In this document: one piece after another, positions 1-64,000 of the stretch | Numbering within the stretch: position 1 is the first letter of the stretch | Layout: each line of letters begins with the position of its first letter | Source of the DNA: Escherichia phage fEgEco12 | Sequence record: PP777464.1 | Strand: one strand, 5' to 3' | DNA length: 64,000 nucleotides | Made by a program: the position numbers and the translations under genes | The notes under the pieces: model-generated | Told to the model about the DNA's origin: nothing | What the model saw: the letters and a program-made list of their open reading frames with translations, nothing else | Databases searched by the model: none

Positions 1-577
1 AGTAGGCAGAGGAAGTCTGCCGTACTTTGTAGTTTCCAAGCTCCTTTTCCATTTTGCAAATTACATCAAATGTAATCAAAAGTAATCACGCAATGATTAG
101 TACTGAATTATTACTTTCACCTTAATTACAATTACCCTTTTACCCTTCGGGGTAAAATTCCATTACCCCTTGAGGCTCCAGCAAAAAGTTGGTTAGTACT
201 CCATCCTAAATCTCGATCCTAAAAATTTTGGAGTACCTATGAAATAAAAGTTGGATCTTCGAAAGTTGAAATTTACGTTGGGACGTTTATGATTTGTGGG
301 ATATAATGATGTTTGTAATCGGGTAGTTCTCAAGAATATCAGTACTGAAAGATGAAAGAAAGTTATTGACTTTATGATTCAGTACTGTATAATGTTCTAC
401 ATAGGGTGATGAGTTGCTGCGAACAATTCATTTACTCTACCTCCTGTCGTGAGACAGTACAGAAAAGATAGTTCCTCCTGTGGTGGTACATCTTTTTGAA
501 CCTCATATGAAAATCGTAATAACAGTACTGATATTAACAGAATGGTGTCAGTACTGATTTTAATCTAAAGCATTATG

Positions 578-597
578 CCACCAGCTTGTGCTGGTGG
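578..597. other. Perfect hairpin carrying Chi octamer on both strands
   Basis: CCACCAGC-ttgt-GCTGGTGG, 8-bp stem, 4-nt loop. Confidence 0.7.
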
Positions 598-780
598 ATT
601 CCCTCTAACAGTATTCAGTACTACATGATGGTCTTCATCCTCCTAGGGTAACATAGTGAGGGCTATGATGGCAGTACTGAATACTCCCTTTCAAAAGATA
701 GATCTATGGTATAGTACTGACGGATTTTGGGTGTAGTTACCCTGGATGGATTTTGGGCGTAGATATGTCTAGCCCTCCAG

Positions 781-920
781 AAGTCTGGAAGTAAAGATGG
801 CTATCCATCTAGACGGCTAAACGGCTAGATTTCTGGATGGCTGGATGGCTGGATGGCTAGACGTTTGGACGGCTAAACGGCTAGATGGTTACACGTCTGG
901 AAGTATAGACGGCTAAATCA
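781..920. repeat. Iteron-like array
   Basis: CTGGATGG x3 in tandem (833-856); ACGGCTAAACGGCTAGAT x2; flanking AGTCTGGAAGTA copies; dyad AGATGG..CCATCT. Confidence 0.6.
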
Positions 921-1544
921 AAATTTTATTTTGTTTTTTCCAATAGTTCCCCTACCGCGTGGGGATAGTTTCCCCGCAGTATCTGGTGTTAGATTTTTCT
1001 GAATCTGGAATCATTATCTTATAAACTGGGGGCAATGTCAACGGCCTGGACGGATATTTTTAAAAATTTTTTCAGTACTGAATTTTGGGCGTAACTATGC
1101 ACCCGGTGGGCTTGAGTCTTTCTCGACTTGATGGAACTATTATACAGTACTGAAAAAATAAAGCAATACCCTGGAAGCAAAAAAGTTTTAATTAATTTGC
1201 TTGCTATCCTGGGCCGGACTATGGTACTATATTTCAGTACTGAGAAAGTGCGTTTACCTGCTAGGGTGCGGGAGTGTATCCTTTTTTTATATCTTGAATT
1301 TTGGACGGATCTTCCCACCCCCTGGGGTATCCGCTTTCTCGCGTCTATGTAGTAATTATACGCTTTTTCAGGATCAAGTCAATACCTAAAAACAAAATAA
1401 TTGAAAATAATTTAACGCGTTTAAACGGCCTGTAAAGCCCTGGAATGATTGGAATGGTGCAAATGTATAGCTTATGTGTATTAATGCGTTAGAATGCGTC
1501 TGAGGACGTTTTACGGGGTATAGGGATGATTTAGTGGATTGATT

Positions 1545-1631
1545 CAGTACTGAATAATAGTACTCCTATATAGAAAGATAGTTCCCCTGGATGATTGCAG
1601 TACTGAATAATAGTACTCCTATATAGAAAGA
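1545..1631 (+). repeat. Direct repeat, 2 x 34 bp
   Basis: CAGTACTGAATAATAGTACTCCTATATAGAAAGA at about 1545 and 1598. Confidence 0.7.
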
Positions 1632-1662
1632 AAACTATTTTAAAAGTATTTGTAGAAAGTAC

Positions 1663-1690
1663 TTGCACCGTACTGATAAAAGCGTATAAT
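1663..1690 (+). promoter_or_regulatory. sigma70-like early promoter
   Basis: -35 TTGCAC, 16-nt spacer, -10 TATAAT; consensus AAAGTACTTGCAA..GCGTATAATGTTTTACATC recurs. Confidence 0.6.
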
Positions 1691-1703
1691 GTTTTACATC
1701 GAG

Positions 1704-1722
1704 AGCGGGAACACTTCCCGCT
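1704..1722 (+). promoter_or_regulatory. 5-prime UTR stem-loop
   Basis: AGCGGGA-acact-TCCCGCT between -10 box and RBS. Confidence 0.5.
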
Positions 1723-1745
1723 ACACATTAAGAGAGATTAAAACG

Positions 1746-2108
1746 ATGGCGACTCAAATCAATAAAATCATGCTTAACCTGGTAAACTTCCGCGATGAGA
1801 TGAAAGGTCTTCCGGCTGAAACTGTAAAAATTCACATTGCAGCTTATCGGGAACTTATTGCAATGTTGCCGCTTAAGCGTGAACAATACGCCGCTACTTT
1901 GATGCTGGATTCAATGATCCATATAATGATCTCAAATGATTTGACGATGGTTTATCAGTATATGGGCGAAAATTTCGCGGTGTGTAGTAAGCCAGTACCA
2001 GGGATGGCAACAACTGAGGAATTGCACGGCTTAAACTTAAAACAAGATGCATGGGATAATATGCCTCGTTTCCTGGTATGGGCTGACAGTGGCAAAATTT
2101 ACAAATAA
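1746..2108 (+). CDS. hypothetical early protein (120 aa)
   Basis: Promoter, UTR hairpin; track ORF 1689 begins inside the -10 box, first ATG after hairpin used. Confidence 0.65.
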   Translation: MATQINKIMLNLVNFRDEMKGLPAETVKIHIAAYRELIAMLPLKREQYAATLMLDSMIHIMISNDLTMVYQYMGENFAVCSKPVPGMATTEELHGLNLKQDAWDNMPRFLVWADSGKIYK

Positions 2109-2122
2109 GTTTAATAAAGTAC

Positions 2123-2150
2123 TTGCAAACTATGTTTAATGGCGTATAAT
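2123..2150 (+). promoter_or_regulatory. sigma70-like early promoter
   Basis: -35 TTGCAA, 16-nt spacer, -10 TATAAT, then GGGGAA-tag-TTCCCC hairpin. Confidence 0.6.
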
Positions 2151-2201
2151 GTTTTACATCAGGTGGGGAATAGTTCCCCCCTATATAAGAGGATTAAAAA
2201 A

Positions 2202-2441
2202 ATGGCTAAATCAAAAATGTTCTTAGGTCACAAAAACAAAACTCATTGGAATGTAAGCCTGTGGATTAATAACGATGAGGGATTGTATCGGTTGGCCCTG
2301 GACTTTATTGCCGCCAATACTAATCGCAATGATGCGGCCCGTCATATGATGTTATTTTTAGAACAGACTGGACAAGATAAAACACCGGACGGATTCAAAT
2401 ATAGCACTACTGCGATCCGTGCGGCGATGGTTGGAATGTAA
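2202..2441 (+). CDS. hypothetical early protein (79 aa)
   Basis: ATG 8 nt after GAGGA; upstream track start lies in promoter. Confidence 0.65.
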   Translation: MAKSKMFLGHKNKTHWNVSLWINNDEGLYRLALDFIAANTNRNDAARHMMLFLEQTGQDKTPDGFKYSTTAIRAAMVGM

Positions 2442-2527
2442 TAGAATTTATTTAAAGTACTATCATTTTTTTGCGATAGTACTTTATAATAGTGTTTTAT
2501 TCATACACCAACGATAAGGGCAACAGC

Positions 2528-2794
2528 ATGAATATTAAGTATTTTGCGACGCGTGAACAAGCTCGGATCGCCGCACGCCAGGACGGGGCAACGTTTAAAG
2601 ATATGGGCGTACAATCGGAACGTGGTAAACGTTGGGCCATTGTAAAGCGTAGTACCGCCAGATCATTACAGTACTGGTTAGCGGCCTTAAAAAGTCCCGA
2701 TAGTGTATCGCGTCGAGTGGTAGAAATAAAGCTCGACCGAAAGGGCAACCGCGTGACCGTGTACCGTACTAAAAAGATTGCAGTACTTGAATAA
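2528..2794 (+). CDS. hypothetical protein, paralog of 14846-15241
   Basis: Shared KYFATREQARIAARQDGATFKDMG and DRKGNRVTVY blocks. Confidence 0.65.
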   Translation: MNIKYFATREQARIAARQDGATFKDMGVQSERGKRWAIVKRSTARSLQYWLAALKSPDSVSRRVVEIKLDRKGNRVTVYRTKKIAVLE

Positions 2795-2801
2795 AAAGTA
2801 C

Positions 2802-2829
2802 TTGCAAACTATGTTTAAAGGCGTATAAT
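2802..2829 (+). promoter_or_regulatory. sigma70-like early promoter
   Basis: TTGCAA, 16 nt, TATAAT; followed by AGCGGGAAC/TTCCCGC hairpin. Confidence 0.6.
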
Positions 2830-2875
2830 GTTTTACATCGAGAGCGGGAACTCTTCCCGCCTATAACCTGGAGTA

Positions 2876-3112
2876 ATGAAAATGACTAATATGTATATGA
2901 CTGAAGTTAAAACCGTAAAAGATACTACCACGAATAAAACTACTTACTTACAGCGGATCTGTGGTGTATGGCAACGTATCAGCAAATCAAAGTACTTTAA
3001 ATTAACATCATATGCAAACCGTTCGGATTCATTCAGTACTGAAATAAAAGGTAATAAAGTACACCAATACGGCACTTATTATTATTATAGCCTGGACGCG
3101 ATTGCAGTATAA
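2876..3112 (+). CDS. hypothetical early protein
   Basis: ORF track; start 2876 or 2882, the latter better spaced from GGAG. Confidence 0.6.
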   Translation: MKMTNMYMTEVKTVKDTTTNKTTYLQRICGVWQRISKSKYFKLTSYANRSDSFSTEIKGNKVHQYGTYYYYSLDAIAV

Positions 3113-3142
3113 GCAGTTTACAAATCTTTACAATTGCCGGTA

Positions 3143-3171
3143 TTGACTTATTTTGTCAGTACTGGCATAAT
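3143..3171 (+). promoter_or_regulatory. sigma70-like promoter with no ORF downstream
   Basis: TTGACT, 17 nt, CATAAT; followed by conserved box TAGCCCATAGGGTGCGGGAGTGTATC. Confidence 0.45.
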
Positions 3172-3361
3172 GTATTCATTGGCAGATAAGCCGTAGCCCA
3201 TAGGGTGCGGGAGTGTATCTATAGAAAAAGTAGTTTATTACAGTTACAATTGTGCACCCGGTGGGTTAGCTGTTGTCATGGGGTATATTATGCCAGTACT
3301 TGATAATGCTGTCAATACTTTTTTTTACTATTCAGTACTGAAAACTATTTTTAAAAAGTAC

Positions 3362-3389
3362 TTGCAAACTATGTTTAAAGGCGTATAAT
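3362..3389 (+). promoter_or_regulatory. Consensus early promoter driving a non-coding element
   Basis: TTGCAA, 16 nt, TATAAT; no ORF before the next promoter at 3480. Confidence 0.55.
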
Positions 3390-3396
3390 GTTTTAC

Positions 3397-3478
3397 ATCA
3401 GGACGGGGAACGAAATAAGTAACTTCCCGTTAAGTAGCCCAGGAGTAAGGCACACGAAAAACTCCCCTGATAAAATAG
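3397..3478 (+). ncRNA. Candidate small RNA (about 80 nt)
   Basis: Promoter-driven, no start codon, predicted stem-loops; near-identical copy at 13650-13728, variant at 5947-6040. Confidence 0.35.
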
Positions 3479-3479
3479 T

Positions 3480-3507
3480 TTGACAAATGTTTTTAAAAGC
3501 GTATAAT
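3480..3507 (+). promoter_or_regulatory. sigma70-like promoter
   Basis: TTGACA, 16 nt, TATAAT upstream of 3540 gene. Confidence 0.6.
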
Positions 3508-3539
3508 ACTTACATCAACTACTGAATGAGGGTTACAAA

Positions 3540-4151
3540 ATGAAAACTATCACTACTACTACTTTCGTTATGGATTTTTCTGAATTGAACGCAGAACAAA
3601 AAACGTCAGCTATCGAACTGGTTCGGGAACGTGAAAAAAACTCAAACGACAATTATTTTTCTGAAAGTGAAATTGAATACTATAAAGAAACAGTACTACC
3701 GGAATATGGCATTAATGACGCTGAAATACAATTCAGTGGCTTTTGGTCCCAGGGTGACGGTGCATCAATCAGTACTGACCACGTTGACGCAGTGAAGTTT
3801 TTACGCAAGGTAAGAGCATTAACTAAGTATCGCTCAATCCGTCACTTGCTGAATGAAGATGATTTGGCGATGAGTGTAAAGCGTTCGCACTCCCACTACT
3901 CGCATGAGAATACTGTAAGCGGGTACATTGAATCGGCTTACACTGATTTAACCGCAAAACAAGAAACGTTAGTTAATGAGCTTGAGGAACTACTCACTGA
4001 AACTATTCGTGAATTATCCCGCAAGTTGTACCGTGATTTAGAGAATGCATATGAGGATCAATTCACTACTGAAAACATTACGGCACTGATTGAGGGTAAC
4101 GAGTATCAATTCAATGTTATTGATGGCGTAGTGGAATCAATCGAATATTAA
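3540..4151 (+). CDS. hypothetical early protein (203 aa)
   Basis: ORF track; promoter and RBS GAGGG; acidic protein, no family recognised. Confidence 0.7.
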   Translation: MKTITTTTFVMDFSELNAEQKTSAIELVREREKNSNDNYFSESEIEYYKETVLPEYGINDAEIQFSGFWSQGDGASISTDHVDAVKFLRKVRALTKYRSIRHLLNEDDLAMSVKRSHSHYSHENTVSGYIESAYTDLTAKQETLVNELEELLTETIRELSRKLYRDLENAYEDQFTTENITALIEGNEYQFNVIDGVVESIEY

Positions 4152-4163
4152 TTTAAAAAGTAC

Positions 4164-4191
4164 TTGCAAACTAAGTTTAAAAGCGTATAAT
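4164..4191 (+). promoter_or_regulatory. sigma70-like early promoter
   Basis: TTGCAA, 16 nt, TATAAT, then AGCGGGAATAGTTCCCGCT hairpin. Confidence 0.6.
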
Positions 4192-4243
4192 ACTTTATAT
4201 CGAGAGCGGGAATAGTTCCCGCTACTAATGAGGAATACTACAA

Positions 4244-4408
4244 ATGAATACTTTTACCTTCGCTCAATTGAACGCCCTGGATGTATTGTCTGATGCTTTG
4301 CGGGATGCAACTGAAAGCGGTTTATTTGACAATGTTGACATTCACCCTGATGTAATTAATAATTTTTGTGATGCTATCGCAGAAGTACTGGAAGATCTAA
4401 AAAAATAA
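4244..4408 (+). CDS. small hypothetical protein (54 aa)
   Basis: Below ORF-track cutoff; promoter, hairpin, RBS GAGGAA; open frame to TAA. Confidence 0.55.
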   Translation: MNTFTFAQLNALDVLSDALRDATESGLFDNVDIHPDVINNFCDAIAEVLEDLKK

Positions 4409-4496
4409 TAGAAAGTACTTGCAATTAGTTTTCAGTACTGTATAATGGTTTACATCAAAGGGAGAAATGGTTCTCCCTGGTAATGAGGAAAATACA

Positions 4497-4718
4497 ATGG
4501 CTAATATCACTACTCTTTCCCAACTGGAAGCACTGGTTAAATCTATGCGGGAACATGCTGACAAAATCGGCGTACAAGATCCAGCCGTTTGCTTCTGCGA
4601 CGAATTGAATGATGATACCCTGGTAATAGCAGAAGTCCAGGACGTTTCTAACTATTCCTCGCGTTACACTGGCGGCGTAGCAAATAAAGGTGACTTCTGT
4701 TTATACCTTACAAAATAA
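4497..4718 (+). CDS. hypothetical early protein (73 aa)
   Basis: ATG after hairpin GGGAGAA..TTCTCCC and RBS GAGGAAAA. Confidence 0.65.
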   Translation: MANITTLSQLEALVKSMREHADKIGVQDPAVCFCDELNDDTLVIAEVQDVSNYSSRYTGGVANKGDFCLYLTK

Positions 4719-4723
4719 CAACG

Positions 4724-4753
4724 CGGGGAGATAATAACTCCCCGTTACTTTTT
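4724..4753 (+). terminator. Rho-independent terminator
   Basis: CGGGGAG-ataataa-CTCCCCG then T-run. Confidence 0.6.
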
Positions 4754-4962
4754 CAGTACTGAATCATTTAATAGACGGATCTCGGCACCCGGTGGGTTAG
4801 TGACAGTTTCGTCTTGATGTAATAATTATGCCAGTACTGGATGCACTTGTCAACAACTATTTTTTCAAATACTTTTTATTAAAATACTTGCAATTAGTTT
4901 TTAAACGCGTATAATGTTTTGCATAGGGGGAGCGGTTCCCCTGGTAACTAAGGAATAAGAAA

Positions 4963-5199
4963 ATGCTTGAACAAATCAAATCAACGTCTGCGAATGTAAC
5001 GGGAACGGTAGTACACTTTACTAGTGATGAATCGCGGGGTGTACCCTATTGTGCTGTACATGTAAACACTGAGGGTAACTACTGGTTTACGGTTTACGGA
5101 TCATATTCATTTGGACGGCCTGGGCATCAAAAAATTCTGGATAAAGTACAACCAACGGGTAAAAATATCACGGCTGAAATGTTTTATAAAAAATCATAA
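4963..5199 (+). CDS. hypothetical early protein (78 aa)
   Basis: ORF track; promoter, hairpin GGGGGAGCGGTTCCCC, RBS AAGGAA. Confidence 0.65.
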   Translation: MLEQIKSTSANVTGTVVHFTSDESRGVPYCAVHVNTEGNYWFTVYGSYSFGRPGHQKILDKVQPTGKNITAEMFYKKS

Positions 5200-5283
5200 A
5201 GTACTTGATAATAGTTTTTAGTACTGTATAATATTTTACATCGCAAGGGGGAGCGGTTCCCCCTGGTAACTAAGGATAATCAA

Positions 5284-5583
5284 ATGAAAATTGCAATCAT
5301 CGCCCTGGCTTTATCTGTTTCCTCTTTCGCTGTTAATGCGTCATTAGATGTAAGTAGTGAAAAATTCATTCAGTGCACTGTTGCAATGACCGATGAAAGA
5401 ACTGGCGAGATTGTATTAAAGGATTTAGAGATCCAGCCGGAAGCATTTAAAAACGGCCCGTTCCATGAAGAAGACGAAAACGGTAGCACAACAATTTATT
5501 ATGATGCCAGTACTAAACGCGGTTCGGTCACTGTTATGGATACCGAGAAAGTAACTCATACCGGCGTTATTAATTGCCGTTGA
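5284..5583 (+). CDS. putative exported small protein
   Basis: N-terminal signal-peptide-like MKIAIIALALSVSSFAVNA; promoter and hairpin upstream. Confidence 0.6.
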   Translation: MKIAIIALALSVSSFAVNASLDVSSEKFIQCTVAMTDERTGEIVLKDLEIQPEAFKNGPFHEEDENGSTTIYYDASTKRGSVTVMDTEKVTHTGVINCR

Positions 5584-5604
5584 TAGATACTACGGGGTAA
5601 CATC

Positions 5605-5835
5605 ATGACTAAGCGAATTGTTTTACTTAACGAAAGCAGTACTACACAACTACTTAACGCCGTGCATTATGATATTGAAACGAGCGTTAATCTTATCAGT
5701 ACTGTAGTTCTGTTGGACACTGGAAAGGTAGCCAATGATAAAGCGATTGCAGGTATACTAACGGATCTTGTGCCTGGTAGCAGTGCACCAATAACGTTAA
5801 ATGGTAAAGTGTTTAATATTTTACTCACTGATTAA
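5605..5835 (+). CDS. hypothetical protein (76 aa)
   Basis: ORF track; RBS GGGG 7 nt upstream; terminator follows. Confidence 0.6.
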   Translation: MTKRIVLLNESSTTQLLNAVHYDIETSVNLISTVVLLDTGKVANDKAIAGILTDLVPGSSAPITLNGKVFNILLTD

Positions 5836-5841
5836 GTACAT

Positions 5842-5870
5842 AGCCCACCTGGTGGGCTTTTTTGTTTTTG
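5842..5870 (+). terminator. Rho-independent terminator
   Basis: AGCCCACC/GGTGGGCT hairpin then TTTTTTGTTTTT. Confidence 0.65.
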
Positions 5871-5917
5871 TAGTATCGTAGTACTGAGATACTTTGAAAA
5901 TAGTTTTAAAAAAGTAG

Positions 5918-5945
5918 TTGACATTACCACAGAAAAGCGTAGAAT
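5918..5945 (+). promoter_or_regulatory. sigma70-like promoter
   Basis: TTGACA, 16 nt, TAGAAT; long structured leader before 6069. Confidence 0.55.
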
Positions 5946-6068
5946 GTATTACATCAAGACGGGGAGCACTAAGTAGACCGCCAGTAAGTCGAACGAAAAA
6001 CTGGACACGTCGAGAAAACTTTGATACACTAATAAACGTAAACTAAACTTTAATTGAGGATTTATAAA

Positions 6069-6551
6069 ATGGCTAATGTAAAATCATTCATCAAAGCACT
6101 GGTAGCAAATGAAACTAACGTCGCGGCTGAGATCCTGGCTGAACTGGATAACGATACCATGAAAGCGGTACGCAATAATTTTAACATCGCGTACAGTACT
6201 GCGAAAGAACTACAAGCAAATAAAGCGGCAGAAATTGAAGCGGCAAAGGCGGCCCGTGAAGCAGAACTACAAGCAACAATCGAAAGTATTCAGGCGGCAG
6301 TAGTTGGATTGGATCTGGAAGTAGTTACAGAGATGGCACAAAAAGCCCTGGCGGTTAAGTATGGGGAAGACAAGCCAGAAGTAAAAGCCAAAAAATGGAT
6401 TCAGGAACGCGTAGCGGTAGTACTGGACAACGGGGAAGAATATCTGATTCCGGTGCGTGGTAACTGTATTGCGGTAGTACTGGACGCGATTAACTCCAGT
6501 GGTATGACTCGCGAGGAATGGATCGAAGCTCATCGCAAAGTTGAAGCATAA
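6069..6551 (+). CDS. hypothetical protein, Ala/Lys/Glu-rich (160 aa)
   Basis: ATG 8 nt after GAGGA; track start is an upstream TTG. Confidence 0.65.
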   Translation: MANVKSFIKALVANETNVAAEILAELDNDTMKAVRNNFNIAYSTAKELQANKAAEIEAAKAAREAELQATIESIQAAVVGLDLEVVTEMAQKALAVKYGEDKPEVKAKKWIQERVAVVLDNGEEYLIPVRGNCIAVVLDAINSSGMTREEWIEAHRKVEA

Positions 6552-6572
6552 CAATTAAAGTACTGAATCACT

Positions 6573-6600
6573 AGCCCACCTTAAACAGTGGGCTTTTTTG
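6573..6600 (+). terminator. Rho-independent terminator
   Basis: AGCCCAC..GTGGGCT hairpin then TTTTTT. Confidence 0.65.
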
Positions 6601-6826
6601 TGTCTATAGTATTCCAGGCCACCAGCACCGCCTAGAAACGATTCTAACGCATTAAACTGATTATCTGATGCATCGCCCTAGCTGGTGGCGTTAAGGTCGT
6701 TAGAATGCGATTGAGAGCGTTTAAAGTATTTTGCAAAAAGTAATAAAAAGTACTTGCACGATTAAGAGATTAGCGTATAATTAATTACATCAAGGCGAGA
6801 CACCTTAACTAACTGAGGATATAAAG

Positions 6827-6979
6827 ATGAATACTTATGAACTGGATTGTTTTACTTTACAAGTAATGTCAGTATGCAGTAAGAAAGATTGGTCATCAAA
6901 GGAATTTAAAGCAGTTATCGCGTGTGCAAAACACGGCAAGACTATCAATGAAACGGCATCAATCATTGATAAACTTTAA
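6827..6979 (+). CDS. small hypothetical protein (50 aa), paralog of 10703-10846
   Basis: Below track cutoff; promoter upstream; shared C-terminal pattern with 10703 gene. Confidence 0.5.
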   Translation: MNTYELDCFTLQVMSVCSKKDWSSKEFKAVIACAKHGKTINETASIIDKL

Positions 6980-6987
6980 AAAATAGT

Positions 6988-7016
6988 TTGACAATAGTTT
7001 TAAGTACTGGCATAAT
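6988..7016 (+). promoter_or_regulatory. sigma70-like promoter
   Basis: TTGACA, 17 nt, CATAAT. Confidence 0.6.
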
Positions 7017-7049
7017 ACATACATCAACTACTGAATAGGAATTAAAAAA

Positions 7050-7277
7050 ATGGCTATTATCATTACTCGCGTATCTGGTACTACTGGCAACGAACAAGTA
7101 GTTGCAGTCATTACCAACAAGGAAGGTGCGGAATTGCAAAATGCAATGAATACCTGGGCCGTTAATGAGTTCGGTCAGTGGGCAAGTGTAGCATACATTG
7201 AAACCTATCAAGTGCCGTCGATTAGTTTAACTGATTTGGGCGTTGAGCGTATCCTTTGCCTGGATGAATTAAATTAA
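7050..7277 (+). CDS. hypothetical early protein (75 aa)
   Basis: ORF track; promoter, RBS AGGAA. Confidence 0.65.
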   Translation: MAIIITRVSGTTGNEQVVAVITNKEGAELQNAMNTWAVNEFGQWASVAYIETYQVPSISLTDLGVERILCLDELN

Positions 7278-7362
7278 AAAAGTACTTGCAAAGTAAATCG
7301 AATAAAGTATAATACATTACATCAAGGGGAGAAATGATTCTCCCCACTACAAGGAAACTAAT

Positions 7363-7506
7363 ATGAAAACTTGTCAATGTGGTCAGAAATCTATTACGGG
7401 TTTAAAGCGGGGCGTTGCTCTTTGCCAGTACCATTATAATTTACAAGTATGGGGTAAAGAATGGGCCGACCAGGTGGAAGCAGCAAAGAAAGCAAAAAGT
7501 AAGTAA
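7363..7506 (+). CDS. small Cys-rich hypothetical protein (47 aa)
   Basis: Below track cutoff; promoter, GGGGAGAAATGATTCTCCCC hairpin, RBS AAGGAA; CxC...CxxH. Confidence 0.55.
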   Translation: MKTCQCGQKSITGLKRGVALCQYHYNLQVWGKEWADQVEAAKKAKSK

Positions 7507-7525
7507 AAATATTATCACAGTACTA

Positions 7526-7554
7526 TTGACATAGTTTGATAGTACTGGCATAAT
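7526..7554 (+). promoter_or_regulatory. sigma70-like promoter, second subtype
   Basis: TATTGACATAGTTTGATAGTACTGGCATAAT; same box upstream of 10433, 10703 and 18946 genes. Confidence 0.6.
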
Positions 7555-7595
7555 AGATTTTATCAAGACAACATATTAATTTAAGGAATACAAAA

Positions 7596-7919
7596 ATGGC
7601 TAAAACTATCATTAACACCGTTTCCCTGGCTGCAATCCGTGCAATCAATGTTGACGGTAAACGTTGGACTGATTCATATGGCAATACTTATCATTCTTGT
7701 CATGTAAGCGTCGAACTGGATAACGGTTTGAATGATCTGGCGGTTGAATCATTTACTTATGGCTATGAAGATGCATATCAACAAACGGCGTTAGATCTAT
7801 TAAAGGAATCAGTAGACGGGCTTAATACTGATGAAACCTCCCTTACTCGTTTGTGCAATGATCTTAATATCCCGTTGCATTGTACTGTACAGAATGTTAA
7901 ACGCAAAAAAGATCTTTAA
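7596..7919 (+). CDS. hypothetical protein, paralog of 14427-14750
   Basis: Shared RWTDSYGNTYHSC and FTYGY blocks and C-terminal VKRKKD. Confidence 0.7.
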   Translation: MAKTIINTVSLAAIRAINVDGKRWTDSYGNTYHSCHVSVELDNGLNDLAVESFTYGYEDAYQQTALDLLKESVDGLNTDETSLTRLCNDLNIPLHCTVQNVKRKKDL

Positions 7920-7999
7920 TTAGCTTTACTTTATGCAGATACTTTGATATAGTGTCTGCATAGGGGAAAGAAATTAAATTAACTTAAGAGGAACGTATA

Positions 8000-8269
8000 A
8001 TGAAAAATATCAGTACTTTAATCGACGCAGGTACACATGTTCGGCGGTCTATGGTTGCAACCAGTACTACAAAACAAGTAGCGAGCGGTTATCTTGTATT
8101 TGTGCACGATGGTAAACTACTGGAACGTTCAATCAATTTTGATGTTAAAAACAATTGCCGTTTTATTATCTTTAAGCGTGAGCAATATAAAATTGATTTA
8201 CCAGCAAAGCCCATTAGTGGGGCGTACAACGTGCAATCATTGTTTGAACGTCAACCATACACCTATTAA
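8000..8269 (+). CDS. hypothetical protein (89 aa)
   Basis: ORF track; RBS AAGAGGAA. Confidence 0.6.
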   Translation: MKNISTLIDAGTHVRRSMVATSTTKQVASGYLVFVHDGKLLERSINFDVKNNCRFIIFKREQYKIDLPAKPISGAYNVQSLFERQPYTY

Positions 8270-8320
8270 TCAAAACATCGTTAGCGGTCGATTCAGGCCG
8301 CTTATATTGGGGATTATACC

Positions 8321-8593
8321 ATGAACGTTAATCAAGTACTGAATGAAGTTGAAAGCATCATTAAACCAATGAAACGCATTGATGCTATGTTAACACCGGA
8401 AGAATGCCGCCTATATGAGCGTTATAGCGTCGAACAAGTCCAGGCGATGGCTATGGCTACCCCAGCCGTTAAACCGCCTGAGAATGCGTTACAGGACGTT
8501 ACAGGGGATTATATCATTAATCCAGTACTAGGGAAGATGGCTGCAATCACCGAAGATCAACAAGACTACTTAAGCCAGTACTTAAAAGGTTAA
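8321..8593 (+). CDS. hypothetical protein (90 aa)
   Basis: ORF track; RBS GGGGA. Confidence 0.6.
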   Translation: MNVNQVLNEVESIIKPMKRIDAMLTPEECRLYERYSVEQVQAMAMATPAVKPPENALQDVTGDYIINPVLGKMAAITEDQQDYLSQYLKG

Positions 8594-8598
8594 TTAAT

Positions 8599-8808
8599 AT
8601 GCTTACTGTACAGGATAAGATCGACATCTTAAAGGTTAATATGTATGTGATTGATGCAGTACCTGGTAAAGTATTTGCATACGATGACACCACTGTAAGC
8701 GATTTCTACTATAGCCAGGACGTGGGGGATCTTTCTGTACAGTCGGTTATTGAAAACGTAGTTAATGTAGCGTATGAGCATTTACTTTCAAATAGTACTT
8801 GCAATTAG
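8599..8808 (+). CDS. hypothetical protein (69 aa)
   Basis: ORF track; 3-prime end overlaps next promoter. Confidence 0.55.
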   Translation: MLTVQDKIDILKVNMYVIDAVPGKVFAYDDTTVSDFYYSQDVGDLSVQSVIENVVNVAYEHLLSNSTCN

Positions 8809-8877
8809 TTTTTAAACGCGTATAATGTTTTACATGAAGGGGAGAAATGATTCTCCCCACTAATTAAGGAATATGAA

Positions 8878-9024
8878 ATGAAAGCATCAAAAAAGAGTAA
8901 TACTAAGAAAGCACGTTCACCTTTCGCTGGGGTATTCCCTTTACGTTTCGTTGATGAAGTAGTTTCCTACCCGCCGGGCCTTACTCCTGAGATGGTAGAA
9001 AGTTTGCGTAAATCTAAAAAATAG
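8878..9024 (+). CDS. small basic hypothetical protein (48 aa)
   Basis: Below track cutoff; promoter, GGGGAGAAATGATTCTCCCC hairpin, RBS AAGGAA. Confidence 0.55.
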   Translation: MKASKKSNTKKARSPFAGVFPLRFVDEVVSYPPGLTPEMVESLRKSKK

Positions 9025-9105
9025 TACTTGCAATTAGTTTTTAGTACTGTATAATGTTTTACATGAAGGGGAGAAATGATTCTCCCCAATAACAGGAGAA
9101 TCAAA

Positions 9106-9258
9106 ATGAAACAATACAACGCTCGGTTTGATGTTACTATCGGTAACGGCAAAGGTCAATTCTCTTTCAGTACTCGCAAAAGTTATACAGAAAACTTCCT
9201 GCGTAATTGTGCACTGACCGCCGCACAAATTAAACATTACTTTCAGGCTAAAAAATGA
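9106..9258 (+). CDS. hypothetical protein (50 aa)
   Basis: ATG after RBS CAGGAG; track start lies in UTR hairpin. Confidence 0.6.
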   Translation: MKQYNARFDVTIGNGKGQFSFSTRKSYTENFLRNCALTAAQIKHYFQAKK

Positions 9259-9344
9259 AATCATTAGCTTATTACAGTTCGGCCCTGGTCGGTGCATTGA
9301 TCGCGGCGTTGTTAGTAACCTATCTATTCTTTATGGTGATTTAA
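9255..9344 (+). CDS. candidate hydrophobic micropeptide (29 aa)
   Basis: ATGA overlap with upstream stop; single predicted TM helix; speculative. Confidence 0.3.
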   Translation: MKSLAYYSSALVGALIAALLVTYLFFMVI

Positions 9345-9488
9345 ATGAATCCAACAGGTTTAAACTATAAAAGTTGTTCGGCGTTTACGAAAGCAAATAA
9401 AGCGAATGCACGTAAAGCGAAAGTACAGGAATACATCAAGCAAGGCATGACGCGAAAGGCGGCGATTCTAAAAGCTAAAAATAAATGA
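9345..9488 (+). CDS. small basic hypothetical protein (47 aa)
   Basis: TAAATG junction with upstream peptide; Lys/Ala-rich. Confidence 0.45.
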   Translation: MNPTGLNYKSCSAFTKANKANARKAKVQEYIKQGMTRKAAILKAKNK

Positions 9489-9605
9489 AAAAAGTGGTTG
9501 ACTCCGGTCAGCCATTTTGCTATTATATATTCATTGAGAGATAGCTCACTAGCCCACAGGGTGCATAAGTGTATCTATTATATAAGTATTGAGTACTGAA
9601 AACTA
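9489..9605 (+). repeat. Conserved intergenic module, copy 1 of 4
   Basis: TTGACTCCGGTCAG..TATTAT promoter inside near-palindrome, then box TAGCCCACAGGGTGCATAAGTGTATC; copies near 13487, 16755, 19507. Confidence 0.6.
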
Positions 9606-9698
9606 TTTTTAAAAAGTACTTGCAAACTATCTCAATAAGCGTATAATGTTTTACATCGAAAGGGGAAACGGTTTCCCCTGGTAATAAGGAAACAAATC

Positions 9699-10040
9699 AT
9701 GACTATCTCAATTGCTCAATCTAACTTTGAAAATGAAATCATCGCCCAGGCACTGCGTTTAAATGATGGTCGGGCCGAAATTAATTACGGTTTCAATTCA
9801 GGCGGTTGTGAAAAATATCAGTACTTTGTAACGGCTGATGGCGGTGTCCTGGGTATCAATACAGTTATTGTAAACATACAGAAAATTAATTTCAATGATC
9901 CAGACGATAGCCAGTTTTACATCACTGGCGTAGACGTGAACTATGAGGATGACTCACTAACTGATGATCACACTGGCGAGCGGTTAGAAAGTGCATACGG
10001 TGAAGATGATTATCAGTCCGGTCCAGAAGATTTCGAATAA
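9699..10040 (+). CDS. hypothetical protein, acidic C-terminus (113 aa)
   Basis: ORF track; promoter, hairpin GGGGAAACGGTTTCCCC, RBS AAGGAA. Confidence 0.65.
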   Translation: MTISIAQSNFENEIIAQALRLNDGRAEINYGFNSGGCEKYQYFVTADGGVLGINTVIVNIQKINFNDPDDSQFYITGVDVNYEDDSLTDDHTGERLESAYGEDDYQSGPEDFE

Positions 10041-10136
10041 TATAAAAAAATAGTTTGACAATAGATTATAGTACTGTATAATAGTTTACATCAAGGGGAG
10101 AAAAACTTCTCCCCACTAACAGAGAGAAAAAACAAA

Positions 10137-10349
10137 ATGGCTAATATCTGCACTGTACTGAAAAATGCAAAACAAGTTTTATTTTCTGATCACGATCATT
10201 TAAACAAGGATATTACTGGCGTTCGGAATATCAAAGATGTAAAAAGTGTTATGGGTATCTATTGCAATATGAAACGTGTTGGAACGTTCGGCGACAAAGT
10301 ACTATACCAGGCAGGGGATTACAATTTTACACTGACTATCATTAACTAA
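10137..10349 (+). CDS. hypothetical protein (70 aa)
   Basis: ORF track; promoter TTGACA..TATAAT, hairpin, RBS. Confidence 0.65.
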   Translation: MANICTVLKNAKQVLFSDHDHLNKDITGVRNIKDVKSVMGIYCNMKRVGTFGDKVLYQAGDYNFTLTIIN

Positions 10350-10432
10350 AAATATTATCACAGTACTATTGACATAGTTTGATAGTACTGACATAATAAC
10401 TTTTATCAACTACACTACTAAGGAATTAAAAA

Positions 10433-10612
10433 ATGGCTATCATCGCAAAAACTGAAATCGTTGGTCTGGATTCTATCATCATGACGTTTGAAGATCAAAA
10501 AGGTATGTATGTAGTTTCATATGGTGATTATGTTCGGGAGTATGAAACGGTAGACGAAGCCTTTGAAAGTTATATTCGCCAGGTGAATAAAGCATACGAC
10601 GACTACCGCTAA
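10433..10612 (+). CDS. small hypothetical protein (59 aa)
   Basis: Below track cutoff; subtype-2 promoter, RBS AAGGAA. Confidence 0.55.
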   Translation: MAIIAKTEIVGLDSIIMTFEDQKGMYVVSYGDYVREYETVDEAFESYIRQVNKAYDDYR

Positions 10613-10702
10613 AATATATTACCAGTACTATTGACATAGATTGATAGTACTGTATAATAAGTTTTATAAACAGTAGTTAACTTAACCTAAGAGAGAAATA
10701 AA

Positions 10703-10846
10703 ATGATCGCACTGGATTCATTCATCGACGCAGTACTGGCAAAAACTGGCGAGGATCTGACCGCAGAACAATACGCGATGATCGAGCAATGTCAGCAAAA
10801 CGGTAAATCGGTGAAAGATACTGTTAAGATTATCCGCAAGATGTAA
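10703..10846 (+). CDS. small hypothetical protein (47 aa), paralog of 6827-6979
   Basis: Below track cutoff; promoter, RBS GAGAGAAA. Confidence 0.5.
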   Translation: MIALDSFIDAVLAKTGEDLTAEQYAMIEQCQQNGKSVKDTVKIIRKM

Positions 10847-10951
10847 TATTATAGCCCACTGGTTAACGCTGGTGGGCTTTAATCATTTACCCTATACAAT
10901 GCCAGTACTAAACCGTTTATCTCGTTAGAATGCGTTACAGGACGTTTGACA

Positions 10952-11149
10952 ATGATTAGCATGAAATCAGTACAAAAACAAATAGAAACATTATCAAAAA
11001 TTAAACGTAAACAGTACTCGTTAGAATATACAATCAATGGTAACTATCATCTAATGAAAGAGAATAATTTCATTGTCATTGATGAATCATTGCAAGTTAT
11101 TAGTATAGTACTGAAAGCATTAATCAATGACAGAAAAAAATTAAAATAA
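10952..11149 (+). CDS. hypothetical protein
   Basis: ORF track (TTG at 10946); weak RBS; start uncertain. Confidence 0.4.
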   Translation: MISMKSVQKQIETLSKIKRKQYSLEYTINGNYHLMKENNFIVIDESLQVISIVLKALINDRKKLK

Positions 11150-11244
11150 TCTATTGACAATATCCTCCAGTACTGGCATAATACTTACATCAAGACGAGA
11201 ACGTCACTAACCCATAGGGTGCACAAATGTAACTATATAATATC

Positions 11245-11315
11245 GATCAATAAATGATCAAAAAAGTACTGGATCAATTTAGCATAAGGCGTATAATTCT
11301 GATCAATTCTTGATC
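11245..11315. promoter_or_regulatory. Cluster of five GATC sites in (T)GATCAA context around a promoter
   Basis: GATC at 11245, 11256, 11272, 11301, 11312 within 71 bp. Confidence 0.6.
11270..11297 (+). promoter_or_regulatory. Promoter with GATC-containing degenerate -35
   Basis: Consensus -35 replaced by TGGATC; -10 TATAAT; two GATC just downstream. Confidence 0.5.
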
Positions 11316-11478
11316 AAAGGCAATATACGCAGTTGAATTTATATAGACAGTACAAAGGCGTTACTATTCGTGGTAATGCTGGTGGATATGTAGTATCATA
11401 TGGTTTGAATAAGATAAACACTAGTAGTATTATTGTAGCATTACAGTACTATAGTATTTTTATAATGAGGTTAAAATA

Positions 11479-11736
11479 ATGGCAGTAGGATACGCGAAAG
11501 ACGGGGCCGAACAAGACGAGATTCATGCAGTGATTCAGGCCGCCGTTAACCACGCTAGAAAGCAAATTAACGCACAAAGAGAATCACTTGTACATTGCCT
11601 CGACTGCGGCGATAAAATCCCTGAGAATCGACGCCAGGCCGTTATAGGGTGCATGTATTGTATTACTTGCCAGGAGGATCATGATAGTACTTTTAAAAGA
11701 GATCCGCGTAATTGTTGGCATAGATCTATGAGATAA
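11479..11736 (+). CDS. TraR/DksA-family C4 zinc-finger protein
   Basis: CLDCGDKIPENRRQAVIGCMYCITCQ = C-x2-C-x17-C-x2-C spacing typical of TraR/DksA. Confidence 0.7.
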   Translation: MAVGYAKDGAEQDEIHAVIQAAVNHARKQINAQRESLVHCLDCGDKIPENRRQAVIGCMYCITCQEDHDSTFKRDPRNCWHRSMR

Positions 11737-11799
11737 AAAGTATTGACAGTACTGAAAGATAGTGTATAATGTTTTATATCTTAACTGAGGATAGTAATC

Positions 11800-12156
11800 A
11801 TGGGAATACAACATATCACGCGTACTACTGACAATGGCGAGATCACTGGCTATCAAGTACAGGGCAAAGTAGCACAATTGCAGTACTGGTTTGTTAAACG
11901 TGGAATCATTGCACCGGATCTTGATTATGACCGTGTAGCGTTTATTGATTCTCTTTATGTTGATCCTGATAGTCGGGGCAATGGTGAAGGTAACGAATTA
12001 ATGAATGCCTTTATTGATGCCGCCGATGATTCAGATTGTATCATCTTAGAATGCGATACGGGAGAAGATAACGCCTTTAATCTTAAAGAATGGTACGAAG
12101 GTTTCGGATTCGAGGTATTGATAGATAGTGAATATCCTATCATGATTTTATCATAG
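11800..12156 (+). CDS. minimal GNAT-like N-acetyltransferase (putative)
   Basis: Motif-A-like SRGNGEGNELMNAF and C-terminal NAFNLKEWYEGFGFE. Confidence 0.5.
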   Translation: MGIQHITRTTDNGEITGYQVQGKVAQLQYWFVKRGIIAPDLDYDRVAFIDSLYVDPDSRGNGEGNELMNAFIDAADDSDCIILECDTGEDNAFNLKEWYEGFGFEVLIDSEYPIMILS

Positions 12157-12234
12157 TACTTGCATTTAGTTTTCAGTACTGTTATAGTACTTGCATCAAG
12201 GGGAAACATCTTCCCCTACTAAGAGGAAATAAAA

Positions 12235-12423
12235 ATGGAAAACTTATCAAGTATTTTAGTACAAGATGATTTCGGTAATCCTGGAAGTGCTATCATTGTT
12301 CGGGGCAATAAAGCAACGTTTGTTATTGCTGGTGGACCCGTACAGCGTAGCATTAAAAATAATGCTGTTACCATTAATAATGTACGCTATCGCTTAGATA
12401 AAGAATTAATTCATAAACTGTAA
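12235..12423 (+). CDS. hypothetical protein (62 aa)
   Basis: ORF track; promoter, hairpin GGGGAAACATCTTCCCC, RBS; internal Chi. Confidence 0.6.
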   Translation: MENLSSILVQDDFGNPGSAIIVRGNKATFVIAGGPVQRSIKNNAVTINNVRYRLDKELIHKL

Positions 12424-12450
12424 TATTAATTTAATAGAGGATAACAATAA

Positions 12451-12774
12451 ATGTACATTCATACTACTGTCACAAAGGAAGTCCGTTGCCAGTTCGAAAG
12501 TATTCCGGGCGTATGTTTCATCACTGGTACGTTTTCCCCTGGTGATCGTGATAATCCAGTACTGTTACAGTTACGCCATCCATTATGGGATAAAGCATTT
12601 GATCTGCCGTTGAATGAATTCGCAACCACTGCTGATAAGTACATTAAAAATATTCGCGAGAATGATTGCCTATTCATTAATGCTTTTAGTGATGCCGCGT
12701 TAAGTGAGATCCATGCTGTATTGGTTGCAATCATGGAATCAATGGAGAAAACTATATTCAAACAAGGTGAATAA
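12451..12774 (+). CDS. hypothetical protein (107 aa)
   Basis: ORF track; RBS AGAGGA. Confidence 0.6.
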   Translation: MYIHTTVTKEVRCQFESIPGVCFITGTFSPGDRDNPVLLQLRHPLWDKAFDLPLNEFATTADKYIKNIRENDCLFINAFSDAALSEIHAVLVAIMESMEKTIFKQGE

Positions 12775-12857
12775 AAACTATTGACAATGCAATCCAGTAC
12801 TGTATAATAGTTTACATGAAGGGGAGAAATGATTCTCCCCACTAAGAGGAAAGAAAA

Positions 12858-13070
12858 ATGCAAGGTCAACTAATCGTTCGTAAATGGTCTGATACTAACG
12901 AAAAACCGTGGGATGTACAATACATCGCCCCAAATGGTGAATCCAGATATCAACCAGGTGTAACGCATAGTACTGAGCAATTCGCCGCCGCTCATCGCGA
13001 ACGTCTGTTACAATCAATGCAGCAAGGTTCCGGTGAAAAATTCATTCAGGATCATTGGCTGAAAGATTAA
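12858..13070 (+). CDS. hypothetical protein (70 aa)
   Basis: ORF track; promoter TTGACA..TATAAT, hairpin, RBS AGAGGAAA. Confidence 0.65.
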   Translation: MQGQLIVRKWSDTNEKPWDVQYIAPNGESRYQPGVTHSTEQFAAAHRERLLQSMQQGSGEKFIQDHWLKD

Positions 13071-13157
13071 AAAAGTACTTGCACAGTACTGAATAAAGTG
13101 TATAATGTTTTATATCGGAAGGGGAATAGTTCCCCTCCTAACAAAGAGGAAAGTATA

Positions 13158-13331
13158 ATGGTCCAGGTAGAATTAACAGTACTGAAAGATCTGTTTTATC
13201 GGATTGGTACTACTGGCGAATATCCGAAGGGTGATAATGCAAAACTTTACGTATCACTCGACTTATGGCAACGCGAACAATTAGCAACGGCCTGGCGTAA
13301 AGGCAAAGCAGATCGAGAGGTGAAAGCATGA
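13158..13331 (+). CDS. hypothetical protein (57 aa)
   Basis: ATG after hairpin and RBS AGAGGAAAG; track start in -10 box. Confidence 0.6.
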   Translation: MVQVELTVLKDLFYRIGTTGEYPKGDNAKLYVSLDLWQREQLATAWRKGKADREVKA

Positions 13332-13477
13332 AAGAATTCTTATTTGAAGTAGTGTTTCAAGGTGTCGGTAATAACCAACTGATTCGATCAAGTGGTTATA
13401 ATGTTAACCAGGCATGGAATAACATTAAACAAATGTACCCGAACGCTATCACATATCGCAACCCGAAAGAAGTTTAA
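13328..13477 (+). CDS. small hypothetical protein (49 aa)
   Basis: Below track cutoff; ATGA overlap with upstream stop. Confidence 0.45.
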   Translation: MKEFLFEVVFQGVGNNQLIRSSGYNVNQAWNNIKQMYPNAITYRNPKEV

Positions 13478-13486
13478 AAATATTTG

Positions 13487-13600
13487 AAAAAGGGATTGAC
13501 TCCGGTCAGTCCCTTTGCTATTATATACGCATAGAAACAAATTAGCCCACAGGGTGCATAAATGTATCTATTGTTTGCTGGTGGCTAGTACTGAAAACTA
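13487..13600 (+). repeat. Conserved intergenic module, copy 2
   Basis: Same TTGACTCCGGTCAG promoter and TAGCCCACAGGGTGCATAAATGTATC box; includes Chi at 13577. Confidence 0.6.
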
Positions 13601-13615
13601 TTTTTAAAAAAGTAC

Positions 13616-13643
13616 TTGCATTGTACTTAGAATCAAGTATAAT
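13616..13643 (+). promoter_or_regulatory. Promoter driving second candidate sRNA
   Basis: TTGCAT, 16 nt, TATAAT. Confidence 0.5.
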
Positions 13644-13649
13644 GTTTTA

Positions 13650-13728
13650 CATCAGGACGGGGAACGAAATAAGTAACCCCGTTAAGTAGTCCAGGAGTAA
13701 GACATACGAAAAACTCCCCTGATAAAAT
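13650..13728 (+). ncRNA. Candidate small RNA, copy 2
   Basis: Near-identical to 3397-3478; compensatory change in first stem (ACGGGG/CCCCGT). Confidence 0.35.
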
Positions 13729-13731
13729 AGT

Positions 13732-13759
13732 TTGACAATAGAAAGTAAACGAGTATAAT
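13732..13759 (+). promoter_or_regulatory. sigma70-like promoter
   Basis: TTGACA, 16 nt, TATAAT upstream of 13793. Confidence 0.6.
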
Positions 13760-13792
13760 ACTTACATCAACCACTGATAAGGAAACATTAAA

Positions 13793-14068
13793 ATGCGGAC
13801 TTTACTTACAGCTAACGAAATCGAGCAAGTACTGACTACTAATCTGGAACAATGGAAACGTGAAGCAGATATCCAGGCGGTTCAATGCCTTAACGATAAG
13901 TTAACGCCAGATGACTTAAGCACGATTGTTGATCCACAATTTTATGAAGATATTCACGACACGTCTTTAAGCGTCGAGGATGTACTTGATAAGCACTACA
14001 TTGATACTGATTTACATGTTTACGGTCGTAAAAACTTTATCACTATTCACGACATTTACAATACTTAA
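13793..14068 (+). CDS. hypothetical protein (91 aa)
   Basis: ORF track; promoter and RBS AAGGAAA. Confidence 0.65.
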   Translation: MRTLLTANEIEQVLTTNLEQWKREADIQAVQCLNDKLTPDDLSTIVDPQFYEDIHDTSLSVEDVLDKHYIDTDLHVYGRKNFITIHDIYNT

Positions 14069-14156
14069 GTATTGACAAAGTATCTTAGTACTGTATAATA
14101 GTTTACATCAAGTGAGGGGAAACGGTTCCCCTCCTAACAAAGAGAGAGAAATAAAA

Positions 14157-14339
14157 ATGGCTAAGTGCACTATCTGTAATAAAGAAATAGTATTAGTTCC
14201 AAGTGCCCGTGAACGTGCCGCTCGGTTCGGTGGCAAAGCGTCAGACTATACAAAAATGTTTACTGCCCATACAGCTTGCCAGGTAGCAAAACGTTCACAA
14301 GAAAGCGTAGAATTAATGCGTAAACTTTCCAAAAAATAA
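14157..14339 (+). CDS. small Cys-containing hypothetical protein (60 aa)
   Basis: ATG after hairpin and RBS; CTIC...C pattern. Confidence 0.6.
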   Translation: MAKCTICNKEIVLVPSARERAARFGGKASDYTKMFTAHTACQVAKRSQESVELMRKLSKK

Positions 14340-14426
14340 GTATTGACAAAGTATCTTAGTACTGTATAATAGTTTACATCAAGCGAGGGGAATAGTTCCC
14401 CTCCTAACAAAGAGAGAGAAATAAAA

Positions 14427-14750
14427 ATGGCTATGATCCTTGCCCAGAAAGTAGAATTGAAAATTGTAACCTCCTTTGACATTAACGTTAATCGGTGGAC
14501 TGATTCACACGGCAATACTTACCACTCTTGCTACGTGTCTGCGTTAATTGGCGACCGCTGGGAAGACCTGGGACACGAAACCTTTACATACGGTTACGGT
14601 ACACAAGGCGAATACACGGGCTTGGAGATCATTAAAGAAACCGTTATAGGTTTCAACCCGAAAGAAAAAGTTATTCATCGCATCGAGGAAGAGATCAACA
14701 AAGAAATAACAGTTCGCTACCACGATGTAAAACGTAAGAAAGACATGTAA
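14427..14750 (+). CDS. hypothetical protein, paralog of 7596-7919
   Basis: Promoter/UTR cassette 14339-14426 nearly identical to 14069-14156. Confidence 0.7.
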   Translation: MAMILAQKVELKIVTSFDINVNRWTDSHGNTYHSCYVSALIGDRWEDLGHETFTYGYGTQGEYTGLEIIKETVIGFNPKEKVIHRIEEEINKEITVRYHDVKRKKDM

Positions 14751-14772
14751 TAGAATCCATTTAAAGTACTAT

Positions 14773-14801
14773 TTGACATTGCCCAGATAGTACTTTATAA
14801 T
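14773..14801 (+). promoter_or_regulatory. sigma70-like promoter
   Basis: TTGACA, 17 nt, TATAAT. Confidence 0.6.
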
Positions 14802-14845
14802 AGACTCTAACTTGTAGTACTAACTCAACTAATAGGATGTATACC

Positions 14846-15241
14846 ATGATTACTAAATTCTACGCTACCCGTGAAGCTGCCCGTATTGTTGCACGCGAGG
14901 AAGGAGCAGCATTTAAAGACATGGGCAAAGATGCAACGAAAGGACAACGCTGGGCCGTACAGTTCAAAGAAATCTCTGATATTGTGAATTCACCTGAGCC
15001 AGTACTGACAGCAGCAGAACTAAAACGAGCGGATATGCTGGCGGCAATACTTGACGCACAAGATGAGTTTATCGCTGATTCTGATATCAAAGTACAGGTA
15101 AACCACACCGCATGGACTCACGCGGATCACCTGGCAAACCTTAAGCGTCCAAGTGAACTGATTCGCAACCAGAAAGAGATCCGACATGATCGTAAGGGTA
15201 ATCGTGTAACAGTATACAGTAAACGCCGCCAGGTTATCTAA
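14846..15241 (+). CDS. hypothetical protein, paralog of 2528-2794
   Basis: Shared N- and C-terminal blocks; RBS AGGA. Confidence 0.65.
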   Translation: MITKFYATREAARIVAREEGAAFKDMGKDATKGQRWAVQFKEISDIVNSPEPVLTAAELKRADMLAAILDAQDEFIADSDIKVQVNHTAWTHADHLANLKRPSELIRNQKEIRHDRKGNRVTVYSKRRQVI

Positions 15242-15263
15242 TAACTTGCAGTACTAACAACAC

Positions 15264-15288
15264 GGCGGGATCAGTTCCCGCCTTTTTT
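15264..15288 (+). terminator. Rho-independent terminator
   Basis: GGCGGGA-tcagt-TCCCGCC then TTTTTT. Confidence 0.7.
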
Positions 15289-15302
15289 ATAGGACAAACA
15301 AA

Positions 15303-15557
15303 ATGATTAAGGTTCAACTATATAAAGATAACATCTTACGGGTACACTATAAAGCACCTCAGAGAATCATCACAAAGGCCGTACAGCTTGCTAATGAGTT
15401 TATTAATGGTAACCTATTACCTAGGAAGTTAAGCAACGGGAAACTGCGTGTAATCGACGTGGACACTAACAACAGGATAGTAATCGAGAACACAGGAAAG
15501 ATAAACCTTTATGAGCATCAACAATACAATAAGAAAATAAAACTAATATCACGTTGA
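15303..15557 (+). CDS. hypothetical protein (84 aa)
   Basis: ORF track. Confidence 0.55.
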   Translation: MIKVQLYKDNILRVHYKAPQRIITKAVQLANEFINGNLLPRKLSNGKLRVIDVDTNNRIVIENTGKINLYEHQQYNKKIKLISR

Positions 15558-15610
15558 CAGTACTCAATTGTTTTAGTACTATGTACACATACCAACACGG
15601 GAGAAACAAA

Positions 15611-15829
15611 ATGAAATTATCTAAAATCGAAAAGAAAACTATTGATGAAGCAGTTAAGCACGGTTATACCTTTCGTAATGATTCACATTTTACCAATTTT
15701 CAACAAGGGTATCGTACTATTAAAAAACTAATTGACAAAGGTTTATTAGTTGAAGTCAATAACGGTAACGGTATCGAGTATCAACCAACACAGGACGCAT
15801 TTTATTTTAAGAAATATAATATTATCTAA
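15611..15829 (+). CDS. hypothetical protein (73 aa)
   Basis: Track start is the TTG of the -35 box; ATG after RBS GGGAG. Confidence 0.6.
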   Translation: MKLSKIEKKTIDEAVKHGYTFRNDSHFTNFQQGYRTIKKLIDKGLLVEVNNGNGIEYQPTQDAFYFKKYNII

Positions 15830-15886
15830 TTGACAGTACTCAAATGTTTTAGTACTATATGTACATACCAACACGGGGGAAACAAA

Positions 15887-16129
15887 ATGATTACTTTAGA
15901 AAAACGTATCAAAGAAACTACATCGCTGGTGGAACTGTTAACAGTACTCAAATGTAAAACAACACCATTCAGCACGCCGGACTTTATTAATATGGTTGAT
16001 GTTAATGGTCGCTATCGTATCACGGTCGAACAAGGAGCGGCGAAAGTATTCAGTACTAAAAACACGAAGGAAGTGATCCACGCCGTTAATGTTAAAAAAG
16101 TAGTTGCCATTGATAGTAAAGTACTGTAA
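15887..16129 (+). CDS. hypothetical protein (80 aa)
   Basis: Duplicated promoter as for 15611; ATG after RBS GGGGGA; internal Chi. Confidence 0.6.
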   Translation: MITLEKRIKETTSLVELLTVLKCKTTPFSTPDFINMVDVNGRYRITVEQGAAKVFSTKNTKEVIHAVNVKKVVAIDSKVL

Positions 16130-16160
16130 TATAGTTTCATTAACTCAAGGAGAACATGCA

Positions 16161-25071: not shown

Positions 25072-25318
25072 AATGAAATACTTAACAGACGATGAGTTAA
25101 AAGAACGATTAATTAAATCCAGAAAACTTACAAATCAACTTCCAAACGACACAAACAAGTCACATGCCGAAAGGAGTGCAGAAGTTTTATACATTCAACT
25201 CCTGTACTTTCTTGGAACTGACAGACAAGAGTATTACATTGAAAGTATGCTTCGATATCTTAAATTCTCTATAAAGGAAAAGGTACATGCTCAAGAATTT
25301 AAAAATCCTAACAGTTAA
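25061..25318 (+). CDS. A-family small protein
   Basis: Motif FLGTDRQEYY; N-terminus MQNEMKYLTDDEL. Confidence 0.6.
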   Translation: MQNEMKYLTDDELKERLIKSRKLTNQLPNDTNKSHAERSAEVLYIQLLYFLGTDRQEYYIESMLRYLKFSIKEKVHAQEFKNPNS

Positions 25319-25529
25319 TGAATATCATAAGATTGTAATGAAAACTAATAGTGCAATATCTAAAAAATCAAACCCAAAGTACATACTGGAACACACATTC
25401 GAAGAACGTCAATTAGCTTTAGTTGAAGCAAAACTTCTTGCACTCCTAGGAACAAACTATCAGGAAGAATACATCAGAAAACTAATATACCTTTTAACTA
25501 AACACATCAGGAAAAGAAAAAAAGCATGA
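25287..25529 (+). CDS. A-family small protein
   Basis: Motif LLGTNYQEEY. Confidence 0.6.
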   Translation: MLKNLKILTVNEYHKIVMKTNSAISKKSNPKYILEHTFEERQLALVEAKLLALLGTNYQEEYIRKLIYLLTKHIRKRKKA

Positions 25530-25756
25530 AGCACTTGACAGATGATGAACATGGGCTTATAGTAATGGATGTAATCAACATCGAATACAAAAAGTTGATA
25601 CGCTACCGTTGTTATGAAGATAAGCAACTCGTTCTAGCAGAACAGAAGTTGTTTCGACTCTTAAACACAAACTTCCAAGCACAATACGAAGAATCGTATT
25701 TGTACCTACTGTCGAGGAAAGCAAAAAGAGATTATGAAAATTTTAAGCCACAGTGA
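25526..25756 (+). CDS. A-family small protein
   Basis: Motif LLNTNFQAQY; ATGA junction. Confidence 0.6.
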   Translation: MKHLTDDEHGLIVMDVINIEYKKLIRYRCYEDKQLVLAEQKLFRLLNTNFQAQYEESYLYLLSRKAKRDYENFKPQ

Positions 25757-25949
25757 ACAAACAGAATTGTTAATCTTTAATACAAGTAAATTCTTAAACA
25801 TAACATTGTCTGATATAGATGAGGATGAAAAAGAGTTACTTAGAGCAGATTTAAGAGTTCTTTTATATGTTGGAACTAACTTCCAAGAGCAATTCGTTGA
25901 GGACTACATCGATGAACTTAAAGAATCTGTACTGAGAACATGCAAATGA
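25734..25949 (+). CDS. A-family small protein
   Basis: Motif YVGTNFQEQF. Confidence 0.6.
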   Translation: MKILSHSEQTELLIFNTSKFLNITLSDIDEDEKELLRADLRVLLYVGTNFQEQFVEDYIDELKESVLRTCK

Positions 25950-26182
25950 AAATCCTTTCACCAAGTGAATACCACGAACTATTAAGTAGTTTAATTCTAA
26001 AATTGTATATAGCAAAGACCACAGATTTACCTGATGAAGAAAAAAATATTCTAATGAGTGAAATCTATGTTAATTCTACCCTAGGGACTAACTATCAAGA
26101 ATGTAATATTAATGATTACATCAAAGAACTAAAAAGGTTTATCCAATGCAAATGCGAATCATTACCGACGAAGAATACCTAA
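25940..26182 (+). CDS. A-family small protein
   Basis: Motif TLGTNYQECN. Confidence 0.6.
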   Translation: MQMKILSPSEYHELLSSLILKLYIAKTTDLPDEEKNILMSEIYVNSTLGTNYQECNINDYIKELKRFIQCKCESLPTKNT

Positions 26183-26397
26183 CAATCATAAATGGACTGT
26201 TTTCGAAGTTATTTGCCATTAACACATCAAAACTTCCAGATACTGATAAAATTATTAAGTTAAATGAAATCTACGTTCAAGCTACTCTAGGAACAAACTA
26301 TCAAGAAGCCAATGTGTATAATTACATTAATACACTCAAAAGGGTAATAAAATTAAAATGCACAGACAGCACAAACAGCCAATACACAAACCCCTAG
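26146..26397 (+). CDS. A-family small protein
   Basis: Motif TLGTNYQEAN; close paralog of previous. Confidence 0.6.
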   Translation: MQMRIITDEEYLTIINGLFSKLFAINTSKLPDTDKIIKLNEIYVQATLGTNYQEANVYNYINTLKRVIKLKCTDSTNSQYTNP

Positions 26398-26597
26398 GAA
26401 CAGCAGAATACATTGAACTAATGGCTGCAAACTTCTCATCCTTTAAGAAACTGATGCAAGAATCAAATAATGATTTAGAATATCATATCAAAAGTTCAGA
26501 TTTAAGATTACTACTCACTCTAGGAACAGACAGTCAGTACAAATTCGTACAGGAGCATATTAGAGCACTTTTAAATGGCATCAGGGATAAACTATGA
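26358..26597 (+). CDS. A-family small protein
   Basis: Motif TLGTDSQYKF; start uncertain. Confidence 0.5.
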   Translation: MHRQHKQPIHKPLGTAEYIELMAANFSSFKKLMQESNNDLEYHIKSSDLRLLLTLGTDSQYKFVQEHIRALLNGIRDKL

Positions 26598-26809
26598 AGG
26601 AAATATCAAATCAAGAGTACTTGGCACTATTCAGGAAGAATAATCACAAATATATGGCACTTGATTCAAGAACTGATATAAGTGAACTTCAGAAAAATCT
26701 TTTGCGTTCAGAGATGATAGTACTGACACTCTTAGGAACACAGCATCAAGAGAGAACTGTTAATTCACACATAGAGATTCTTATGCAGATAGTACAGGAA
26801 AAGATATGA
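26594..26809 (+). CDS. A-family small protein
   Basis: Motif LLGTQHQERT; ATGA junction. Confidence 0.6.
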   Translation: MKEISNQEYLALFRKNNHKYMALDSRTDISELQKNLLRSEMIVLTLLGTQHQERTVNSHIEILMQIVQEKI

Positions 26810-27027
26810 GAATCATAACACAACAAGATATGCTTAAGTTCGCAAGGGTTCATGCATCTGAATTTGATGCTATATTATCAAAAAGTTACAACAACCCTTA
26901 TACACAAGATGTACATTACAGTGAATTATGGATGTATATACTTTTAGGTACAGATCATCAAGAGCAAGCAGTACAGAAGTATTTGAGAGCTTTACGTGAT
27001 GCTACAGCTAATGGAGTACATGTTTAA
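26806..27027 (+). CDS. A-family small protein
   Basis: Motif LLGTDHQEQA; ATGA junction. Confidence 0.6.
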   Translation: MRIITQQDMLKFARVHASEFDAILSKSYNNPYTQDVHYSELWMYILLGTDHQEQAVQKYLRALRDATANGVHV

Positions 27028-27028
27028 T

Positions 27029-27280
27029 ATGAAAGTACTGACAGAACTAGAAATGTATCATAGATTTAATAAGTACTATCATTTACTTAAGCCTATACAG
27101 AGAATTAAATGTCCATTTGAAGAGAAACAGGTTTTAATCTATGAGCACAAGTTCTTTGTATCATTAGGTACAGATCAACAAGAGTACTATTTGACGTTGT
27201 ACTTGATTACATTAATAGATTTCATTCACTATAAAACCACACAATCTAAACAAGCTAATAAAGAGAAATATGAAAACTAA
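27029..27280 (+). CDS. A-family small protein
   Basis: Motif SLGTDQQEYY; start at MKVLTELEM after GGAG. Confidence 0.55.
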   Translation: MKVLTELEMYHRFNKYYHLLKPIQRIKCPFEEKQVLIYEHKFFVSLGTDQQEYYLTLYLITLIDFIHYKTTQSKQANKEKYEN

Positions 27281-27608
27281 TATAAAACTCAAGGTATATA
27301 AATCATTTGCAAGTACATACATCAAATGCCATACATGTAACTCTGTAATGGACTACAAAGGTAAGCCATTTGCACTTACTTATGATAATACAAGAGGTTT
27401 TTATATATCTTTTGCTGATTACAAATATAACATATACGAACACATTGACATTGAAGATTTAAGTACTTTATCTGAAGAGGAATACTTTCAAGAATCATTA
27501 GTATGGGATTTGGAGTTTCCTATGCCATTAGTACATAAGATGATAGTACTAATAAAAGAAACTAAACCTGTACCTAATGGTTATGAAGAACACATTATTG
27601 AGTATTAA
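27270..27608 (+). CDS. B-family protein
   Basis: Motif SEEEYFQESLVWD; near-identical to next gene. Confidence 0.65.
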   Translation: MKTNIKLKVYKSFASTYIKCHTCNSVMDYKGKPFALTYDNTRGFYISFADYKYNIYEHIDIEDLSTLSEEEYFQESLVWDLEFPMPLVHKMIVLIKETKPVPNGYEEHIIEY

Positions 27609-27622
27609 TATATAAGGTAACT

Positions 27623-27964
27623 ATGAAAACTAATATACAACTCAATGTATACAGTTCAGAAGAACATACATATATCAAATGCAGTCTATGTAAAGATGTA
27701 ATGGACTACAAGGGTAAGCCATTCACAATTACTTATGATTCTTATGTTAATGATTTATATATATCATTTCTTAATTACGAAAAGAAAATATACAAGCACG
27801 TTGATATTAAAGATTTAAGTACTTTATCTGAAGAAGAATACTTTCAAGAATCATTAGTATGGGATTTAGAATTTCCTATGCCATTAGTACATAAAATGGT
27901 AGTCCTAATGAAAGAAACTAAACCGGAGTTTAATGGTTATGAAGAACACATCGTTGAGTACTAA
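27623..27964 (+). CDS. B-family protein
   Basis: Motif SEEEYFQESLVWD; tandem duplicate of 27270. Confidence 0.65.
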   Translation: MKTNIQLNVYSSEEHTYIKCSLCKDVMDYKGKPFTITYDSYVNDLYISFLNYEKKIYKHVDIKDLSTLSEEEYFQESLVWDLEFPMPLVHKMVVLMKETKPEFNGYEEHIVEY

Positions 27965-27967
27965 ACA

Positions 27968-28192
27968 ATGAAAATATTATCATACAAAGATTACCGCAAG
28001 CTTCGCGGTATTTTGCGACCAGAAATTCAAAGAATTAATTCTCTTCCTATATCTAATGCAGAATGTTCAGTACTGAAAGATGAGTTAATATTAAAACACA
28101 CAGTAGGAACTAACTATCAAGCTGATAGTGTTCGATATCTAATTTGGGGATTAATATGCATAGTAAAGGAAAAACAAGCTCAAGTACTGTGA
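27968..28192 (+). CDS. A-family small protein (interleaved)
   Basis: Motif TVGTNYQADS. Confidence 0.6.
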   Translation: MKILSYKDYRKLRGILRPEIQRINSLPISNAECSVLKDELILKHTVGTNYQADSVRYLIWGLICIVKEKQAQVL

Positions 28193-28518
28193 CAATCGAA
28201 GTGAATTCTATTAATGCTGGTAATGCAGTAGATAAGTTCTTTATTGCTCAAGGGTACAGGAAAGATATTCATCAATATTGTTCAGTATATGGGGAGTACA
28301 ATAGTACTGAAGATATAATTTATTGGTCAACACATCAAGATTATCTAACTAAAATTGGCATTCCAGATGTTAGTACTTTATCTGAAGAAGAATACTTTCA
28401 GTACAGCTTAGTACATGATTTACCTATACCTTTAGGGTTAATCAAGGGTATACAGGAAGAGGTTCATAAGCTTAAATCCATGAGTAAAGGTACTTTCATT
28501 AGAACAGTGCAATACTAG
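28144..28518 (+). CDS. B-family protein
   Basis: Motif SEEEYFQYSLVHD; start approximate. Confidence 0.55.
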   Translation: MGINMHSKGKTSSSTVTIEVNSINAGNAVDKFFIAQGYRKDIHQYCSVYGEYNSTEDIIYWSTHQDYLTKIGIPDVSTLSEEEYFQYSLVHDLPIPLGLIKGIQEEVHKLKSMSKGTFIRTVQY

Positions 28519-28519
28519 C

Positions 28520-28548
28520 TTGACAGTACTTTTCATTACTGATATAGT
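28520..28548 (+). promoter_or_regulatory. Internal sigma70-like promoter
   Basis: TTGACA, 17 nt, TATAGT. Confidence 0.5.
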
Positions 28549-28577
28549 ACCTGTACGTTAATCATGGGGTAAAAATT

Positions 28578-28823
28578 ATGTTGAATTTTTTAAATTTCCT
28601 TATCGTCTTGTGTATTGTTCTTGGGATTGCACCATTTGTATTGTATTTCATGGATTCAGATGAAATGCAGAAGATGAATTGTACAAGGACAGGACAGAGT
28701 AGAGTAGAGACGATTCTTATGCCTGTTACGGTTATTGTTAACAACATGCCCATTACCAACATGGTCCCTACCCTAACGACAACGTACCAGTACTCTTGTA
28801 CAGACGGAGAGAGGTGGAGATAA
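28578..28823 (+). CDS. small membrane protein (putative)
   Basis: Hydrophobic N-terminus LNFLNFLIVLCIVLGIAPFVLYF; own promoter and RBS. Confidence 0.55.
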   Translation: MLNFLNFLIVLCIVLGIAPFVLYFMDSDEMQKMNCTRTGQSRVETILMPVTVIVNNMPITNMVPTLTTTYQYSCTDGERWR

Positions 28824-29146
28824 TGCGTAAGTTCAATTGTATTGTACGTAAGAATTCATGTTACATTGTAGTAGCTGATTTTAATACAGGTTCTGGATTG
28901 AAGATATTTGAGTACAGAAAATGCAATAATTCTTTTCATTGGAAATTGGGTGCAAGAAAAGCAAAAACAATTTCAGTACCGAATTTATGTTCTATCTCTG
29001 AAGAAGAAGAGTTTCAGTACTTGTTAGTACATGATGATTCTTTAGGATTTACATTAGAAGATATGAAGAAAGTACAACAGCAGATGATTGCACATTGTCA
29101 TCTTCCAAAGAATTTTGTTCAACACGTATGTGAATTCCACATATAA
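28823..29146 (+). CDS. B-family protein
   Basis: Motif SEEEEFQYLLVHD; TAATG junction; strong RBS GGAGAGAGGTGGAGA. Confidence 0.6.
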   Translation: MRKFNCIVRKNSCYIVVADFNTGSGLKIFEYRKCNNSFHWKLGARKAKTISVPNLCSISEEEEFQYLLVHDDSLGFTLEDMKKVQQQMIAHCHLPKNFVQHVCEFHI

Positions 29147-29155
29147 GAGAAGAAT

Positions 29156-29467
29156 ATGAAATTTAATATAGCAAAAACATCGAGTATATGTATTTTTGGT
29201 TATGCAGAAGAGTTAGGTGATATTGACATTCTTTTGTACAAAAAGGATGGTGTTATGCATTTCAAGTACCAGGATGAAGAGGCAGACAATTATCTTTTAC
29301 CTAATTTAGTACACATGCAGGAAGAGGAATTATTCCAGTACAGCTTAATATACGACATTGATATTTGCACGATGCCAGTATTAATTAGTATTCAAAAAGT
29401 GATGCTAGATATGTATGATAAGCTAATACAAGGTATGTCAGGGAGGATCATTGAAATTGACATATAA
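29156..29467 (+). CDS. B-family protein
   Basis: Motif QEEELFQYSLIYD. Confidence 0.6.
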   Translation: MKFNIAKTSSICIFGYAEELGDIDILLYKKDGVMHFKYQDEEADNYLLPNLVHMQEEELFQYSLIYDIDICTMPVLISIQKVMLDMYDKLIQGMSGRIIEIDI

Positions 29468-29495
29468 GAATATACCTAAAGGAGATGCAATATAA

Positions 29496-29747
29496 ATGTA
29501 CAAAAAAATAAACCGTTATTTGTATGCATCAAAGTACAGGGATTTTTGTTTACAAGGGGGAGATGACGATTTTGCTCTGAGGTTATCGGAATTTAATATG
29601 TTATTTTATCTTGGTACAAAAGAACAAGAAGATACAGTACAGAAATTTCTCAATCATCTTGTACAAAAAATTAATATGCAAATTTTGATGCTTAAGTTAC
29701 AGAATGAGATAAATGAATATGAATCCAGAAATAGTTCAGGATCTTAA
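29496..29747 (+). CDS. A-family small protein (divergent)
   Basis: Motif YLGTKEQEDT; RBS AAGGAG. Confidence 0.55.
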   Translation: MYKKINRYLYASKYRDFCLQGGDDDFALRLSEFNMLFYLGTKEQEDTVQKFLNHLVQKINMQILMLKLQNEINEYESRNSSGS

Positions 29748-30123
29748 AAAAGTAATATTTCTTTTGAATACAAGAAGCTCTTTATATAAGGAGTTCAAGG
29801 ATATTAAAACATCGTGTAATATAGATTTTTTTGAAACCATACATGCGGAGTTTCGTGATTTAATTGCAGATGCATTGTTTGAATTTTCCGAGAAATATCA
29901 AGGTACAGTCTTCGGTGTTAAGAATGTTCTTCGTCCAAGTACAGGTACAAGGAAGATTGAGTTATCACATTTTACAATTGGTAACAACGATTTATTCAGT
30001 TATAACCCCAGTACATCTTTATATTTTATTCCTGTTTCAGACAAAAATCATCCTATTCATTACGGATGGATTATATCTTATACAATAAATGGAACGGAGT
30101 ATCCTATTAAATGGCACGATTAG
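29713..30123 (+). CDS. hypothetical protein in array, no family motif
   Basis: ORF track; start approximate. Confidence 0.45.
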   Translation: MNMNPEIVQDLKKVIFLLNTRSSLYKEFKDIKTSCNIDFFETIHAEFRDLIADALFEFSEKYQGTVFGVKNVLRPSTGTRKIELSHFTIGNNDLFSYNPSTSLYFIPVSDKNHPIHYGWIISYTINGTEYPIKWHD

Positions 30124-30262
30124 GGTGTGAAGATTATAATATGAATATATTATTAAGAAATATTAATGCAGATTATTGTGTATGGGTTAAGAATAGAGAT
30201 ATGATGTATTATGATTTTTATTTAGATTGTGCCATTAAGCGTTTTTTAAGAGAAGAACATTA

Positions 30263-30445
30263 ATGAAAACCGTTAATACAAAAGCAATAAATGATTTAAA
30301 TGATTCTTTATTAGTAAGTATCAAGATGTATTACAATATACATTTAAAGGGTGGTATAGATAATTACAATTATTATCTTTCATTAGTTACAATAGAACAT
30401 TTAAATTATATAGATCAGTTATTACATCCAAATCCACCAAATTAA
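30263..30445 (+). CDS. hypothetical small protein
   Basis: ORF track only. Confidence 0.35.
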   Translation: MKTVNTKAINDLNDSLLVSIKMYYNIHLKGGIDNYNYYLSLVTIEHLNYIDQLLHPNPPN

Positions 30446-30456
30446 GGAATACCAAT

Positions 30457-31017
30457 ATGAATGATATTGAGTTATTGGTACATAAGATTTGCACAATATC
30501 GTTAGTGCTGGACAATGCGAATACAGTACAGAGTTCCCTTTTAAGAATTAATAAAGTTGGGAGTAGTTTATATTTGGAAGTAAAAGCTGGTTTTGCAGGA
30601 CAGTACAATGATAAAATCAAAGAAGAAGTTAAGGGAAATGAAGATGCTTTCATTGAGGTTTGTGCAACAGTTGGTTCAAATCCAATTTCAGTATCACCTT
30701 TAATGCGAAATGAAAATTCAGAATTTGATTCCAGTTTTGAAGGTTATTTGTGGTACAATTATGGTGATGATTATTTTATATATCAGAATTCCAAAACGGA
30801 TTATAGTGAAGAAGGTATAAAATTCATTGATCCTTACAATGAAGCAGAAGTATTTCAGACATCCCTAATATACAATACAAATCAAATGAAGTATCTTATG
30901 TTGTTTAGTACAATGCATTTGAATCCATTGAAAGATAATTTAAAATTTTTCATTCGTTTAGAATTAGTTGATATTGCTTATGATCTTTTAATGCAAGGAT
31001 ATAGTTATGAAGTATAA
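30457..31017 (+). CDS. B-family protein
   Basis: Motif EAEVFQTSLIYN; C-terminus LMQGYSYEV shared with 31094 gene. Confidence 0.6.
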   Translation: MNDIELLVHKICTISLVLDNANTVQSSLLRINKVGSSLYLEVKAGFAGQYNDKIKEEVKGNEDAFIEVCATVGSNPISVSPLMRNENSEFDSSFEGYLWYNYGDDYFIYQNSKTDYSEEGIKFIDPYNEAEVFQTSLIYNTNQMKYLMLFSTMHLNPLKDNLKFFIRLELVDIAYDLLMQGYSYEV

Positions 31018-31087
31018 AATGCTTTATACAAAAGATATGATTTATGTTGAATTAGAAGACAATGACGATGTATCCATCAATAGGTAA
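31007..31087 (+). pseudogene. Truncated remnant of an MKYKMLYT-type B-family gene
   Basis: 26 codons MKYKMLYTKDMIYVELEDNDD match the N-terminus of the 31590 gene. Confidence 0.5.
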
Positions 31088-31093
31088 TAATAT

Positions 31094-31600
31094 ATGAATG
31101 AGATAGAATTATTAGCACACAAGATTAGTACAGTAATGCTTATGCTCAAGAATAATCATTCTATGCATAAGTACATTTTTATAGGTGATTTACGCATAGA
31201 AGATAGATATGATAAATTATCGTTTATGTTTAAAGATGAAAGTAATGCAAAAGTTTGTTTTGCAGCATTTGCCCAAGGCAATCCAGAACAAGCATCTCCT
31301 GTTATATATGAAAATAGTGAAGGGTATTTGTGGGTCAACACAAACGATTATTTCTTTTATGTTTTGAAACAAGATGATGAAGTAGAAGCACGAATTGATT
31401 TAATTGATATTAGTACAGATTGTAGTGCTGAATTATTTCAGAAATCGTTATTATACAGTCCTCGTCAAATACATTATCTAAAGTTATTCAGTTCATTGTA
31501 CGCGAATCCTTTAATTAAGGGTTTTAAATTTTATATCAAAATTCCGCACCTTTCAAACGTTTATGATTTATTAATGCAAGGATATAGTTATGAAGTATAA
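31094..31600 (+). CDS. B-family protein
   Basis: Motif SAELFQKSLLYS; C-terminus LMQGYSYEV. Confidence 0.6.
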   Translation: MNEIELLAHKISTVMLMLKNNHSMHKYIFIGDLRIEDRYDKLSFMFKDESNAKVCFAAFAQGNPEQASPVIYENSEGYLWVNTNDYFFYVLKQDDEVEARIDLIDISTDCSAELFQKSLLYSPRQIHYLKLFSSLYANPLIKGFKFYIKIPHLSNVYDLLMQGYSYEV

Positions 31601-31901
31601 AATGCTGTATACATTAACATTAATATATGTAGAATTAGAATCCGATTCAGATGCATGGAATTTGGTTAAAGAGGTCGATACCAATCAATGGTACATGGCA
31701 AATTTAGACGCACATGTTGTTACGGATTATTTTATAGATTTTAATACATTATCTGAAGAAGAATTTTTCCAAATGCAATTGGTGGTTGACATGTACGGAC
31801 ATGACATGGTAACATTAAGAAATATACAGAAAGTCGTTAATGAATTCCAAAGCAAGAAAGATTATGAAGTAGGAGCGTATTATGACATCGACGTACAGTG
31901 A
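31590..31901 (+). CDS. B-family protein
   Basis: Motif SEEEFFQMQLVVD; N-terminus MKYKMLYT. Confidence 0.6.
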   Translation: MKYKMLYTLTLIYVELESDSDAWNLVKEVDTNQWYMANLDAHVVTDYFIDFNTLSEEEFFQMQLVVDMYGHDMVTLRNIQKVVNEFQSKKDYEVGAYYDIDVQ

Positions 31902-31921
31902 AAGCAATGAGTACAATAGTT

Positions 31922-32248
31922 ATGAAGTATAAAATGCTTTATACATTATCAGGGATATATGTAGAATTAGAACCCGATTATCCAGATGGATGGAATTTTA
32001 TTAAACGCTCCGAAAGAAATACATGGCACATGGCACATTTGGATAATGACGTAATATTAGACAATTTTGTGGATTTTAATACATTATCAGAAGAAGAATT
32101 CTTCCAAATGCAATGTGTGCTTGACACAAAAGGATTTGATGTGCTATTATTAAGGAATATACAGAAAGCTGTTAACGAATTAATATCCAATGACGAGTTA
32201 GGCAAAGTGAGGCTGTTCCATGATCTCGAAGTACCGTACCAGCAATGA
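31922..32248 (+). CDS. B-family protein
   Basis: Motif SEEEFFQMQCVLD; paralog of 31590; start at MKYKMLYT. Confidence 0.6.
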   Translation: MKYKMLYTLSGIYVELEPDYPDGWNFIKRSERNTWHMAHLDNDVILDNFVDFNTLSEEEFFQMQCVLDTKGFDVLLLRNIQKAVNELISNDELGKVRLFHDLEVPYQQ

Positions 32249-32789
32249 AATTCAGTACACCTACGCTAATGCAATCCTAATGGGACAAAAGTTAGCTTGT
32301 ATTGTTGCAGCCTTATATAATGTACAGAAAGCAGCACATAATAAAAAACCATATACAAGAATCATTAACGCATTCATGGGGTTTAAACCATCTGATTTTG
32401 ATTCACATATTGCGTGCACAAGTTATTTTGACAAACGATTCAATACACCTGATACCCCAAATGCCCGTAGTGTTATTAGTCTTTTACAGTTTAATCCAAC
32501 ACCAGTTATATCAAAGAATGATTTGGATTACACATGGTACAATTCAAATCAAGATTCATTTTATTCTAATGATCAATCGATTGAATATAATAAAATTAAA
32601 TCAGAGGAAGCATTTTTTCAGGAATCATTATTTACACATGAACGTTCTTTGTTTTATAGTGTTATGTTGAGTACAGTATACAATAGTCCATTACACAAGA
32701 ATAACAAAATTAATTTCAGTTTTTGTGCTTATGCGATTGATGGTGTTTATGAGTGCTTAATGGAGGTATTGAGTTATGAAGCTGAATAA
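32220..32789 (+). CDS. B-family protein
   Basis: Motif SEEAFFQESLFTH. Confidence 0.6.
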   Translation: MISKYRTSNEIQYTYANAILMGQKLACIVAALYNVQKAAHNKKPYTRIINAFMGFKPSDFDSHIACTSYFDKRFNTPDTPNARSVISLLQFNPTPVISKNDLDYTWYNSNQDSFYSNDQSIEYNKIKSEEAFFQESLFTHERSLFYSVMLSTVYNSPLHKNNKINFSFCAYAIDGVYECLMEVLSYEAE

Positions 32790-33117
32790 TACATTTGATA
32801 TTAATAAGTTAAGAGAATGGTTTAATAATATTGAAATTGACGCCATTCCTTATCATACATATGAACAAAGCGATTTACAAAGTATTGATATCAGAGAGTT
32901 GTACAAATATTATCAGAGTGCATTAGAGATGCATAAGTTATTTTTGAGTACAAATTTCATCCTAAATTACAATTTTGAGGAATTTAATAATTATAATTTA
33001 GTACAGAAATATGTAGTAGCAAAGTACATGTACAATCAAGGTATAAAAGGTTGCATCGAATTCAATACCGTTCTTATTTTAGTTGAGGTAATTTTATGCA
33101 CCGCATGTCTGATTTAG
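32776..33117 (+). CDS. hypothetical protein in array, no family motif
   Basis: ORF track. Confidence 0.4.
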   Translation: MKLNNTFDINKLREWFNNIEIDAIPYHTYEQSDLQSIDIRELYKYYQSALEMHKLFLSTNFILNYNFEEFNNYNLVQKYVVAKYMYNQGIKGCIEFNTVLILVEVILCTACLI

Positions 33118-33593
33118 AGTTCAGTTTAGATGCAGCCTTTAAATTTGTTCACAAAATAGAAACAATATATCGTACATTATGTGCAATAACATCAGTATCA
33201 AAAGAGTTTGATGTTGGTGAAAGGTATCAGGTGTGGAATAATTCATTTTATAATAAAGAACATTCTGCGACGGCATTTTATATTTTAGCATTTAATCCCA
33301 GCAATTGTTACCCAGAGAAGCATGAACGTTATCCAAATGACGACATGTGGTTTGAGTACAAAGAAGATGCTGATATGTCGTCAATTGTAGTTCCTGATGA
33401 TTTTAATGCACAAGATTTAACAGAAGAGTGGTGGTTCCAGCAGAATTTAGTACATGATGATATTGATTTATTTTTCTATATTGCATTTAAAATGCTTTAT
33501 CACAACAATATAGTTAAAGAAAGTTTATCGTTTTCATGTCTATATATTGATGATTTGTACAATGAAATTCAAATAAACATGCCTGTATCGTAA
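33096..33593 (+). CDS. B-family protein
   Basis: Motif TEEWWFQQNLVHD. Confidence 0.6.
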   Translation: MHRMSDLEFSLDAAFKFVHKIETIYRTLCAITSVSKEFDVGERYQVWNNSFYNKEHSATAFYILAFNPSNCYPEKHERYPNDDMWFEYKEDADMSSIVVPDDFNAQDLTEEWWFQQNLVHDDIDLFFYIAFKMLYHNNIVKESLSFSCLYIDDLYNEIQINMPVS

Positions 33594-33611
33594 GATATGG
33601 GCTTTTTTTGT

Positions 33612-33640
33612 TTGACACAAGTACAAATGCATGGTACAAT
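33612..33640 (+). promoter_or_regulatory. Internal sigma70-like promoter
   Basis: TTGACA, 17 nt, TACAAT; RBS AAGGAG before 33668. Confidence 0.55.
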
Positions 33641-33667
33641 GTGTAATCATTTTTTAAGGAGATACCT

Positions 33668-34216
33668 ATGGAAAATTTTAAAATACCAGATGATTTCAAT
33701 TCAGTACAAGAGATGGTACACAAGGTTCATTATATTTTTCATGAATTAATTATTGCCAATTCATCCGGTATGCAAATTGAGTTAAAGGATATTGATAGAG
33801 AAGAAGTATTTCTGGCTTCCCCAAATTCAATCATTCCTTTTTATGGACAAGATCGTTTATGGTTCATGAGAGATACCCCAATTGACAAATACAAAATACA
33901 AACAAAATCAGAGTTTTATTCTATTTTTGAATATCTTAATATTACATTACAAACACAAGATATAAATGCAATAAGTGCCATGAGTGCTGAGGAATATTTT
34001 CAGTACAGTACATTGCATAGTCCAGAAGAAATCTTTGTTGTTATGCTCGTTGCAAAATTGAGTACAGTTGATTTTGGGACGTACCCAAATAAATCATTCA
34101 AGATTATTATTCCTGCATTCGTCGATCTTTATGATTTCATTGTGCACAAGAAAGAAAGTACAGTGTACGATATGTATCGTTCAAATATCAGTATGATTAC
34201 AGGGGAATTAAAATGA
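33668..34216 (+). CDS. B-family protein
   Basis: Motif SAEEYFQYSTLHS; own promoter and strong RBS. Confidence 0.65.
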   Translation: MENFKIPDDFNSVQEMVHKVHYIFHELIIANSSGMQIELKDIDREEVFLASPNSIIPFYGQDRLWFMRDTPIDKYKIQTKSEFYSIFEYLNITLQTQDINAISAMSAEEYFQYSTLHSPEEIFVVMLVAKLSTVDFGTYPNKSFKIIIPAFVDLYDFIVHKKESTVYDMYRSNISMITGELK

Positions 34217-34821
34217 ACATAGATCAATTAATGAAGTACAGTACAAGTGTAATTCCAGTGCTAAGTAAAGCATTAGATGCATTCAATGCTAAGTACCCTG
34301 AAGGTTCAGAGTTAAATATTCCTTTTACCACAGAAGGGATTGTTGATACGTACATTGTAAACATCAGTAGTACAGGTATTGTTTTGAAGCAAAAGTACGG
34401 CGAAAGTGAATATTATGGATTGAAGCTGGATAATATTTCAGGAGAGAAGACACCTTATGAGTTTTGGGTTCCGAATAACATTGAGTCATGGAAAACAAAT
34501 ATTAATAAGAGAGACGAAAGAAATTTACCTCTTGTACAAAATAATGAAAAAAGAATTGACGTATTTTATTATTACAGTACAGCCCAGTTTCCAGAAGAGA
34601 TTTATTTAAATTCAGAGGTTCATGAAGATATTGAATCATTTTTCTTTCAGTTATCATTGGTACAGGATATCATGCCTGTGCAAATGTTCAGGGATGAAAT
34701 AAATTTAGCGAAAGAGATTTCGGATATGTTACCTGAATTTAGTGTTCTTTATGGTAGTAGAGCTTTACCTGAAAATGTTTACAAAGAATTTATTTCCATT
34801 GTTAAAGGGTTGAATATATAA
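34213..34821 (+). CDS. B-family protein
   Basis: Motif IESFFFQLSLVQD; ATGA junction. Confidence 0.6.
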   Translation: MNIDQLMKYSTSVIPVLSKALDAFNAKYPEGSELNIPFTTEGIVDTYIVNISSTGIVLKQKYGESEYYGLKLDNISGEKTPYEFWVPNNIESWKTNINKRDERNLPLVQNNEKRIDVFYYYSTAQFPEEIYLNSEVHEDIESFFFQLSLVQDIMPVQMFRDEINLAKEISDMLPEFSVLYGSRALPENVYKEFISIVKGLNI

Positions 34822-34822
34822 T

Positions 34823-35017
34823 ATGACCGCCTATGATATCAAACAAAGGCATACGAAGTTTGATTTGTTCACATACCAATTCCACAATGATATAGTGAAT
34901 TTTAACATCAATGCGTCCTTGCATCCTACATCACAAGATGATTTTGACAACAGAGTGCTTAACATCGTGGTGCTTTTGTGTTATAATCATTTCAGTGAAT
35001 ATTTTAACACAAGATAA
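34823..35017 (+). CDS. hypothetical small protein
   Basis: ORF track only; may be leader of next gene. Confidence 0.3.
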   Translation: MTAYDIKQRHTKFDLFTYQFHNDIVNFNINASLHPTSQDDFDNRVLNIVVLLCYNHFSEYFNTR

Positions 35018-35030
35018 GGTTGAGGCACAC

Positions 35031-35549
35031 ATGTATCAGGCCAAGTACAATACATCATATGCATTTGCACACAACATTTTGAAGATCATCAAAGCGTTAG
35101 AGGGTGGATTGCTTAGTCATAAGTACACCAGAGTAGGTGACAATTGGTTCAGAAATGATGATGAGTTCAGAAGTCATAAGATTGTTTACAGCAATAATTA
35201 CAGTGCCAATTACCTTCAGGATGTTGCTATGTGCTTCGAATACGTGTTACAGTTCAGGGGTTCCATCAGTCCTGATCTAAGAGAACACATGTACATTCGA
35301 TACCTACCAATGCTTAAGGATGAGAAAACAATATTCAATTCAGTACACCACAGAGTACGAGAGAGATCATTCAGGGATATTTTAGAAGATGAAGCTGCCT
35401 ATTTTCAGCAATCATTGATTGATGCTCCTGATGTGTTACAGATGCAGAATTTGTATAATGTATTAGATGCGAACATCGATACGGATATCTTTTTTTCCTT
35501 AAGTGATTATGAAACATTTTTGGAAGATTTAAAGGAAATAGGATTATGA
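35031..35549 (+). CDS. B-family protein
   Basis: Motif DEAAYFQQSLIDA; ATG after AGGTTGAGG. Confidence 0.55.
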   Translation: MYQAKYNTSYAFAHNILKIIKALEGGLLSHKYTRVGDNWFRNDDEFRSHKIVYSNNYSANYLQDVAMCFEYVLQFRGSISPDLREHMYIRYLPMLKDEKTIFNSVHHRVRERSFRDILEDEAAYFQQSLIDAPDVLQMQNLYNVLDANIDTDIFFSLSDYETFLEDLKEIGL

Positions 35550-35890
35550 GTAGATTTTCAGTTTATATAGTAAACGTCAGTAAAGATGGTAGTTTAATTG
35601 AATTTGATGTAGTTGATAACAATGATAATTCATATGGTATTAAGGTACAGGACAATGATGTACAGTTCAGTACAAGGACAAATTTTGAGAATCCAGTCCA
35701 AGTTCCGAATTTCATAGAAGATGAAGCTGCACGATTCCAACACGAAACGGCCTTTGATAATTTAGCGATGCATATTATTATGCAACAAAGTTTAGTTCAA
35801 TTGCTTCAGGTATTCAGACAAAATATATATGTACATGAAGTGTCGATTAATGGCATTCAAAGTTCCGTTTTGTTCGGTACAAATATGTAA
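35546..35890 (+). CDS. B-family protein (divergent)
   Basis: Motif DEAARFQHETAFD; ATGA junction. Confidence 0.55.
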   Translation: MSRFSVYIVNVSKDGSLIEFDVVDNNDNSYGIKVQDNDVQFSTRTNFENPVQVPNFIEDEAARFQHETAFDNLAMHIIMQQSLVQLLQVFRQNIYVHEVSINGIQSSVLFGTNM

Positions 35891-35900
35891 GGAAAGTACA

Positions 35901-36455
35901 ATGAGTTCAATGAGTTTATTAGATACATTAGAAAAAGACAGAAGTGCCATTAAGAGATTAAAAAATCTTGTCCAGAGCATTGCGAACAACGCTGAGAAGT
36001 TCAGTGACAATCTTAGTATAGGTGATATAACCAGTACAGGAATAAAATCCCTGAAGTCAGATTTATTAATTCATAAGGAAGATAAATTATTATTTGTATT
36101 GAGTTCAGATTTAATGGTTGCAAGTAATGGTTTCAATTCGATATCAACACAAGATGGTAGCACAGGATTATATCTATCACAGGGTGTCCAGACGAACGAA
36201 CAAAAGTGTTTTAGTTCAGGAGTACAGAATCCCTTTAAGTTCAGTACAGAACAAGCTACAGAGCTTTTAGATGCTTCAGAAGAGATGTTATTTCAGTACA
36301 AAACGGTTCATACAGATTTTGAATTACGATGCATGTACGCTGTTAAGCATTATGTTCAGGAGTTCGAGAATTTAAGTTATCTTTTAGTTCGAACGAATAC
36401 AAAGAACATTGGTGCATTAGAAGATTACATTTCAAAAGTTGTTAAAGGGTGCTAA
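35901..36455 (+). CDS. B-family protein
   Basis: Motif SEEMLFQYKTVHT; ATG after RBS AAGGAAAG. Confidence 0.6.
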   Translation: MSSMSLLDTLEKDRSAIKRLKNLVQSIANNAEKFSDNLSIGDITSTGIKSLKSDLLIHKEDKLLFVLSSDLMVASNGFNSISTQDGSTGLYLSQGVQTNEQKCFSSGVQNPFKFSTEQATELLDASEEMLFQYKTVHTDFELRCMYAVKHYVQEFENLSYLLVRTNTKNIGALEDYISKVVKGC

Positions 36456-36464
36456 AGGGTGCTG

Positions 36465-36626
36465 ATGAAAGAGTTATTTGAAGAACAGTTCGATACATAT
36501 GTGGATAATATTCTTTATTCTAGTCGTGCTAGTCAACGAGGAAATCGTGCTTACAACATAGATTACCTATTAACGGTGCTGAGTTCACAGTACACCTACG
36601 CTGTGCAGAGGACATATTATGGATAA
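36465..36626 (+). CDS. small hypothetical protein (53 aa)
   Basis: Below track cutoff; open frame; weak RBS. Confidence 0.35.
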   Translation: MKELFEEQFDTYVDNILYSSRASQRGNRAYNIDYLLTVLSSQYTYAVQRTYYG

Positions 36627-36822
36627 TTTTAGAGATGTTGCAAAGGAGAAGTTCAAGTGCAGTTTAGATTACGGTTTAAATGATTTTCTTACATGCACAA
36701 TGTACAGGAATGATGATTATGAGCAATCCGTAATTTCGTTGCACAGATATTTCGAAATAATTTACGCAAGATATCTTAGAAGGTTAGATGGAATAGGGGA
36801 TTGGAGTTATGATTACGTTTGA
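36619..36822 (+). CDS. hypothetical small protein
   Basis: ORF track. Confidence 0.4.
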   Translation: MDNFRDVAKEKFKCSLDYGLNDFLTCTMYRNDDYEQSVISLHRYFEIIYARYLRRLDGIGDWSYDYV

Positions 36823-37024
36823 AGAGCCGGAAGTGGTATATTGCTATAGTGTGAAAGGTTTTGAATACATGATGGATTCGATTTTGAAGGATACATATTT
36901 GGTTCAGATTGCAGTTGCAGATGATGCAGTACAACGAGTATTGAATATATACGAGAAGACGAGTCGAAGGCTTTGTGCGATGAAAAGGATTGAAGAAATC
37001 AAGCTTTCTAGGCTGAATAAATAG
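36809..37024 (+). CDS. hypothetical small protein
   Basis: ORF track; RBS GGGGA. Confidence 0.4.
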   Translation: MITFEEPEVVYCYSVKGFEYMMDSILKDTYLVQIAVADDAVQRVLNIYEKTSRRLCAMKRIEEIKLSRLNK

Positions 37025-37220
37025 AGACGTTTCGTTTTCACAGGCCGCAGGGGGGGGTCAAAAAAATTTTCGCTGAAAAACATGTTAAGGTATATGTTTA
37101 ATATAAAGTTTTAAAATGTGTTCACAGAGTACAGTTCATGTTTCCTGAAACAAAAAATACCCCGCCGCAAACGTTCTCCTTATATTGGAGTTTACCTTAT
37201 TAATTACAGTAGAGATTATT

Positions 37221-37598
37221 ATGGAAATAAAATATAAAGAATTTTGTATAGGGACATGGATGTACACGGGTGAGTTGATTACGTGTTGTAATTTGTACAA
37301 AGGTGATTTAAACTACACAAGGGGCAAGGTTATAAAGTTCTGGAATTCACAATTTTATTTAATGGATCTTGGTACTGGATTTAGTTGTAAAGCAACCGAT
37401 ATGCTGGACTATACCTTAATGGATGATGCTGCACTATTTCAGGAGTCATTAGTATTTGACAAGAAGTACATCTGTACATTAGAAGAGATTGTTGAAATCC
37501 AGCGTAGAATTAAATGCATTCACAGGGAATGTATAGATAAATGGTGTAAAACTGGTGAAACTAATTTTAGTAATCATTTCAATCTAGGGGAAGAGTGA
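37221..37598 (+). CDS. B-family protein (CNLxKGD subfamily)
   Basis: Motif DDAALFQESLVFDKKY; first of four tandem subfamily members. Confidence 0.6.
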   Translation: MEIKYKEFCIGTWMYTGELITCCNLYKGDLNYTRGKVIKFWNSQFYLMDLGTGFSCKATDMLDYTLMDDAALFQESLVFDKKYICTLEEIVEIQRRIKCIHRECIDKWCKTGETNFSNHFNLGEE

Positions 37599-37954
37599 TG
37601 GAATTTGATTTTTTAATATCAGTACATTCTTTTAAGAACAGTTTTCAGTACTTTTGTAATTTAAACAAAGGTGATTTGATGCACAGTGCAAATGAGTATA
37701 TTCATTTTACGGATGGTAAATTCACATTCATTGATTACAATTCATTACAGTATCCACATCAGGATATGCCGGATTATACAGTAATGGATGCCGCTGAACT
37801 ATTTCAGGAGTCATTAGTATTTGATAAGAAGTACTTGTGTACATTTGAAGAAGTTATTGCAATACAAAATGAAATGAAAGAGTATGACTCTTTGAATAAA
37901 GGCAATGTCAGTATTAATCAAGAATACAAATTCAATATAGGAATACCAGAATGA
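37595..37954 (+). CDS. B-family protein (CNLxKGD subfamily)
   Basis: Motif DAAELFQESLVFDKKY; ATGA junction. Confidence 0.6.
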   Translation: MMEFDFLISVHSFKNSFQYFCNLNKGDLMHSANEYIHFTDGKFTFIDYNSLQYPHQDMPDYTVMDAAELFQESLVFDKKYLCTFEEVIAIQNEMKEYDSLNKGNVSINQEYKFNIGIPE

Positions 37955-38316
37955 CATATGATTATTCAATGTACGTTTGTAAGTCCAGAACGGGGTGGGA
38001 TTTGTGCTGTAATCTTGTCAAGGGTGATTCGGAACATGAGTTGAGTTTATATATTCAGTACTCGGATTTGTGTTTTAATTTCATTGATGTATTACATGAT
38101 GACTTCGACTATAACTCTGAAAGTATTACAGATTATACAGTACTGGATGATGTTGAACTATTTCAAGCTTCTTTGGTGTTTGACAAGAATAAGTACTCAT
38201 GTACAATAGAAGATATGATTTTTATACAAAATGAAATGAAGAGATATGTTAAAGAAAACACCTTTGATACATCTACACCAACAACAAGTAATTATTATTT
38301 CAATACAGGTGAGTAA
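37951..38316 (+). CDS. B-family protein (CNLxKGD subfamily)
   Basis: Motif DDVELFQASLVFDKNKY; ATGA junction. Confidence 0.6.
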   Translation: MTYDYSMYVCKSRTGWDLCCNLVKGDSEHELSLYIQYSDLCFNFIDVLHDDFDYNSESITDYTVLDDVELFQASLVFDKNKYSCTIEDMIFIQNEMKRYVKENTFDTSTPTTSNYYFNTGE

Positions 38317-38317
38317 T

Positions 38318-38662
38318 ATGGAATATGATTTTTCTATGTTTATACCTAAGATTAGTACTTCACTGGAAGTGTATTGCAATCTTAACAAAGGTGATTATGA
38401 ACACAAAATGGATCAGTACATTAAATTTAATGGTTCTTACTTTAGCTTCATTGATTATCAGGCCAAAGGAACAGTTGTAGAAAATATGAAAGACTATACA
38501 ACTGTACAGGGTGAGGCTGAAATATTTCAAGAGTCATTAATATTTGACAAGAAGTACTTGTGTACACTAGAGGAAGTTATTGAACTCCAACAGAAGATGA
38601 AAGAATATAGAAGAATCTGTATAGAGACTGATTCCAAAGATAGGTATCGTTTTAAGCTATGA
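38318..38662 (+). CDS. B-family protein (CNLxKGD subfamily)
   Basis: Motif GEAEIFQESLIFDKKY. Confidence 0.6.
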   Translation: MEYDFSMFIPKISTSLEVYCNLNKGDYEHKMDQYIKFNGSYFSFIDYQAKGTVVENMKDYTTVQGEAEIFQESLIFDKKYLCTLEEVIELQQKMKEYRRICIETDSKDRYRFKL

Positions 38663-38844
38663 ATAAAAAAGAACAAATGGAATCATTCATGAATACAATA
38701 CTTCGACGATTCGTAATTGATATTAGACATAACAACAGCATTAGGAATGACATGTACTTCGGTACATATGATATTAGTGAATTGTATATAGCTAATATTC
38801 ACATGGTTTACCGAGATTATATCAAGACACAACACAGGAGTTGA
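38659..38844 (+). CDS. hypothetical small protein
   Basis: ORF track; ATGA junction. Confidence 0.4.
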   Translation: MNKKEQMESFMNTILRRFVIDIRHNNSIRNDMYFGTYDISELYIANIHMVYRDYIKTQHRS

Positions 38845-38845
38845 T

Positions 38846-39316
38846 ATGAGTTTTGCAAGAGCATTAGAAATTGCTAAGTTAATTGATTTATGTAAAAAGG
38901 AAATAGTACTCAATCAACTCAATGGGTATCTATTCAAGGAAGGTAAAGCTTATTGTCGAATGATATACGATGACAGTAGTGAGTACATTCACATGTACGA
39001 AGAAAACTTAGATTCTTCTGAAACAACACTCACTGGGTGTGATGTTAATCTGGAAGATAATTACATGTACTTCTGTCGTGATGCTGATATTTTAATACAA
39101 TATACTGACATTATAACTGGTGCAGCAGAGAAACATCTTCCGTATTCAGTACTGGATAATGACTGGGGAAGTGAAGAGTTCTACTTCCAGCAGAATACTA
39201 TCTACGAGGAATATGTGCTTGACAAGCTTGTCATTCTGTGGTACTTTAATAATACAGATTGTCCTAGCTTCTATTTGGACTTGGATCTACTACGAGTTAT
39301 TAAAGAGGATATATGA
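38846..39316 (+). CDS. B-family protein (GPW-SEEYYFQ subfamily)
   Basis: Motif GSEEFYFQQNTIYE. Confidence 0.6.
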   Translation: MSFARALEIAKLIDLCKKEIVLNQLNGYLFKEGKAYCRMIYDDSSEYIHMYEENLDSSETTLTGCDVNLEDNYMYFCRDADILIQYTDIITGAAEKHLPYSVLDNDWGSEEFYFQQNTIYEEYVLDKLVILWYFNNTDCPSFYLDLDLLRVIKEDI

Positions 39317-39753
39317 GTTTAGCAAGTGCACTTAAACTGGCACACAAAATACATCACTTCCACGATAACATAAAAAGTGGTTTCTATGGTGATAAAGTAA
39401 GTGCATTTGGTAATGAGTATTATCTATCAGGTATAAAGACATACTCTGATGATATTTTACTTATGGGCCATGATAAAGACAATACTATACAGTACTCTTC
39501 ATGTAGTCAATATACTAGTTTTTTTGTATATATTCCAGGTACTAAGATTACTTTTGACACATCAAATACACCTGTTGACTTCGGGGTACTTGATGGGCCG
39601 TGGGGTACTGAAGAGTATTACTTCCAACAGAGTCTTATTTTTAACCAAGAAATGCTTGATTCCTTGGTTGTTTTGTGGTACTTTAAGGAATTGAATTTTG
39701 AACCCTTCTTCCTTGACTGGGGAGCATGTGAATATTTAAGTACAGGGGATTAG
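39313..39753 (+). CDS. B-family protein (GPW-SEEYYFQ subfamily)
   Basis: Motif GTEEYYFQQSLIFN. Confidence 0.6.
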   Translation: MSLASALKLAHKIHHFHDNIKSGFYGDKVSAFGNEYYLSGIKTYSDDILLMGHDKDNTIQYSSCSQYTSFFVYIPGTKITFDTSNTPVDFGVLDGPWGTEEYYFQQSLIFNQEMLDSLVVLWYFKELNFEPFFLDWGACEYLSTGD

Positions 39754-39755
39754 TA

Positions 39756-40247
39756 ATGTCATTAGAAAGTGCATTGAAAGAAGCAAAGAAGATTCATGAG
39801 TACATGATTATGGTACAAGAAGGTTCAGTGCCTGGTGTGTATAAAACATCTGATACTGAATTTTTTGTAAAAGACCGCGACGATTATGATGAGTCAGAGA
39901 TATGTGCAGAAACGTTAGTACTACACACTGATACGGGTGATACTGATGACTGTGAATATCATATGTACAATCAGTACATTAGTTATTGTAGAGATGAAGA
40001 TATTATAATTTACAGTCCTGATTACGATGATTATGACACAATCATTCCGTATTCAGTACTGGAAGGTCCGTGGGATAGTGAAGAATATTACTTCCAGAAC
40101 AGTACTGTGTACAATGAAGAAGAATTAGATGTTATTGTAATTATGTGGTACTTTAAAAGTATTGGTTCTGATAGTTTCTATTTCGATTATGAATACGTAG
40201 AGAATACTGTAGGGGAAGATAATGTCATTACAAAGTGCTCTGGATAA
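39756..40247 (+). CDS. B-family protein (GPW-SEEYYFQ subfamily)
   Basis: Motif DSEEYYFQNSTVYN. Confidence 0.6.
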   Translation: MSLESALKEAKKIHEYMIMVQEGSVPGVYKTSDTEFFVKDRDDYDESEICAETLVLHTDTGDTDDCEYHMYNQYISYCRDEDIIIYSPDYDDYDTIIPYSVLEGPWDSEEYYFQNSTVYNEEELDVIVIMWYFKSIGSDSFYFDYEYVENTVGEDNVITKCSG

Positions 40248-40665
40248 AGCAAAAGAACTACAGGTATATATTGAAGATATCAAGGCTGGGAAGTTCGAAG
40301 AAGTATACAAAGCCGAGAATGGTAACTACTACAAGGATAGTGATTTTACCACAACTACAGTTATTCTTGGGCTGAATTCCAAAAGTCCCGCAGATTTTTC
40401 ACAATACAATCCAGATGCAGAATTTATCAGTTATGCTTATGGTGGTGAAATCCGTTTTTATAATCGCAGCAGACCTTTAAAATTGAACTTTGAAGTACTG
40501 AAAGGTCCGTGGGATAGTGAAGAGTATTACTTTCAGAATAGTACTTTGTATGATGATGAAGTACTAGATACTTTAGTTATTATGTGGTACTTTAAAAGTA
40601 TTGATAGTACAAGATTTTATTTGGATTATGAATATGTACGTGAAGCATATAAGGGCAAACGATGA
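40222..40665 (+). CDS. B-family protein (GPW-SEEYYFQ subfamily)
   Basis: Motif DSEEYYFQNSTLYD. Confidence 0.6.
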   Translation: MSLQSALDKAKELQVYIEDIKAGKFEEVYKAENGNYYKDSDFTTTTVILGLNSKSPADFSQYNPDAEFISYAYGGEIRFYNRSRPLKLNFEVLKGPWDSEEYYFQNSTLYDDEVLDTLVIMWYFKSIDSTRFYLDYEYVREAYKGKR

Positions 40666-40976
40666 AATTCTTATACAGTATTCAGTACATTCCTGGTACA
40701 ATTAGTTTAATGTATTTCTTCGATCATGATAATTTCCAGCTCCTTGCCATTAGAAGATGTAATGAATCTTTAATGATTGAATATCTTCACGATTGTGATT
40801 ATATTCCTGACTTCCTTGAATGCGATTACAGAGATGATCATGAATCATTTATTTTTCAGGAATCACTTGTATGGGATAAGAGAATTAATTTTTATGCTTT
40901 ACTTGAGATACAAAAACAAGTGAAGTACTACTGGGATTACTTAATTACCCAAAAATATATAGAGATTGAAATATAA
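40662..40976 (+). CDS. B-family protein
   Basis: Motif DHESFIFQESLVWD; ATGA junction. Confidence 0.6.
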   Translation: MKFLYSIQYIPGTISLMYFFDHDNFQLLAIRRCNESLMIEYLHDCDYIPDFLECDYRDDHESFIFQESLVWDKRINFYALLEIQKQVKYYWDYLITQKYIEIEI

Positions 40977-41419
40977 TGTACGAAAGTGTTCTTAAGCACG
41001 CTGAAGAATTAGTTAATATAGTAAAGTTCTTTCAAAATAATGTAAAGTACTTAGACTATAAAGGGGCATATATTAGTACTATAAGTGTTGGAACAGATAT
41101 ACTAGGATTAGGTAATGAATATAAGTACGAGTCACATGATTATGATTTGGAATTCAAGTACTTCGTATGGGATTCTGGAACTTTCTATTCTATAGAGGAA
41201 GATGGCAAATATTTTGAATTCACAGAAGAAGAAGTACTATTTTTAAATTCAGAAGATGCTTACTTCCAGTACAGTACTATATACCCAAATGGGGCGTTAA
41301 GAGCTTTAGTAGTTTTTAATGCATTTCTGAAAGAGAACTTTAATAATTCTATATTCATTGATTTAGATTATGTATATGAACTAAATCAGGTAATATATAT
41401 GGAGTCCAGAGAAAAATGA
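40976..41419 (+). CDS. B-family protein
   Basis: Motif SEDAYFQYSTIYP. Confidence 0.6.
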   Translation: MYESVLKHAEELVNIVKFFQNNVKYLDYKGAYISTISVGTDILGLGNEYKYESHDYDLEFKYFVWDSGTFYSIEEDGKYFEFTEEEVLFLNSEDAYFQYSTIYPNGALRALVVFNAFLKENFNNSIFIDLDYVYELNQVIYMESREK

Positions 41420-41862
41420 GTTACGAAAGTGCAATCAAGAAAGCAAATGATATTCTAAAAGTTGTTAAGTTCTTCAAAGAAAATCCTGAATACGTAGATG
41501 ATAAACGCAGAGAAGTTTCTAATGGTACGAAGATTACAATTGATTCTTTATTTGACACTAGCAACGACAACTGTAGTACTATTGAATTAGCATACGATTA
41601 TATTTCATTGAACAGAAAATATGATGAAGTTACGATAGAGCGTCATGAGAATGAAGAATCTTTTAAAATTTCTGATATTTTATCTCTGAGTACAGAAGAA
41701 GGGTACTTCCAGGGAAGTACTGTTTATAATGAAGGAACACTAGACAATCTATGTACATTTAGTGTACTATATCAGAAGTCAGTACTGGATATATTTTATC
41801 TAGACACTGAAAAACTTGATAGGTTAGTTGATTTCGTTACTATAGAAGAGGCATCCGTTTGA
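41416..41862 (+). CDS. B-family protein
   Basis: Motif TEEGYFQGSTVYN; paralog of 40976. Confidence 0.6.
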   Translation: MSYESAIKKANDILKVVKFFKENPEYVDDKRREVSNGTKITIDSLFDTSNDNCSTIELAYDYISLNRKYDEVTIERHENEESFKISDILSLSTEEGYFQGSTVYNEGTLDNLCTFSVLYQKSVLDIFYLDTEKLDRLVDFVTIEEASV

Positions 41863-42392
41863 GAAAAATTAACATTAATGATTATGATGCATTACAAGAT
41901 TTATCAAAAAAGATTCGCACTATCGTACCAGTACTGAAAAAATGCAGTACTGGATTAATTGATCCTAGTACAGTTATTAGTGAGAAGTACGATTTCCATA
42001 AACTTCTACAAGGGAATGGTGCATTCCAGAAGTGTGAGATACGTGAGAAACACGTCATTGATACATCATTGCTTTCAATTGGTTCAGCCGTTCATAAGAA
42101 TGTTGTATACCTTGAATCCAGATCTGAAACTATTCGACAGATGACTTTTAAGAAAAAGTGTACTGAAATTGACGTGTACACTATGATATGGGGTTATCCA
42201 GAGTTATATCGTACTATTAATATTCCTAAGTACAATTACAATTCATTTGAAGAACAGTGCTTTCAACTATCTTGTACTGATCCTGACTATGCTATTATTC
42301 AGTTCTATATGGAATTGCAGATGGCATTTAACAGTAATTTAAATATCAATTTATTAAAGGTTGATTTCGATGAAGTATTCAAAAACATTTAA
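41859..42392 (+). CDS. B-family protein
   Basis: Motif SFEEQCFQLSCTDP; probable TTG start overlapping upstream stop. Confidence 0.5.
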   Translation: MRKININDYDALQDLSKKIRTIVPVLKKCSTGLIDPSTVISEKYDFHKLLQGNGAFQKCEIREKHVIDTSLLSIGSAVHKNVVYLESRSETIRQMTFKKKCTEIDVYTMIWGYPELYRTINIPKYNYNSFEEQCFQLSCTDPDYAIIQFYMELQMAFNSNLNINLLKVDFDEVFKNI

Positions 42393-42588
42393 TCGAATTG
42401 AATACATGAGAACTGTGAGTGCAGTGTGGGACATATGGTTCACTACTAAACCAAAAATGGATTACCATGACTTTAAGCTATTGTTCTTCGTTGGCTCTAA
42501 CAAACAGGATGTTGCAATGAAGGGTTATATTCAGCACTTACAGGAACTAATCCAGAAGAGAATATATGAAAATAATAGACCAAGATGA
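42361..42588 (+). CDS. A-family small protein (interleaved)
   Basis: Motif FVGSNKQDVA. Confidence 0.5.
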   Translation: MISMKYSKTFNRIEYMRTVSAVWDIWFTTKPKMDYHDFKLLFFVGSNKQDVAMKGYIQHLQELIQKRIYENNRPR

Positions 42589-42757
42589 TATTGCCAAACT
42601 ATTCAATATATATTCTTCTAAAATGATGCAAACCGACTCATATAGTACTGAATTCAAAGAATTAAAAGTACTGATGTATTTGGGTACACAGTATCAGGAA
42701 CAAGTTGTTAAAGAATATATTGATTCTTTACAGAAGGATATCCGTTATGTACAATGA
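42566..42757 (+). CDS. A-family small protein (interleaved)
   Basis: Motif YLGTQYQEQV. Confidence 0.6.
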   Translation: MKIIDQDDIAKLFNIYSSKMMQTDSYSTEFKELKVLMYLGTQYQEQVVKEYIDSLQKDIRYVQ

Positions 42758-43301
42758 ACTTGACTTGGCATTTGAGCGTGTAAAAATCTTCATTGAAACT
42801 TATATTATGCATGAAACTATACTGAAAACAAAAGGAATATGGTTCACTGATAAATTTCTTACTATGGCTATGAGAGGTGGAATGAAACATCTGTACTGCA
42901 CAGATAATGCAAGAATTTCAGTACTGAATTATGATGAAAGTGTAGCATCCAGTACCAGTTTAATTTCTACATACAATGATAATGTTATTAGTATTATGTG
43001 CAATATGAATGTCCCATCTATTTCTGTATATAAAAACTGTGATAGTTCATTGGAGTACAAGATTGAGCAGTACTTATATCCTAACACAGAAGAAAACATC
43101 TTTCAAAATAGTCTTATGTGGGATGATACATCTACTAAGTGCATATATCTTTATAATAAATTAAAAGAGTACATTGTTGATAGTTCAATTAGTACTGCTG
43201 TATTCAGTGTTACTGTTTTTAATGATAATCGTGAAGATATGAGTTCTTACAGAGACATTGTAAGAATACATGCAATGTATAAGGATCTACTATGTTATTA
43301 A
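42747..43301 (+). CDS. B-family protein
   Basis: Motif TEENIFQNSLMWD. Confidence 0.55.
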   Translation: MYNELDLAFERVKIFIETYIMHETILKTKGIWFTDKFLTMAMRGGMKHLYCTDNARISVLNYDESVASSTSLISTYNDNVISIMCNMNVPSISVYKNCDSSLEYKIEQYLYPNTEENIFQNSLMWDDTSTKCIYLYNKLKEYIVDSSISTAVFSVTVFNDNREDMSSYRDIVRIHAMYKDLLCY

Positions 43302-43894
43302 ATGCAAATAAATGTTGTAGTATTGAGGTTCATTTGTATTTTAAGAAATTAGTAAATGATATTATCTATATGCAAGAAATCATTTATCACAAAAGAATGG
43401 ACTTAGAAAAAGCATTAGTTCAGTTCTCTTTTAATCTCGATGGTGATATATCGTTAGATGGTGATGGATTGCGTATAGCATTTGACGGTAATACAAATAG
43501 GGTTTTCTTTTGGATAGATAATAAATTATGTTCATCAATATGTCGTACTTTTTATAACCCTATTTCGGACTTATATCAATTGGTGTATTCTAAAGGTGCA
43601 GTTGAAGCATCATACGGTGATAGCTTTGCACTAGGAAAGAGTATCCCATATATGCAATCATTTGATATTGAATTAGTCAGTACTGATGAAGATGCGATGT
43701 TCACAAATGATATAACAATGCAGCGTGAATCTGCAATGAGATATATTACAAATTCTATGCATACATTCTTCGAAAGAACAGAATTTGATAATGTGTATAT
43801 AGCAAATGTAAATATTTTTACTGACCTTTGTCAGTTCTTGAGAAGTATTTTTGATTTCGATGAAAGCTATTGTAAGCTTTATACTGAGGTTTAA
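43292..43894 (+). CDS. hypothetical protein in array (B-like, motif degenerate)
   Basis: ORF track; no clear F-Q core. Confidence 0.45.
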   Translation: MLLNANKCCSIEVHLYFKKLVNDIIYMQEIIYHKRMDLEKALVQFSFNLDGDISLDGDGLRIAFDGNTNRVFFWIDNKLCSSICRTFYNPISDLYQLVYSKGAVEASYGDSFALGKSIPYMQSFDIELVSTDEDAMFTNDITMQRESAMRYITNSMHTFFERTEFDNVYIANVNIFTDLCQFLRSIFDFDESYCKLYTEV

Positions 43895-43899
43895 ATGCC

Positions 43900-44259
43900 A
43901 TGAATACCATTAGTATTACGTACTACACAACGAAAAAATACGTTTGTTGTTTACTTTCGTTAAAGACAAATGATGATATGTTTGAAATGGCGGCATATAC
44001 ATTAGAATTATCAGAAGATGGTTTTCAATGTCATGAAGCGTACTCAAATACACGTGAAGATACAATTGATACTACGCTAATGCAAGAAGATGAGTTATTT
44101 CAAGAAAGTTTAGTATGGGATAAAAAATACTATTGTGATTTTGATTTTCTTTGTTTAATCCAGAAAGAAATGAAAAGGATCTTCGACAATTATCCGGTGA
44201 AGAGATTGAGTACTAAGCCGGAGCAGTACAGGAGAATTTTATTCCGTTATGAAGACTGA
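43900..44259 (+). CDS. B-family protein
   Basis: Motif QEDELFQESLVWDKKYY. Confidence 0.6.
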   Translation: MNTISITYYTTKKYVCCLLSLKTNDDMFEMAAYTLELSEDGFQCHEAYSNTREDTIDTTLMQEDELFQESLVWDKKYYCDFDFLCLIQKEMKRIFDNYPVKRLSTKPEQYRRILFRYED

Positions 44260-44587
44260 ATTAGTAAAAATAATGTACGCAACTCACACTAAGTTATTAT
44301 TGGTTAAAATGAATTATAACAGAAAACATAATGAATTCTGTACATTAATCCGAAATGAGGAATCATTTACATTGCGTACCAATGATAAGCCAATGCTAAC
44401 TATAAATGATTTTTCATGTTTAGATACAGGTGAATTGTTCCAGGAGTCATTAGTACTGGATAGTAGTATACATTTGGAAATTGAAGTACTACAACAGTAC
44501 CAGATACTTTTGAATCGTATTATGGAAAATTATCCATGTGAAGTTGGTGGACCAATGCAATTCAAATCAAAGATGTATGAACTATGA
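44249..44587 (+). CDS. B-family protein
   Basis: Motif DTGELFQESLVLD. Confidence 0.6.
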   Translation: MKTELVKIMYATHTKLLLVKMNYNRKHNEFCTLIRNEESFTLRTNDKPMLTINDFSCLDTGELFQESLVLDSSIHLEIEVLQQYQILLNRIMENYPCEVGGPMQFKSKMYEL

Positions 44588-44594
44588 GGTTAGT

Positions 44595-45128
44595 ATGTTA
44601 GATAAAATAAAGAACGAGGGAACTCTATACAATCATCTTAAGTTGGATACGTTCGAGGCAGCAATCAGTACTGCACAAGATATAATTGATATTATCAAGT
44701 ACATTAAAGAAAATAAGTTAAAATGTGTGAAAACGCCAGAACGTACAATGTACAAAGATGACGACCTTCACGTATCAGTTGTTAAGCCAAAAGATAAGGA
44801 TGGTAATAGAGATTTCTATAATAACAGTGGACAGTATGAATGTGAATATGATCCCGAATTTAGAGGTGGATTCATGTGCTTCAGTAAAACAGATACTTCA
44901 CATGTTGAGATACGTACATTAAAAGGTCTAGGTAGATTTGAGTTCATGGATATAGAACTAAATGAAGAAAACTACTTCCAACAATCATTGCTTAATACTG
45001 AATACAATTTAGGTGTACTATTCATGTACAAGTACTTATATGAGCACTTAAATGAAGACTTCTATCTGGACTTAGAAGATTACCATTTAGTATGGAAAGA
45101 AATGGTAGAACTTCGTGAGAACTCTTGA
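44595..45128 (+). CDS. B-family protein
   Basis: Motif NEENYFQQSLLNT. Confidence 0.6.
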   Translation: MLDKIKNEGTLYNHLKLDTFEAAISTAQDIIDIIKYIKENKLKCVKTPERTMYKDDDLHVSVVKPKDKDGNRDFYNNSGQYECEYDPEFRGGFMCFSKTDTSHVEIRTLKGLGRFEFMDIELNEENYFQQSLLNTEYNLGVLFMYKYLYEHLNEDFYLDLEDYHLVWKEMVELRENS

Positions 45129-45154
45129 CACCCTCCAAATCTTTGTGATATAAT
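45125..45154 (+). promoter_or_regulatory. Internal sigma70-like promoter
   Basis: TTGACA, 18 nt, TATAAT. Confidence 0.55.
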
Positions 45155-45187
45155 CTCTTTATATTAATTGTAAAGGGTTATATCACT

Positions 45188-45667
45188 ATGTCCAAAGACC
45201 TATCATTTAGCAATGCACAAAAAATCGCACAAAATATCATTAAACTTCATAAGTTCTTTGTAACAGTTAAAGAGAATATAATTCTCCCACGATGCACACT
45301 TTATGCGTACAAAAATTATTTGTCAATGAATAGCAATTTGTTGCATACTACAGATGAGAATTTCTGTGGTATTCGTGTACTTGACGATGCACCATCAGGG
45401 GATTTTATCTCATATTGTTTCCATACATCTGATAGTTTTAAGTACTATCATCCTAGATCTAATGATGATGATGAATATGACACATTTAATGTTAGATCAG
45501 AAGAAGAATTCTTCCAGTACAGTACTTTGTACAATGAGAGAATCGTGTTTAGTTCTACAATTTTTACAGTACTTAAAGATGAACTCAATGACGCAAATGA
45601 TAGATTCTATATGGATTTAAACTTCGTAGATGAAATCATTGAGTACATGGAGAAAAATGGTCTATGA
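45188..45667 (+). CDS. B-family protein
   Basis: Motif SEEEFFQYSTLYN; own promoter. Confidence 0.65.
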   Translation: MSKDLSFSNAQKIAQNIIKLHKFFVTVKENIILPRCTLYAYKNYLSMNSNLLHTTDENFCGIRVLDDAPSGDFISYCFHTSDSFKYYHPRSNDDDEYDTFNVRSEEEFFQYSTLYNERIVFSSTIFTVLKDELNDANDRFYMDLNFVDEIIEYMEKNGL

Positions 45668-46146
45668 TTACAACAGAATATGATTACGATGGTGTTTTAG
45701 AATTTGCATCTAACATTCATCGCATTGCAAAGGAGTTCAGAAGTCCCCAACCTTTCGGTGGAATGCCTTTTGGTGGAATGTTCCAATATGACCAATTCAG
45801 TTCAACCAAAGGAAGACTTGCCTTTAAAAATAATAAGGGCAATCAAGTATATGCTGAGTTCTTTGACGATAATGACTTTCACTACAGAGCTGAATATATT
45901 TCATATTGCCAAGGGTCTGATTTGAAGATTAACATTGATACATTTAGAGATTCAGTGTTTATCCCTTATAGTGAGTTAGTTTTCATGACAGAAGAAATGT
46001 ACTTCCAAGGGTCTTGTATTCATGATGCAAAAGTACTTAATGCTATATTACTTTATGGTGCACTACTTCATCATTACAAATACAAACAACGATTCTTTAT
46101 AGATTTAGTTGTATACCATCAATGCGTGGATTATTTGAATGCATAA
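45664..46146 (+). CDS. B-family protein
   Basis: Motif TEEMYFQGSCIHD; ATGA junction. Confidence 0.6.
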   Translation: MITTEYDYDGVLEFASNIHRIAKEFRSPQPFGGMPFGGMFQYDQFSSTKGRLAFKNNKGNQVYAEFFDDNDFHYRAEYISYCQGSDLKINIDTFRDSVFIPYSELVFMTEEMYFQGSCIHDAKVLNAILLYGALLHHYKYKQRFFIDLVVYHQCVDYLNA

Positions 46147-46501
46147 TACAACAACAATTCAGTACATGACGGATGGCAATGATTGCTTTGCTTCAAGATA
46201 TGAATTCATCAAGAACCATTTCGTAACCTATATCCCTGAATATAATCAGTTTTATCTACAGATTTACCAAAATGATTCATATATGAATGAGATATATTCT
46301 GAAATAAAAATCCCTGATTATAGTACTTTATCAGAAGAGGAATTGTTTCAGGAGAGCACTGTCAATACTGAAGATGTGTACGAACTAATGGAATACCAGA
46401 AGGTACTTAAATATTTCCATGAAGTTCAGGATATACAAATGGATAGTGTTAAAACGTGGAATTATAACACATACGAGGTAAATTATGTTCGAAATGATTA
46501 A
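46139..46501 (+). CDS. B-family protein
   Basis: Motif SEEELFQESTVNT. Confidence 0.6.
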   Translation: MHNTTTIQYMTDGNDCFASRYEFIKNHFVTYIPEYNQFYLQIYQNDSYMNEIYSEIKIPDYSTLSEEELFQESTVNTEDVYELMEYQKVLKYFHEVQDIQMDSVKTWNYNTYEVNYVRND

Positions 46502-46898
46502 AATTATGCAACGATGCATTGTTGACCAACATGGAATATATGGATATAGTTTAAGTGCAGCTATTGACAAAAACAAAACAACATATGTAAGCTATAATGC
46601 AGTACTTGGATTTGATATATTCATTAATGCCAACAATAAAATCAAACAAGCCAAGGATGTATCTATAATGACCCCTGATGAGCTATTTCAGTACAGCTTA
46701 GTTCTGCCGGGCTGTATTGATTTACAACGTCTAGGAGCTATACAGAAGGTTTTACGCGAACATAAAGTACAACCAAATAAAATCACACACATTCCAGAAA
46801 CATTCTACAAACCCATAGAAGTAGAAACCCCTGATTATATGTTAAGTGATGATGAGTTCTACGAGAAACACTTCCCTGGTAAAGTTTGGAGAGACTAA
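46485..46898 (+). CDS. B-family protein
   Basis: Motif TPDELFQYSLVLP. Confidence 0.6.
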   Translation: MFEMIKIMQRCIVDQHGIYGYSLSAAIDKNKTTYVSYNAVLGFDIFINANNKIKQAKDVSIMTPDELFQYSLVLPGCIDLQRLGAIQKVLREHKVQPNKITHIPETFYKPIEVETPDYMLSDDEFYEKHFPGKVWRD

Positions 46899-47380
46899 TG
46901 AACCGAAAGTACAGAGAAACTATGAAGTTCGCTAAGGAGTGTTTAGAGACAGTTGATTTCATTTTCGATAACAAAGACTCATTGGGTCGCCACTTCGTAA
47001 TTACAAAGAAAGAAGATAAGAGATACAAATGTCAACGATTAGGATACAGTATTGAGTTCTCCTTAATGATTGATGGCATGATAAACTCCTTATATGAATG
47101 TGGTAAGACTGATTACATTTCATTTAGATCTTGGAGTGAACGTGTCATGTTCTTGACTCCAAATGGAGTTGTATATCCTTTTCTTGATGATTTATCAGAA
47201 GAAAGTTACTTTCAAAATAGTTTAATTTACACAGAAAAAGAACTCAAGATGCTATTCATTATGTCGTACTTTAAAAAGTACTGCAAATTTAAATCATTAG
47301 CTTTTGAGATTTCTGCAATGAAAGTATTCATTAAAAATGTAAAAGAATTAAAGAGGATTTACGATGTACATAGAAAATGA
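46886..47380 (+). CDS. B-family protein
   Basis: Motif SEESYFQNSLIYT. Confidence 0.6.
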   Translation: MERLMNRKYRETMKFAKECLETVDFIFDNKDSLGRHFVITKKEDKRYKCQRLGYSIEFSLMIDGMINSLYECGKTDYISFRSWSERVMFLTPNGVVYPFLDDLSEESYFQNSLIYTEKELKMLFIMSYFKKYCKFKSLAFEISAMKVFIKNVKELKRIYDVHRK

Positions 47381-47906
47381 TAATGTAAAATGCATTGCCG
47401 ACATTTGTATAAAATTAATGAAAATTTTCATTAACCCAAAATACAAGACTCGTTCATTACGTCATGACATTGATGAACATTGTGTAATTACTATTCTAGG
47501 TAATATGCTTGATGTAAAGTACGATGGTAAATTGTTATTCGGTATACGAGAAGAGAAGATAGATGATGTCTTCTTTTCTCCTAAAGATAAGTTTGAACCT
47601 TCTGATTATAAAGTAATTATTCGTGATGATAGTATCTACATTAGTAGTGATCATTCAAATTACGTCGAACAGATATACACTGAAAATGTTGACTACAACC
47701 ATGAACTACTAGATTTACCAACATCAGACATAGATATGGAGAGAATCAAATTTTCATTATCAAATAATGAGTACTTAGGTATACAAACATATTATGCACT
47801 TCAGGGAAAGATTCCACCTGCGATGTATATAAGAATTGAGATTGGTAATGTATTCAATGAGAAGGTTATATCAATTGCTGATAAAATATTGAAGGTACAA
47901 TTATGA
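47364..47906 (+). CDS. hypothetical protein in array (motif degenerate)
   Basis: ORF track. Confidence 0.45.
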   Translation: MYIENDNVKCIADICIKLMKIFINPKYKTRSLRHDIDEHCVITILGNMLDVKYDGKLLFGIREEKIDDVFFSPKDKFEPSDYKVIIRDDSIYISSDHSNYVEQIYTENVDYNHELLDLPTSDIDMERIKFSLSNNEYLGIQTYYALQGKIPPAMYIRIEIGNVFNEKVISIADKILKVQL

Positions 47907-48460
47907 ATTTTACTAATTATAATTTACATAGACTTGAATTACGTCATTGTATTGCATTTGCAAAAACATTAATGTGCATCATTGATACACTATCATCTAA
48001 AACTTTTCGAAAGGATAATGATTTATGCCTTAAAAAAGGTAAAGTACAAAAATACGATTATACAGATGAAACGTATTTTGATATCTTTTTGGGAACAAAT
48101 GATAGTACAAGAGTAGGATGTTTGGGAACAGTTGGAACACATTGCTTTACATGGAATCCAAATTCAAGTAAAGTACGAATTGACACCAACGATACATGTT
48201 ATGCTGACCTTAGTACTGAATCTGATTTAGAATCAGTTATGTTCCAACACATGTTAATTCATAAACCAAATGAAATTCTTTATCTTGTTGCTTTTAGTTA
48301 TCTCTTACAAAATTATAAATCAGGTTTTACTATTGAAACTGATATCGATGAGATTATGGATGAGATTCCTAGTTTAAAAGATATTCTTGAAGAAAAAGAT
48401 TTCTATCAGGACTTTAGAGATTTATACAACATGCACAGGGAGTTATCTGATAATGAATAA
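47903..48460 (+). CDS. B-family protein (divergent)
   Basis: Motif LESVMFQHMLIHK; ATGA junction. Confidence 0.55.
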   Translation: MNFTNYNLHRLELRHCIAFAKTLMCIIDTLSSKTFRKDNDLCLKKGKVQKYDYTDETYFDIFLGTNDSTRVGCLGTVGTHCFTWNPNSSKVRIDTNDTCYADLSTESDLESVMFQHMLIHKPNEILYLVAFSYLLQNYKSGFTIETDIDEIMDEIPSLKDILEEKDFYQDFRDLYNMHRELSDNE

Positions 48461-48971
48461 AGATGATATTCTAATCAGACTAATCAACAGTCTGTTAAAA
48501 TTCGTGAATAGTGATAGCGATACACACAATGTAGGTGACATTGAATTCAAATCATTTGGAATGTACGGTGAGGACAAAACATATTATGCATCAATGAAAT
48601 TCCAAGATTATTATGAAATGTTAATTGCGTTAACATACGAAGATGTGGACCAAAGATGGAGTTCCAGTATTTCTCTGTCGAGAATGGTAATTCGTAGTAA
48701 ACATCGTTACATTTCGTCAAAGAATACTCCTAATTTGTTTGATATTGTTTTGAATGAAAATACCAACCCCCCATCTAAACATGATATCGTACCTTTAACT
48801 GATGAAGTACAGTTTCAATTGAGTACCATTTGTGATGAAGATGTGATATCATGTATGAAAATTTACGAGAAGATTGGTAGTGATATCCCTAAGAACTATT
48901 ACATAACAATAGATGGAACGTACCTCCGAGATGAGGCTCTAGCGTACATTGACAGCGTTTTACCAAAATAA
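48453..48971 (+). CDS. B-family protein (divergent)
   Basis: Motif TDEVQFQLSTICD. Confidence 0.55.
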   Translation: MNKDDILIRLINSLLKFVNSDSDTHNVGDIEFKSFGMYGEDKTYYASMKFQDYYEMLIALTYEDVDQRWSSSISLSRMVIRSKHRYISSKNTPNLFDIVLNENTNPPSKHDIVPLTDEVQFQLSTICDEDVISCMKIYEKIGSDIPKNYYITIDGTYLRDEALAYIDSVLPK

Positions 48972-48992
48972 AGACCCTTATGGGTCTTTTTG
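48972..48992 (+). terminator. Rho-independent terminator inside array
   Basis: AGACCC-ttat-GGGTCT then TTTTTGTGTTT. Confidence 0.6.
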
Positions 48993-49002
48993 TGTTTAGT
49001 GC

Positions 49003-49031
49003 TTTACATGAGCATTCAGGTGTGTTATAAT
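49003..49031 (+). promoter_or_regulatory. Internal sigma70-like promoter
   Basis: TTTACA, 17 nt, TATAAT; RBS CAGGAG before 49059. Confidence 0.55.
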
Positions 49032-49058
49032 CGCTTTTAACAGAGTACAGGAGAAGAT

Positions 49059-49622
49059 ATGAGTACTGAATTAATTAAAGAAATCACATTGTTGGTAAAG
49101 CATTGTTTTAAGTTCATTGATGATAATGGTTCACGCCAGTACATTAAAGTTAATGAGAAATATAACATTAACGTCCTAAAGAATGAAACCGTTAACAGTT
49201 ATGCAAACATTGAGTTAGATGTTGAGGACAAATACACCGCATTACACATCATTTCGTCCGGCGATAGAAAACAAGATTATCGTTCTACATTTTATGATGA
49301 TAGTGTTACTGTTGGTTATAAATTTCATAAAAATAAAATTGCTTATAAGAATACATACACACATGAAGTAATTGAAGAGTACAATTATAAAATTAAAAAA
49401 GACGAGTACGATGTACTTTTATTCAATGCGAACCTCATACACAACGCTGGTACTGTTCGCAATCTTATGTTAGCATATGAAATTCCAAAGATTATAGAAA
49501 GAAATGAATTGATAATCTTTAAAACTATATTAAAATTCAGTACAGAAGAATTAGAAGATCTAGTACTGGCTCTTAAGACGTTCATCAATGAACATGTACC
49601 TGTTAAATTAGAGGACTTATAA
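49059..49622 (+). CDS. hypothetical protein in array, no family motif
   Basis: ORF track; own promoter and RBS. Confidence 0.55.
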   Translation: MSTELIKEITLLVKHCFKFIDDNGSRQYIKVNEKYNINVLKNETVNSYANIELDVEDKYTALHIISSGDRKQDYRSTFYDDSVTVGYKFHKNKIAYKNTYTHEVIEEYNYKIKKDEYDVLLFNANLIHNAGTVRNLMLAYEIPKIIERNELIIFKTILKFSTEELEDLVLALKTFINEHVPVKLEDL

Positions 49623-50206
49623 TGCAAGCTGAACACATTCAAATTATGAAATTGATGCATGACATTGCAGAACTATCTGAAAAGCACAACATTACTGAAC
49701 ATGAGCCTATTGGAAATTATCGTCTTAAAGTTGAATGCAAATCACCATATCGTTTTGGTTCAGTAGTACTGGAGTCTTATAAAGTTTACGATTATGGAAC
49801 GACAAAAAAAGGTTCATGGGATACTATGGCAATGTATATCCGTACATCAAGGCATAGTGAGCGAATTGGTTCCATTACTCCAAACATGATATTTGTCAAT
49901 GCTTTACACGAAGATATTAATCGAATTGTTGAATCTAATTTTGATGACGTAGAGAATGATACATATTTGGAAATTCCACCAGAACTAGATCAAAGTGAAG
50001 ACATTCGTGAAGCATACATTTTCCAGAGATCAGTACTTGACAACTTCAAGGAGTTTGAGTACATGATGCTTTGCTATGAAACTGCAAAAGCTATTGACAC
50101 TGGTGAATTGGTAATGTATAGTAAGTTCATTAACTGTGAATCCGATACATTAAAAGAGCTACACACGGCAATCAAAAACATCAAGGATACATATGAACGC
50201 TTATAG
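49622..50206 (+). CDS. B-family protein
   Basis: Motif IREAYIFQRSVLD. Confidence 0.55.
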   Translation: MQAEHIQIMKLMHDIAELSEKHNITEHEPIGNYRLKVECKSPYRFGSVVLESYKVYDYGTTKKGSWDTMAMYIRTSRHSERIGSITPNMIFVNALHEDINRIVESNFDDVENDTYLEIPPELDQSEDIREAYIFQRSVLDNFKEFEYMMLCYETAKAIDTGELVMYSKFINCESDTLKELHTAIKNIKDTYERL

Positions 50207-50771
50207 TTATATGACAGCCCGACACCAACAGCTATATGATATCAGTACAAAGATGCTACACATTGTTGGTAGTGCCAAAGAAATTAACAAACATTACCTC
50301 ATTCGTGATGTGTCATTTTCATCTAAATGTATGTCCAAAGAATATTACGATCACGGTATTCTTACTATTTCTGGTGCCAGGAATATTTGTATTGTAAAAA
50401 ATAATAGTAAAAGTAATGAAGAGTGCGAGATTAGATCCGATATCCAAATTAATGATGATGGAAGTTTTTCACACCATCCATTTCATATTAGTACTGTTGG
50501 TGTTTTATATAATATTAAAGTACTATTCGGTGATAAAGAGTATGAGTTAAAAGCTATCAATCCAGAATCAAGTACAGTTGATGAAGAACTGTTTCAGATG
50601 AGCACCGTTATACCTGAAGAGGTTCTTAGTACTGTTATTTTTTGTAGTTTAATTTATCACACATACAAAAAGTACCAGTTCGATTTCCACATTTTAGGAA
50701 CGTACATCTTCAATACTTTGAATGTTGATCGTTTAAAAGCATTAAATGCAGCAATGGATAAGGTGCTATAA
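50193..50771 (+). CDS. B-family protein
   Basis: Motif VDEELFQMSTVIP. Confidence 0.6.
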   Translation: MNAYSYMTARHQQLYDISTKMLHIVGSAKEINKHYLIRDVSFSSKCMSKEYYDHGILTISGARNICIVKNNSKSNEECEIRSDIQINDDGSFSHHPFHISTVGVLYNIKVLFGDKEYELKAINPESSTVDEELFQMSTVIPEEVLSTVIFCSLIYHTYKKYQFDFHILGTYIFNTLNVDRLKALNAAMDKVL

Positions 50772-51199
50772 TGACAAGAGATGAATGCTTATACATATGG
50801 GATATAATTGAAACTACACTTTCAAATCCAGAAAATTATAAAACAAAAAAAAGACAACGACACAAAATATGGATAGATTTGTTCGTTGAGGGCATACACG
50901 CAGTGACTATTTGGGATTCACCGAGGGCATCATCATCTACTCTGTTGGACAATGAATGCATTGATTGCATTAATTCCAATTTTCATCTCTACGGTACTAC
51001 ATATTTCGGCACATTTCTGGATATTGAAAGTAAAGATGATATTGATTCACTTGCTTTACAATACGGAGTACTGTATGATACTAAATTAATTTACGATTTA
51101 GTACTAGCTTCTTATGTGTATAAATTAATGATGAAATATAATCATATTTCAGTTTCAGTTTATACTAAGGATATTCTTTCATTAAGAGACAAAACATGA
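50771..51199 (+). CDS. hypothetical protein in array (motif degenerate)
   Basis: ORF track; possible remnant ALQYGVLYD. Confidence 0.45.
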   Translation: MTRDECLYIWDIIETTLSNPENYKTKKRQRHKIWIDLFVEGIHAVTIWDSPRASSSTLLDNECIDCINSNFHLYGTTYFGTFLDIESKDDIDSLALQYGVLYDTKLIYDLVLASYVYKLMMKYNHISVSVYTKDILSLRDKT

Positions 51200-51702
51200 G
51201 TTTATTAAATGCACGAGAATTAGTTGAGATGTATGAGATCTTATCTTCATATAAAAATTCCCCAAAAGATGTAATTCTAAACAAAAAGTTCCATGTCAAT
51301 GTTGATCATATGAAAAATATAGATATGATTTCTTTAGTGGAAAGTCGTAAATCGGGTATTGAGCGTGATATCATGCGTTTGATTTATATTACCAAACCAT
51401 CATATACTAATGATAGTTCAATTAGTAATGAGACGTTTTTGTACACTCCTTATACTGATTGTACTTTAGTTTCAATGTCTAATCAGAAACAAGATACTAT
51501 CCAATTCATCAATACCAGTACTGATAACATTGAAGAAAATGAATTCCAAAACAATACATTAAGTTCATGTAGTAGTGTTATAACCTTTATGTCATATCTG
51601 TGGTCAATCAAATCAAATGCAATTGTATATAGTTCTAATTACACACAAGATTGTATTGTTGAATCATTTAAAGTTCTAAAGGAATACTATGAAAATAACT
51701 AA
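51196..51702 (+). CDS. B-family protein (divergent)
   Basis: Motif IEENEFQNNTLSS; ATGA junction. Confidence 0.55.
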   Translation: MSLLNARELVEMYEILSSYKNSPKDVILNKKFHVNVDHMKNIDMISLVESRKSGIERDIMRLIYITKPSYTNDSSISNETFLYTPYTDCTLVSMSNQKQDTIQFINTSTDNIEENEFQNNTLSSCSSVITFMSYLWSIKSNAIVYSSNYTQDCIVESFKVLKEYYENN

Positions 51703-52270
51703 TGATTTTATTAGAAGCTTAGTGCACCCTATGCTTGGTGTTATGAAAAAACTACAGACTCTACCTGAAGACAACGATTACAAGTTTAATCGTTTTGATT
51801 CGGATGTGTTTTGTATTGAAATGGAAATTAATAACAATCGTTATTTTCATTTAAAATTCAAAGAATCGTCGAGTTCGCACTACAACTTTGACATGAATTT
51901 TAAAATAAGCAATGATATTGAAGAAAACGCAATATCAAATCATATTAGCAGAAATGGTTTCATGCATAGAACTAATATGTTCAATAATAAAAACAGTATT
52001 ATATCTAAATGGAATCATCAATTCACTAAAATTTGTGATATTGATTGCAGTACATTTGGTGAAGAACAATACTTTCAGTTAAGTACAATACATGAACTTC
52101 CACCATATGATTGTGTAAAAACATGGTTTGATATTCATAATATAATTGATGATGCAATCGTACTTCCATTTGGGTTGTCAATATCATATACTGCACCTAA
52201 AACGTTTGTTTTTACTGAAGATATGATTATGAAAAAGATATGGGCGATGATGCCACTTATGCTTGATTAA
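51689..52270 (+). CDS. B-family protein
   Basis: Motif GEEQYFQLSTIHE. Confidence 0.6.
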   Translation: MKITNDFIRSLVHPMLGVMKKLQTLPEDNDYKFNRFDSDVFCIEMEINNNRYFHLKFKESSSSHYNFDMNFKISNDIEENAISNHISRNGFMHRTNMFNNKNSIISKWNHQFTKICDIDCSTFGEEQYFQLSTIHELPPYDCVKTWFDIHNIIDDAIVLPFGLSISYTAPKTFVFTEDMIMKKIWAMMPLMLD

Positions 52271-52281
52271 CGGAGAACTAC

Positions 52282-52833
52282 ATGAATCAAAGTCATGATC
52301 TTTTTAAATTATGTGCATCCAAAGATGTGGAAGGATGGGCAGATAAAATCAATACAATTATTAACCGTTATCTTGGCTTCTGTGCACGTTCACGAAGTGA
52401 AGGTTCAATGCGTTTCCAAATAACCATGACAATCGATGGTGTTACGATTTATGTCAACGAAGAACGTCTTGGTATTAATCTCTATGATAGTTGTGTCTTT
52501 GCTATTCACCAGAAAATGGGGGCAGGTTGGGGTTGTAATAATATGAACACCAATGCTTTTTTCTGGGTAGGTCATAGCAACACAGTACTTGATCCTTCAA
52601 AGAAATCAAACCTTTTAGATGATAATTTGGTATATGATTTAGCTTACTCTGAAGAACAACATTTCCAGTTAAGTACAATACATAGCTTAGTTCAATATGA
52701 AGATTGTATCAAAGCATTAGAATTATGCCATTCACTTGAACTTAAAGAAAAATTGATACAAATTTACCCACTGTTCTTCCATGAAGAAGTACAATGCACA
52801 CTAGATCATATTTTATATGGGTACGACAAATGA
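52282..52833 (+). CDS. B-family protein
   Basis: Motif SEEQHFQLSTIHS; paralog of 51689. Confidence 0.6.
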   Translation: MNQSHDLFKLCASKDVEGWADKINTIINRYLGFCARSRSEGSMRFQITMTIDGVTIYVNEERLGINLYDSCVFAIHQKMGAGWGCNNMNTNAFFWVGHSNTVLDPSKKSNLLDDNLVYDLAYSEEQHFQLSTIHSLVQYEDCIKALELCHSLELKEKLIQIYPLFFHEEVQCTLDHILYGYDK

Positions 52834-53432
52834 GAAAAAGTTATCAAGAAGCTATTGACCTAATTCGAGAAGTTATTAAGGTGGCTCCTGATGCGATAGC
52901 ATTCAAGAAGTCCCTATATAAAAAGTATGGTCCCATGTCAAGTATGTGCTGTCAAAAGAAACGTAGTAAATTCACTACGCAGTACTGGCATGATTCTATT
53001 ATCCTGAGTAATGAACATCAGCGTATTTTAACAATCGAATCAGTAGATAATCAATATGGTGAAGGAATGATTTGTGTTCCTGACTATGATGAAATTAATT
53101 TCAATTGTGGAGATTATGAGACTACATTATTATTACACGAGGGTTACCCTGAAGGTGATGTAATGGCAGAGTATAACCCAAAAACCAAAATACTGAAACG
53201 TGGTATGCAGTTCAAAATCAATAACAAAGATGATGTGGAAGCAGCACTAATGCAACTTAGTACTAGTGAACCTATCACTATTGATGTAGAAGAGTTATGG
53301 GGCATCATTTCAGTACTTAATGAGTGTTATAAAATTAAATCATTACACAAGTACGCTATCATTTTACATACTAATTGTGCAATGATAAAATGCAAGAACA
53401 TACAAGAGATGGCGGTTCCAGATGAACTTTAA
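52830..53432 (+). CDS. B-family protein (divergent)
   Basis: Motif VEAALMQLSTSEP; ATGA junction. Confidence 0.5.
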   Translation: MRKSYQEAIDLIREVIKVAPDAIAFKKSLYKKYGPMSSMCCQKKRSKFTTQYWHDSIILSNEHQRILTIESVDNQYGEGMICVPDYDEINFNCGDYETTLLLHEGYPEGDVMAEYNPKTKILKRGMQFKINNKDDVEAALMQLSTSEPITIDVEELWGIISVLNECYKIKSLHKYAIILHTNCAMIKCKNIQEMAVPDEL

Positions 53433-54006
53433 AGAAATAGAAAGTAAAATTAAGTACTTTAAAGATATTAAAAAACTTTGGGAAAAGTATAAAATTGATT
53501 ATCAATTCCAAGATGATGATACTGTTCAAAACATTGATATTAATATTCGTGTAAAGTTCAAGAATGGCAATTATGGCGAAGTTAAATTGAATGCTATTGG
53601 TGTATTCCTTAAGGATTATGATGGTTCTTCACTCGCTCAATTCGATTTCACACCTGATCCTGATGATATGTTATTGAGTGAAGTCAATGCATATGACCTT
53701 GAGATGTTTAATGGTAAACCTTTACTATTCCGCTTATCAGATGAATGGGATGAGATTTACTACACATACAAAGATGGTGTGATTCGAGACGCAAATGATG
53801 AAGTAGTAAATGATATGGAAGAACGTCTATTTCAAGAATCATGTGTGTCATCGGAGTCATATACATATCAATATCTACTTGACATGTTCGATTTGTATAG
53901 TAAAATAGATTCAGAAATGAGTACATTGGGTATTCATTATCTTACAATCAACGACTTTGCACAACTTGAAACAGCGGTTAAAGCCCTGGTCAAAGTACTG
54001 AAATAG
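53422..54006 (+). CDS. B-family protein
   Basis: Motif MEERLFQESCVSS. Confidence 0.6.
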   Translation: MNFKEIESKIKYFKDIKKLWEKYKIDYQFQDDDTVQNIDINIRVKFKNGNYGEVKLNAIGVFLKDYDGSSLAQFDFTPDPDDMLLSEVNAYDLEMFNGKPLLFRLSDEWDEIYYTYKDGVIRDANDEVVNDMEERLFQESCVSSESYTYQYLLDMFDLYSKIDSEMSTLGIHYLTINDFAQLETAVKALVKVLK

Positions 54007-54015
54007 GAATGAATT

Positions 54016-54429
54016 ATGAAACTGTATCATGCGAGTACTGTAAAAATTGATAACTTTTATATCCCGTATGGTGGTCTTCATATGGGAGGTAAACACAGTG
54101 CTTTAGAAGCTGCATTACGCAAGCTTAGAAGCCCACTGAACGTTGTTGACGCTGATACAGTATACTTACATACCTTAGAAGTTGATGTTGATAACGTGCT
54201 TCGGTGGACGGATATGGGCAGTGATGACGAATGGCGTGGAGTGATTGAGTACTGCGAAATTAACGGCTATGATGCAGTTCAGTACAAAAACGATTACGAA
54301 CCAGATACAGTTCCTAGCTATATGATTTGGGATACGTCTAAGGTTCGCATTGTCGAAGTTGATGCTATGCACATGGATGACGCAGAAATGATCATCGAAG
54401 ATTTCCTTGATGAATATGAAGGTGTATAA
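54016..54429 (+). CDS. hypothetical protein, no family motif
   Basis: ORF track; compositionally distinct (GC-richer codons). Confidence 0.5.
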   Translation: MKLYHASTVKIDNFYIPYGGLHMGGKHSALEAALRKLRSPLNVVDADTVYLHTLEVDVDNVLRWTDMGSDDEWRGVIEYCEINGYDAVQYKNDYEPDTVPSYMIWDTSKVRIVEVDAMHMDDAEMIIEDFLDEYEGV

Positions 54430-54947
54430 TGATTGAACCTATGACAGTACTAGCACGTACTAAATTATTATTGAAGATTGCTGAAATATTCACTGTTCTT
54501 ATGTACAATAATAAAGACATAAATGACTTAGATATTAAGCAACCGTGGCAAATTACAAAGTTCACGGCGTTCCACCGATTGTCATATAATGGTGAAACTG
54601 TTCTTGATTTTAATCCAAAAGCCAAGTTCGTGAATTACGCTGCATTATATGGATGTAATGGTGGATTAACAAATGACTTCACTAAAATAAAAGTACAATC
54701 AGAATCATTAGAATTTAATGACTTACTATATCCAGAATTTAAGTTAACTGAAGAATCACTATTTCAGTACTCACTAATTATAAAAGATGTATATGATCTT
54801 GAGTACTACAAAGAGTTAGTAGATATTTTTAAGAATACTCGACTTTCAAAAGATATTGTGATATTCTGGTATGTTGAGTATGTTACAGAGGAATTGCTTG
54901 AAGAATTTCTTCTAAATATGACAGCAATCAAGGAGAAGTTATGTTAG
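54429..54947 (+). CDS. B-family protein
   Basis: Motif TEESLFQYSLIIK. Confidence 0.6.
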   Translation: MIEPMTVLARTKLLLKIAEIFTVLMYNNKDINDLDIKQPWQITKFTAFHRLSYNGETVLDFNPKAKFVNYAALYGCNGGLTNDFTKIKVQSESLEFNDLLYPEFKLTEESLFQYSLIIKDVYDLEYYKELVDIFKNTRLSKDIVIFWYVEYVTEELLEEFLLNMTAIKEKLC

Positions 54948-55414
54948 ACATTTTAGGAAACATCGATACAGCAAATTATTTTATTCAAGATGCACTGTTC
55001 AATACAGTACAGAAAGGGTTGGATGTACGATGTAATATCCATCAGGGAGATGGGTATTTTGTTGATATCACTGAAACACGCAAGAACGTGTTCAATTTAA
55101 ACATTACCACATTGACACGTCAAAACATTGCACGTATTTTGGTTAATAAAGATGAAATAGTTCTTCGTTATAATTCCAAATTCTTGTTCACATACAAGAA
55201 GAAGACTGACATGTTCAGTACTAATTTGTTTGATGAACCCTTCAATCTGGAAGACTTAGAAGCAACTTTCTTTACACAGAACACTATGCTGAAATTCAAT
55301 GATGTTGAATTTTCATCAGAAGTAATGTCTGAAACACTACAAATGGTTAAGGTAGTATTCTATGCTTTTCAACAGTTTAACGAAGAACGAAACAAGGTTA
55401 ACAACAACAGATGA
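54941..55414 (+). CDS. B-family protein (divergent)
   Basis: Motif LEATFFTQNTMLK. Confidence 0.5.
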   Translation: MLDILGNIDTANYFIQDALFNTVQKGLDVRCNIHQGDGYFVDITETRKNVFNLNITTLTRQNIARILVNKDEIVLRYNSKFLFTYKKKTDMFSTNLFDEPFNLEDLEATFFTQNTMLKFNDVEFSSEVMSETLQMVKVVFYAFQQFNEERNKVNNNR

Positions 55415-55775
55415 ACTAATCGCGGCGATGGGAGCCAATGAGAAATACTTCAATGGGATTCATTTTTTTAAAACGGATCTTAGTGAAAGTAAAGTACTAT
55501 ATGTGTATGGCTCCCAGTACTGCATTGTTACAAAGCACCCCGATGCGATTTCACTAAAATTTAATACTTATTCAAAAAACTTCTTGACGATTAATAAAAG
55601 CAATGTTACTATGTCTGGTATAGGGAATCAGGTTGTTGAGATTCCTTTGGACTCAATTGATTCTATTGAGTTCTTTCAATACGAGTGCTTAGGTGTTGAT
55701 TTTGGTACTGTCAGTACTGAATCTATGCGATCATTAATTAATTTACTTAAAGGTAAAGTTCATGCTTTTAACTAA
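55362..55775 (+). CDS. B-family protein (divergent)
   Basis: Motif SIEFFQYECLGVD; start uncertain. Confidence 0.5.
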   Translation: MLFNSLTKNETRLTTTDELIAAMGANEKYFNGIHFFKTDLSESKVLYVYGSQYCIVTKHPDAISLKFNTYSKNFLTINKSNVTMSGIGNQVVEIPLDSIDSIEFFQYECLGVDFGTVSTESMRSLINLLKGKVHAFN

Positions 55776-56262
55776 TTCGATGAAGTATTCATTTAAAATT
55801 ATCAAAGAAATACTAAATGGATCTAAAAATCATAGTGGGTCTTCCTTTACTAGTGACCAGATCCAACACAGTACAAAGGATTGTACTGTAATCTTTGGGT
55901 TACATAGTCTGCGTTTGACAATAGTAAATAATATTGATAACACAGCAATTGTAATCACCCCATGTCATATTCAGAATGATACTGGTGTATACTTACACCA
56001 CATGGGGACTGTATTCTACATCTTCAATACTGAAGAAAACATTGTTAAAGAATACAACACACTCAATGTTGATGCTGGTGAGTTATTTCAATTGAGTACT
56101 GTCAATGATTGTAACTTCAGTGACAATGCAGAAGTACTTCCATTGTTTCTAAGTCTTCTCAATAACATGGAAAAACTAACCATTGCATACAACAAAAGTG
56201 ACGTACCGCAAGCAGTATTGAATATCACCGAAGCAATGGAGAAATACAAAGCTGTGACCTAA
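55762..56262 (+). CDS. B-family protein
   Basis: Motif DAGELFQLSTVND. Confidence 0.6.
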   Translation: MLLTNSMKYSFKIIKEILNGSKNHSGSSFTSDQIQHSTKDCTVIFGLHSLRLTIVNNIDNTAIVITPCHIQNDTGVYLHHMGTVFYIFNTEENIVKEYNTLNVDAGELFQLSTVNDCNFSDNAEVLPLFLSLLNNMEKLTIAYNKSDVPQAVLNITEAMEKYKAVT

Positions 56263-56304
56263 TATATGTGCACATGGAGTGCCTTTGAAGATCAAGGATA
56301 GATC

Positions 56305-56778
56305 ATGGAGATTAAAACTGTTGAGAATGGAAAGATAGATGACATTTTAGAGTTGGACGCATTCAAAGTTCATGATATAATGTTCAATGTAAAGGACATA
56401 ATTCAGTGCTTGTTTTTATGCAGTAAAACTATGCACGACTTCTTTCACAATCCAAATACTAATGTTTTCATACTAACAATCAGTACTAGTAATTCGTTTA
56501 TCATGGGTATGCCTATGAGTACAAATGACGAGTACATTGATTGTGTTATTCGTAACAATGATAATATTACCCCACAATCTGAAGTACGTAAGAAAAAGAA
56601 TACATACACCATCAAAGATGATAAAATCATGATGTGTTGTAGTAAAGGGTTTATTTTGGATAATTTTAAAGTGAAAGATAGTTATCATGATTTTAAAGTA
56701 TCAGAGACACAAACTAATGTAGTTCTTTACGCAAGTGATATTGAAAGCCTAACAGTTAAAGATCCCGATTTGGAGTAA
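56305..56778 (+). CDS. hypothetical protein (157 aa)
   Basis: ORF track. Confidence 0.5.
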   Translation: MEIKTVENGKIDDILELDAFKVHDIMFNVKDIIQCLFLCSKTMHDFFHNPNTNVFILTISTSNSFIMGMPMSTNDEYIDCVIRNNDNITPQSEVRKKKNTYTIKDDKIMMCCSKGFILDNFKVKDSYHDFKVSETQTNVVLYASDIESLTVKDPDLE

Positions 56779-56780
56779 GT

Positions 56781-56912
56781 ATGGCTAAAAATGTAAACAA
56801 CTTTGTACAAAAGCATATGAATGAGTTTAATAAACCTCAAACACATGTGGACCGTAAAAAAGCAATGAAGAATGGTAAAGTAAAACACAAGTCGAGATTT
56901 ATTCTCGACTAA
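56781..56912 (+). CDS. small basic hypothetical protein (43 aa)
   Basis: Below track cutoff; RBS GGAG 5 nt upstream; terminator hairpin at 3-prime end. Confidence 0.45.
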   Translation: MAKNVNNFVQKHMNEFNKPQTHVDRKKAMKNGKVKHKSRFILD

Positions 56913-56920
56913 TTTTTTGT
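56891..56920 (+). terminator. Rho-independent terminator (putative)
   Basis: GTCGAGA-tttat-TCTCGAC then TAATTTTTTG. Confidence 0.5.
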
Positions 56921-56945
56921 CCGAAATTTAGGAGATTGTATTACT

Positions 56946-57794
56946 ATGGATACAACAGATTTTCGTAATTTCAAAAAGTATTCAGTACTTGAACATATCA
57001 ACGAATTTCTGAATTCCCCAACACCATTTGGTATCAGTACATCAGATACATACGATGGATATAGAATCTTCCCATGCAATGACTTTCAAATTTCTGTCAA
57101 AAAAGGTACTTCAAAAGAAGTTGCAATTCGTGATGTAGTACTGTATAGCGATTCTTCTATTTCTTACTGTCATGATGTGAACAATTTTGAATCTCTTTCA
57201 ACACCTAATTGTTCATACTACAAATCCAATGACACAATGATGTACAAAGAAGAACACATCAATGGGGTTTCGTTTTATAAAACCGCCAGCGATAAATCAT
57301 ATACATCTAGAGATGATTTTGGAAAATATACATGCACTATGTATACGGATGATGAAAAATCAAATCGTATTCATTCATTCGAATCCAAATTCAAAGAGAG
57401 TGAAGTTTCAAATATCACTATACAAGAAAAGGTTACCGAAGATGGTGTTGTGTATCGTAGTACTGCATTCTTCCGAATGAAAGATATTGCAACTGGTCGC
57501 CCAATGATGTATAATATTGACATATTCATGAAAGGTGAATCATCGGAAGTGGTGATTAGTACTGGTTATCGTACCAACTACACATTTACAATGGAATCAC
57601 CTGATGCATCGTTGGTACATCTATTCAACAATTTATATACTTTCCAATTCGAACTTGGTTTCGAAACAAATGAATATCAAATATTTGAGATATTAAAAAG
57701 TAATATTATTAATAAATTGGAATATTACTTCAAGTTAGGTGGGAAGATGAACATAGTTAATACTATGTTACGCAACATAAAAGAAACAATGTAA
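56946..57794 (+). CDS. hypothetical protein (282 aa)
   Basis: ORF track; RBS AGGAG. Confidence 0.6.
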   Translation: MDTTDFRNFKKYSVLEHINEFLNSPTPFGISTSDTYDGYRIFPCNDFQISVKKGTSKEVAIRDVVLYSDSSISYCHDVNNFESLSTPNCSYYKSNDTMMYKEEHINGVSFYKTASDKSYTSRDDFGKYTCTMYTDDEKSNRIHSFESKFKESEVSNITIQEKVTEDGVVYRSTAFFRMKDIATGRPMMYNIDIFMKGESSEVVISTGYRTNYTFTMESPDASLVHLFNNLYTFQFELGFETNEYQIFEILKSNIINKLEYYFKLGGKMNIVNTMLRNIKETM

Positions 57795-57810
57795 TTATGG
57801 AGGATTTGGT

Positions 57811-58104
57811 ATGGATACTAAATTCAAACTTATTTTCAAAACAGAGCCGTATATCCCTTATACTGGTGAACGTTTTATTCCACCTGGTGCAGTGGAGATT
57901 GAGCATCCTGATGGAACAAAATTGTATCTCAGCCCATGTTCGTATGAACGTGCAGTTGAAATGCTAATTATGAATAGCAAACACTGTAGTAATAAGTACA
58001 TTAGCTACTTATACAATGAACATATTCTAGAATTTAATGATGAGAATATGTTTATGCTGGCTATTAACGATTTCAATAACTGGCACGAAAGTTTGACTAT
58101 TTGA
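57811..58104 (+). CDS. hypothetical protein (97 aa)
   Basis: ORF track; RBS GGAGGA. Confidence 0.6.
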   Translation: MDTKFKLIFKTEPYIPYTGERFIPPGAVEIEHPDGTKLYLSPCSYERAVEMLIMNSKHCSNKYISYLYNEHILEFNDENMFMLAINDFNNWHESLTI

Positions 58105-58114
58105 TAAAATATTG

Positions 58115-58142
58115 TGGACATGACAATTCCTTGTGATATAAT
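58115..58142 (+). promoter_or_regulatory. Putative sigma70-like promoter
   Basis: TGGACA, 16 nt, TATAAT. Confidence 0.45.
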
Positions 58143-58175
58143 GTTCACATCTTTTTTTGATAAATGGAGATATAG

Positions 58176-58562
58176 ATGAATACAAGTTCTGTTCTAAAAG
58201 CTATTGGTGGTGTACTTCTGATTGAAGTCCAGGGTGAACCTAAGCTATGTTGCTTAGAAGACATGAAGAATACTAAACACTTCAGTACTGGACAGATTTT
58301 CAATGCTATTCGTGTTCTTAACGACAAATCAGTACAAGACTATGGAAAGGTATGGCCTTCGTATGTAAATCCTGAAGGTGAAATTAGTGCTGATTGGAAA
58401 ACAATTGAAGCAGTACGTGTGAGTTGTGAGAGCGATTGGGATTTCATCGTTGAAGTATGTGACCAACTGCAAGAAGATGTGCCAGAGATTATCGAACGTA
58501 AAGAAGTTCTAGCACAACTTGATAAATTCCGTCACGGTACTCTACCGTATGACGTAATCTAA
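58176..58562 (+). CDS. hypothetical protein (128 aa)
   Basis: ORF track; RBS GGAGA. Confidence 0.6.
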   Translation: MNTSSVLKAIGGVLLIEVQGEPKLCCLEDMKNTKHFSTGQIFNAIRVLNDKSVQDYGKVWPSYVNPEGEISADWKTIEAVRVSCESDWDFIVEVCDQLQEDVPEIIERKEVLAQLDKFRHGTLPYDVI

Positions 58563-58613
58563 TCTGATTTATTAAAAACTATCTAACTAACATTATATAA
58601 AAAGGAATTTAAA

Positions 58614-58919
58614 ATGGAAGACAACGGAATGAAATTTGATATGTTTGAAGGTATACCAGAGTTCGATTTCAATAAACTTGAAAATGGTGAAGAATCAGAA
58701 CTAGTAAGTGTTACACTAAAATCAGATACCAAAAAGAAATATTCCCCATCAGTTCGTTCACGTTCTCAAGAAGAATATGAAACCTTCATTGAGAGTATTC
58801 ATTACGAAACGTTCCATCATGCAGATGGTACTCCGTATGAAGTTCGTGTTACAGTACTGAAGCCTGAAGTAAACCCAATGGAAAATCTACGTCCTGTTTA
58901 CTGCTGGGCAAGCCACTAA
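58614..58919 (+). CDS. hypothetical protein (101 aa)
   Basis: ORF track; RBS AAGGAA. Confidence 0.6.
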   Translation: MEDNGMKFDMFEGIPEFDFNKLENGEESELVSVTLKSDTKKKYSPSVRSRSQEEYETFIESIHYETFHHADGTPYEVRVTVLKPEVNPMENLRPVYCWASH

Positions 58920-58929
58920 TAAACCAAAG

Positions 58930-58958
58930 GACGGGATATAATATCTCGTCTTTTTTTT
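58930..58958 (+). terminator. Rho-independent terminator
   Basis: GACGGGA..TCTCGTC hairpin then TTTTTTTT. Confidence 0.6.
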
Positions 58959-58970
58959 GTCTGGAGATAT

Positions 58971-59819
58971 ATGAAACTTTATCTAATCGTTGACTACAGT
59001 AAGGGTTATTATGACTACGCAGAAGAATCTGAAGGGTATTGCTCGTCTACTAATGTCAATGTACGCACCAGTAGTACACATGAGCATGAATCTATTACAA
59101 ACCTAAAAGATTTCATCGCATATCGAGCATTTGAAAAGAATTTCTGTCGTAGTAGATATTCGAAGTTTGAGTACCCGTTAATTGATGTTCCTGATGAATT
59201 GATGTTCCAGTTAATGCTAACTGGAGTACAAGATTATGATTACATCGCGTACAATCACATTACTAAGAAAATTTATATCGGTACGTCAACACATGACATT
59301 TCTATGTATGCATCATGCCCGGATGATCGAATGAATGATAGAAAATCATACTATAGTGGATCAGTTGGTTCAAATGATTCATTAAATAAAAATTTATTCT
59401 TTGAGTACGAGTTTGATAATCATCGAGGGAAAAAAGACCGAGAAGATTATTGTACTGAAATTGATAGTACCAATGGATATGAAGAAGTGAAAGAAGCGAT
59501 AATGCCATATATCCTTGACAAGTACTACAAAGATTTTCAGTACTGTAGTAATTTTCTAATCCGAAATTCTATCATAATCGGTCGTCAAAGTACTGCATTC
59601 TCTAAGTACTACAATGATTCCCCTGTTGCTGAAAATGAAAACTGTAATATTCTCTCAATTCCACGTGAAGATATGGTATTCATGTTCACATCTTTCATTG
59701 AAGATGATGAGTTGTATGTAAAAAACAAGCACAGGTTCATGCCAAGTAAGATTGAGGTTATGAGAAGCTTAAGTGCAGATATCTTAACTAATTTCACTGA
59801 AAAAACAGAATACAACTGA
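58971..59819 (+). CDS. hypothetical protein (282 aa)
   Basis: ORF track; RBS GGAGA; weak B-like stretch DELMFQLMLTG. Confidence 0.6.
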   Translation: MKLYLIVDYSKGYYDYAEESEGYCSSTNVNVRTSSTHEHESITNLKDFIAYRAFEKNFCRSRYSKFEYPLIDVPDELMFQLMLTGVQDYDYIAYNHITKKIYIGTSTHDISMYASCPDDRMNDRKSYYSGSVGSNDSLNKNLFFEYEFDNHRGKKDREDYCTEIDSTNGYEEVKEAIMPYILDKYYKDFQYCSNFLIRNSIIIGRQSTAFSKYYNDSPVAENENCNILSIPREDMVFMFTSFIEDDELYVKNKHRFMPSKIEVMRSLSADILTNFTEKTEYN

Positions 59820-59849
59820 GACATACCATAAGTTTATGATATAATGTAA

Positions 59850-59881
59850 GGTGACAGCAGAATATGTTGTCGCCTTTTTTT
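59850..59881 (+). terminator. Rho-independent terminator
   Basis: GGTGACAGC-agaatat-GTTGTCGCC then TTTTTTT. Confidence 0.7.
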
Positions 59882-60501
59882 AATCCTGAAAGGTTCCATA
59901 TGGAAATGATTAAAGCCTAATCCACTCGAAAAGTAGAGGGTAGATGAGTAGTCCTTTCAGTACGAACAGCAAATGAAACCCGTTAGATGATGGCATAGTT
60001 TGAACCACTCACGGCAATGCGGCTGTATAAAGAACTCCAATAGGATAAAGAGAGTTCCTCGATAGACATATAAGGATCGCACCTTACCAATTATCTAAGG
60101 GAGATTTCATGAGAAATTTGCGGTCGTAATTTATACAATATAGTTGCGTCCAAAATTCGTGAAATCAAATACAAGTACTGGTCATATGGTATTTGTATTA
60201 TGTGTCGGGATGTTTAAGACCGACGACCGTTGCTACAAGAACCGCGATAGAGAGAAACAGAGCAACCCGCTTTCGCCTCGTAAGAGAATTCGTGATATGA
60301 ACTATGTGAAGGCCACCAGCGTCAAACTTTTTTTGTTCTTTCCCCTGCGGGGGGGATGAAATATGCTCAAGCAAACCCCGTCAATATTAATTAAAACAAA
60401 TCATAGTACTTTCGTCGAATTAGACATGCGAAGCGTGTATAATTCGACTGGTGTTGATGTAGTCAACGCCATGTACAGTCATTGATGTTTCCATAGGAAT
60501 A

Positions 60502-61047
60502 ATGATGTCATTTATTAAAAAATCTAAAAGCGTCACTTATAAAACACTAGAATTTGTTGATTCAGACAATCAGAACCAAGACCAAGAGAATTTTACTGGT
60601 TTTGTTGTGATTAAAGAAAAGGGATGTATTTCGTACATCAAAGAGTTGCAGTGCGGTTTTGAATTAACTTCCATTAAGTTATTCCCAACCAAGAAGCCTA
60701 CAATTCTTAAAGCTCGTTATGGGAACTACTACGAAGAGCGTTATAGTAATAATCTAATCAGTGCGAAAGCACATATCGTCAATGGAGAACTAGAAGGAGA
60801 ATATAGAAAATTCAACCCACAAGGAAAATGTGTTTGGGTTAAATACTTCAATTCAGGAAATGATGTAACATCAGAAATTATTGAGTTTTTAGGTTTAACA
60901 TGTACCCTTGAAACTCTTCATGATTACAAATTTAATACTGAAGAAGAGTTTAATCTGATGATGCGTTATGGATCACATTTTAAATTTTTATATGAATACA
61001 ACATTGACAGTAGTACTTTTGATGACATAGTACTTAACTGTCTATAA
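60502..61047 (+). CDS. hypothetical protein, possible MORN/YwqK-like repeats
   Basis: Repeats of G-x-Y-x-E and NGELEGEY / FNSGND; weak. Confidence 0.45.
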   Translation: MMSFIKKSKSVTYKTLEFVDSDNQNQDQENFTGFVVIKEKGCISYIKELQCGFELTSIKLFPTKKPTILKARYGNYYEERYSNNLISAKAHIVNGELEGEYRKFNPQGKCVWVKYFNSGNDVTSEIIEFLGLTCTLETLHDYKFNTEEEFNLMMRYGSHFKFLYEYNIDSSTFDDIVLNCL

Positions 61048-61063
61048 TCAAAGGAAATTATGT

Positions 61064-61588
61064 ATGTCGAAGAAGGATGCTTCGAAGAAAAAACAATCAG
61101 TACATTTCAGTACTGGGAAAGATAACTGGACTACTCCAAAGGATTTCTTTGAAGATTTGGATGAACTCTGGGGATTTACACTAGATGCAGCATGTGTTAA
61201 AGAAACAGCATTGTGTGATAATTTCTTTACACCAGAAGACAATTCACTTGAACAGGACTGGGGAAACAATATCGTGTGGCTCAACCCACCGTACAGTGAT
61301 TTGAAAACGTGGTTATCTAAGGCAGTTGATGCATATAACAAAGGTGCTACAGTACTGATTCTCGTACCATCAAGAACTGATACTATAGCCTTTCAGGATT
61401 ATGCTGCGAAAGTTTGTGATTGTATTTGTTTTATAAAAGGTCGCTTAAAGTTCGGTATCCCTGAAGAACCAGATAAAAAGACTGACAGTGCTCCATTCCC
61501 TAGTTGTTTAATAGTACTGGATAAGTATTTGACTCCAGCTAAAATCAACCATCTTAAATCTATTGGTCAGGTGATGAAGAACATATGA
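61064..61588 (+). CDS. DNA N6-adenine methyltransferase (phage Dam family)
   Basis: N-terminal DNWTTPKDFF and catalytic NPPYS motifs. Confidence 0.75.
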   Translation: MSKKDASKKKQSVHFSTGKDNWTTPKDFFEDLDELWGFTLDAACVKETALCDNFFTPEDNSLEQDWGNNIVWLNPPYSDLKTWLSKAVDAYNKGATVLILVPSRTDTIAFQDYAAKVCDCICFIKGRLKFGIPEEPDKKTDSAPFPSCLIVLDKYLTPAKINHLKSIGQVMKNI

Positions 61589-62118
61589 AAGAAACATGCG
61601 TAGTGACATTCGGAAGAATTAACCCTGTACATCGAGGTCATGGTTTAGTGTTTGAAAAAGCTCAAGCACTACAAGAACAGTACAATGCTGATTTGAAAAT
61701 ATTCCTTAGTACCAGTACTGATGCCATCAAAAACCCATTACCTCCTGAACTGAAAATGTACTATACAGAAGGATTTTACCCATCTGTACAAGAAAATATC
61801 TATACAGAAGATAATCTGTTTGATATAATGAGAGAACTGGATGGAAAGTACTTAGATGTTCTTTTCATATGTGGTTCAGATAGACTTGAACCATTCCAAA
61901 AAACACTTGACACGTACAATGGGAAGTTATATAATTTTTGTTCAATCAAGGCAGTTCAAGCTGGAATTGACCGAAATATAAGTCGCTACAGTTCCACACA
62001 GATGCGTGAGTTTGCCAAGAATGAAGATTTTAATAGCTTCAGTACTTTTCTACCTGGTAATGATGATGCACTGAAAACTAAACTATTTGAAGATGTAATA
62101 AAATACATGAGGAAATAA
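61585..62118 (+). CDS. Nucleotidyltransferase, NMN adenylyltransferase-like
   Basis: GRINPVHRGH (H-x-G-H) and YSSTQMR (S-x-T-x-x-R) motifs; ATGA junction with methyltransferase. Confidence 0.6.
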   Translation: MKETCVVTFGRINPVHRGHGLVFEKAQALQEQYNADLKIFLSTSTDAIKNPLPPELKMYYTEGFYPSVQENIYTEDNLFDIMRELDGKYLDVLFICGSDRLEPFQKTLDTYNGKLYNFCSIKAVQAGIDRNISRYSSTQMREFAKNEDFNSFSTFLPGNDDALKTKLFEDVIKYMRK

Positions 62119-62120
62119 CT

Positions 62121-62414
62121 ATGTCAGTACTGTTTAAAACTAACCCAGTACTTTGGGATCAGAATGAGGATTCGGGTTTCCGTTCAATCCATGTTGAATT
62201 CAAAGGTAATACGGTGGTTGCAATCATTGCAAACAAAACTTTAGGAAACTGGACTGCACAAGTTGTTCCTATGGGATATTCTTATACATCTGATGAAGTT
62301 GCGTTTCTGGCTGAATTATATAGTCAAACACCATTCATCATCAATGTTCTAGAGCGTAGTGATAAGTTAACACATGACGAAGTAATTGACTTCCTGGCGA
62401 ACTTACATGTCTGA
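62121..62414 (+). CDS. hypothetical protein (97 aa)
   Basis: ORF track. Confidence 0.55.
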   Translation: MSVLFKTNPVLWDQNEDSGFRSIHVEFKGNTVVAIIANKTLGNWTAQVVPMGYSYTSDEVAFLAELYSQTPFIINVLERSDKLTHDEVIDFLANLHV

Positions 62415-62694
62415 TGATTCAAATCTAACAGGTTATTTTTTGCAAGAATCAATGATCAAATTCAGTGAACATTTTCCAGTACTAGATGGTGTGGAGATGT
62501 GGCATGTAAAACCACTCTTCCACACTTTCAGTAAAGAGCACAAAATGTTATTGACTGAGGCTTGTAAATCGAATAAAATATGCCAAATCAAGATTGGTGT
62601 AAATGTCTACAAAGGATTAGTCATCTTTTTTGACAACAACAGCAACTACTTTTATATTGTTAAGGAGCATTACGTTGACAAATACAAATACTAA
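62407..62694 (+). CDS. hypothetical protein
   Basis: ORF track; start moved to first ATG. Confidence 0.5.
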   Translation: MSDDSNLTGYFLQESMIKFSEHFPVLDGVEMWHVKPLFHTFSKEHKMLLTEACKSNKICQIKIGVNVYKGLVIFFDNNSNYFYIVKEHYVDKYKY

Positions 62695-63289
62695 TACATA
62701 TTTTCGTTATCTTCGCCTAGGGCTTTCCCTACGCCCAATCCGTGGTAAGTGTGATTCACTTGCTGATTTGGATTATGCATATGCATTACATTGTGATGGT
62801 GTTCAATATGTATTAGGTGACTATGGCACATTCGAAGAATCCAATGACAGTTCAGAAATTATTGCTGGTGTTGCTAACCTTAACAACATTGCCAATAGTT
62901 CTCGTCATGAAATCGTTCTTGAAATTCAGAACTTCATTGAGAAAAATACTGGCAAGCGTACATGGTCATATGTCGGTACTGATGCACAAATGTCAATCGC
63001 ATTTGGTAACGAAGATGGTTATGTAGCACAACTTATTATGGATTTTGAATCAGAAGAGAAGTTCCAAGAATACAAAGAAAAAATCATCCAATCCTTATTG
63101 CAAATGGGTATTCCTGAAGATCGTATGCCTGAAATTCAAAGCATTGATGAGTTTGTTCTTATCCCATCTGATGAAAAATATGATGCGATGTTCACAGCAC
63201 TGAACATTCCTGGTGTAGTGGTTGAGTACTTCGATGATGGTGATAGTGACATTTACCTAGATCTCGACGACGATGATGACGATGAATAA
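62675..63289 (+). CDS. acidic-tail protein
   Basis: Probable TTG start 7 nt after AGGAG; C-terminus DDGDSDIYLDLDDDDDDE. Confidence 0.5.
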   Translation: MTNTNTNTYFRYLRLGLSLRPIRGKCDSLADLDYAYALHCDGVQYVLGDYGTFEESNDSSEIIAGVANLNNIANSSRHEIVLEIQNFIEKNTGKRTWSYVGTDAQMSIAFGNEDGYVAQLIMDFESEEKFQEYKEKIIQSLLQMGIPEDRMPEIQSIDEFVLIPSDEKYDAMFTALNIPGVVVEYFDDGDSDIYLDLDDDDDDE

Positions 63290-63295
63290 TACATA

Positions 63296-63324
63296 TAGCC
63301 CGACATAAGTTCGGGCTATTTTTG
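63296..63324 (+). terminator. Rho-independent terminator
   Basis: TAGCCCGA-cataagt-TCGGGCTA then TTTTTG. Confidence 0.7.
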
Positions 63325-63335
63325 TAAGGGGAAAT

Positions 63336-63605
63336 ATGAATTACAAACATATACAATTCACTTATATGGAATTATTTAAATTACACCACAATCACCGAAG
63401 TACTAACACAATTAATAAAAATGCGTTTACCCATAAAATATGGTCAAATTATCTAGAAGAATTACGTGAGTATTTTGTTAATACTGAAATTGTCATTAAT
63501 GGAAAAAAACGAAAGATACTTAGAGTAGATAGTTTCGGTGGTAGATTAGTACTTTCATATAAATTTGATAACGACCTATTCTCTGTGGATTTGGTGAATA
63601 TATGA
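63336..63605 (+). CDS. C-family small protein
   Basis: ORF track; N-terminus MNYKHIQFTY. Confidence 0.55.
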   Translation: MNYKHIQFTYMELFKLHHNHRSTNTINKNAFTHKIWSNYLEELREYFVNTEIVINGKKRKILRVDSFGGRLVLSYKFDNDLFSVDLVNI

Positions 63606-63862
63606 ATTATAAAGATTTCCAATTAACATTCAAGTGCATTCGTGACCTAGCAAATAAAAATAATAGTATATTTTTAGAAGATACATGTAATGAAATGATT
63701 AATACTGTGCGTGAGAGGATTAAAGAAAAATTCAGTACTGTAATTATTAATAACGATCATGCAGAATTTTCAGATATAATCATTAAGCTCGATGGTAAAG
63801 TTGAGGTACAGTTCTTCACAGATTTTGGATTTACGAGTGTTCCTCTGGAGATATTCCCTTGA
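63602..63862 (+). CDS. C-family small protein
   Basis: N-terminus MNYKDFQLTF; ATGA junction. Confidence 0.55.
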   Translation: MNYKDFQLTFKCIRDLANKNNSIFLEDTCNEMINTVRERIKEKFSTVIINNDHAEFSDIIIKLDGKVEVQFFTDFGFTSVPLEIFP

Positions 63863-63870
63863 AATTAAAT

Positions 63871-64000: not shown

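Follow-up and report, generated by a model that had tools for sequence, protein, structure and literature searches.

The genome of Escherichia phage fEgEco12 (PP777464.1) opens with a leader of 1.74 kb, and within it, ~0.8 kb from the physical end, lies a dense block of short repeats whose function is the question addressed here. The original prediction, made from the letters of the 64,000-nucleotide stretch that we analysed (hereafter the window), described an iteron-like array with dyad symmetry in the non-coding left end, and offered origin iterons, packaging recognition sites or arrays of transcription-factor sites as its possible identity. The assignment to non-coding DNA was correct: no open reading frame of at least 40 amino acids lies over the array, and the first annotated gene of the closest relative corresponds to window position ~1746. 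The constituent elements could also be confirmed, namely three perfect copies of the octamer CTGGATGG at 833–856 (a word with 5 occurrences in the window versus 0.99 expected), two copies of ACGGCTAAACGGCTAGAT at 813 and 869, two copies of GTCTGGAAGTA[A/T]AGA at 783 and 895 that differ in the preceding base (A versus C), and the palindrome AGATGG-ctat-CCATCT at the left edge (795–810). These elements are, however, only part of the structure, as the whole of 779–914 is one 8-nt periodic array of 17 head-to-tail octamers in a single unbroken register.

From 779 onward, units 1–7 of the array read AGAAGTCT, ggaagtaa, AGATGGCT, ATCCATCT, AGACGGCT, AAACGGCT and AGATTTCT; units 8–17, ending at 914, read GGATGGCT three times, followed by AGACGTTT, GGACGGCT, AAACGGCT, AGATGGTT, ACACGTCT, GGAAGTAT and AGACGGCT. 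Thirteen distinct octamers are thus found among the 17 units. The three identical GGATGGCT boxes (835–858) are the CTGGATGG triplet read two bases further on, and the palindrome consists of two adjoining boxes of opposite polarity, AGATGGCT|ATCCATCT; the proposed dyad symmetry holds for these 16 bp and does not extend beyond them. No strand was assigned to the array, the triplet or the palindrome. Tandem Repeats Finder returned periods of 8, 16 and 32, and self-identity of the array was 0.59–0.64 at lags of 8, 16, 24 and 32, versus 0.31–0.37 at lags of 4, 12 and 20 and 0.15–0.24 at lags that are not multiples of 4.

When shifted by two bases, the units of the array read AGACGGCT, AGACGTTT, AGAAGTCT and GGATGGCT, and match the metbox, the consensus site of the Escherichia coli methionine repressor MetJ (AGACGTCT). 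MetJ is a ribbon-helix-helix dimer with S-adenosylmethionine (SAM) as its co-repressor. Metboxes occur as tandem abutting 8-bp boxes with the CT|AG step at the junction, each box is bound by one dimer, and neighbouring dimers are in contact only if their boxes abut exactly. We scored the window with the MetJ information matrix and thresholds of Augustus and Spicer (PMC3228920, Table 3), under which every box of a qualifying site reaches at least one quarter of the consensus score and the site as a whole reaches at least the consensus score, 12.58 bits. The sole qualifying site in the 64 kb window was 795–914, where 15 consecutive boxes (boxes 3–17 of the array), all above the published single-box threshold, total 108.7 bits. 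Individual boxes scored 3.8–10.7 bits with a mean of 7.25 bits per box; among all octamers, 1.0% lie above the single-box threshold and 0.1% reach this mean. As controls, the metJ/metB and metF operators of E. coli K-12 were subjected to the same scan and yielded 4 boxes with 31.2 bits (7.8 bits per box) and 4 boxes with 24.9 bits (6.2 bits per box), respectively. Under identical scoring, the array equals these operators in per-box quality and is three to four times longer.

The base frequencies of this array also correlate with the published MetJ matrix (r = 0.88). For the mean base-frequency matrix of 11 phage arrays, described below, the correlation was r = 0.91, versus r ≤ 0.03 in each of the seven other registers. 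Since the match is this close and is confined to one register, chance likeness is hard to credit. The phage boxes do differ from natural metboxes at box position 6, which is G rather than T in half of the phage boxes, as compared to 10% of natural half-sites; because G is common at this position, many phage boxes have one weak half-site. In addition, in-phase inverted boxes occur inside arrays (ATCCATCT and others), and the commonest asymmetric unit (GGATGGCT versus AGCCATCC) runs in opposite directions in phages D254 and Pontus, as judged from flanking landmarks. Such flips of polarity, both between phages and within arrays, would fit a binder with two-fold symmetry.

Other readings of the repeat were examined and rejected. 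TrpR can bind tandem sites with 8-bp spacing around CTAG; its ACTAG core is absent, and GCTAG is found throughout the array. GG every 4 nt, as in a G-quadruplex, occurs only in the three central units and is absent in relatives. Positions 1–2500 gave no Rfam match at E ≤ 1, and the fold z-score of the array, −4.6, is expected from near-palindromic repeats.

The leader is that of a known group of jumbo phages. Over its first 3 kb, the window shares 99% identity with the beginning of Escherichia phage vB_EcoM_CRJP21 and 89–99% with other jumbo phages of the genus Asteriusvirus (PBECO4/121Q group), and the records of CRJP21, E9.1, BF17 and vB_Ec-M-J all begin at window position 1. The vB_Ec-M-J record has an annotated direct terminal repeat (DTR) of 21.5 kb beginning at position 1. 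By alignment of the right end of CRJP21 to the window, the DTR of fEgEco12 spans 1–20993, and the array, lying within it, is present at both genome ends. From the record starts of relatives and published ends, the physical left end of the DTR was placed at 1–21 (+ strand; AGTAGGCAGAGGAAGTCTGCC). This end contains an inverted repeat, GGCAGA/TCTGCC, and has GAAGTC (+12 to +18) in common with the ends of Mimasvirus and Eneladusvirus phages. Phage ends have been determined experimentally (PMC13070987, PMC11273794), and those of XbC2, CBB and fENko-Kae01 were independently mapped.

The place occupied by the array, which we refer to as the slot, is bordered by conserved elements. On its left, two copies of GGATTTTGGG(T/C)GTAG (721–767, + strand) belong to a repeat family with a third copy at 1079–1099, and this motif is kept left of the slot in all jumbo genera examined. 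On its right, TTCCAATAGTTCCCCTACCGCG (938–959, + strand), which Mimasvirus, Eneladusvirus and Munch-type phages have retained, anchors the homology of the slot. Directly right of the array there is also an AT-rich stretch (915–945), conserved in neither XbC2 nor BF. Nearer the physical end than the array, a Chi hairpin, CCACCAGC-ttgt-GCTGGTGG (578–597, no strand assigned), joins a reverse-complement Chi to a Chi, and is kept with different loops in vB_Ec-M-J, 121Q, SHEFM2K, Munch and fENko-Kae01. The array itself had been described as one inserted base away from Chi. This holds literally, as it reads GCTGGATGG, with one extra base relative to the exact GCTGGTGG, but the likeness is coincidental and the genuine Chi is that of the hairpin.

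Sigma-70-like promoters, each matching the consensus at 11 of 12 positions, face the array from both sides. One (TTGACT-16-TATAAT; 366–393, + strand) is directed rightward from ~400 nt upstream, and the other (TTGACA-17-GATAAT; 1013–1041, − strand) is directed leftward from ~100 nt away. Promoter-like sites equivalent to the former are found at 269–359 in BF, GAP32, Munch and fENko-Kae01, and the hexamers of the latter are identical and at equal offset in Munch and fENko-Kae01; convergent promoter-like sites thus flank the slot in two jumbo lineages. The array neither overlaps nor directly follows the promoter of a repressed gene, and it is not at a met gene. With the nearest promoter-like sites at these distances, it is therefore classed as a MetJ-box array rather than as a classical operator. 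It shares with MetJ operators the abutting 8-bp boxes, the consensus, the base frequencies, the per-box information, the CT|AG or CT|GG box junction and, with one exception, host lineages that possess MetJ. Natural MetJ operators, in contrast, comprise 2–5 boxes and overlap met-gene promoters, whereas the array has 15 boxes (up to 34 in relatives) in a phage terminal repeat, with no promoter overlap.

Using window positions 700–1000 as a BLAST query, we found the array in 35 or so Asteriusvirus records. At ~70–75% identity, it is also present at the corresponding place, 650–800 nt from the left end, in Mimasvirus (XbC2, GAP32 and CBB) and Eneladusvirus (BF, the pEa_SNUABM phages and fHe-Yen9-04); XaC1, found by similarity, is without the array. 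Across the three genera there are 12–17 units in a single register, in a surrounding leader with many indels. Among the eight Asteriusvirus strains examined, the run of boxes above threshold varies from 7 to 15, all length differences are whole octamers, and the central GGATGGCT repeat is present in 1–3 copies. In a neutral simulation, 30% divergence left 28% of boxes above threshold with a mean near −1 bit, whereas in the other jumbo genera, which are roughly 25–30% divergent (an approximate figure, as repeats align ambiguously), 81–92% of boxes pass at 6.1–6.9 bits per box.

This conservation bears on the possibility that the array is a functionless minisatellite generated by replication slippage, since the whole-unit differences in copy number between close relatives are what slippage would leave, and about half of the 54 matches in a pattern scan of IMG/VR were indeed trivial (GGAT)n or other single-unit microsatellites. 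The units of the array are, however, heterogeneous, both the phase and the quality of the boxes have been retained between genera that are about 70% identical, contrary to neutral drift, and the different units of other phage families converge on one matrix. Moreover, CTAG is avoided across the genome (75 occurrences in the window versus 201 expected), yet four lie within the array. We consider this explanation very improbable.

Arrays of the same kind are present in unrelated phages. Further matches of the searches fell in the T7-like genus Ermolevavirus and, among T5-like phages (Demerecviridae), in those infecting Vibrio, Aeromonas and Providencia. Providencia phage PR1 has 9 near-consensus boxes (GGACGTCT, AAACGTCT and AGACGTCC) at 9.8 bits per box, and Vibrio phage Pontus and Aeromonas phage AhSzq-1 have 15 and 28 boxes, respectively. 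In PGT2, a member of the Autographiviridae, 9 boxes at 38–109 lie inside a DTR of 260 bp, the DTR being deduced from the two end copies. When the IMG/VR matches were filtered by unit diversity and bits per box, further arrays remained, with up to 34 heterogeneous boxes on one contig. All of these arrays, with box numbers of 5–36, are in phages with terminal repeats and lie inside the DTR, 38–800 bp from one of its edges. No strong promoter was found near the arrays of the T5-like phages or PGT2, and a classical operator role is therefore not general.

The hosts of these phages are largely those in which MetJ is available. Among 95 and 67 matching records, the hosts named were Escherichia, Salmonella, Erwinia, Serratia, Yersinia, Cronobacter, Pectobacterium, Providencia, Vibrio and Aeromonas, together with Xanthomonas for XbC2. 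MetJ is borne by the orders Enterobacterales, Vibrionales, Aeromonadales, Pasteurellales and Alteromonadales; all hosts but one fall within MetJ-bearing orders, the matching records representing only about 5–6 independent lineages. The exception, XbC2, carries the array and is reported on Xanthomonas, which belongs to an order without MetJ; its leader is 91.6% identical, and its genome 84.6% similar, to those of an Erwinia phage.

The slot can also hold a different kind of repeat. Salmonella phage Munch and Klebsiella phage fENko-Kae01 have a homologous leader, with the terminal sequence, the promoter at ~330–360, the Chi hairpin, ATTTTGGGTGTA on the left and TTTTCCATTGG...CCGCG on the right all kept, and in place of metboxes their slot holds Fur-box-like repeats. 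These repeats, such as AAATGAGAATAATAATGATTATC, match the Fur-box consensus at up to 16 of 19 positions, and ten Fur-box-like matches were found in the slot versus about one expected. An analogous alternation is seen among the T5-like phages. The metboxes of PR1, Pontus and AhSzq-1 lie between a DnaA-box/palindrome D block and the nick motif CC(T)CTGCGC, and at the equivalent slot T5, which is without metboxes, has its DRC repeats (AAATGAGAATCATTATCATTCG), which are Fur-box-like (nine matches versus 0.8 expected). The T5 slot includes the estimated shear point of first-step transfer, 9618, and is just left of the 7.9% nick. It falls in Repeat Region 3 of the left terminal repeat, a region long suspected of containing the injection-stop signal (Davison, bioRxiv 10.1101/866236); that account, the fullest of the region, ascribes it to DnaA boxes, and MetJ, Fur and LexA are unmentioned there. 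Since metboxes and Fur boxes alternate in two unrelated families, the slot is most simply one for host repressors that depend on a co-repressor. It is unlikely to serve a phage-specific terminase or initiator.

From the quality, register and distribution of the boxes, we consider it quite likely that host MetJ binds the array in vivo, and only slightly less so that this binding is a selected property of the array. Of the three identities first proposed, transcription-factor sites would thus be right in kind. We read the array, with moderate confidence, as a tandem MetJ-box super-operator, in which a segment coated with MetJ-SAM would act in cis at the edge of the terminal repeat. When S-adenosylmethionine is available, about 15 MetJ dimers would coat some 120 bp cooperatively, and the need for exactly abutting boxes if dimers are to touch would explain why the 8-bp phase is never broken. 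The coated segment would sit between rightward and leftward host-type promoters, 0.8 kb from the end, in the leader of a 21-kb DTR, and may form a co-repressor-dependent barrier to RNA polymerase arriving from the flanking promoters. It could possibly also gate stepwise genome entry, as a counterpart of the T5-like slot at the first-step-transfer boundary. That a barrier in cis is the purpose of MetJ binding is a tentative proposal, to which we give a little under an even chance, and the PGT2 array, only 38 nt from the leading end, is a poor fit to an injection-stop role. An accessory function in packaging, or some other role near the cut site with MetJ bound, would account for what is left of the likelihood that we attach to selected binding.

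A more specific form of the entry proposal, which we consider unlikely, is a host co-repressor "gate" at the edge of long DTRs, where MetJ-SAM or Fur-Fe, joined by LexA/DnaA in T5-like phages, would hold or release entry or processing according to the state of the host. If so, the cis-acting injection-stop signal of T5 would be a host-repressor cassette, and transfer in Rak2-like jumbo phages would take place in two steps as in T5, the first step delivering the whole 21-kb repeat with its ~50 small early genes. Two leftward promoters beside the array, at 1041–1013 and 1382–1355 (both − strand), would be positioned to draw in the remaining genome after the gate opens. The T5 injection-stop region and the jumbo leader are alike in having a non-coding, repeat-dense block at one edge of a long DTR. 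They differ in that the jumbo leader is without DnaA boxes and that its array is, by map convention, at the opposite DTR edge.

Given equally little weight is a role for the boxes as a sink for MetJ. Once replicated, thousands of boxes would titrate the repressor and lift repression of host genes for making and importing methionine and SAM (metK, metE, metNIQ and others), which would feed protein synthesis, phage DNA methylation and the supply of polyamines. Related jumbo phages have methyltransferase genes of their own and methylated GATC and CCWGG sites, and are thus SAM consumers. The box numbers are far above the need of an operator and drift freely by whole units, and neither the position of the array nor its polarity relative to promoters is conserved between families, as a sink would allow. 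That multicopy Fur boxes can titrate Fur is well established, and such titration would also account for the Fur-box swap. T5, however, destroys host DNA within minutes, and de-repression can explain neither its Fur-box slot nor, probably, the arrays of T5-like phages. A sink also gives no reason for placement at the terminal-repeat edge in three phage families and leaves the conserved architecture of the flanking leader unexplained. Other clusters of sites are known to soak up a regulator, as in the Fur titration assay or at datA for DnaA; the array is likewise a cluster of sites, but its position at the edge of the DTR is fixed, which speaks for an effect in cis.

Slightly less probable again is that the array is bound by a protein of the phage, for example one that binds DNA ends, a regulator of the ribbon-helix-helix type or the small subunit of the terminase, and serves in packaging or end recognition, its likeness to metboxes being coincidental. 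The constant location within 40–800 bp of a DTR boundary would suit such an element, and the flank GAAGTCTGG (780–788) resembles the terminal GGAAGTCTGCC (11–21). There is precedent in the ribbon-helix-helix proteins of plasmids, which bind tandem short repeats in either polarity, and our screen for candidate proteins covered 64 kb of about 375 kb. In a tblastn search with E. coli MetJ, no MetJ homologue was found in 50,697 phage records, the only matches being to three records with host DNA. Pfam searches of the 50 DTR open reading frames revealed no MetJ, Arc or other ribbon-helix-helix domain and no T5 A1/A2-like domain, and the PHROG families listed for these frames are without assigned function. 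Three unrelated families would each need to have acquired a MetJ-like specificity, and the sole strong protein match between the loci of array-bearing families is a DUF7249 gene (2202–2441), 75% identical to a PGT2 gene. We rejected DUF7249 as an array-linked protein, as homologues in Synechococcus, Ralstonia and rV5-like phages show that it does not track the arrays. The one-register match to the MetJ matrix is, furthermore, hard to ascribe to chance. A terminase site would be retained wherever the end region is homologous and would not tolerate a swap, yet in Munch and fENko-Kae01 the leader and end are kept and the slot is Fur-box-like, a comparison drawn from the leaders. The packaging site of the original prediction is therefore unlikely.

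Origin iterons, the leading idea of that prediction, we regard as highly improbable: although a tandem repeat in non-coding DNA with the AT-rich stretch directly on its right recalls an origin, the units are 8 bp rather than 17–22 bp and abut without helical-phase spacing, no DnaA boxes were found in 1–3000, the leader included, and no replication initiator or helicase-loader domain in the 50 DTR reading frames (Pfam), the AT-rich stretch is not shared by XbC2 or BF, the slot is Fur-box-like in sister phages, and the element is duplicated at both genome ends.

The proposed MetJ-coated array has partial counterparts in known systems. T7 and T3 reportedly carry runs of short repeats, SRL and SRR, beside the terminal repetition. 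These would resemble the array as 7–8 bp repeat runs in a DTR phage that adjoin its terminal repeat or lie within it; the T7 repeats are said to differ in their irregular spacing and in their word, CCTAAAG, with no host factor assigned. In centromere-like arrays (the heptads of omega protein, ParR/parC and ParG/parH), tandem repeats are coated by dimers of the MetJ/Arc fold. The phage array is similar in its many short tandem repeats of either polarity and in the cooperative dimer coat predicted here, but centromere-like binders are encoded beside their sites together with a partition ATPase, and no such genes were found in the DTR. Recruitment of a host protein next to a terminase cut site is known from the IHF site I1 in lambda cosB. 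I1 is a single bending site at a fixed distance, whereas the array is long, lies at a variable distance (38–800 bp) and is predicted to depend on a co-repressor. No description of metbox arrays in phages came from the papers on T5 and Asteriusvirus or from full-text searches, in an incomplete literature, that combined MetJ or metbox with phage genomes or infection. Tandem metboxes are thus a known kind of site, and their phage context and length appear to be unprecedented.

If MetJ does coat these arrays, the longest series of sites known for any metabolic repressor of a host is one carried by a virulent phage, at the end of its DNA. The device would recur in jumbo myoviruses, T5-like siphoviruses and a T7-like podovirus, and would be interchangeable with Fur-type boxes. 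A puzzle of forty years, that of the T5 injection-stop repeats and the T7-type short-repeat arrays, would become experimentally simple, and annotators would gain a label for repeats that have been left blank or called spurious open reading frames in GenBank. As the arrays are near the terminal repeats of unrelated phages, it appears that these phages draw a nutrient-sensing repressor of the host to the ends of their DNA, which, if true, would be a general and unrecognised route by which terminal-repeat phages use the nutrient sensors of the host for SAM and iron.

We found that the Chi octamer GCTGGTGG occurs on the + strand 10 times in the 21-kb direct terminal repeat (DTR), at 590, 6681, 10868, 11378, 12328, 13577, 15925, 17823, 19402 and 19625, versus no copies in the following 43 kb of the window. 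Chance alone would give approximately 0.2 sites per strand per 64 kb. The flanking sequence is different at every one of these + strand copies, and the complement of Chi is found in the window at 578, 6619 and 60313. Chi has a known polarity toward RecBCD, and because of this polarity we infer that the + strand orientation is the one that RecBCD would meet on entry via the right genome end.

The leftmost complement and + strand copies together form a hairpin (CCACCAGC-ttgt-GCTGGTGG; window 578–597) that sits between the metbox array and the physical genome end. This hairpin is kept in Asteriusvirus, Munch and fENko-Kae01 with loops that vary between ttgt, acaa and ttaa, and was located at 484–503 in the phage sequences L024 and L023 and at 588–607 in L001. 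In the T5-like phage PR1, Chi and its complement (L015 2742 and 2901) also lie between the DTR edge and the array.

The genome ends themselves were compared using window positions 1–21 and the first 20 nt of six other phage sequences (L003, L004, L006, L016, L023 and L024). In Mimasvirus, Eneladusvirus and Munch-type phages, left ends that had been mapped independently have the start TATC(T/C)(T/G)(T/C)TC in common. The Asteriusvirus left end instead starts with AGTAGGCAGAGGAAGTCTGCC, but it has GAAGTC at +12 to +18 in common with Mimasvirus and Eneladusvirus. The complement of this motif, GACTTC, is part of the window sequence directly beyond the right DTR edge, TAGCGACTTCG.

Within the non-coding leader, an element of approximately 50–75 nt (TTTTGGACG...CCCACCCCCTGGGGTATCCGCTTTCTCGCGTCTATGTAGTAATTATAC; window ~1290–1350) is 82–91% identical among Asteriusvirus, XbC2, Munch-type phages and fENko-Kae01, while the remaining leader is scarcely alignable among the phages that share it. 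A more diverged copy is present in BF and fHe-Yen9-04. The element is preceded by a + strand terminator-like hairpin (1263–1282) and adjoins a strong leftward promoter-like site on the - strand (1382–1355). XaC1, a more distant relative that like XbC2 is reported on Xanthomonas, has part of the leader in common (L022 1–1540), and this region lacks a metbox array as well as any clear cluster of Fur boxes.

In T5 (AY587007), copies of 'direct repeat C' (669–838) match the Fur-box consensus at up to 16 of 19 positions, and 'palindrome D' (ACTGTATAAATATACAGT; 531–550) conforms to CTGT-N8-ACAG, the pattern of a LexA box. The counterparts of this palindrome in PR1, Pontus and AhSzq-1 (L015, L007 and L008) conform to it too. 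Neither Fur nor LexA appears in the T5 injection-stop paper (bioRxiv 10.1101/866236).

The palindrome CAGTACTG was observed at 63 sites in the window versus 0.7 expected, in non-coding as well as coding DNA, and is densest in the terminal repeat (40 sites in 1–21000, including 10 in 1–1700). AGTAC also stands before the -35 hexamer of the early promoters (AAAGTACTTGCA or AAAGTACTTGAC). The first two small DTR genes have their own promoters of the form AAAGTACTTGCA-N17-TATAATGTTTTACAT (window 1656–1730 and 2118–2200), and in both of these, the two inspected, the promoter is followed by a GC-rich hairpin and a ribosome-binding site. Beyond the DTR edge (20993) there is one promoter (~21033–21062), followed by tightly overlapping small genes.

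In the close relative CRJP21, the region right before the right terminal repeat (L012 3150–4890) is unannotated in the record. A small gene of ~190 nt is repeated there in tandem approximately nine times, each copy beginning with ATGCA(T/C)AAAGAATACTAC or similar. The region looks like a family of paralogues missing from the annotation, not like non-coding DNA. The 79-residue DUF7249/phrog_871 protein (window 2202–2441) is 75% identical to the product of a gene in the T7-like phage PGT2 (L031 2123–2362) and 95% identical to those of 150-kb coliphages. Further relatives are present in Ralstonia and Synechococcus phages. The protein appears to be encoded by an early gene that is exchanged widely.

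Follow-up and report, generated by a model that had tools for sequence, protein, structure and literature searches.

Three copies of an ORF-less element in the early region

What does a strong early promoter produce when no gene follows it? This question is raised by positions 3397-3478 of Escherichia phage fEgEco12 (sequence record PP777464.1), within the stretch of 64,000 nucleotides that we analysed as a whole and refer to as the window. The original prediction held that two consensus early promoters, at 3362-3389 and 13616-13643, are followed by an 80-nt structured sequence in place of a gene, and that this sequence might be a phage small RNA. The region around the 80-nt elements is 99-100% identical to the PBECO4/121Q-like jumbo coliphages, that is, to Asteriusvirus, and in the record of vB_Ec-M-J the matching position falls within an annotated direct terminal repeat (1-21,525). 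The three copies described below all sit within this 21.5-kb repeat, which corresponds approximately to the promoter-dense first ~20 kb of the window. There, a regular-expression scan of the + strand found 27 promoter-plus-start motifs, nearly all at 2.1-20.1 kb, and a repeat search sorted the early promoter cassettes into families, the largest of which has 17 copies. Between 2123 and 20128, about 25 near-identical sigma70 early promoters (e.g., 2802-2870, 7286-7350 and 17192-17260) carry an A/T-rich upstream stretch (AAAAAGTACTTGCA/TTGACA...TATAAT). Their start regions, AUCGAGAG(G/C)GGGA, match the initial transcribed sequence of the T7 A1 promoter (AUCGAGAGGGA). The order behind these promoters is a short 5′ hairpin, then an SD sequence, an ATG and a short ORF, and the hairpin, a G-run/C-run pairing of the form GGGGAGAA-N4-UUCUCCCC or similar, lies at about +6 behind nearly every early promoter at 2.1-20.1 kb.

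Both promoters of the original prediction were recovered, as TTGCAA-16-TATAAT and TTGCAT-16-TATAAT; these promoters, and the copies, second promoters and ORFs given below, lie on the + strand. The first, P1 of the copy that we name W1 (3397-3471), spans 3335-3389 when its A/T-rich upstream stretch is included, with the -35 element at 3362-3367 and the -10 element at 3384-3389, and an alignment with the annotated T7 A1 start (CCA|TCGAGAGGG) places its predicted +1 at A3397. The second, at 13616-13643, is P1 of copy W2 (13651-13723). As had been claimed, each element ends at the next full promoter, P2, a TTGACA-16-TATAAT sequence (12/12) at 3480-3507 and 13732-13759. Behind the P2 of W1 come a short unstructured leader, an SD and the ATG at 3540 of an ORF of 203 aa (3540-4151, PHROG 5162), and behind that of W2 come an SD and the ATG at 13793 of an ORF of 91 aa (13793-14068, PHROG 14947). 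The usual 5′ hairpin is absent from these two P2 leaders (n=2). The identity of the two copies, put at about 95 percent, is 77 of 82 positions (94%), and each half of the 80-nt sequence occurs exactly twice in the window, where 0 occurrences are expected by chance. What had been read as a compensatory change in the first stem is really a 2-nt indel (AACTTCCCGT versus AACCCCGT), which re-registers the stem and keeps its pairing. The elements are ORF-less, as stated: they have no SD-led ORF and have stops in all three frames, and the sole ORF across W1 (3388-3483, 31 aa) has its ATG inside the -10 box and is cut short by the indel in W2. ARAGORN found no tRNA or tmRNA genes in the window.

A diverged third copy, proposed at 5947-6040, proved genuine. 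In the 64-kb window, a covariance model of the core scored 52.8 bits at 5969-6008 (W3, 5953-6025), 51.3 bits at 13682-13721 (W2) and 48.2 bits at 3430-3469 (W1), and the next best match reached 10.8 bits; the window thus holds exactly three copies, each starting from the predicted +1 of a sigma70 early promoter. W3 follows a TTGACA-16-TAGAAT promoter (5918-5945), which has a terminator-like hairpin just upstream (5842-5858). It has no second promoter and runs directly into the SD and the ATG at 6069, confirming its description as the leader of that gene (6069-6551, 160 aa, PHROG 27871), behind which lies another terminator-like hairpin (6573-6594). The proteins downstream of the three copies matched only PHROGs of unassigned function.

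The same core in four phage groups

How widely is the element distributed? Blast retrieved 44 records of the W1 type, among them Asteriusvirus and, at 90-92% identity, phi92-like Justusliebigvirus (outra, muut and EmilieFrey) and rV5-like Vequintavirinae (A73, W70, A7_1 and A5-4). These relatives keep the promoter-element-promoter layout and have different downstream genes, so that the module adjoins different genes in outra, muut, A73, A7_1 and the window. Queries made from W3 or from a metagenomic jumbo-phage copy (L007) reached the Salmonella jumbo phages Munch and 7t3, Erwinia phage Hallingskeid, the rV5-like LTH01, the Klebsiella phages RaK2, K64-1 and KP13-7 and, unexpectedly, T7-like Yersinia phages and Pantoea phage LIMEzero. 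With T7 498-600 as the query, 491 phage records were matched, and the T7-type matches listed include T7, T7M, K1F, 13a and many phages of Klebsiella, Serratia, Citrobacter, Cronobacter and Aeromonas. In a pattern scan of IMG/VR, 44 loci fitted, and L007 was the only one that was not T7-like. The covariance-model search of related phages that had been proposed as a check gave 42-61 bits with the core model R1 in all of the copies, including T7 550-590, phiA1122, LIMEzero, RaK2, K64-1, Munch, Hallingskeid, LTH01 and EJP2, with the single exception of the error-ridden CMSTMSU record (33.7 bits). The same core is therefore present in four unrelated phage groups, namely, RaK2-like jumbo phages, rV5-like and phi92-like myoviruses, and T7-like phages, and in the first three it is always part of what is transcribed earliest from the leading genome end. 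On the host side, blastn against 5,426 E. coli genomes gave no match, and the sole match in a pattern scan of 185,579 species genomes was a chance one in a Bacilli MAG.

A sigma70 promoter always stands shortly before the motif and, in most cases, a second one shortly after it; the EJP2 copy, like W3, has no P2 and is directly the 5′ UTR of a gene. The module stands at no fixed distance from the -10 element of P2: the gap is 20 nt in T7 and 29 nt in W1, and it exceeds 100 nt in RaK2. Parts of the surroundings are also held in common: P2 and the gene behind W2 (13732-14068) are found in the phi92-like muut (L003 1580-1700), and in outra the element precedes a homologue of the window ORF at 2170 (window 2123-2250 versus L001 1580-1700), which argues that early-gene cassettes are exchanged between jumbo phages and 145-kb myoviruses. 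Promoter-flanked non-coding cassettes thus appear to pass between phage families in the way that ORFan cassettes do. As a separate observation, the leader after the second promoter of K64-1 (L064 548-620) reads AUCCAGUAAGCAUGGAU...AAUCACGAAAAACUUUC, echoing the loop motifs of hairpin PB (see below); judged by its sequence, this may be a decayed second copy below the model threshold.

An invariant core with two closures

The claim that the element is structured was upheld by RNA folding for the two similar copies, with minimum free energies of -19.4 kcal/mol for W1 (z -2.4 against shuffles) and -21.0 kcal/mol for W2 (z -4.1). W3 alone folds no better than shuffles (z +0.2), and the structure given for it comes solely from comparison with its relatives. 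W1 and W2 form a three-way junction in which the closing helix P1 (AUCAGG/CCUGAU), beginning at the first transcribed base, is directly followed by hairpin PA, an 11-nt junction, UAAGUAG(C/U)CCA, and hairpin PB (GGAGU/ACUCC, loop AAG(G/A)CA(C/U)ACGAAAA), which leads straight back into P1. In W1, these parts are P1 at 3397-3402/3466-3471, PA at 3403-3430, the junction UAAGUAGCCCA at 3431-3441 and PB at 3442-3446/3461-3465 with the loop AAGGCACACGAAAA; in W2, they are P1 at 13651-13656/13718-13723, PA (ACGGGG/CCCCGU) at 13657-13682, the junction at 13683-13693 and PB at 13694-13698/13713-13717. PA is variable and is absent from W3, in which an outer helix (AUCAA/UUGAU, 5953-5957/6021-6025) and an inner helix (GACG/CGUC, 5958-5961/6008-6011) enclose the junction UAAGUAGACCG (5970-5980) and PB (CCAGU/ACUGG, 5981-5985/6000-6004), the stem of PB being doubly compensated relative to W1 (GG..CC to CC..GG). 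Across the family, the core consists of an invariant junction, (U)AAGUAG, and a PB of 4-5 bp with the loop UAAG-N4-ACGAA. Fifteen core columns, mostly unpaired, are invariant across phages that share hosts and not proteins.

A competing long-range GGGG:CCCC fold, put forward by RNAalifold and by paired +G/+C indels in muut, was rejected, being 6-11 kcal/mol worse than the three-way junction, and a forced alternative fold of W1 was 7 kcal/mol worse. Compared with outra (L001), muut (L003 1501-1580) has one additional G in the G-run of PA and one additional C in the C-run before P1; these indels are probably neutral or homopolymer sequencing errors.

Comparison across phages showed covariation in every helix of the element, that is, in P1 or the pseudoknot that replaces it, in PA and in PB. 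Gap-free T7-type, core-only and hand-registered alignments were used because MAFFT with RNAalifold misaligned the variable helices when the subtypes were mixed. In PB (24 sequences from all lineages), four of the five pairs covary, the fifth is either G-U or G-C, and pairing holds in 96.7% of cells; a G-U pair would read as C-A on the opposite strand, which identifies the transcribed + strand as the one that folds. In the P1, PA and PB helices of the myovirus/jumbo type, both sides have changed in 12 of 15 pairs, with about nine different P1 sequences, in a hand-registered alignment that is padded with N, so that its percentage of paired cells is true by construction. An independent duplex search placed the best pairing between the 5′ end and the 3′ side directly after PB in all 17 sequences scored, with p<=0.01 against shuffles in five of them and weaker values in the others, whose helices are short.

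In the T7-like phages, the core is closed differently. In 25 distinct sequences, the loop of a preceding hairpin (hairpin A) pairs with the strand just after PB as GUCAA/UUGAC, GUCGGU/ACCGAC, GUCAUC/GAUGAC, GAUUAG/CUAAUC or GUCAC/GUGAC; both sides have changed in five of six pairs, and about 88-89.7% of cells are paired. Sliding the partner lowered the paired fraction to 16-38%, and none of 500 shuffles reached the observed score. The stem of hairpin A covaries too (CCGG, CCAG/CUGG, CCAC/GUGG and CGGG/CCCG). This loop-to-strand pairing is not found in the copies of the window. There is thus one invariant core with two closures, a three-way junction in the myoviruses, including the window, and an H-type pseudoknot in the T7-like phages. 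We regard these structural and homology claims as solid. In a structural reading of the T7 type, the purine-rich junction would form a long loop crossing the minor groove of hairpin A, a usual place of triplex contacts.

Might the sequence act only as DNA, as a spacer, an UP-like element or a recombination cassette between tandem promoters, with no function as RNA? Relative to T7 A2, the A-tract ACGAAAAAC occupies about -48 to -44, the position expected of an UP subsite, and the promoter cassettes here clearly recombine, like PeSL cassettes (PMC2839356). The three covarying helices and the strand-specific G-U pairs nevertheless speak against such a reading, as do the varying distance of the A-tract from P2 and the absence of any P2 for W3 and EJP2. 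In addition, the 3′ strand of the pseudoknot is separate from the next -35 element in Berlinvirus-like copies, and its pairing is therefore no by-product of promoter conservation. A role as DNA alone was already disfavoured, and we consider it highly improbable.

Several narrower DNA- and promoter-level candidates were likewise set aside: an UP element for P2, because the distance to P2 varies; a sigma-dependent pause at a fixed distance from P2, because the spacing varies; and an internal promoter with TAAGNC as the -10 element, because no -35 element stands at the right spacing.

The counterpart in the early leader of T7

In T7 (NC_001604), the homologue lies at about nt 539-595 (core 550-590; 56 bits with R1), bracketed by the annotated starts of the early promoters A1 (498) and A2 (626). 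Its core reads CCGGGGUCAACCGG-AUAAGUAGACAG-CCUG-AUAAGUCGCACGAAAAA-CAGG-UA-UUGAC, and the final UUGACA is the -35 element of A2. T7 and other Studiervirinae share with the window the sequence (A/U)UAAGUAGACAG followed by the CCUG/CAGG hairpin with the loop (A)UAAGUC-N2-ACGAAAAA. As in the window, a strong sigma70 early promoter stands upstream, with a similar initial transcribed sequence (AUCGAGAGGG), a second promoter stands directly downstream, and the site is near a genome end. The two differ in topology: the partner of the strand that follows PB is the preceding hairpin loop in T7 and the 5′ end of the transcript in the window. T7-like transcripts also begin with a hairpin of their own and reach the module only after about 40 nt, whereas the closing helix of the myovirus type starts from +1/+2. 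Given the same core with another topology and another closing partner, the window copies can be regarded as a variant of the T7-type motif, and the P1-element-P2 unit as the counterpart of the A1-leader-A2 unit of T7.

A further difference concerns boxA. An rrn-type boxA (GCUCUUUAACAA) is found in the early leader of T7 after A3 (L017, 812-823), and a boxA stands 25-40 nt behind the motif in LIMEzero-like (L019, ~936-950) and Cronobacter Dev-CD-23823-like phages, as well as in L042 and L043; the + strand of the window has no such boxA.

Few stretches of DNA have served transcription research as much as the A1-A2-A3 region of T7, whose sequence has been textbook material for decades; covariation now indicates a pseudoknotted RNA inside the A1 leader. 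In the literature that we searched by T7 sequence strings and by topic, with older subscription papers outside its reach, there was no description of the motif, of its pseudoknot or of its spread. Within that literature, the motif, the pseudoknot and the spread to jumbo, rV5-like and phi92-like phages are new, and what was already known is the T7 sequence itself.

Leader or small RNA

Is the product of P1 a discrete small RNA? The promoter, the non-coding character, the fold and the conservation of the predicted element all stood; its discreteness was not supported. No terminator-like site was found between the element and P2 or the ORF behind any copy, and the W3, EJP2 and T7 copies lie in leaders. 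The leader in T7 is that of A1, which is transcribed through A2 and A3 into gene 0.3 and is cut only at the RNase III site R0.3. P1 transcripts should consequently run through P2 into the ORF, and read-through into a long 5′ leader, which the original prediction had itself set against a small RNA, is what this layout points to. The module is thus likely to be the 5′ part of read-through early transcripts and not a terminated small RNA. A stable processed fragment is possible; we found no support for an involvement of Hfq or ProQ. From the position of P2, the transcripts that start there are predicted to be without the module.

These results bear on the possibility that the module acts in trans as a discrete RNA, released by processing or surviving the decay of the leader, and serving either as a base-pairing small RNA or as a sponge or decoy directed at a host protein or host defence. 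It has its own cassette with a dedicated strong promoter in the place between promoters usually held by an ORF, is not tied to any particular gene, and has a compact pseudoknot or three-way-junction fold with invariant loops; it is also dispensable in a laboratory strain (see below), like many anti-defence functions. A distant jumbo relative offers a parallel: RNA-seq of PA5oct, a host RNA polymerase-dependent jumbo phage reported to be kin of 121Q/PBECO4, revealed two highly expressed ORF-less RNAs in the terminal repeat (PMC7318152). PA5oct infects Pseudomonas, however, and its two non-coding terminal-repeat transcripts, at 236 and 451 nt, have no copy of the module motif. The lack of a terminator or known processing site at the 3′ end, the position of the W3 and EJP2 copies as direct mRNA leaders and a target or partner that is still only hypothetical all count against action in trans, which we consider rather unlikely.

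Another possibility is that the module is a 5′-end stabiliser or structural insulator with no specific ligand, an elaborated form of the 5′ hairpin of about 20 other early transcripts, which would protect P1 transcripts from 5′-end-dependent decay or shield the downstream SD from upstream folding. The GGGGAGAA-N4-UUCUCCCC hairpin behind nearly every early promoter, the start of the myovirus-type closing helix at +1/+2, and the P2 leaders behind W1 and W2, which do without that hairpin, fit such a function. On the other hand, a stabiliser has no need for 15 invariant unpaired nucleotides across four phage lineages, the T7-like module lies about 40 nt into the RNA behind a 5′ hairpin of its own, and the P2 leader in outra and A73 does have a hairpin. 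We assign a low probability to simple stabilisation or insulation but treat it, like action in trans, as a serious rival.

Comparison with known RNAs and cassettes

Rfam found nothing in the whole window at the gathering threshold, nor, at E<=10 or E<=1, in the element or in the leaders of T7, phiA1122 and LIMEzero. Could the leader nonetheless be a riboswitch or a self-cleaving ribozyme? Both kinds of RNA typically combine a junction or pseudoknot with unpaired nucleotides that do not vary, as this one does, and CUGAUAAG...CGAAA in T7 superficially resembles a hammerhead core. Apart from the missing family match, a riboswitch was rejected because there is no conserved expression platform and no gene association, the downstream genes being different. 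Self-cleaving ribozymes (hammerhead, pistol, twister and others) were rejected because the hammerhead-like letters are missing from most copies (CCAGUAAG and GGAGUAAG) and the hammerhead or pistol resemblance has the wrong topology; moreover, intact RNAs from A1 to the RNase III site R0.3 are seen in T7 infections. Either kind of RNA would be very surprising here.

In T4-type phages, PeSL (promoter-early stem-loop) cassettes, composed of a sigma70 promoter and a stem-loop, flank small ORFans (PMC2839356). The cassettes surrounding the element, including its flanking promoters, are of this type: there are dozens of near-identical sigma70 promoters with G-run/C-run stem-loops, and modules have been shuffled between cassettes. 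By this analogy, the early region of the window looks like an array of PeSL cassettes, here filling a jumbo phage terminal repeat. The element itself goes beyond a PeSL, which is a promoter with a simple stem-loop serving as terminator or attenuator, in that it adds a 75-nt multi-helix RNA with invariant loops in the place of the ORF.

The closest functional analogy is to the put RNAs of phage HK022, which suppress pausing and termination through the zinc-binding domain of the RNA polymerase β′ subunit. With a length of about 70 nt and two copies per genome, the put RNAs begin to pair at +3 of the PL transcript, contain a triplex and act on the polymerase that made them (PMC9378689). Like putL and putR, the module is a folded and apparently protein-independent RNA of about 70-80 nt that begins at +2/+3 of the transcript of an early promoter, is present in multiple copies in the genome and has tertiary structure. 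It differs from them in architecture, put consisting of two long stem-loops in a V shape and the module of a junction or pseudoknot. R1 reached at best 9.2 bits in HK022, at an unrelated site, and HK022 is absent from the blast matches of the elements; the analogy is weakened by this lack of sequence or model similarity. Rfam also found nothing in HK022 at 27.6-30.1 kb, a stretch assumed to cover the immunity and early-promoter region, in which the position of put is unconfirmed, but this silence says nothing about put-likeness because Rfam may hold no put model. As judged from its sequence, the module belongs to no named family, and the kind of RNA to which it would be assigned is that of promoter-proximal structured phage leader RNAs.

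A possible role for the module

Why should unrelated phages keep this RNA? Four lineages that share only enterobacterial hosts retain the same single-stranded nucleotides, so the RNA most likely binds a conserved host component. We propose a conserved early-leader RNA module that acts through a host factor. In this jumbo coliphage it makes up the start of the RNA produced by strong sigma70 early promoters of the terminal-repeat early region. A helix closes its core by joining the segment immediately 3′ of PB to a 5′ partner, which is the 5′ end of the transcript in the window and the other myoviruses and the loop of the preceding hairpin in T7-like phages. The host factor that we favour would be the elongating host RNA polymerase from which the RNA has just emerged, on which the module may act in cis by affecting pausing, Rho or processivity, as the put RNAs of HK022 do; alternatively, the RNA may bind a factor of host RNA decay or defence. 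The module would be moved between genes and phages by recombination at the promoter cassettes that flank it. Taken as a whole, this explanation is the best that we can offer, and we give it about an even chance; modification of RNA polymerase is our leading guess for the mechanism, by analogy with put.

Several findings temper a strictly put-like role. Early T7 transcripts from A1 stop efficiently at the early terminator TE, which disfavours put-like read-through of intrinsic terminators. Such a role is further disfavoured by the P2 transcripts, which are without the module, by the variable spacing between the module and P2, and by W3, whose unit consists of one gene between two terminator-like hairpins. 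A T7 deletion of about 3 kb that takes out A1-A3 leaves plaque formation on a laboratory strain normal (bioRxiv 10.1101/2021.08.23.457391), which indicates that the module is dispensable in T7 on that strain and also disfavours a put-like role.

A broader proposal would be that the module is a protein-independent RNA device common to most enterobacterial phages that start on host RNA polymerase, T7 included, and that it binds a conserved host machine. We hold this to be possible but doubtful. If it were true and the machine were the elongating RNA polymerase, put-like processivity RNAs would have a second class with a much wider distribution than put itself; in the other version, the machine would be a nuclease or defence sensor of the host, disabled by the first RNA that the phage makes. 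The T7 motif provides a defined, small and mutable handle on such questions, and its covarying helices permit clean compensatory tests of roles of the early leader beyond its promoters.

Other repeated non-coding elements in the window

The early region contains a second ORF-less, promoter-driven motif, AGCCCA(C/U)AGGGUGC..A(A/G)UGUA(U/A)CUAU, with 6 copies against 0.02 expected (3198-3222, 9550-9578, 11208-11236, 13543-13571, 16817-16845 and 19565-19590). Each copy lies 15-45 nt behind a sigma70-like promoter and ahead of the next promoter, and two of them immediately precede P1 of W1 and P1 of W2. Blast found this motif in 63 records across RaK2-like jumbo phages, with 3-8 copies each, and not in T7-like phages; the carriers are Asteriusvirus, Alcyoneusvirus, CBB, GAP32, Serratia phage BF and Erwinia phages. 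A 12-bp palindromic hairpin, AAAGGGATTGACTCCGGTCAGTCCCTTT, occurs at 9491-9526, 13489-13524, 16758-16793 and 19510-19545. Its right arm holds a -35 element (TTGACT-17-TATTAT), and the G17 record annotates a 'terminator' there; by its sequence, the hairpin resembles either a PeSL-like combination of stem-loop and promoter or an operator that overlaps a promoter. At 11153-11330, a TTGACA-17-CATAAT promoter is followed by an ORF-less stretch with a copy of the second motif, behind which the palindromes GATCAATAAATGATC and TGATCAATTCTTGATCA surround a TATAAT; this arrangement could be an operator-controlled promoter.

Follow-up and report, generated by a model that had tools for sequence, protein, structure and literature searches.

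Perfect G-rich/C-rich hairpins recur in front of early genes at the left end of a jumbo coliphage genome, and the copy at 8839–8858 raises the question of what kind of element they belong to and what they do for the early mRNAs. The window (the whole 64 kb stretch analysed, from Escherichia phage fEgEco12) covers the left-hand 64 kb of a jumbo coliphage of the 121Q/PBECO4 type, an Asteriusvirus. Genomes of the Asteriusvirus group are about 350 kb long, and Salmonella and Klebsiella relatives exist. The window starts at the left end of the genome: its positions 1–2197 align with positions 1–2212 of vB_Ec-M-J, in whose record a direct terminal repeat (DTR) is annotated at 1–21525; this repeat makes up the first ~21 kb of the window. 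The region is plastic and rich in small ORFans; the genes behind the hairpins encode 47–134 aa and are nearly all 'hypothetical' in related records. Few canonical terminators lie between the early genes. The G17 record does annotate terminators, but these are different hairpins, located after genes.

The repeated perfect hairpins proposed in an earlier note on this DNA are real, and 24 early-promoter cassettes carry one. Near-consensus sigma-70 promoters with a 6–9 bp G-rich/C-rich hairpin behind them (n = 24) were all on the + strand between 1.66 and 20.1 kb. Compact GC hairpins (stem of 6 bp or more with four or more G-C pairs, loop 3–6 nt) numbered 36 on the + strand of 1–24 kb, compared with 4.2 ± 1.7 in shuffles, and 23 of these 36 began 10–14 nt past a TTGNNN-N16/17-TATAAT promoter; the 24th cassette hairpin (12199) sits behind the -10 hexamer TATAGT. 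The 20-mer GGGGAGAAATGATTCTCCCC occurred at four positions, all on the + strand (Table 1), which bears out the proposal that some copies are exactly identical. Two of the positions proposed for these copies (8839 and 9068) were right, and the other two (7328 and 12822) were off by 1–2 nt. Dinucleotide shuffles gave no match; variants of it with three mismatches were present at 4459 and 10095. The three variants quoted earlier were all found, i.e. AGCGGGAA-CAC-TTCCCGCT at 1704, GGGGAATAGTTCCCC at 2165, and GAGGGGGAAATGGTTTCCCCTC at 18274.

The placement between -10 hexamer and RBS is as fixed as had been claimed. Over the 24 cassettes (mean ± SD), the distance from the end of the -10 hexamer to the hairpin was 12.3 ± 1.3 nt, from the hairpin end to the Shine-Dalgarno (SD) 7.0 ± 1.5 nt (range 5–10 nt), and from the hairpin end to the ATG 20.0 ± 2.1 nt (range 17–24 nt, 24/24 cassettes). 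The hairpin had also been assigned to most early genes. This holds for most early promoters (24 of about 36 recognisable promoter–gene units) and not for most genes: some 40% of the terminal repeat's small early genes have a cassette in front, and the equivalent 17.3 kb of vB_Ec-M-J gave 18 matches to the covariance model described below versus 42 annotated CDS. Another dozen or so promoters of the early region have a short leader of 22–39 nt that lacks the hairpin; that they do without it counts against a protective role. Between 24 and 64 kb of the window, no promoter with such a hairpin was found. RBS-proximal GC hairpins in the early region were all promoter-associated and were absent from genes without their own promoter. 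Nowhere in the fEgEco12 window was the hairpin seen without a promoter or directly behind a stop codon. At least four hairpin cassettes (1663, 4888, 9620, and 16888) lie directly behind a terminator-like element with no gene between.

The focal cassette and the other copies are listed in Table 1. The motif TTACAT, kept across 85 cassette copies, supplies the predicted start, which was placed by the rule of a pyrimidine at -1 and a purine at +1. The focal leader with the coding start folded at −13.9 kcal/mol, and the hairpin was the sole structure predicted.

Table 1. Coordinates of the focal cassette and of the other promoter–hairpin–RBS cassettes in the window (-35 and ATG columns give first positions for the other cassettes).
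Feature	Position	Strand	-35	ATG	Remarks
DTR stretch with all 24 promoter–hairpin–RBS cassettes	1663..20162	+			DTR ~21 kb, from alignment to vB_Ec-M-J and cassette list
Focal -35 hexamer TTGCAA	8799..8804	+			A-rich tract and GTAC in front
Focal -10 hexamer TATAAT	8821..8826	+			spacer 16 nt
Focal predicted transcription start	8834	+			A of conserved TTACAT, 8th nt past -10
Focal hairpin GGGGAGAA-ATGA-TTCTCCCC	8839..8858	+			perfect stem, 8 bp; exact 20-mer
Focal Shine-Dalgarno AAGGAA	8866..8871	+			
Focal ATG	8878..8880	+			48-aa early ORF (8878–9024); orthologous CDS annotated in G17
Hairpin AGCGGGAA-CAC-TTCCCGCT	1704..1722	+	1663	1746	-10 at 1685
Hairpin GGGGAA-TAG-TTCCCC	2165..2179	+	2123	2202	AGG/CCT extension with bulge
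Hairpin GCGGGAA-CTC-TTCCCGC	2844..2860	+	2802	2882	
Hairpin AGCGGGAA-TAG-TTCCCGCT	4205..4223	+	4164	4244	
Hairpin AGGGAGAA-ATGG-TTCTCCCT	4459..4478	+	4419	4497	
Hairpin TAGGGGGA-GCGG-TTCCCCTG	4924..4943	+	4888	4963	G·U pairs; canonical terminator 4723–4745 upstream of cassette
Hairpin AGGGGGAG-CGG-TTCCCCCT	5246..5264	+	5205	5284	
Hairpin, exact 20-mer copy	7326..7345	+	7286	7363	
Hairpin, exact 20-mer copy	9068..9087	+	9028	9106	
Hairpin AGGGGAAA-CGG-TTTCCCCT	9661..9679	+	9620	9699	
Hairpin GGGGAGAA-AAAC-TTCTCCCC	10095..10114	+	10055	10137	
Hairpin AGGGGAA-ACATC-TTCCCCT	12199..12217	+	12160	12235	-35 TTGCAT; -10 TATAGT at 12183
Hairpin, exact 20-mer copy	12821..12840	+	12781	12858	
Hairpin AGGGGAA-TAG-TTCCCCT	13120..13136	+	13079	13158	
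Hairpin GAGGGGAA-ACGG-TTCCCCTC	14114..14133	+	14072	14157	
Hairpin GAGGGGAA-TAG-TTCCCCTC	14385..14403	+	14343	14427	
Hairpin AGGGGGAA-TGG-TTCTCCCT	16929..16947	+	16888	16967	internal G·U
Hairpin GGGGAGAA-TAG-TTCTCCCC	17232..17250	+	17192	17272	
Hairpin GGGGAGAA-CTA-TTCTCCCC	17723..17741	+	17683	17766	
Hairpin GAGGGGGAA-ATGG-TTTCCCCTC	18274..18295	+	18234	18314	internal G·U
Hairpin GGGGGAG-ATATC-CTCCCCC	18608..18626	+	18570	18645	
Hairpin GCGGGGGAA-TAG-TTCTCCCGC	19251..19271	+	19211	19294	internal G·U
Hairpin GAGGGGGAA-ATGG-TTCTCCCTC	20120..20141	+	20080	20162	internal G·U; last cassette before terminal repeat ends

MAFFT alone misaligned stems with 3- versus 4-nt loops; therefore a covariance model (R1) was built from nine copies with 4-nt loops, and all copies were realigned to it. 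R1 matched 85 copies, 67 of them distinct, in eight phages (the fEgEco12 window, G17, vB_Ec-M-J, PBECO4, Klebsiella phage fENko-Kae01, Salmonella phage Munch, a Phapecoctavirus, and a Vequintavirinae phage), and every match was on the gene strand. In this alignment 98.1% of the cells pair, six of the eight pairs change on both sides, and 68 cells are compensatory. This level of covariation was reached in 0 of 500 shuffles, and sliding the partner columns collapsed the pairing. The PBECO4 orthologue of the 18274 hairpin is GCGGGGGAA-TAG-TTCTCCCGC, in which A-U has become C-G on both sides, and a Vequintavirinae copy carries the compensated stem GGCGGC/GCCGCC. Non-Watson-Crick cells were G·U in 27 cases versus A·C/C·A in 7, which points to sense-strand RNA and not to a symmetric DNA site.

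Substitution frequencies among near-orthologues were 0.163 in the loop, 0.040–0.067 in the flanks, and 0.037 and 0.012 in the two stem arms, so loops change 4–13 times faster than stems. Arm orientation is constant, with the G-rich arm 5′ and the C-rich arm 3′ in every copy, and the two loop-proximal A-U pairs are nearly invariant (65/67 and 63/67 distinct copies, respectively). Loops vary freely in sequence and in length (3–7 nt), and two are reverse-complemented between orthologues: CAC of the 1704 cassette is GTG in PBECO4, and CTA of the 17723 cassette is TAG in PBECO4 and 121Q. The covariation, the excess of G·U, and the maintenance of stems while loops vary and invert indicate, on comparative grounds, that selection acts on the sense-strand RNA pairing.

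A pattern scan of viral contigs detected true modules only in 121Q and in one divergent Rak2-like metagenomic contig; the other loci it returned were chance matches. None of these modules was seen in one 25 kb stretch of Klebsiella phage Muenster (Alcyoneusvirus), perhaps not the equivalent early region, so not every Rak2-like phage carries them. In the literature searched, neither a description of these hairpins nor transcript or 5′-end mapping was found for Asteriusvirus, Rak2-like, or rV5-like phages.

The earlier note took the hairpin alone and thereby overlooked the larger unit to which it belongs, a repeated and mobile promoter cassette of the PeSL type. By definition (Arbiol et al. 2010, PMC2839356), a PeSL combines an AT-rich region with a consensus sigma-70 promoter, a stem-loop of polyG and polyC arms, and the SD-ATG; such cassettes are known from the T4-like phages RB49/phi1, PST/T4, and nt-1/KVP40 (PMC2839356; Comeau et al. 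2014, PMC4122927). Five subclasses are distinguished by the position of the stem-loop, which is mostly inside the promoter and in one subclass downstream of the -10; the published reading is a terminator/attenuator plus recombination site (PMC2839356). Recombination between cassettes, with mini-circles as its product, is a further trait of PeSLs. The window cassettes run, in order, from an A-rich tract with GTAC through a -35 (TTGCAA/TTGACA), a 16–17 nt spacer, the -10 TATAAT, TTACAT, the G-arm/loop/C-arm hairpin, and (A/C)CTAA to the SD and ATG. The AT-rich tract upstream of the -35 is AAAAAGTAC or AAATAGTAC in nearly all of them, and the promoter is TTGCAA, TTGACA, or TTGCAT, then N16–17 and TATAAT (TATAGT once). 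The stem-loop has its G-arm before its C-arm, an SD and start codon form the 3′ end in 24/24, and the cassettes cluster in the plastic region of small ORFans. All 24 stem-loops fall in the downstream-of-10 subclass. By its architecture the hairpin thus fits the PeSL type, as the stem-loop of a mobile early-promoter cassette in the minor subclass published for RB49/phi1. In the sequence of RB49 ORF207, which we read directly, the stem-loop is downstream of the -10 in the same layout, and the leader motif CATCAAGACGAG is common to RB49 and the window. A search of 30 kb of RB49 with R1 gave no significant match; the best one (E = 0.53) was not on the gene strand.

Promoter and hairpin were gained, lost, or swapped as a unit before orthologous genes. 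In vB_Ec-M-J and 121Q a cassette of another type stands in place of the whole 12199 cassette, and in G17, PBECO4, and 121Q the orthologue of the gene behind the 13120 hairpin has neither promoter nor hairpin in front of it. Among 16 internal synteny breakpoints versus PBECO4, 12 fell no more than 7 nt from a promoter cassette (P about 2e-5) and 7 were in hairpin cassettes (P about 2e-3).

Folding placed the hairpin in both the MFE and the centroid structure of all 10 hairpin-bearing leaders folded, and the SD was unpaired in the MFE of 8 of them. With stems of 6–9 bp, the leader folds ranged from −13 to −19.3 kcal/mol; for the hairpin itself the value is about −11 to −15 kcal/mol. Several known element classes were rejected. 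A canonical intrinsic (Rho-independent) terminator has a U-tract behind the stem, which is missing here: the 8 nt past the stem hold 1.7 T on average (maximum 3) and the first 4 nt 0–2 T in every stem, compared with T5–T6 runs in genuine terminators of the same region. A terminator scan of the + strand at 1–20 kb called 0 of the 23 hairpins within its range, and the 24th (20120), outside it, likewise has no U-tract. An RNase III processing site of the T7 early type requires about two helical turns (roughly 20 bp) of duplex, whereas these stems have 6–9 bp, or up to about 11 with bulged extensions. A lambda nut/boxB or HK022 put site does not agree with a single hairpin whose loops of 3–7 nt are unrelated in sequence and sometimes inverted. 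The Rfam covariance-model scan of the 64 kb gave no match at gathering score and nothing relevant at permissive thresholds; two chance-level matches (E about 0.8) lay elsewhere. Mini-ORFs starting at the loop ATG (ATGATTCTCCCC...) or at a 5′-terminal AUG in CATGAA copies (MKGRNDSPH*) are not general, since they are confined to three or four copies with those exact sequences. A dimeric DNA operator was also set aside, because arm spacing and half-site sequence vary and because of the G·T over A·C imbalance.

The explanation that we favor, and to which we give about an even chance, is a PeSL-type cassette whose leader hairpin forms a 5′-proximal protective or insulating barrier on its own early mRNA. 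Host sigma-70 RNA polymerase would start at the A of TTACAT, 7–8 nt past the -10 hexamer, and the hairpin would occupy about +2/+8 to +21/+28. The earlier placement at the mRNA 5′ end stands to this extent, with the start itself a prediction. The A/U-rich RBS, 5–10 nt downstream of the hairpin, would stay unpaired. Acting in cis, the hairpin would hinder 5′-end-dependent access or scanning by RNase E toward this A/U-rich region, and by fixing the leader fold it would let the very different ORFs behind the cassette all be translated well. The cassette homology (~90 bp) would double as a recombination substrate, and hence account for identical copies and for cassette swapping between phages.

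Several points limit the stabilising or insulating role that we infer. An ompA-type 5′-terminal stabiliser tolerates about 2–4 unpaired nt for full protection. The unpaired 5′ tail predicted here has a mean of 5.3 nt (range 1–7 with the perfect stem, 1–6 nt with bulged extensions), is longer than that limit, and could still be acted on by RppH. As most RB49/phi1 stem-loops are inside the promoter, 5′-end protection could not be the one common function of PeSLs. The tight spacing could also partly reflect homogenisation by recombination and not functional constraint.

Most early genes are without terminators, so upstream transcripts would read through the next cassette, and its hairpin could serve as a REP-like intercistronic barrier that blocks 3′-to-5′ exonucleases after cleavage in the A/U-rich RBS region and stabilises the upstream cistron. 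Such a barrier implies that position relative to the promoter would not matter. We consider it unlikely. It would unify the five PeSL subclasses, since the stem-loop is in every case found past the upstream stop codon and ahead of the next RBS but at any position relative to the promoter; the scarcity of canonical terminators agrees with it, and RNA-level selection tolerant of G·U fits it equally well. However, the distance from hairpin to -10 is very tightly fixed, the hairpin was found neither apart from a promoter nor directly past a stop codon in fEgEco12, and it also occurs behind a terminator-like element or without an upstream gene (the four cassettes given above), where a role limited to upstream transcripts would be redundant. 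The published terminator/attenuator reading, which we treat as the main rival, would have the hairpin damp incoming upstream transcription so that promoter output does not pile up along the array. The missing U-tract and the negative terminator scan speak against it. Moreover, the predicted start lies ahead of the hairpin, so efficient termination there would cut short the very message that the cassette initiates, at about +28 and thus without its RBS. Although the window cassettes are dense and tandem, and one RB49/phi1 PeSL stem-loop, inserted behind a strong promoter and ahead of lacZ, cut expression about as much as rrnB T1 (PMC2839356), we regard attenuation as quite unlikely for these hairpins.

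A phage or host RNA-binding protein or nuclease might bind the hairpin in trans to shut off, process, or privilege early mRNAs. Its logic would be comparable to that of T4 RegA/RegB or lambda N-boxB. The constant orientation of the arms, the near-invariant loop-proximal A-U pairs, and the presence of the same element in three unrelated phage lineages infecting the same hosts are compatible with such a site. The common factor-binding site suggested in the earlier note is nonetheless very unlikely, because loops differ in sequence and length and two invert between orthologues; in addition, stem sequence changes with compensation, as in the Vequintavirinae copy, and there is no boxA-like partner motif or Rfam match. 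A palindrome acting purely as DNA, i.e. as a recombination or cruciform site or as the operator of a dimeric protein, with no RNA role, is highly improbable. The inverted loops would be the signature of strand switching at a DNA palindrome, the cassettes coincide with synteny breakpoints, and RB49 PeSL recombination was mapped within a stem-loop (PMC2839356); yet a strand-symmetric role should treat G·T and its mirror image A·C alike (27 versus 7 here), arms 3–7 nt apart with differing half-sites are unsuited to a dimeric operator, and the ~90 bp of cassette homology alone suffices for recombination. A more speculative variant, and a long shot, is that the leader hairpin is a shared tag on early mRNAs, exchanged among at least three unrelated large-coliphage lineages. 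It might shield these mRNAs from a phage-induced change in host RNA decay (e.g. Srd-type RNase E activation) or from a dedicated shut-off factor, or else make them targets of either at a later stage, and would then be a cross-lineage self/non-self signal and not a passive stabiliser.

These results extend PeSL-type cassettes beyond T4-like phages to the Asteriusvirus group with its Salmonella and Klebsiella relatives, a Phapecoctavirus, and a Vequintavirinae phage, and show that the terminal repeat of the jumbo phages, about 20 kb long, is an array of such cassettes. Since the stem-loop lies consistently within the predicted transcript, this variant can separate the idea of an upstream terminator from that of a protective or insulating leader. 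The cassettes appear to be very strong yet compact expression units that depend on the host polymerase and share a standardised leader. They would therefore be useful as parts, and they help to predict early genes and gene-shuffling boundaries when such phages are annotated.

Other known systems resemble the cassette hairpin in part. The T7 gene 10 leader GGGAGACCACAACGGUUUCCC is a 5′-terminal stabilising stem-loop, and the arms of the T7 phi10 hairpin (GGGAGA.../...UUUCCC) resemble those of the window. Obstacles to RNase E scanning in 5′ UTRs were reportedly described by Richards and Belasco in 2019; as in the window, the hairpin stands between the 5′ end and A/U-rich, cleavage-prone sequence and need not be strictly 5′-terminal, but such an obstacle is a mechanism and not a sequence family. 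Stabilising 5′-terminal stem-loops are described for ompA (hp1) and papA (Emory, Bouvet and Belasco 1992; Arnold et al. 1998; both listed in PMC3997798). They and T7 gene 10 share with the window a short GC-rich hairpin near the mRNA 5′ end, upstream of an unpaired RBS. The ompA/T7 gene 10 type needs at most a few unpaired 5′ nt, in contrast to the longer tail predicted here, and ompA, papA, and T7 gene 10 are single genes whereas the window hairpin belongs to a repeated mobile cassette. REP/BIME elements are likewise repeated GC-rich hairpins between genes of read-through transcripts, but they follow stop codons without promoters, whereas the window copies are all locked to promoter and RBS. 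Lambda nut boxB and HK022 put are small RNA hairpins made shortly after transcription leaves an early promoter; in boxB the pentaloop is conserved and purine-rich (GNRA-like) and there is a boxA partner, and put has two stem-loops over about 70 nt, unlike the single hairpin of the window with its unconstrained loop and no partner motif.

With PeSLs, the window cassettes share near-perfect sigma-70 -35/-10 hexamers, a polyG followed by a polyC arm, the SD and ATG, and G·T pairs, which have been noted in PeSLs too. Both are repeated many times before small ORFans in a plastic region and are tied to insertions, deletions, and replacements between close relatives. They differ in host genome and location: the genomes with PeSLs are those of Straboviridae, whereas the window-type cassettes occur in Asteriusvirus and its relatives, the Phapecoctavirus, and the Vequintavirinae phage, and PeSLs occupy internal hyperplastic regions, in contrast to the direct terminal repeat that the window cassettes fill. 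For the terminator role attributed to PeSL stem-loops, the window sequences offer no support. In RB49 the stem-loop is usually in the spacer or over the -10, outside its own transcript, whereas all 24 stem-loops of the window are past the predicted start, in the 5′ UTR. The cassette type is already described in T4-like phages; in the window it is positioned so that the hairpin lies at the predicted start of each early mRNA.

The earlier note had described recurrent hairpins between the −10 box and the RBS of early genes, and our scan confirmed and extended this observation. The + strand at 1–24 kb contained 36 compact GC hairpins, compared with 4.2±1.7 in dinucleotide shuffles, and 23 of them started 10–14 nt downstream of a TTGNNN-N16/17-TATAAT promoter. 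The hairpin at 12199, whose −10 is TATAGT, is a 24th promoter-linked copy. One 20-mer recurred exactly, with no match in the shuffles. GC hairpins outside the cassettes were mostly terminator-like (T-tract terminators, post-gene terminator-type hairpins, and a separate 12-bp repeat family), and a few lay in ORFs or the noncoding left end. No promoter at 24–64 kb carried such a hairpin. The order of cassette elements and the positions of related features are listed in the table.

Elements and spacing of the early promoter cassettes, with window positions of other features
Feature	Position	Sequence or length
Cassette element 1		A-rich tract + GTAC
Cassette element 2, −35		TTGCAA, TTGCAT or TTGACA
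Cassette element 3, spacer		16–17 nt
Cassette element 4, −10		TATAAT
Cassette element 5		G/A-TTT-TACAT
Cassette element 6		1–7 nt
Cassette element 7, hairpin		6–9 bp: G-rich arm, 3–5 nt loop, C-rich arm
Cassette element 8		(A/C)CTAA-like sequence
Cassette element 9		SD
Cassette element 10		ATG of ORF, 47–134 aa
−10 end to hairpin		12.3±1.3 nt (mean ± SD)
Hairpin end to SD		7.0±1.5 nt (mean ± SD)
Hairpin end to ATG		20.0±2.1 nt (mean ± SD)
20-mer, exact copies	7326, 8839, 9068, 12821	GGGGAGAAATGATTCTCCCC
20-mer, variants with three mismatches	4459, 10095	
CATGAA copies	8834–8863, 9063–9092, 12816–12845	
Second repeat family	9491–9518, 13489–13516, 16758–16785, 19510–19537	
Related units of second family	~3143–3220, ~11154–11240	
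Two-copy element	3362–3480, 13616–13732	ACATCAGGACGGGGAACGAAATAAGTAAC..CCCGTTAAGTAG.CCAGGAGTAAG...ACGAAAAACTCCCCTGATAAAATAG
Leftward promoters, minus strand	4853–4825, 3315–3287, 1382–1355, 1041–1013	
Leader motif after two leftward promoters	4819–4808, 1133–1122	CATCAAGACGA
Relic-like sequence	959–977	GTGGGGATAGTTTCCCCGC

About 12 further early promoters had the same TTACAT start region followed by a hairpin-less short leader of 22–39 nt. These leaders resemble the hairpin leaders minus the 20-nt hairpin, as in ACATCAA-CTACTGAATGAGG compared with ACATCAA-hairpin-ACTAATTAAGG. Transcription starts prefer a pyrimidine at −1 and a purine at +1. From this preference and the promoter geometry, we predict that +1 falls on the A of CAT, 7–8 nt past the −10, so the hairpin would lie at about +2/+8 to +21/+28. 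We found no experimentally mapped start site for the cassettes in the literature. In the CATGAA copies transcription would begin on the A of an AUG, whose 9-codon frame (MKGRNDSPH* or ...SPQ*) reads across the hairpin; this is a possible leaderless mini-ORF, in these three copies only. Short ORFs from a loop ATG or a 5′-terminal AUG were rejected as a general explanation, since only a few copies have exactly the sequences that open them.

From nine window copies we built a covariance model, which matched 85 copies (67 distinct), all 85 on the gene strand. The matches came from the window, G17, vB_Ec-M-J, and PBECO4, from the more distant Klebsiella phage fENko-Kae01 and Salmonella phage Munch, and from Phapecoctavirus nepoznato and the Vequintavirinae phage A7_1; hairpins were also found in 121Q and a divergent metagenomic Rak2-like contig. 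In the model-based alignment, which is fitted to the model's structure and is therefore somewhat biased toward pairing, 98.1% of cells were paired and six of eight pairs had changed on both sides (68 cells). None of 500 shuffles reached the observed share of paired cells, number of compensatory cells, further pair types, or covariation score, and one reached the observed number of pairs altered on both sides. Sliding the partners by 1–3 columns collapsed the pairing signal. Non-Watson-Crick cells were G·U in 27 cases and A·C/C·A in 7, whereas neutral transitions should yield G·U and A·C equally; this excess indicates that it is the + strand that pairs, RNA being the simplest case. In 41 near-orthologous comparisons, substitution frequencies were 0.163 in the loop, 0.040–0.067 in the flanks, and 0.037 and 0.012 in the arms. 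The hairpin was present in both the MFE and centroid structures of all ten hairpin-bearing leaders folded, and the SD was unpaired in the MFE of eight. The pattern argues that the hairpin is under selection as a sense-strand RNA structure. The interpretation in the earlier note holds in part: this selection on pairing and the predicted start give good support to an RNA hairpin in the 5′ UTR, but its function is putative; what the note missed is the identity of the cassette.

Orthologue comparisons indicate that promoter and hairpin move as one unit. Before gene 12235, the window, G17, and PBECO4 share one type of whole promoter-plus-hairpin unit, and vB_Ec-M-J and 121Q carry a different type. 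At gene 13158 both parts are present in the window and vB_Ec-M-J and both are absent in G17, PBECO4, and 121Q. The stem at gene 18314 differs by a compensated change (GAG...CTC in the window, GCG...CGC in PBECO4). Relative to PBECO4 and 121Q, loops at 1704–1722 (CAC/GTG) and 17723–17741 (CTA/TAG) are exact reverse complements on an unchanged stem, the mark of a strand switch at a palindrome that inverts the loop; the same difference between orthologues shows that the loop sequence is not read. Between the window and PBECO4, 12 of 16 internal synteny boundaries fell ≤7 nt from a promoter cassette (P ~2e-5), and hairpin cassettes held seven of the 16 (P ~2e-3). Promoter-TTACAT-hairpin-SD modules also occur in two ~145–150 kb phages from other lineages, nepoznato (825–4460) and A7_1 (4006–8135), some with a −10 of TAAACT or TAGACT and very different stems, e.g., GGCGGC...GCCGCC. 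Such a distribution would imply that the cassette was exchanged, or is of shared ancestry, across families.

Several familiar identities were rejected. A canonical terminator does not fit, as the 8 nt after the stems average 1.7 T (maximum 3), whereas genuine terminators of the same region have T5–T6 runs. The terminator scan of the + strand at 1–20 kb called none of 23 hairpins, and the hairpin at 20120, beyond that range, lacks a U-tract. The stems of 6–9 bp are too short for an RNase III site, a boxB/nut or put analogue is contradicted by unconstrained loops and a single hairpin, and Rfam gave no matching family.

Because the terminator reading is awkward for this variant, we prefer a role in cis, on the mRNA that the cassette itself produces. 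The hairpin would form a 5′-proximal structured block on the way to the A/U-rich RBS, hindering 5′-end-dependent access or scanning by RNase E, and would also standardise the leader fold for any ORF behind the cassette. The ompA hp1, papA, and T7 gene 10 leaders are parallels for a stabilising 5′-proximal hairpin. The classical 5′-hairpin rule allows a shorter 5′ tail than the 1–7 nt predicted here, which weakens this reading, as do the third of early promoters here that are hairpin-less and the RB49 stem-loops described below, most of which cannot act so. The authors who described promoter-early stem-loops (PeSLs), mobile cassettes of T4-like phages, proposed the stem-loop as a terminator or attenuator of transcription from upstream, and one RB49/phi1 stem-loop gave a large lacZ drop (PMC2839356). 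However, the present hairpins lack a U-tract and lie downstream of their own predicted start, where an efficient terminator would kill its own mRNA before the RBS; moreover, cassettes 1663, 4888, 9620, and 16888 lie directly behind terminator-like elements and have nothing to stop. An intercistronic barrier protecting the 3′ end of the upstream cistron in read-through transcripts is a unifying alternative. The free loops and the G·U bias make two other readings less probable, a tag for a trans-factor and a role at the DNA level alone. The main value of the cassettes is as a clean natural system to decide what PeSL stem-loops do, and they are also a resource for annotation and engineering.

By megablast, window 7–13 kb was 91–98% identical to 121Q/PBECO4-like jumbo coliphages of the genus Asteriusvirus. 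Window 1–2197 aligned with vB_Ec-M-J 1–2212, and a direct terminal repeat is annotated at 1–21525 of that record; on this basis the window is the genome left end, with the first ~21 kb as terminal repeat. Terminal repeats of ~20–21 kb were defined experimentally or by PhageTerm in other group members (PMC11895373; PMC13070987). Just beyond the repeat, 21091–24116 holds tightly packed overlapping genes without promoters. G+C drops from 0.38 to ~0.31 near 24 kb, and a same-strand array of ~43 ORFs (140–280 aa) at ~30–63 kb may be a paralogous family. The leftmost 1.6 kb (1–1660) is devoid of convincing genes; a consensus promoter without ORF lies there at 366, together with hairpins including 5–21 and 578–597 and the relic-like sequence, which lacks a promoter. 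The leftward near-consensus promoters oppose the genes and may give rise to short transcripts that are antisense or noncoding; the promoter at 4853 points at a bidirectional terminator (4745–4723).

The second repeat family has a 12-bp hairpin, AAAGGGATTGACTCCGGTCAGTCCCTTT, with an embedded −35 (TTGACT), followed by a TATTAT −10, a conserved ~45-nt ORF-less stretch (CATTGAGAGATAACTCACTAGCCCAYAGGGTGCATAAGTGTATCT), and the following cassette. It may combine a terminator with a promoter that drives a small RNA. Klebsiella phage Muenster has a similar GTTCTATGTGTATCT tail. The copies of the two-copy element, 90% identical, consist of a strong promoter and ~80 nt without ORF, immediately followed by another promoter, without a hairpin, that serves the next gene; this element is a candidate structured small RNA.

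PeSLs are known from T4-like RB49/phi1 and later from PST/T4 and nt-1/KVP40, are repeated before ORFans in hyperplastic regions, are implicated in modular shuffling, and fall into five subclasses by stem-loop position, one being downstream of the −10 (PMC2839356; PMC4122927). Their parts are an AT-rich tract, a sigma-70 consensus promoter, a polyG/polyC stem-loop, and an SD with start codon (PMC2839356). On every criterion that sequence can assess, our cassettes match PeSLs. We found no mention of these hairpins or of PeSLs in searchable Asteriusvirus, Rak2-like, and rV5 papers. Reading the RB49 sequence directly, we observed that most stem-loops either sit within the spacer of the promoter (TTGACA-GGGGATCACCGATCCCC-TATAAT) or overlap the −10, which places them outside their own cassette's transcript. 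RB49 ORF207 has the same stem-loop layout as the window cassettes, and the leader motif CATCAAGACGAG is common to both phages. Upstream of the fENko-Kae01 orthologues of genes 12858 and 13158, the stem-loop overlaps the −10 (GGGATATACTTATCCC; GGGATAGTATATACTATCCC), the arrangement common in RB49-type PeSLs. This phage group therefore has several PeSL subclasses side by side. The second repeat family resembles the A3-4G3-loop-C3T3-4 PeSLs of nt-1/KVP40. In phage lineages where it was previously undescribed, the hairpin cassette is a positional variant, dominant here, of a known kind of element.

Follow-up and report, generated by a model that had tools for sequence, protein, structure and literature searches.

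The box that recurs in the first 19.6 kb of a 64,000-nucleotide stretch of Escherichia phage fEgEco12 DNA (PP777464.1; the whole stretch is the window in what follows) very probably belongs to a structured RNA element that sits at the 5′ end of early transcripts. An earlier note on this DNA had read the box as a shared regulatory or processing site. That reading is partly supported, but it overlooks that the box would be the invariant core of a structured RNA of about 48 nt, running from the transcription start. As judged by sequence comparison, the element is an undescribed RNA family of RaK2-like phages.

From its similarity to related genomes, the first 20–21 kb of the window is the early region of an Asteriusvirus-type jumbo coliphage. 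Positions 9000–14000 are up to 98% identical (JNE01) to jumbo coliphages of the PBECO4/121Q group (Asteriusvirus). The counterpart of this stretch in vB_Ec-M-J falls within an annotated direct terminal repeat (1–21525), and the corresponding region is annotated as a terminal repeat in the records of Muenster, CBB and fENko-Kae01; we therefore take the first 20–21 kb to be a direct terminal repeat. It is crowded with small ORFs on the + strand, and hardly any small early gene lacks a promoter of its own. About 45 strong promoters lie in 20 kb, 12 of which are perfect (12/12) TTGACA-16/17-TATAAT, and positions 1–20000 contain 109 sigma-70-like sites where 71 are expected. Nearly all the messages predicted from the gene promoters open with a 5′ hairpin, and a ribosome site and ATG come next; the hairpins are GC-rich and lie a few bases past the start (e.g., ACAUCAAGGGGAGAAAUGAUUCUCCCC). 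No tRNA or tmRNA was found in the window. Compared with PBECO4 (L026), positions 1–22000 show some 10 gene-sized insertions, deletions or replacements (ORFs 5605–5835, 11800–12156 and 17272–17676 are examples) and are otherwise 90–97% identical, so that by this measure the early region is highly plastic.

With up to two mismatches allowed, the box (TARCCCAYMGGGTGC / TAGCCCAYAGGGTGC) occurs nine times in the window where 0.02 occurrences are expected, at 3194, 9550, 11208, 13543, 16817 and 19564 on the + strand and at 1099, 3254 and 4785 on the − strand. A covariance model of the element, described below, finds 10 copies in the window (six +, four −), none of them past 19.6 kb; the fourth − strand copy (1300–1347) comes from the model. 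The features are as follows.

9491–9518, + strand: terminator-like 12-bp hairpin AAAGTGGTTGAC-TCCG-GTCAGCCATTTT, containing the −35 hexamer; −16.9 kcal/mol
9498–9526, + strand: sigma-70 promoter TTGACT-17-TATTAT, with a predicted start at the A at 9533
9532–9579, + strand: RNA element copy of module 1; covariance model 55.8 bits, E 2e-10
9535–9538 with 9545–9548, + strand: P1 of the 9532 copy, loop AGAUAG, from the alignments
9550–9564, + strand: core box of the 9532 copy
9559–9564 with 9571–9576, + strand: P2 of the 9532 copy
9620–9647, + strand: second promoter TTGCAA-16-TATAAT, A/T-rich upstream, driving a 5′-hairpin leader and ORF 9699–10040
13489–13572, + strand: module 2, with hairpin 13489–13516, promoter 13496–13524 and RNA element 13530–13572 of the short A-rich leader type, which has no P1 stem; 41.8 bits
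16758–16846, + strand: module 3, with hairpin 16758–16785, promoter 16765–16793 and RNA element 16799–16846; 60.2 bits
19510–19593, + strand: module 4, short-leader type, with hairpin 19510–19537, promoter 19517–19545 and element 19551–19593; 39.7 bits
3143–3223, + strand: promoter TTGACT-17-CATAAT (3143–3171) and RNA element 3177–3223, the + member of a tail-to-tail pair; 42 bits
3239–3315, − strand: promoter TTGACA-17-CATAAT (3315 down to 3287) and RNA element (model-matched part 3239–3275, the full element extending to about 3283), the − member of the same pair, the two 3′ ends being 15 nt apart; 30.3 bits
11154–11237, + strand: promoter TTGACA-17-CATAAT (11154–11182) and RNA element 11190–11237, without an ORF of its own; 54.3 bits
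4724–4853, − strand: stand-alone unit of about 105 nt, with promoter 4853 down to 4825, element 4770–4817, then CAGTACTG, then a bidirectional terminator hairpin 4744 down to 4724; 49.7 bits
1084–1166, − strand: RNA element 1084–1131 and promoter TTGCTT-16-TATAAT at about 1139–1166; 48.1 bits
1300–1382, − strand: divergent copy, with element 1300–1347 and promoter TTGACT-16-TATAAT (1382 down to 1355); 25.8 bits, E 0.002
1263–1282, + strand: degenerate copy facing 1300–1347, with the P2-like hairpin AGGGTGCGGGAGTGTATCCT alone, then T7; it scores as a terminator

Four repeated modules had been described as near-identical, each with a promoter TTGACT-17-TATTAT whose −35 lies in a palindrome that might double as a terminator. 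All four are present with this promoter at the positions listed, and each contains the box. Their mean column identity is 79% over about 165–190 nt, and the modules at 13487 and 19507 lack the 5′ hairpin P1 and are 5 nt shorter. The palindrome forms a 12-bp stem of −16.9 to −19.5 kcal/mol, and the stem at 9491 differs from the other three by compensatory changes that retain pairing. Its terminator-like character was borne out, as an independent scan recovered the hairpin and the matching hairpin of phage G17 has been annotated as a terminator by others. Such a hairpin enclosing the −35 is found in 4 of the 10 window copies and is absent from the other six; RaK2 and Yen9-03 also have copies of this design. 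The box was also located after the ORF-less promoters at 3143 and 11154, where it had been reported, and the further occurrence reported near 1265 proved to be a degenerate copy in which only the 3′ half is kept, followed by a T-run. The four − strand copies, each with its own promoter, had not been noticed before.

The position of the element relative to its promoter is closely fixed. The box starts 18–25 nt past the −10 hexamer in every copy, and in 86 of the 115 copies found by the covariance model the −10 ends 5 nt before model position 1. From this spacing we infer that transcription starts at the A of a conserved CA, which for the + copies of the window gives predicted starts at 3178, 9533, 11191, 13531, 16800 and 19552. 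A sigma-70 match of at least 9/12 is present at the fixed distance in 93% of the 115 copies, compared with 2.6% of random sites, in agreement with the promoter assignment made previously. The fixed distance to a near-consensus sigma-70 promoter thus places the element at bases +1 to about +48 of a predicted transcript that has no ORF. No ORF was found between the element and the next promoter. A small peptide was also considered, and inspection of the element sequence found no start codon with a usable ribosome site. The box promoters are the early-region promoters without an ORF; most have a 17-bp spacer and an imperfect −10 (TATTAT, TATACT or CATAAT), and the perfect TATAAT is commoner in the gene promoters. 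On these predictions about a quarter of the early promoters of the terminal repeat would launch a box RNA, as would a quarter to a third of the strong ones across the phage group.

The structure was derived by comparative analysis. Fifty-four copies from the window and from RaK2, CBB, GAP32, BF, fHe-Yen9-03 and Munch were aligned, and a covariance model built from 16 copies of identical geometry found 115 copies in 17 sources, with E down to 1e-12. The element comprises the 5′ hairpin P1, the invariant core CCC-AYA-GGGUG and a second, weak hairpin P2; the columns that are invariant in the 54-copy alignment are CC.A..GGGT. P1 has a stem of 4–5 bp, a purine- or A-rich loop of 6–7 nt (GNGAAA, AGAUAA or AGAACAA) and 0–2 spacer bases. 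In the unfitted 54-copy alignment a hairpin of at least 3 bp is present in 52 of the copies, most with a common P1 geometry, and the mean P1 hairpin score is 9.67, compared with 6.68 in shuffles (shuffle maximum 7.81). Compensatory double changes occur at all four P1 pairs, in 40–49 of about 112 sequences each, with 91% of cells paired, and sliding the partner by 1–3 columns reduces the pairing of the whole structure (P1 + P2) to 35–54%. This covariation, together with the 33 distinct P1 stems and the loss of pairing on sliding, is strong evidence for a single-stranded (RNA) fold. Two paralogous lineages of P1, UGGC-AGAUAA-GCCG and AGCA-AGAACAA-UGCU, are retained across genera. A minority of copies, including those at 13530, 19551 and 3239 (−) of the window, have no P1 stem and keep the A-rich run as a 5′ tail; these have orthologues in CBB, GAP32, RaK2 and Munch. 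Because the stemless copies keep it, the A-rich run seems to be the part of P1 that matters.

The core itself can pair in two ways. P2 joins GGGUG to a segment that lies 8 nt further on and reads YRYYY in 100 of the 115 copies, with about 90% of cells paired; the 5′ strand is invariant, so that all the changes are one-sided. In the alternative, the core forms a mini-hairpin RCCC-AYA-GGGU that is 98% paired. Its R:U pair varies between A-U and G-U, and its inner C:G pair is replaced by U:A, on both sides, in two independent copies (CBB 16111 and Yen 4611). The two folds are mutually exclusive and of similar energy (−4.1 vs −3.5 kcal/mol in the coliphage copies). The loop of P2 is GGAGAU in 13 copies and GGAGGU in four, and many others have AUAAAU, AUAAGU or ACAAAU.

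Several further interactions were considered and rejected. A third helix between GC plus loop bases and the 3′ segment has just 62% of cells paired. A three-way junction in which UAG pairs with CUA, and a kissing interaction of the AGAUA loop with UAUCU, were examined by eye on the alignments and are not consistent between classes. Minimum free energy folds of whole single RNAs disagree between copies and are uninformative except for the terminators.

The cassette occurs in either orientation relative to the adjacent gene promoter. In the + copies an A/T-rich stretch follows the element, and then a second promoter serving a gene, within 25–70 nt; no terminator belonging to these copies was found. 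In the − copies the cassette is directed away from the gene promoter and a hairpin-plus-U terminator lies 20–60 nt past the element, giving predicted RNAs of about 75–105 nt. Most unpaired − copies, unlike the + copies, combine a promoter of their own with a Rho-independent terminator with a U tail. Orthologous copies on the − strand that end at terminators are kept across genera, for example at RaK2 16268 and 23336, window 4770, CBB 10219, GAP 11493, Yen 6487, BF 9090, and Munch 3307 and 12000 (all −). All the phages examined have tail-to-tail pairs of one + and one − copy toward the ends of the repeat, and in 9 of 14 pairs the 3′ ends are exactly 15 nt apart.

These inward-facing pairs are kept across genera, near both ends of the terminal repeat. 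Those with a 15-nt gap include window 3177–3290 and, in related sequences, L002 987–1097, 3797–3907 and 20819–20929; L004 2403–2513, 5232–5342 and 21513–21623; L003 2548–2659; and L005 3693–3803. A transcript of a paired cassette would hold the element and its near-complement, able to form a stem of 14–16 bp, and the two transcripts of a pair would be fully complementary to one another.

The earlier note had also named the outcome that would count against its reading, namely recent duplications with no conservation in related phages. The copies are not of this kind, as no fewer than five genera of RaK2-like phages have kept the element: Asteriusvirus, Alcyoneusvirus, Mimasvirus, Eneladusvirus and Munch-like phages. 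The model finds copies in RaK2, GAP32, CBB, BF, Yen9-03, Munch and metagenomic relatives, and the module is seen by BLAST in RaK2, K64-1, Muenster, GAP32, CBB, BF and in Yersinia, Erwinia and Salmonella jumbo phages. A scan of IMG/VR with an exact pattern returned jumbo-phage contigs of 345–378 kb and five shorter metagenomic contigs of 4–109 kb. A 12-nt core is invariant across the genera, with flanks that are 69–77% identical or unrecognizable. No Rfam 15 family matched the window at gathering score, and at the elements none matched with E up to 5 (bases 1–21000). The core sequence returned unrelated primers only from the searchable literature. In papers on CBB and its relatives, sigma-70-like promoters are described (together with UP elements in the CBB paper), but the box is not. 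No copy was found in host DNA (E. coli genomes, E up to 10), and within the 64-kb window sequence complementary to the core was found only in the elements themselves.

The architecture of the cassette resembles that of the promoter-early stem-loop (PeSL) cassettes of T4-type phages (Arbiol 2010, PMC2839356; Comeau 2014, PMC4122927), with an RNA family added. The likeness is one of architecture: both are small composite terminator/promoter units with host sigma-70 promoters, repeated between small, functionally uncharacterized genes in plastic early regions. An early sigma-70 promoter joined to a stem-loop or terminator, as required of a PeSL, is found in four window copies. Here, however, the hairpin contains the −35 and is present in only 4 of the 10 window copies, there is little sign of indels at the cassettes in the comparison with PBECO4, and the cassette adds a conserved structured 48-nt non-coding RNA that lies outside the PeSL description.

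The put RNA of HK022, a two-stem antiterminator RNA that promotes terminator read-through by binding the β′ zinc-binding domain of RNA polymerase, is an analogue in structure and position. PutL lies directly downstream of PL, its structure begins at A3, and a possible −10-like pause element follows (PMC9378689). The element studied here likewise lies directly after an early phage promoter and would have two stem-loops, with a possible −10-like pause element after it; its P1 is well supported, and the changes in its P2 are all one-sided. It differs in being about 48 nt long, compared with about 70 for put, in having no recognizable sequence similarity, and in occurring as 10 copies per repeat in both orientations, several without a downstream gene. 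A likeness to the nut sites of phage lambda can also be drawn. These comprise boxA and a boxB hairpin bound by the N protein, and here too a promoter-proximal RNA signal keeps a purine-rich loop on a hairpin of variable stem. In contrast, the P1 loops are of 6–7 nt (GNGAAA, AGAUAA, AGAACAA) and are not GNRA-like pentaloops, and the conserved core has no counterpart in nut. The boxA consensus (CGCUCUUA / UGCUCUUUAACAA) is absent from the 115 aligned copies, and no N-like protein was identified.

Two further comparisons concern RNAs as products. The − copies resemble in layout the Hfq-binding small RNAs of bacteria and prophages, which are terminated and have their own promoter: most of the unpaired ones combine a promoter of their own, a structured 5′ domain rich in A (ARN-like), a linker of A/U-rich sequence and a terminator of the hairpin-plus-U kind, in about 100 nt. 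The likeness does not extend to the + copies, which lack a terminator; no target complementarity was found in the 64-kb window, and no similar stretch in E. coli genomes. The long direct terminal repeat of PA5oct, a distantly related jumbo myovirus dependent on host RNA polymerase, is reported to contain two highly transcribed ORF-less RNAs of 236 and 451 nt (PMC7318152), so ORF-less RNAs of such a kind exist in the clade. Homology with them was rejected, as the covariance model finds no element in the 39-kb PA5oct terminal repeat (best match E 1.3).

We tentatively favor the explanation that the box RNA acts in trans through a partner, which we regard as possible rather than probable. The cassette would be a composite transcription unit of the early region under a near-consensus host sigma-70 promoter. 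In four of the copies, the terminator hairpin of the upstream gene also encloses the −35, an arrangement that would insulate the new transcript and define its 5′ end. The promoter would launch a non-coding RNA that begins with the conserved structured element (its first 48 or so bases), made up of the A-rich segment (usually the P1 loop), 1–2 spacer bases and the invariant core UAR-CCC-AYA-GGGUG, which could fold either as the CCC/GGG mini-hairpin or with GGGUG paired to the downstream YRYYY. The RNA would itself be the product, an early small RNA or leader domain made from many copies and predicted to be abundant. Its invariant core and A-rich segment would be recognized by a conserved partner, either a host protein found throughout the Enterobacterales or an early phage protein, and it may act stoichiometrically during host takeover as a decoy, a sponge or a component of a ribonucleoprotein. 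The − copies would be released as terminated RNAs of about 75–105 nt, and the + copies would read on into the next promoter and gene, with the element as the 5′ domain of a longer transcript.

Several observations point to the RNA as the product: the cassette occurs in either orientation with several copies lacking a downstream gene, the − copies look like ordinary terminated small-RNA genes, and fusion to the upstream terminator would ensure a clean 5′ end. Ten copies per repeat correspond to 20 per genome, a number that suggests a stoichiometric role. On the other side, the starts, ends and abundance of the box RNAs are predictions, no candidate for the partner protein was found, and the element shares no homology with the PA5oct RNAs. 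Because the + copies lack a terminator, they could yield a discrete small RNA only through processing or weak termination. The window holds no complementary target and the host no similar sequence, which leaves no candidate for a mode of action by base pairing. The strict placement at the 5′ end fits equally well with a co-transcriptional role in cis on RNA polymerase.

Such a put-like action on the polymerase is, by analogy, the main rival, because putL, too, starts at base 3 of an early transcript; we consider it rather unlikely all the same. The nascent 5′ RNA would fold on emerging and, like put or nut, bind the host polymerase, alone or with a phage or Nus factor, making it resistant to pausing and termination so that it reads through scattered early terminators. 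The constant start of the element at +1 or +2 of an early promoter and its two hairpins are as expected of such a signal, and there are several intrinsic terminators on the + strand of the early region, four of them fused to box promoters. A −10-like TATWAT follows the element in many copies and could give a sigma-dependent pause, as proposed for putL, and the purine-rich GNGAAA loops of P1 recall those of boxB. Yet read-through is hardly needed where almost no early gene lacks a strong promoter of its own (about 45 in 20 kb), and the − copies and tail-to-tail pairs serve no genes, so that read-through there would yield antisense RNA. The element is also short for a put RNA (about 48 nt vs about 70), lacks a boxA-like sequence, and is present in 10 copies per repeat where HK022 has two.

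The remaining explanations are less likely. That the element is a module for the stability or processing of mRNA, as the earlier reading allowed, is improbable: P1 would be a generic stabilizing 5′ hairpin, and the core with its A/U-rich tail a site at which RNase E, RNase III or a RegB-like enzyme, of host or phage, times the decay of early messages. Nearly all early mRNAs are predicted to start with a 5′ hairpin a few bases past the start, the P2 loop is often GGAG-like (GGAG is the target of RegB of T4), A/U-rich single-stranded sequence lies 3′ of the element, and the tail-to-tail pairs would form duplexes of at least 14–16 bp that would suit RNase III. However, a cleavage site needs neither an exact position at the 5′ end nor a promoter of its own, the box is missing from most early genes, GGAG is missing from many copies, and the stand-alone terminated copies have no message to regulate. 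We think it very unlikely that the box is instead a DNA operator, in which the quasi-palindrome RCCC-N3-GGGY (+20 to +32) is bound by a dimeric protein, from phage or host, to block or modulate the box promoters, the RNA fold being incidental. The core is indeed partly palindromic (ACCC-AYA-GGGT), perfectly so in copies from Yersinia phage (ACCCTATAGGGT), its distance from the promoter is fixed and both orientations occur. But the conservation is asymmetric, with the TGC to the right of GGG invariant and no mirror on the left, and the change of the inner C:G to U:A on both sides in CBB 16111 and Yen 4611 is what an RNA helix, not a protein half-site, leads one to expect. Moreover, the covariation of P1 without conservation of its sequence is explained by a single-stranded fold only, and the downstream YRYYY (100 of 115 copies) suits pairing with GGGUG. 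Most unlikely of all is a PeSL-type evolutionary cassette whose repeats persist as homology for recombination, or selfishly, with a functionless box. The composite terminator/promoter architecture is like that of T4-type PeSLs (PMC4122927), gene-sized indels abound between close relatives, and one breakpoint in the comparison with PBECO4 lies inside the module at 13487, at about 13596. That, though, is about one breakpoint in 10 (one genome pair), which is no enrichment at modules, and the core is invariant despite diverged flanks. The maintenance of P1 by compensatory changes implies selection on the RNA, not merely on homology.

On a bolder reading, which we hold to be doubtful, the element would represent a new class of phage RNA effector: either a compact, protein-independent analogue of put, in lytic jumbo phages, that reprograms the host polymerase from the first 50 bases of the transcript, or a 20-copy decoy. 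The decoy may neutralize a conserved enterobacterial RNA chaperone, ribonuclease or immunity protein in the first minutes of infection. A conserved RNA made from early promoters points to an RNA-based step in host takeover that has hitherto gone unexamined. The element predates the divergence of genera that infect Escherichia, Klebsiella, Cronobacter, Pectobacterium, Serratia, Yersinia and Salmonella. RaK2-like jumbo phages are candidates for therapy, and their early program is almost unannotated. Within this phage group the motif can serve to mark the early region and terminal repeat, and it is a candidate for a new Rfam family; the covariance model, the exact predicted 5′ ends and the short invariant core offer starting points for experiments.

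Pfam searches on the genes downstream of the modules gave one clear match and otherwise weak ones, so that no functional clue comes from them. The match is ORF 11479–11736, the gene that comes next after the ORF-less box unit at 11154; it encodes a DksA/TraR-type C4 zinc-finger protein (E 3.7e-9). Proteins of the DksA/TraR family bind in the secondary channel of RNA polymerase.

The early region has other repeated features. The 8-bp palindrome CAGTACTG occurs 63 times in the window, where 0.7 occurrences are expected, and is dense in 1–21000 and 38000–64000. It adjoins the −10 in most perfect early promoters (TTGACA-N9-CAGTACTG-TATAAT), overlaps the −35 of promoters of the TTGCAA class (AGTACTTGCA), and is found 3′ of most box elements; pairs of it make terminator-like hairpins. 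It may be an operator for some regulator or an RNA pairing motif. A second repeated leader of about 80 nt, apparently structured (AUCAGGACGGGGAACGAAAUAAGUAAC...CUCCCCUGAU), is present at 3398–3480 and 13640–13720 with few differences, and is placed between a promoter of the TTGCAA/TTGCAT type and a further TTGACA promoter. Strong + strand terminators at 5842–5858 and 6573–6594 have stems that begin with AGCCCACC (e.g., AGCCCACCTGGTGGGCT, then a T-run) and resemble the box core TAGCCCAC; the likeness may be fortuitous, or it may hint at how the box evolved.

The window contains 13 copies of the E. coli Chi sequence GCTGGTGG, where 0.5 are expected. Twelve of these lie in 578–19632 and the other at 60313; 10 of the 12 in the terminal repeat are on the + strand, and two lie within modules (13577 and 19625). 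This enrichment suggests that the genome ends are protected from RecBCD. The first 1.7 kb or so of the window (1–1690) has no convincing ORF and may be a terminus-proximal control region: it contains many copies of CAGTACTG, three box-type units, opposed Chi sites at 578 (−) and 590 (+), and direct repeats at 1545–1575 and 1598–1628.

Follow-up and report, generated by a model that had tools for sequence, protein, structure and literature searches.

The 64,000-nucleotide stretch of DNA analysed here (the window) belongs to an Asteriusvirus (121Q/PBECO4-like) jumbo phage of E. coli, a virulent phage with a genome of ~350 kb, and between positions 10000 and 13000 it shares 92–98% identity with the Asteriusvirus jumbo phages 121Q, PBECO4, Ecwhy_1 and JNE01. 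In vB_Ec-M-J the homologous stretch falls within an annotated 21.5-kb direct terminal repeat, the right end of which corresponds to approximately position 20,990 of the window, placing the array of GATC sites that is the subject of this report in the middle of the repeat, ~12 kb from its annotated left end and ~9.7 kb from its right boundary. The terminal-repeat part of the window is densely populated by small early genes on the plus strand, almost all of which have a consensus sigma-70 promoter (TTGACA-16-TATAAT) in front of them. Whole-genome comparisons were made with the complete assembled genome of Ecwhy_1 (354,537 bp), which is 100% identical to the window at the array locus and carries its terminase genes at 88.5–90.2 kb, ~200 kb from this locus. 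Three types of the locus were compared, represented by the window, 121Q, Turkey3 and others (type A), by PBECO4, BF17, E9.1 and others (type B, 79% identity), and by two metagenome contigs (type C). A search of IMG/VR for further homologues of the locus returned 121Q alone and a metagenome scan returned the two type C contigs, so that comparative depth is limited to these three types.

The array occupies a 330-bp intergenic region containing two promoters. Promoter P1 (11154–11182, plus strand) is near-consensus, with a TTGACA hexamer, a 17-nt spacer and a TG-CATAAT element, and is both stronger than promoter P2 and located 110 bp upstream of it. It forms part of a repeated module, in which a strong promoter with an extended -10 precedes a conserved leader containing the hairpin TAACCCAYAGGGTGCA; the window holds six copies. 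Downstream of each plus-strand copy (11150–11240, 9492–9580, 13490–13575 and 16755–16840), at a distance of ~100–200 bp, come a further promoter and a gene, and the minus-strand copies (3325–3240 and 4880–4795) are oriented against the gene direction. At the array locus the leader hairpin (ACCCATAGGGT, 11210–11220, plus strand) is conserved, and invariant in A1. No terminator is predicted between P1 and P2, and read-through from P1 could therefore express the downstream operon whatever P2 does.

P2 is a secondary sigma-70 (host-type) early promoter. Its -10 hexamer TATAAT (11292–11297, plus strand), invariant in all six aligned phages, lies 36 nt upstream of the start of the next small ORF, as at neighbouring promoter–gene pairs, and its position predicts a transcription start near 11304. 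Three sister modules have, ~100 bp after P1, the sequence AAAAAAGTAC-TTGCAW-N16-TATAAT with a gene beyond it. The corresponding sequence of P2 is AAAAAAGTAC-TGGATC-N16-TATAAT, in which TGGATC (11270–11275) aligns with the TTGCAW -35 of the sister promoters found after 9489, 13478 and 16740, the family -35 having been swapped for a GATC-bearing hexamer. P2 stands alone in its family in having a GATC hexamer as its -35 and GATCAA repeats in place of the upstream spacer, and the other five P1 modules of the window are devoid of GATC repeats. Since both the -35 and the upstream spacer are replaced by GATC sequences, an earlier note on this DNA was right in placing the array on a promoter, with one GATC substituting for the consensus -35 box, two sites upstream of it and two just downstream of the -10.

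Two other features of these early promoters were observed in passing. Hairpins at 9491–9518 and 13489–13516 possess a 12-bp stem (AAAGGGATTGACTCCGGTCAGTCCCTTT) holding the -35 of the next promoter, and were scored as terminator-like. The tetranucleotide GTAC is over-represented throughout the window (O/E 1.35–1.53), and AGTACT, which recurs in the promoter spacers of the early region and just upstream of -35 hexamers (11168–11173, 11265–11270, 11446–11451), may be a regulatory motif.

The first gene downstream of P2 is a 48-aa ORF homologous to 121Q gp293 (11333–11479, plus strand; TTG start, GTG in type B), the stop codon of which overlaps the ATG of the following gene (TAATG). In type B this ORF is still open although its nucleotides have diverged by 35%; its codon changes comprise 8 that are synonymous and 19 that are mostly conservative. 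The ORF is probably real. The second gene (11479–11736, plus strand) encodes a TraR/DksA C4 zinc-finger protein (PF01258, E = 3.7e-9), annotated as DksA-like in relatives. The earlier note had described the array promoter as lying upstream of the TraR-like gene, and P2 does precede this gene, but the first gene is the 48-aa ORF and the stronger P1 is found further upstream. The TraR-like protein is 65–72% identical to its counterparts in the T4-like phages Klebsiella F48, Shigella SP18 and Enterobacter MY742, which suggests that the gene has been exchanged between jumbo and T4-like phages. A tie between the array and the TraR gene itself was rejected, as these closest non-Asteriusvirus homologues have no upstream GATC cluster, and the array thus belongs to the promoter and not to the gene. 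A G-YVVSYG motif is common to the 48-aa ORF and a 59-aa ORF nearby (10433–10612), and the two may constitute a small paralogous family.

Within this setting GATC occurs at 11245, 11256, 11272, 11301 and 11312, exactly as listed in the earlier note, and the (T)GATCAA context given there is borne out in that all five sites read GATCAA in a single orientation on the plus strand. Their contexts are, in order, C-GATCAA, T-GATCAA, G-GATCAA, T-GATCAA and T-GATCAA, with TGATCA in three of the five, and their start-to-start gaps are 11, 16, 29 and 11 bp. Relative to the predicted start of P2, site 1 (11245–11250) lies at about -59 and site 2 (11256–11261), 11 bp further on, at about -48, and the cores of both are retained in types A, B and C. 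Site 3 (11272–11277), at about -32, occupies the -35 position of P2 (TGGATC, or TTGATC in type B). Site 4 (11301–11306), at about -3, and site 5 (11312–11317), a TTGATCAA palindrome 11 bp away at about +9, are present in type A only, site 4 being replaced in types B and C by TATGCAG.

Such a cluster is not expected by chance. The expected number of GATC sites per 71 bp is 0.30 at local density (87 sites in window positions 1–20650), 0.17 at that of the window and 0.12 at that of the genome, so that the figure of ~0.3 in the earlier note is the local value. Under random placement the probability of at least five GATC in 71 bp is 0.013 in the GATC-rich terminal-repeat part and 0.004 in the window, and of 1000 dinucleotide-preserving shuffles none packed five GATC into 71 bp or five GATCAA into 73 bp. 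GATCAA is found 19 times on the plus strand of the whole window, and along the 354,537 bp of Ecwhy_1 the array is the sole cluster with at least four GATC per 75 bp.

Comparison of the locus types indicates which parts of the array have been maintained. All five sites are present in type A. Type B has kept GATC at sites 1–3 and is missing sites 4–5; the flank of its site 2 has become GATCTG, and an extra GATCAA (2b) located 5 bp downstream creates a second 11-bp pair (2b–3). Type C, with three sites, is a recombinant of a type A upstream half and a type B downstream half, with the breakpoint at site 3. Between types A and B there are no changes in the 12 GATC-core positions of sites 1–3 or the six positions of TATAAT, as opposed to 15 changes in 46 neighbouring positions (33%, P about 0.009). 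In the stretch that precedes 11236, types A and B differ at only 5 of 136 positions, and the divergent block thus begins at the array. It is therefore established that the array exists, that it is unique in the genome, that it is located on a promoter, and that its upstream core is conserved.

These comparisons also bear on a neutral origin, in which local 11-bp duplications in a fast-evolving and recombining spacer gave rise to an array that was then kept by chance or by hitch-hiking. The units of the array do resemble duplicates of each other (CGATCAATAAA and TGATCAAAAAA, CTGATCAATTC and TTGATCAAAGG), site number varies between close relatives (5, 4 or 3) with a recombination breakpoint inside the array, and the terminal repeat as a whole is not depleted in GATC (O/E 0.92). 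Drift alone is nonetheless an improbable explanation, since the GATC cores are unchanged amid neighbouring bases of which a third differ, type B has independently gained a GATC that makes another 11-bp pair, a functional -35 has been replaced by the array while the -10 was kept, and shuffled sequences failed to produce such a cluster. We conclude that the array is a genuine cis-element under selection, carried by an early promoter of atypical form.

The wider distribution of GATC places this element against an unusual background. Ecwhy_1 contains 596 GATC sites against 1279 expected (O/E 0.47), making GATC its most depleted tetranucleotide apart from GCGC. In the window this depletion changes stepwise, from the O/E of 0.92 quoted above for the terminal repeat (1–20990) to 0.43 in the unique region (20991–64000), and the step coincides with the end of the terminal repeat annotated in vB_Ec-M-J. 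GCGC is a separate case, absent from both the 64-kb window (51 expected) and the 354.5 kb of Ecwhy_1 (187 expected), an avoidance far exceeding that of any other tetranucleotide. Across the genome, 11 GATC gaps measure 10–13 bp where 3.9 would be expected (P = 0.002), and five of the 11 are intergenic. Among the other intergenic pairs, only that at Ecwhy_1 227818/227829 offers independent support. This pair, located outside the window, has an 11-bp spacing (GGATCAATTTTTGATCAAT, 227818–227833), lies upstream of the homologue of 121Q gp467 flanked by a terminator and a conserved TAAATACCC motif, and in three 81%-identical variants has kept both cores with variable flanks. One of three other intergenic pairs was discarded as incidental, being formed by a stop codon and a terminator stem, and is not conserved. 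In the window, an 11-bp pair at 56290–56304 falls in the RBS of a gene (GAAGATCAAGGATAGATCATG) and is conserved along with its surroundings in phAPEC6 and ph0011; since this RBS is conserved as a whole, its GATC pair is uninformative. An intergenic gap of Ecwhy_1, again outside the window, also contains a perfect 24-bp palindrome, AAAAATTGATCTAGATCAATTTTT (346352–346375).

A serious rival to any role for methylation is an operator, in which a sequence-specific protein of phage or host origin recognises (T)GATCAA(W) units, binds cooperatively one turn apart, represses or activates P2 and perhaps blocks read-through from P1, the Dam sites being incidental or modulatory. Across the locus types the 3' AA is found in 8/9 sites and the 5' T in 7/9, with one orientation throughout, and this retention of AA together with uniform orientation suggests that the recognised unit may exceed GATC. 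The positions of the sites (-59/-48, -35, -3/+9) are classical ones for an operator, the second Ecwhy_1 locus contains a related sequence (the GGATCAATTTTTGATCAAT mentioned above), and 11-bp repeat arrays flanking or preceding promoters are common in viral contigs. Iterons of 11 bp are known from R1 parC/ParR, and arrays of this kind are typical of ribbon-helix-helix operators. The present array resembles R1 parC in its direct repeats of 11-bp period on both sides of a promoter core, but differs from it in comprising two phased pairs and a single site instead of two regular sets of five. A ParR–parC-type iteron array was rejected on account of the irregular gaps (11, 16, 29, 11) and the lack of an adjacent ParR- or ParM-like gene.

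A candidate binder is missing from the neighbourhood, as none of the 12 neighbouring small ORFs (10 small early proteins, the 48-aa ORF and the upstream ORF) contains a DNA-binding Pfam domain. The second locus at Ecwhy_1 227818 varies its flanks and keeps its GATC cores, and the motif is not enriched elsewhere, with 56 + 66 hexamers in 354 kb forming just one other phased pair. Any protein reading GATC would, moreover, meet methylated DNA in a Dam+ host. On this evidence an operator is a tangible possibility, though we would not expect it to be the correct explanation.

Known systems in which GATC sites are read offer a second line of comparison. SeqA in vivo prefers adjacent GATC sites ~10 or 20 bp apart (PMC2912659; structure in PMC2691817), represses dnaAp2 at hemimethylated sites and also acts at lambda promoters (PMC2912659). 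The geometry at P2 is of this Dam/SeqA type, with five GATC between about -59 and +12 that overlap core promoter elements and include pairs 11 bp apart. As at the SeqA-sequestered promoters of E. coli (dnaAp2, the oriC region), several GATC sites lie within a few helical turns on promoter elements, and the 11-bp pairs fit the helical-turn spacing favoured by SeqA (PMC2912659, PMC2691817). Unlike dnaAp2 and oriC, the locus is without DnaA boxes and displays a constant GATCAA flank in a single orientation. Its between-pair gaps (16 and 29 bp) are out of helical register. The arrangement known to make a poor Dam substrate, A4-GATC (PMC4417163), is not present in the array.

The closest precedent is the core promoter of P22 gtr, a phase-variable promoter under Dam and OxyR control (Broadbent et al. 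2010, PMC2909390), in which a 45-bp core with TCGATCAA at -35/-33 is less active in a dam mutant (PMC2909390). Both are phage-borne sigma-70 promoters with paired GATC sites and TTGATC/GATCAA flanks, and in both a GATC falls within the -35 hexamer and AA comes next, the hexamer being TCGATC in gtr, where GATC begins at -33, and TGGATC or TTGATC here, where GATC is at about -32. The pairs of gtr are, however, inverted, 13 bp apart and contained within OxyR half-sites, whereas those of the array are direct and 11 bp apart; and P22 is a temperate phage with a phase-varying gtr, whereas P2 is an early promoter of a virulent jumbo phage. A Dam + OxyR switch like those of Mu mom, agn43 and P22 gtr, in which OxyR half-sites overlap the GATC sites and neighbouring half-sites make up a tetramer site, was rejected, as the best four-element score at the locus (9/16) was reached by 426 of 500 shuffles (85%). 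A scan of the array for the OxyR half-site (ATAGnTnnnAnCTAT) likewise gave a best score of 8/10, reached by 164 of 1000 shuffles and lacking a partner. The controls for these scans were P22 gtr, with scores of 10/10, 8/10 and 8/10, and Mu mom, with 11/16 against the OxyR consensus. Mu mom is itself a phage promoter with upstream GATC sites, in this case three within ~35 bp, in a (C/A)GATCG context and with gaps of 18 and 13 bp.

An RNA element in the P1 leader was likewise discarded, with folding z-scores of -1.5 and -1.8 and no structure shared between types A and B, the predicted pairing simply reflecting the palindromic GAUC. The P1-module leader has no match in Rfam, and the array locus corresponds to no Rfam family and no tRNA. 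The characterisation of the array in the earlier note as the hallmark of a hemimethylation-sensitive promoter stands in part. The sites are non-random and located on a promoter, the cores of sites 1–3 are conserved, and both the SeqA-like 11-bp pairs and the gtr-like -35 are in its favour, but the AA flank hints at a longer unit.

The same note had invoked the pac site of phage P1, which consists of seven TGATCA/G hexamers in two groups within 161 bp (PMC10028697) and functions under methylation control (PMC10028697, PMC12707154). Repeated GATC hexamers are common to both elements, three of the five here being TGATCA, but pac lies inside pacA at the start of packaging and the array lies mid-repeat, far from the terminase genes. 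The analogy fails on this position and on the absence of the downstream pair from two of the three locus types, and a P1-type pac site was rejected because neither paired groups conserved as a unit nor a location at an end or at terminase genes was found. A replication origin was similarly rejected, as the intergenic region contains no DnaA boxes and the neighbouring ORFs have no replication domains. More generally, the array might be a site of DNA transactions, either part of an origin (an unwinding or iteron region fired by promoter P1) or a pac-like terminase site. Its AT-rich 11-mers, each starting with GATC and located downstream of a strong promoter, invite comparison with the 13-mers of oriC and the GATC repeats of phage P1 oriR, in addition to the hexamers of pac, and GATC arrays in other viral contigs are found by terminase genes or in a replication-organizer-like gene. 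We nevertheless regard this as very improbable, given that no initiator gene is adjacent, the locus is distant from both ends of the repeat, types B and C have lost the downstream arm, and the other five P1 modules have no GATC repeats. Both the DNA-transaction and the neutral explanations are less likely than an operator or a methylation-sensitive promoter.

The arrays of other viral contigs deserve a brief description of their own. Pattern scans of IMG/VR yielded many GATC-bearing 11-bp arrays of heterogeneous nature, including collagen-like coding repeats, replication-gene iterons and near-terminase arrays; being heterogeneous and chosen by the pattern itself, they identify no common reader. 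One contig of 61% G+C (L106, IMGVR_UViG_3300010370_004989) has ten GATC in 110 bp (2815–2925), arranged in five repeats of TTGATCAAAAAATGATCAGA with GATATAAT at the end. They are flanked on one side by ORFs of small-terminase-like and nuclease-like type and on the other by HNH and large-terminase genes, and this array could be a packaging or regulatory site. In another (L119, 3772–3808; also L085, L056 and L033), four 11-bp repeats of TGATCAATCAN lie inside a replication-organizer-like ORF and may be origin iterons with Dam sites.

Of the potential trans-acting factors, the phage itself encodes one candidate. As the earlier note had stated, an ORF at 61064–61588 (plus strand) specifies a 'Dam'-family N6-adenine methyltransferase, matching PF05869 with E = 6.3e-33 and 114 bits (cut-off 28.1) and carrying the catalytic (D/N)PPY motif as NPPY in its translation. 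It shares family membership with the VT-2/Stx-phage, T1 and HP1 Dam enzymes, but its identity to the Dam-type proteins of Stx phages is only ~30%, and to T1 Dam 32%; outside the jumbo phages, its closest relatives come from phages of Staphylococcus and Lactococcus. Dam-like enzymes of phages differ in specificity, some being specific for GATC and others almost non-specific (PMC7556043). The further step taken in the note, of linking the array to a Dam of the genome's own, is weakened, as the link consists solely of the Pfam assignment, at 30–32% identity to the Stx-phage and T1 enzymes. The strong depletion of GATC in the sequence beyond the terminal repeat (O/E 0.43) gives no hint of a protective GATC methylase. 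In T1, the single phage taken as a control for whether phages with a Dam of their own avoid GATC, the O/E is 0.78. The methyltransferase is a possible trans factor of the array, and the proposed involvement of methylation is in any case independent of it, since host Dam would methylate the sites anyway.

With a Dam site in every repeat and E. coli as the host, the array is most likely read through its methylation state, and judging from its sequence and comparative features P2 is a good candidate for control by DNA methylation. The explanation we favour, while holding it at somewhat less than even confidence, is that the array renders P2 sensitive to methylation state, through SeqA or by a direct effect at the -35. 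The GATCAA array would then be a selected cis-regulatory element built into P2, the promoter of a two-gene operon for the 48-aa protein and the TraR/DksA-like regulator of RNA polymerase. Injected DNA would be fully methylated, and newly replicated copies hemimethylated or unmethylated. SeqA could bind hemimethylated pairs one helical turn apart (1–2 and 4–5, or 2b–3 in type B) and occlude the promoter, and a methyl group on the adenine of the -35 hexamer at site 3 could directly alter recognition by RNA polymerase, as at the P22 gtr core promoter. The two read-outs are not mutually exclusive, and either one would make the activity of P2 dependent on the state of its template, in replication or in methylation. 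Methylation of the sites, the identity of the reader and the direction of the effect are what we infer from this arrangement. Several observations count against it. Readers of GATC alone, such as Dam and SeqA, need no AA flank, so that the AA at 8/9 sites and the single orientation hint at a longer recognition motif, and to these are added the read-through from P1, the dispensability of sites 4–5 in types B and C, and the between-pair gaps.

A stronger version of the methylation-sensitive promoter, which we consider speculative and rather unlikely, would make the array an epigenetic timer that couples this virulent jumbo phage's P2 to replication. GATC would have been purged from the unique region and one dense, phased array kept on the promoter of the TraR-like gene, P2 would fire from one template state only (parental and fully methylated, or new, hemimethylated and SeqA-bound), and the PF05869 methyltransferase of the phage would reset the switch.

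E. coli and temperate phages (Mu mom, P22 gtr, P1) provide well-established examples of Dam-dependent promoter control. To our knowledge no such control has been reported in jumbo lytic phages, the early gene regulation of which is almost unexplored, and a literature search on Asteriusvirus promoters found nothing. The array adds to the known GATC-clustered promoters in this unexplored setting, and its natural variants with 5, 4 and 3 sites, together with a single 100-bp fragment, make the system simple to test. Depletion of GATC only outside the terminal repeat and the absence of GCGC also bear on how these phages cope with host systems linked to methylation. If control by methylation is true, expression of a modulator of the host RNA polymerase would be coupled to the state of phage genome replication.
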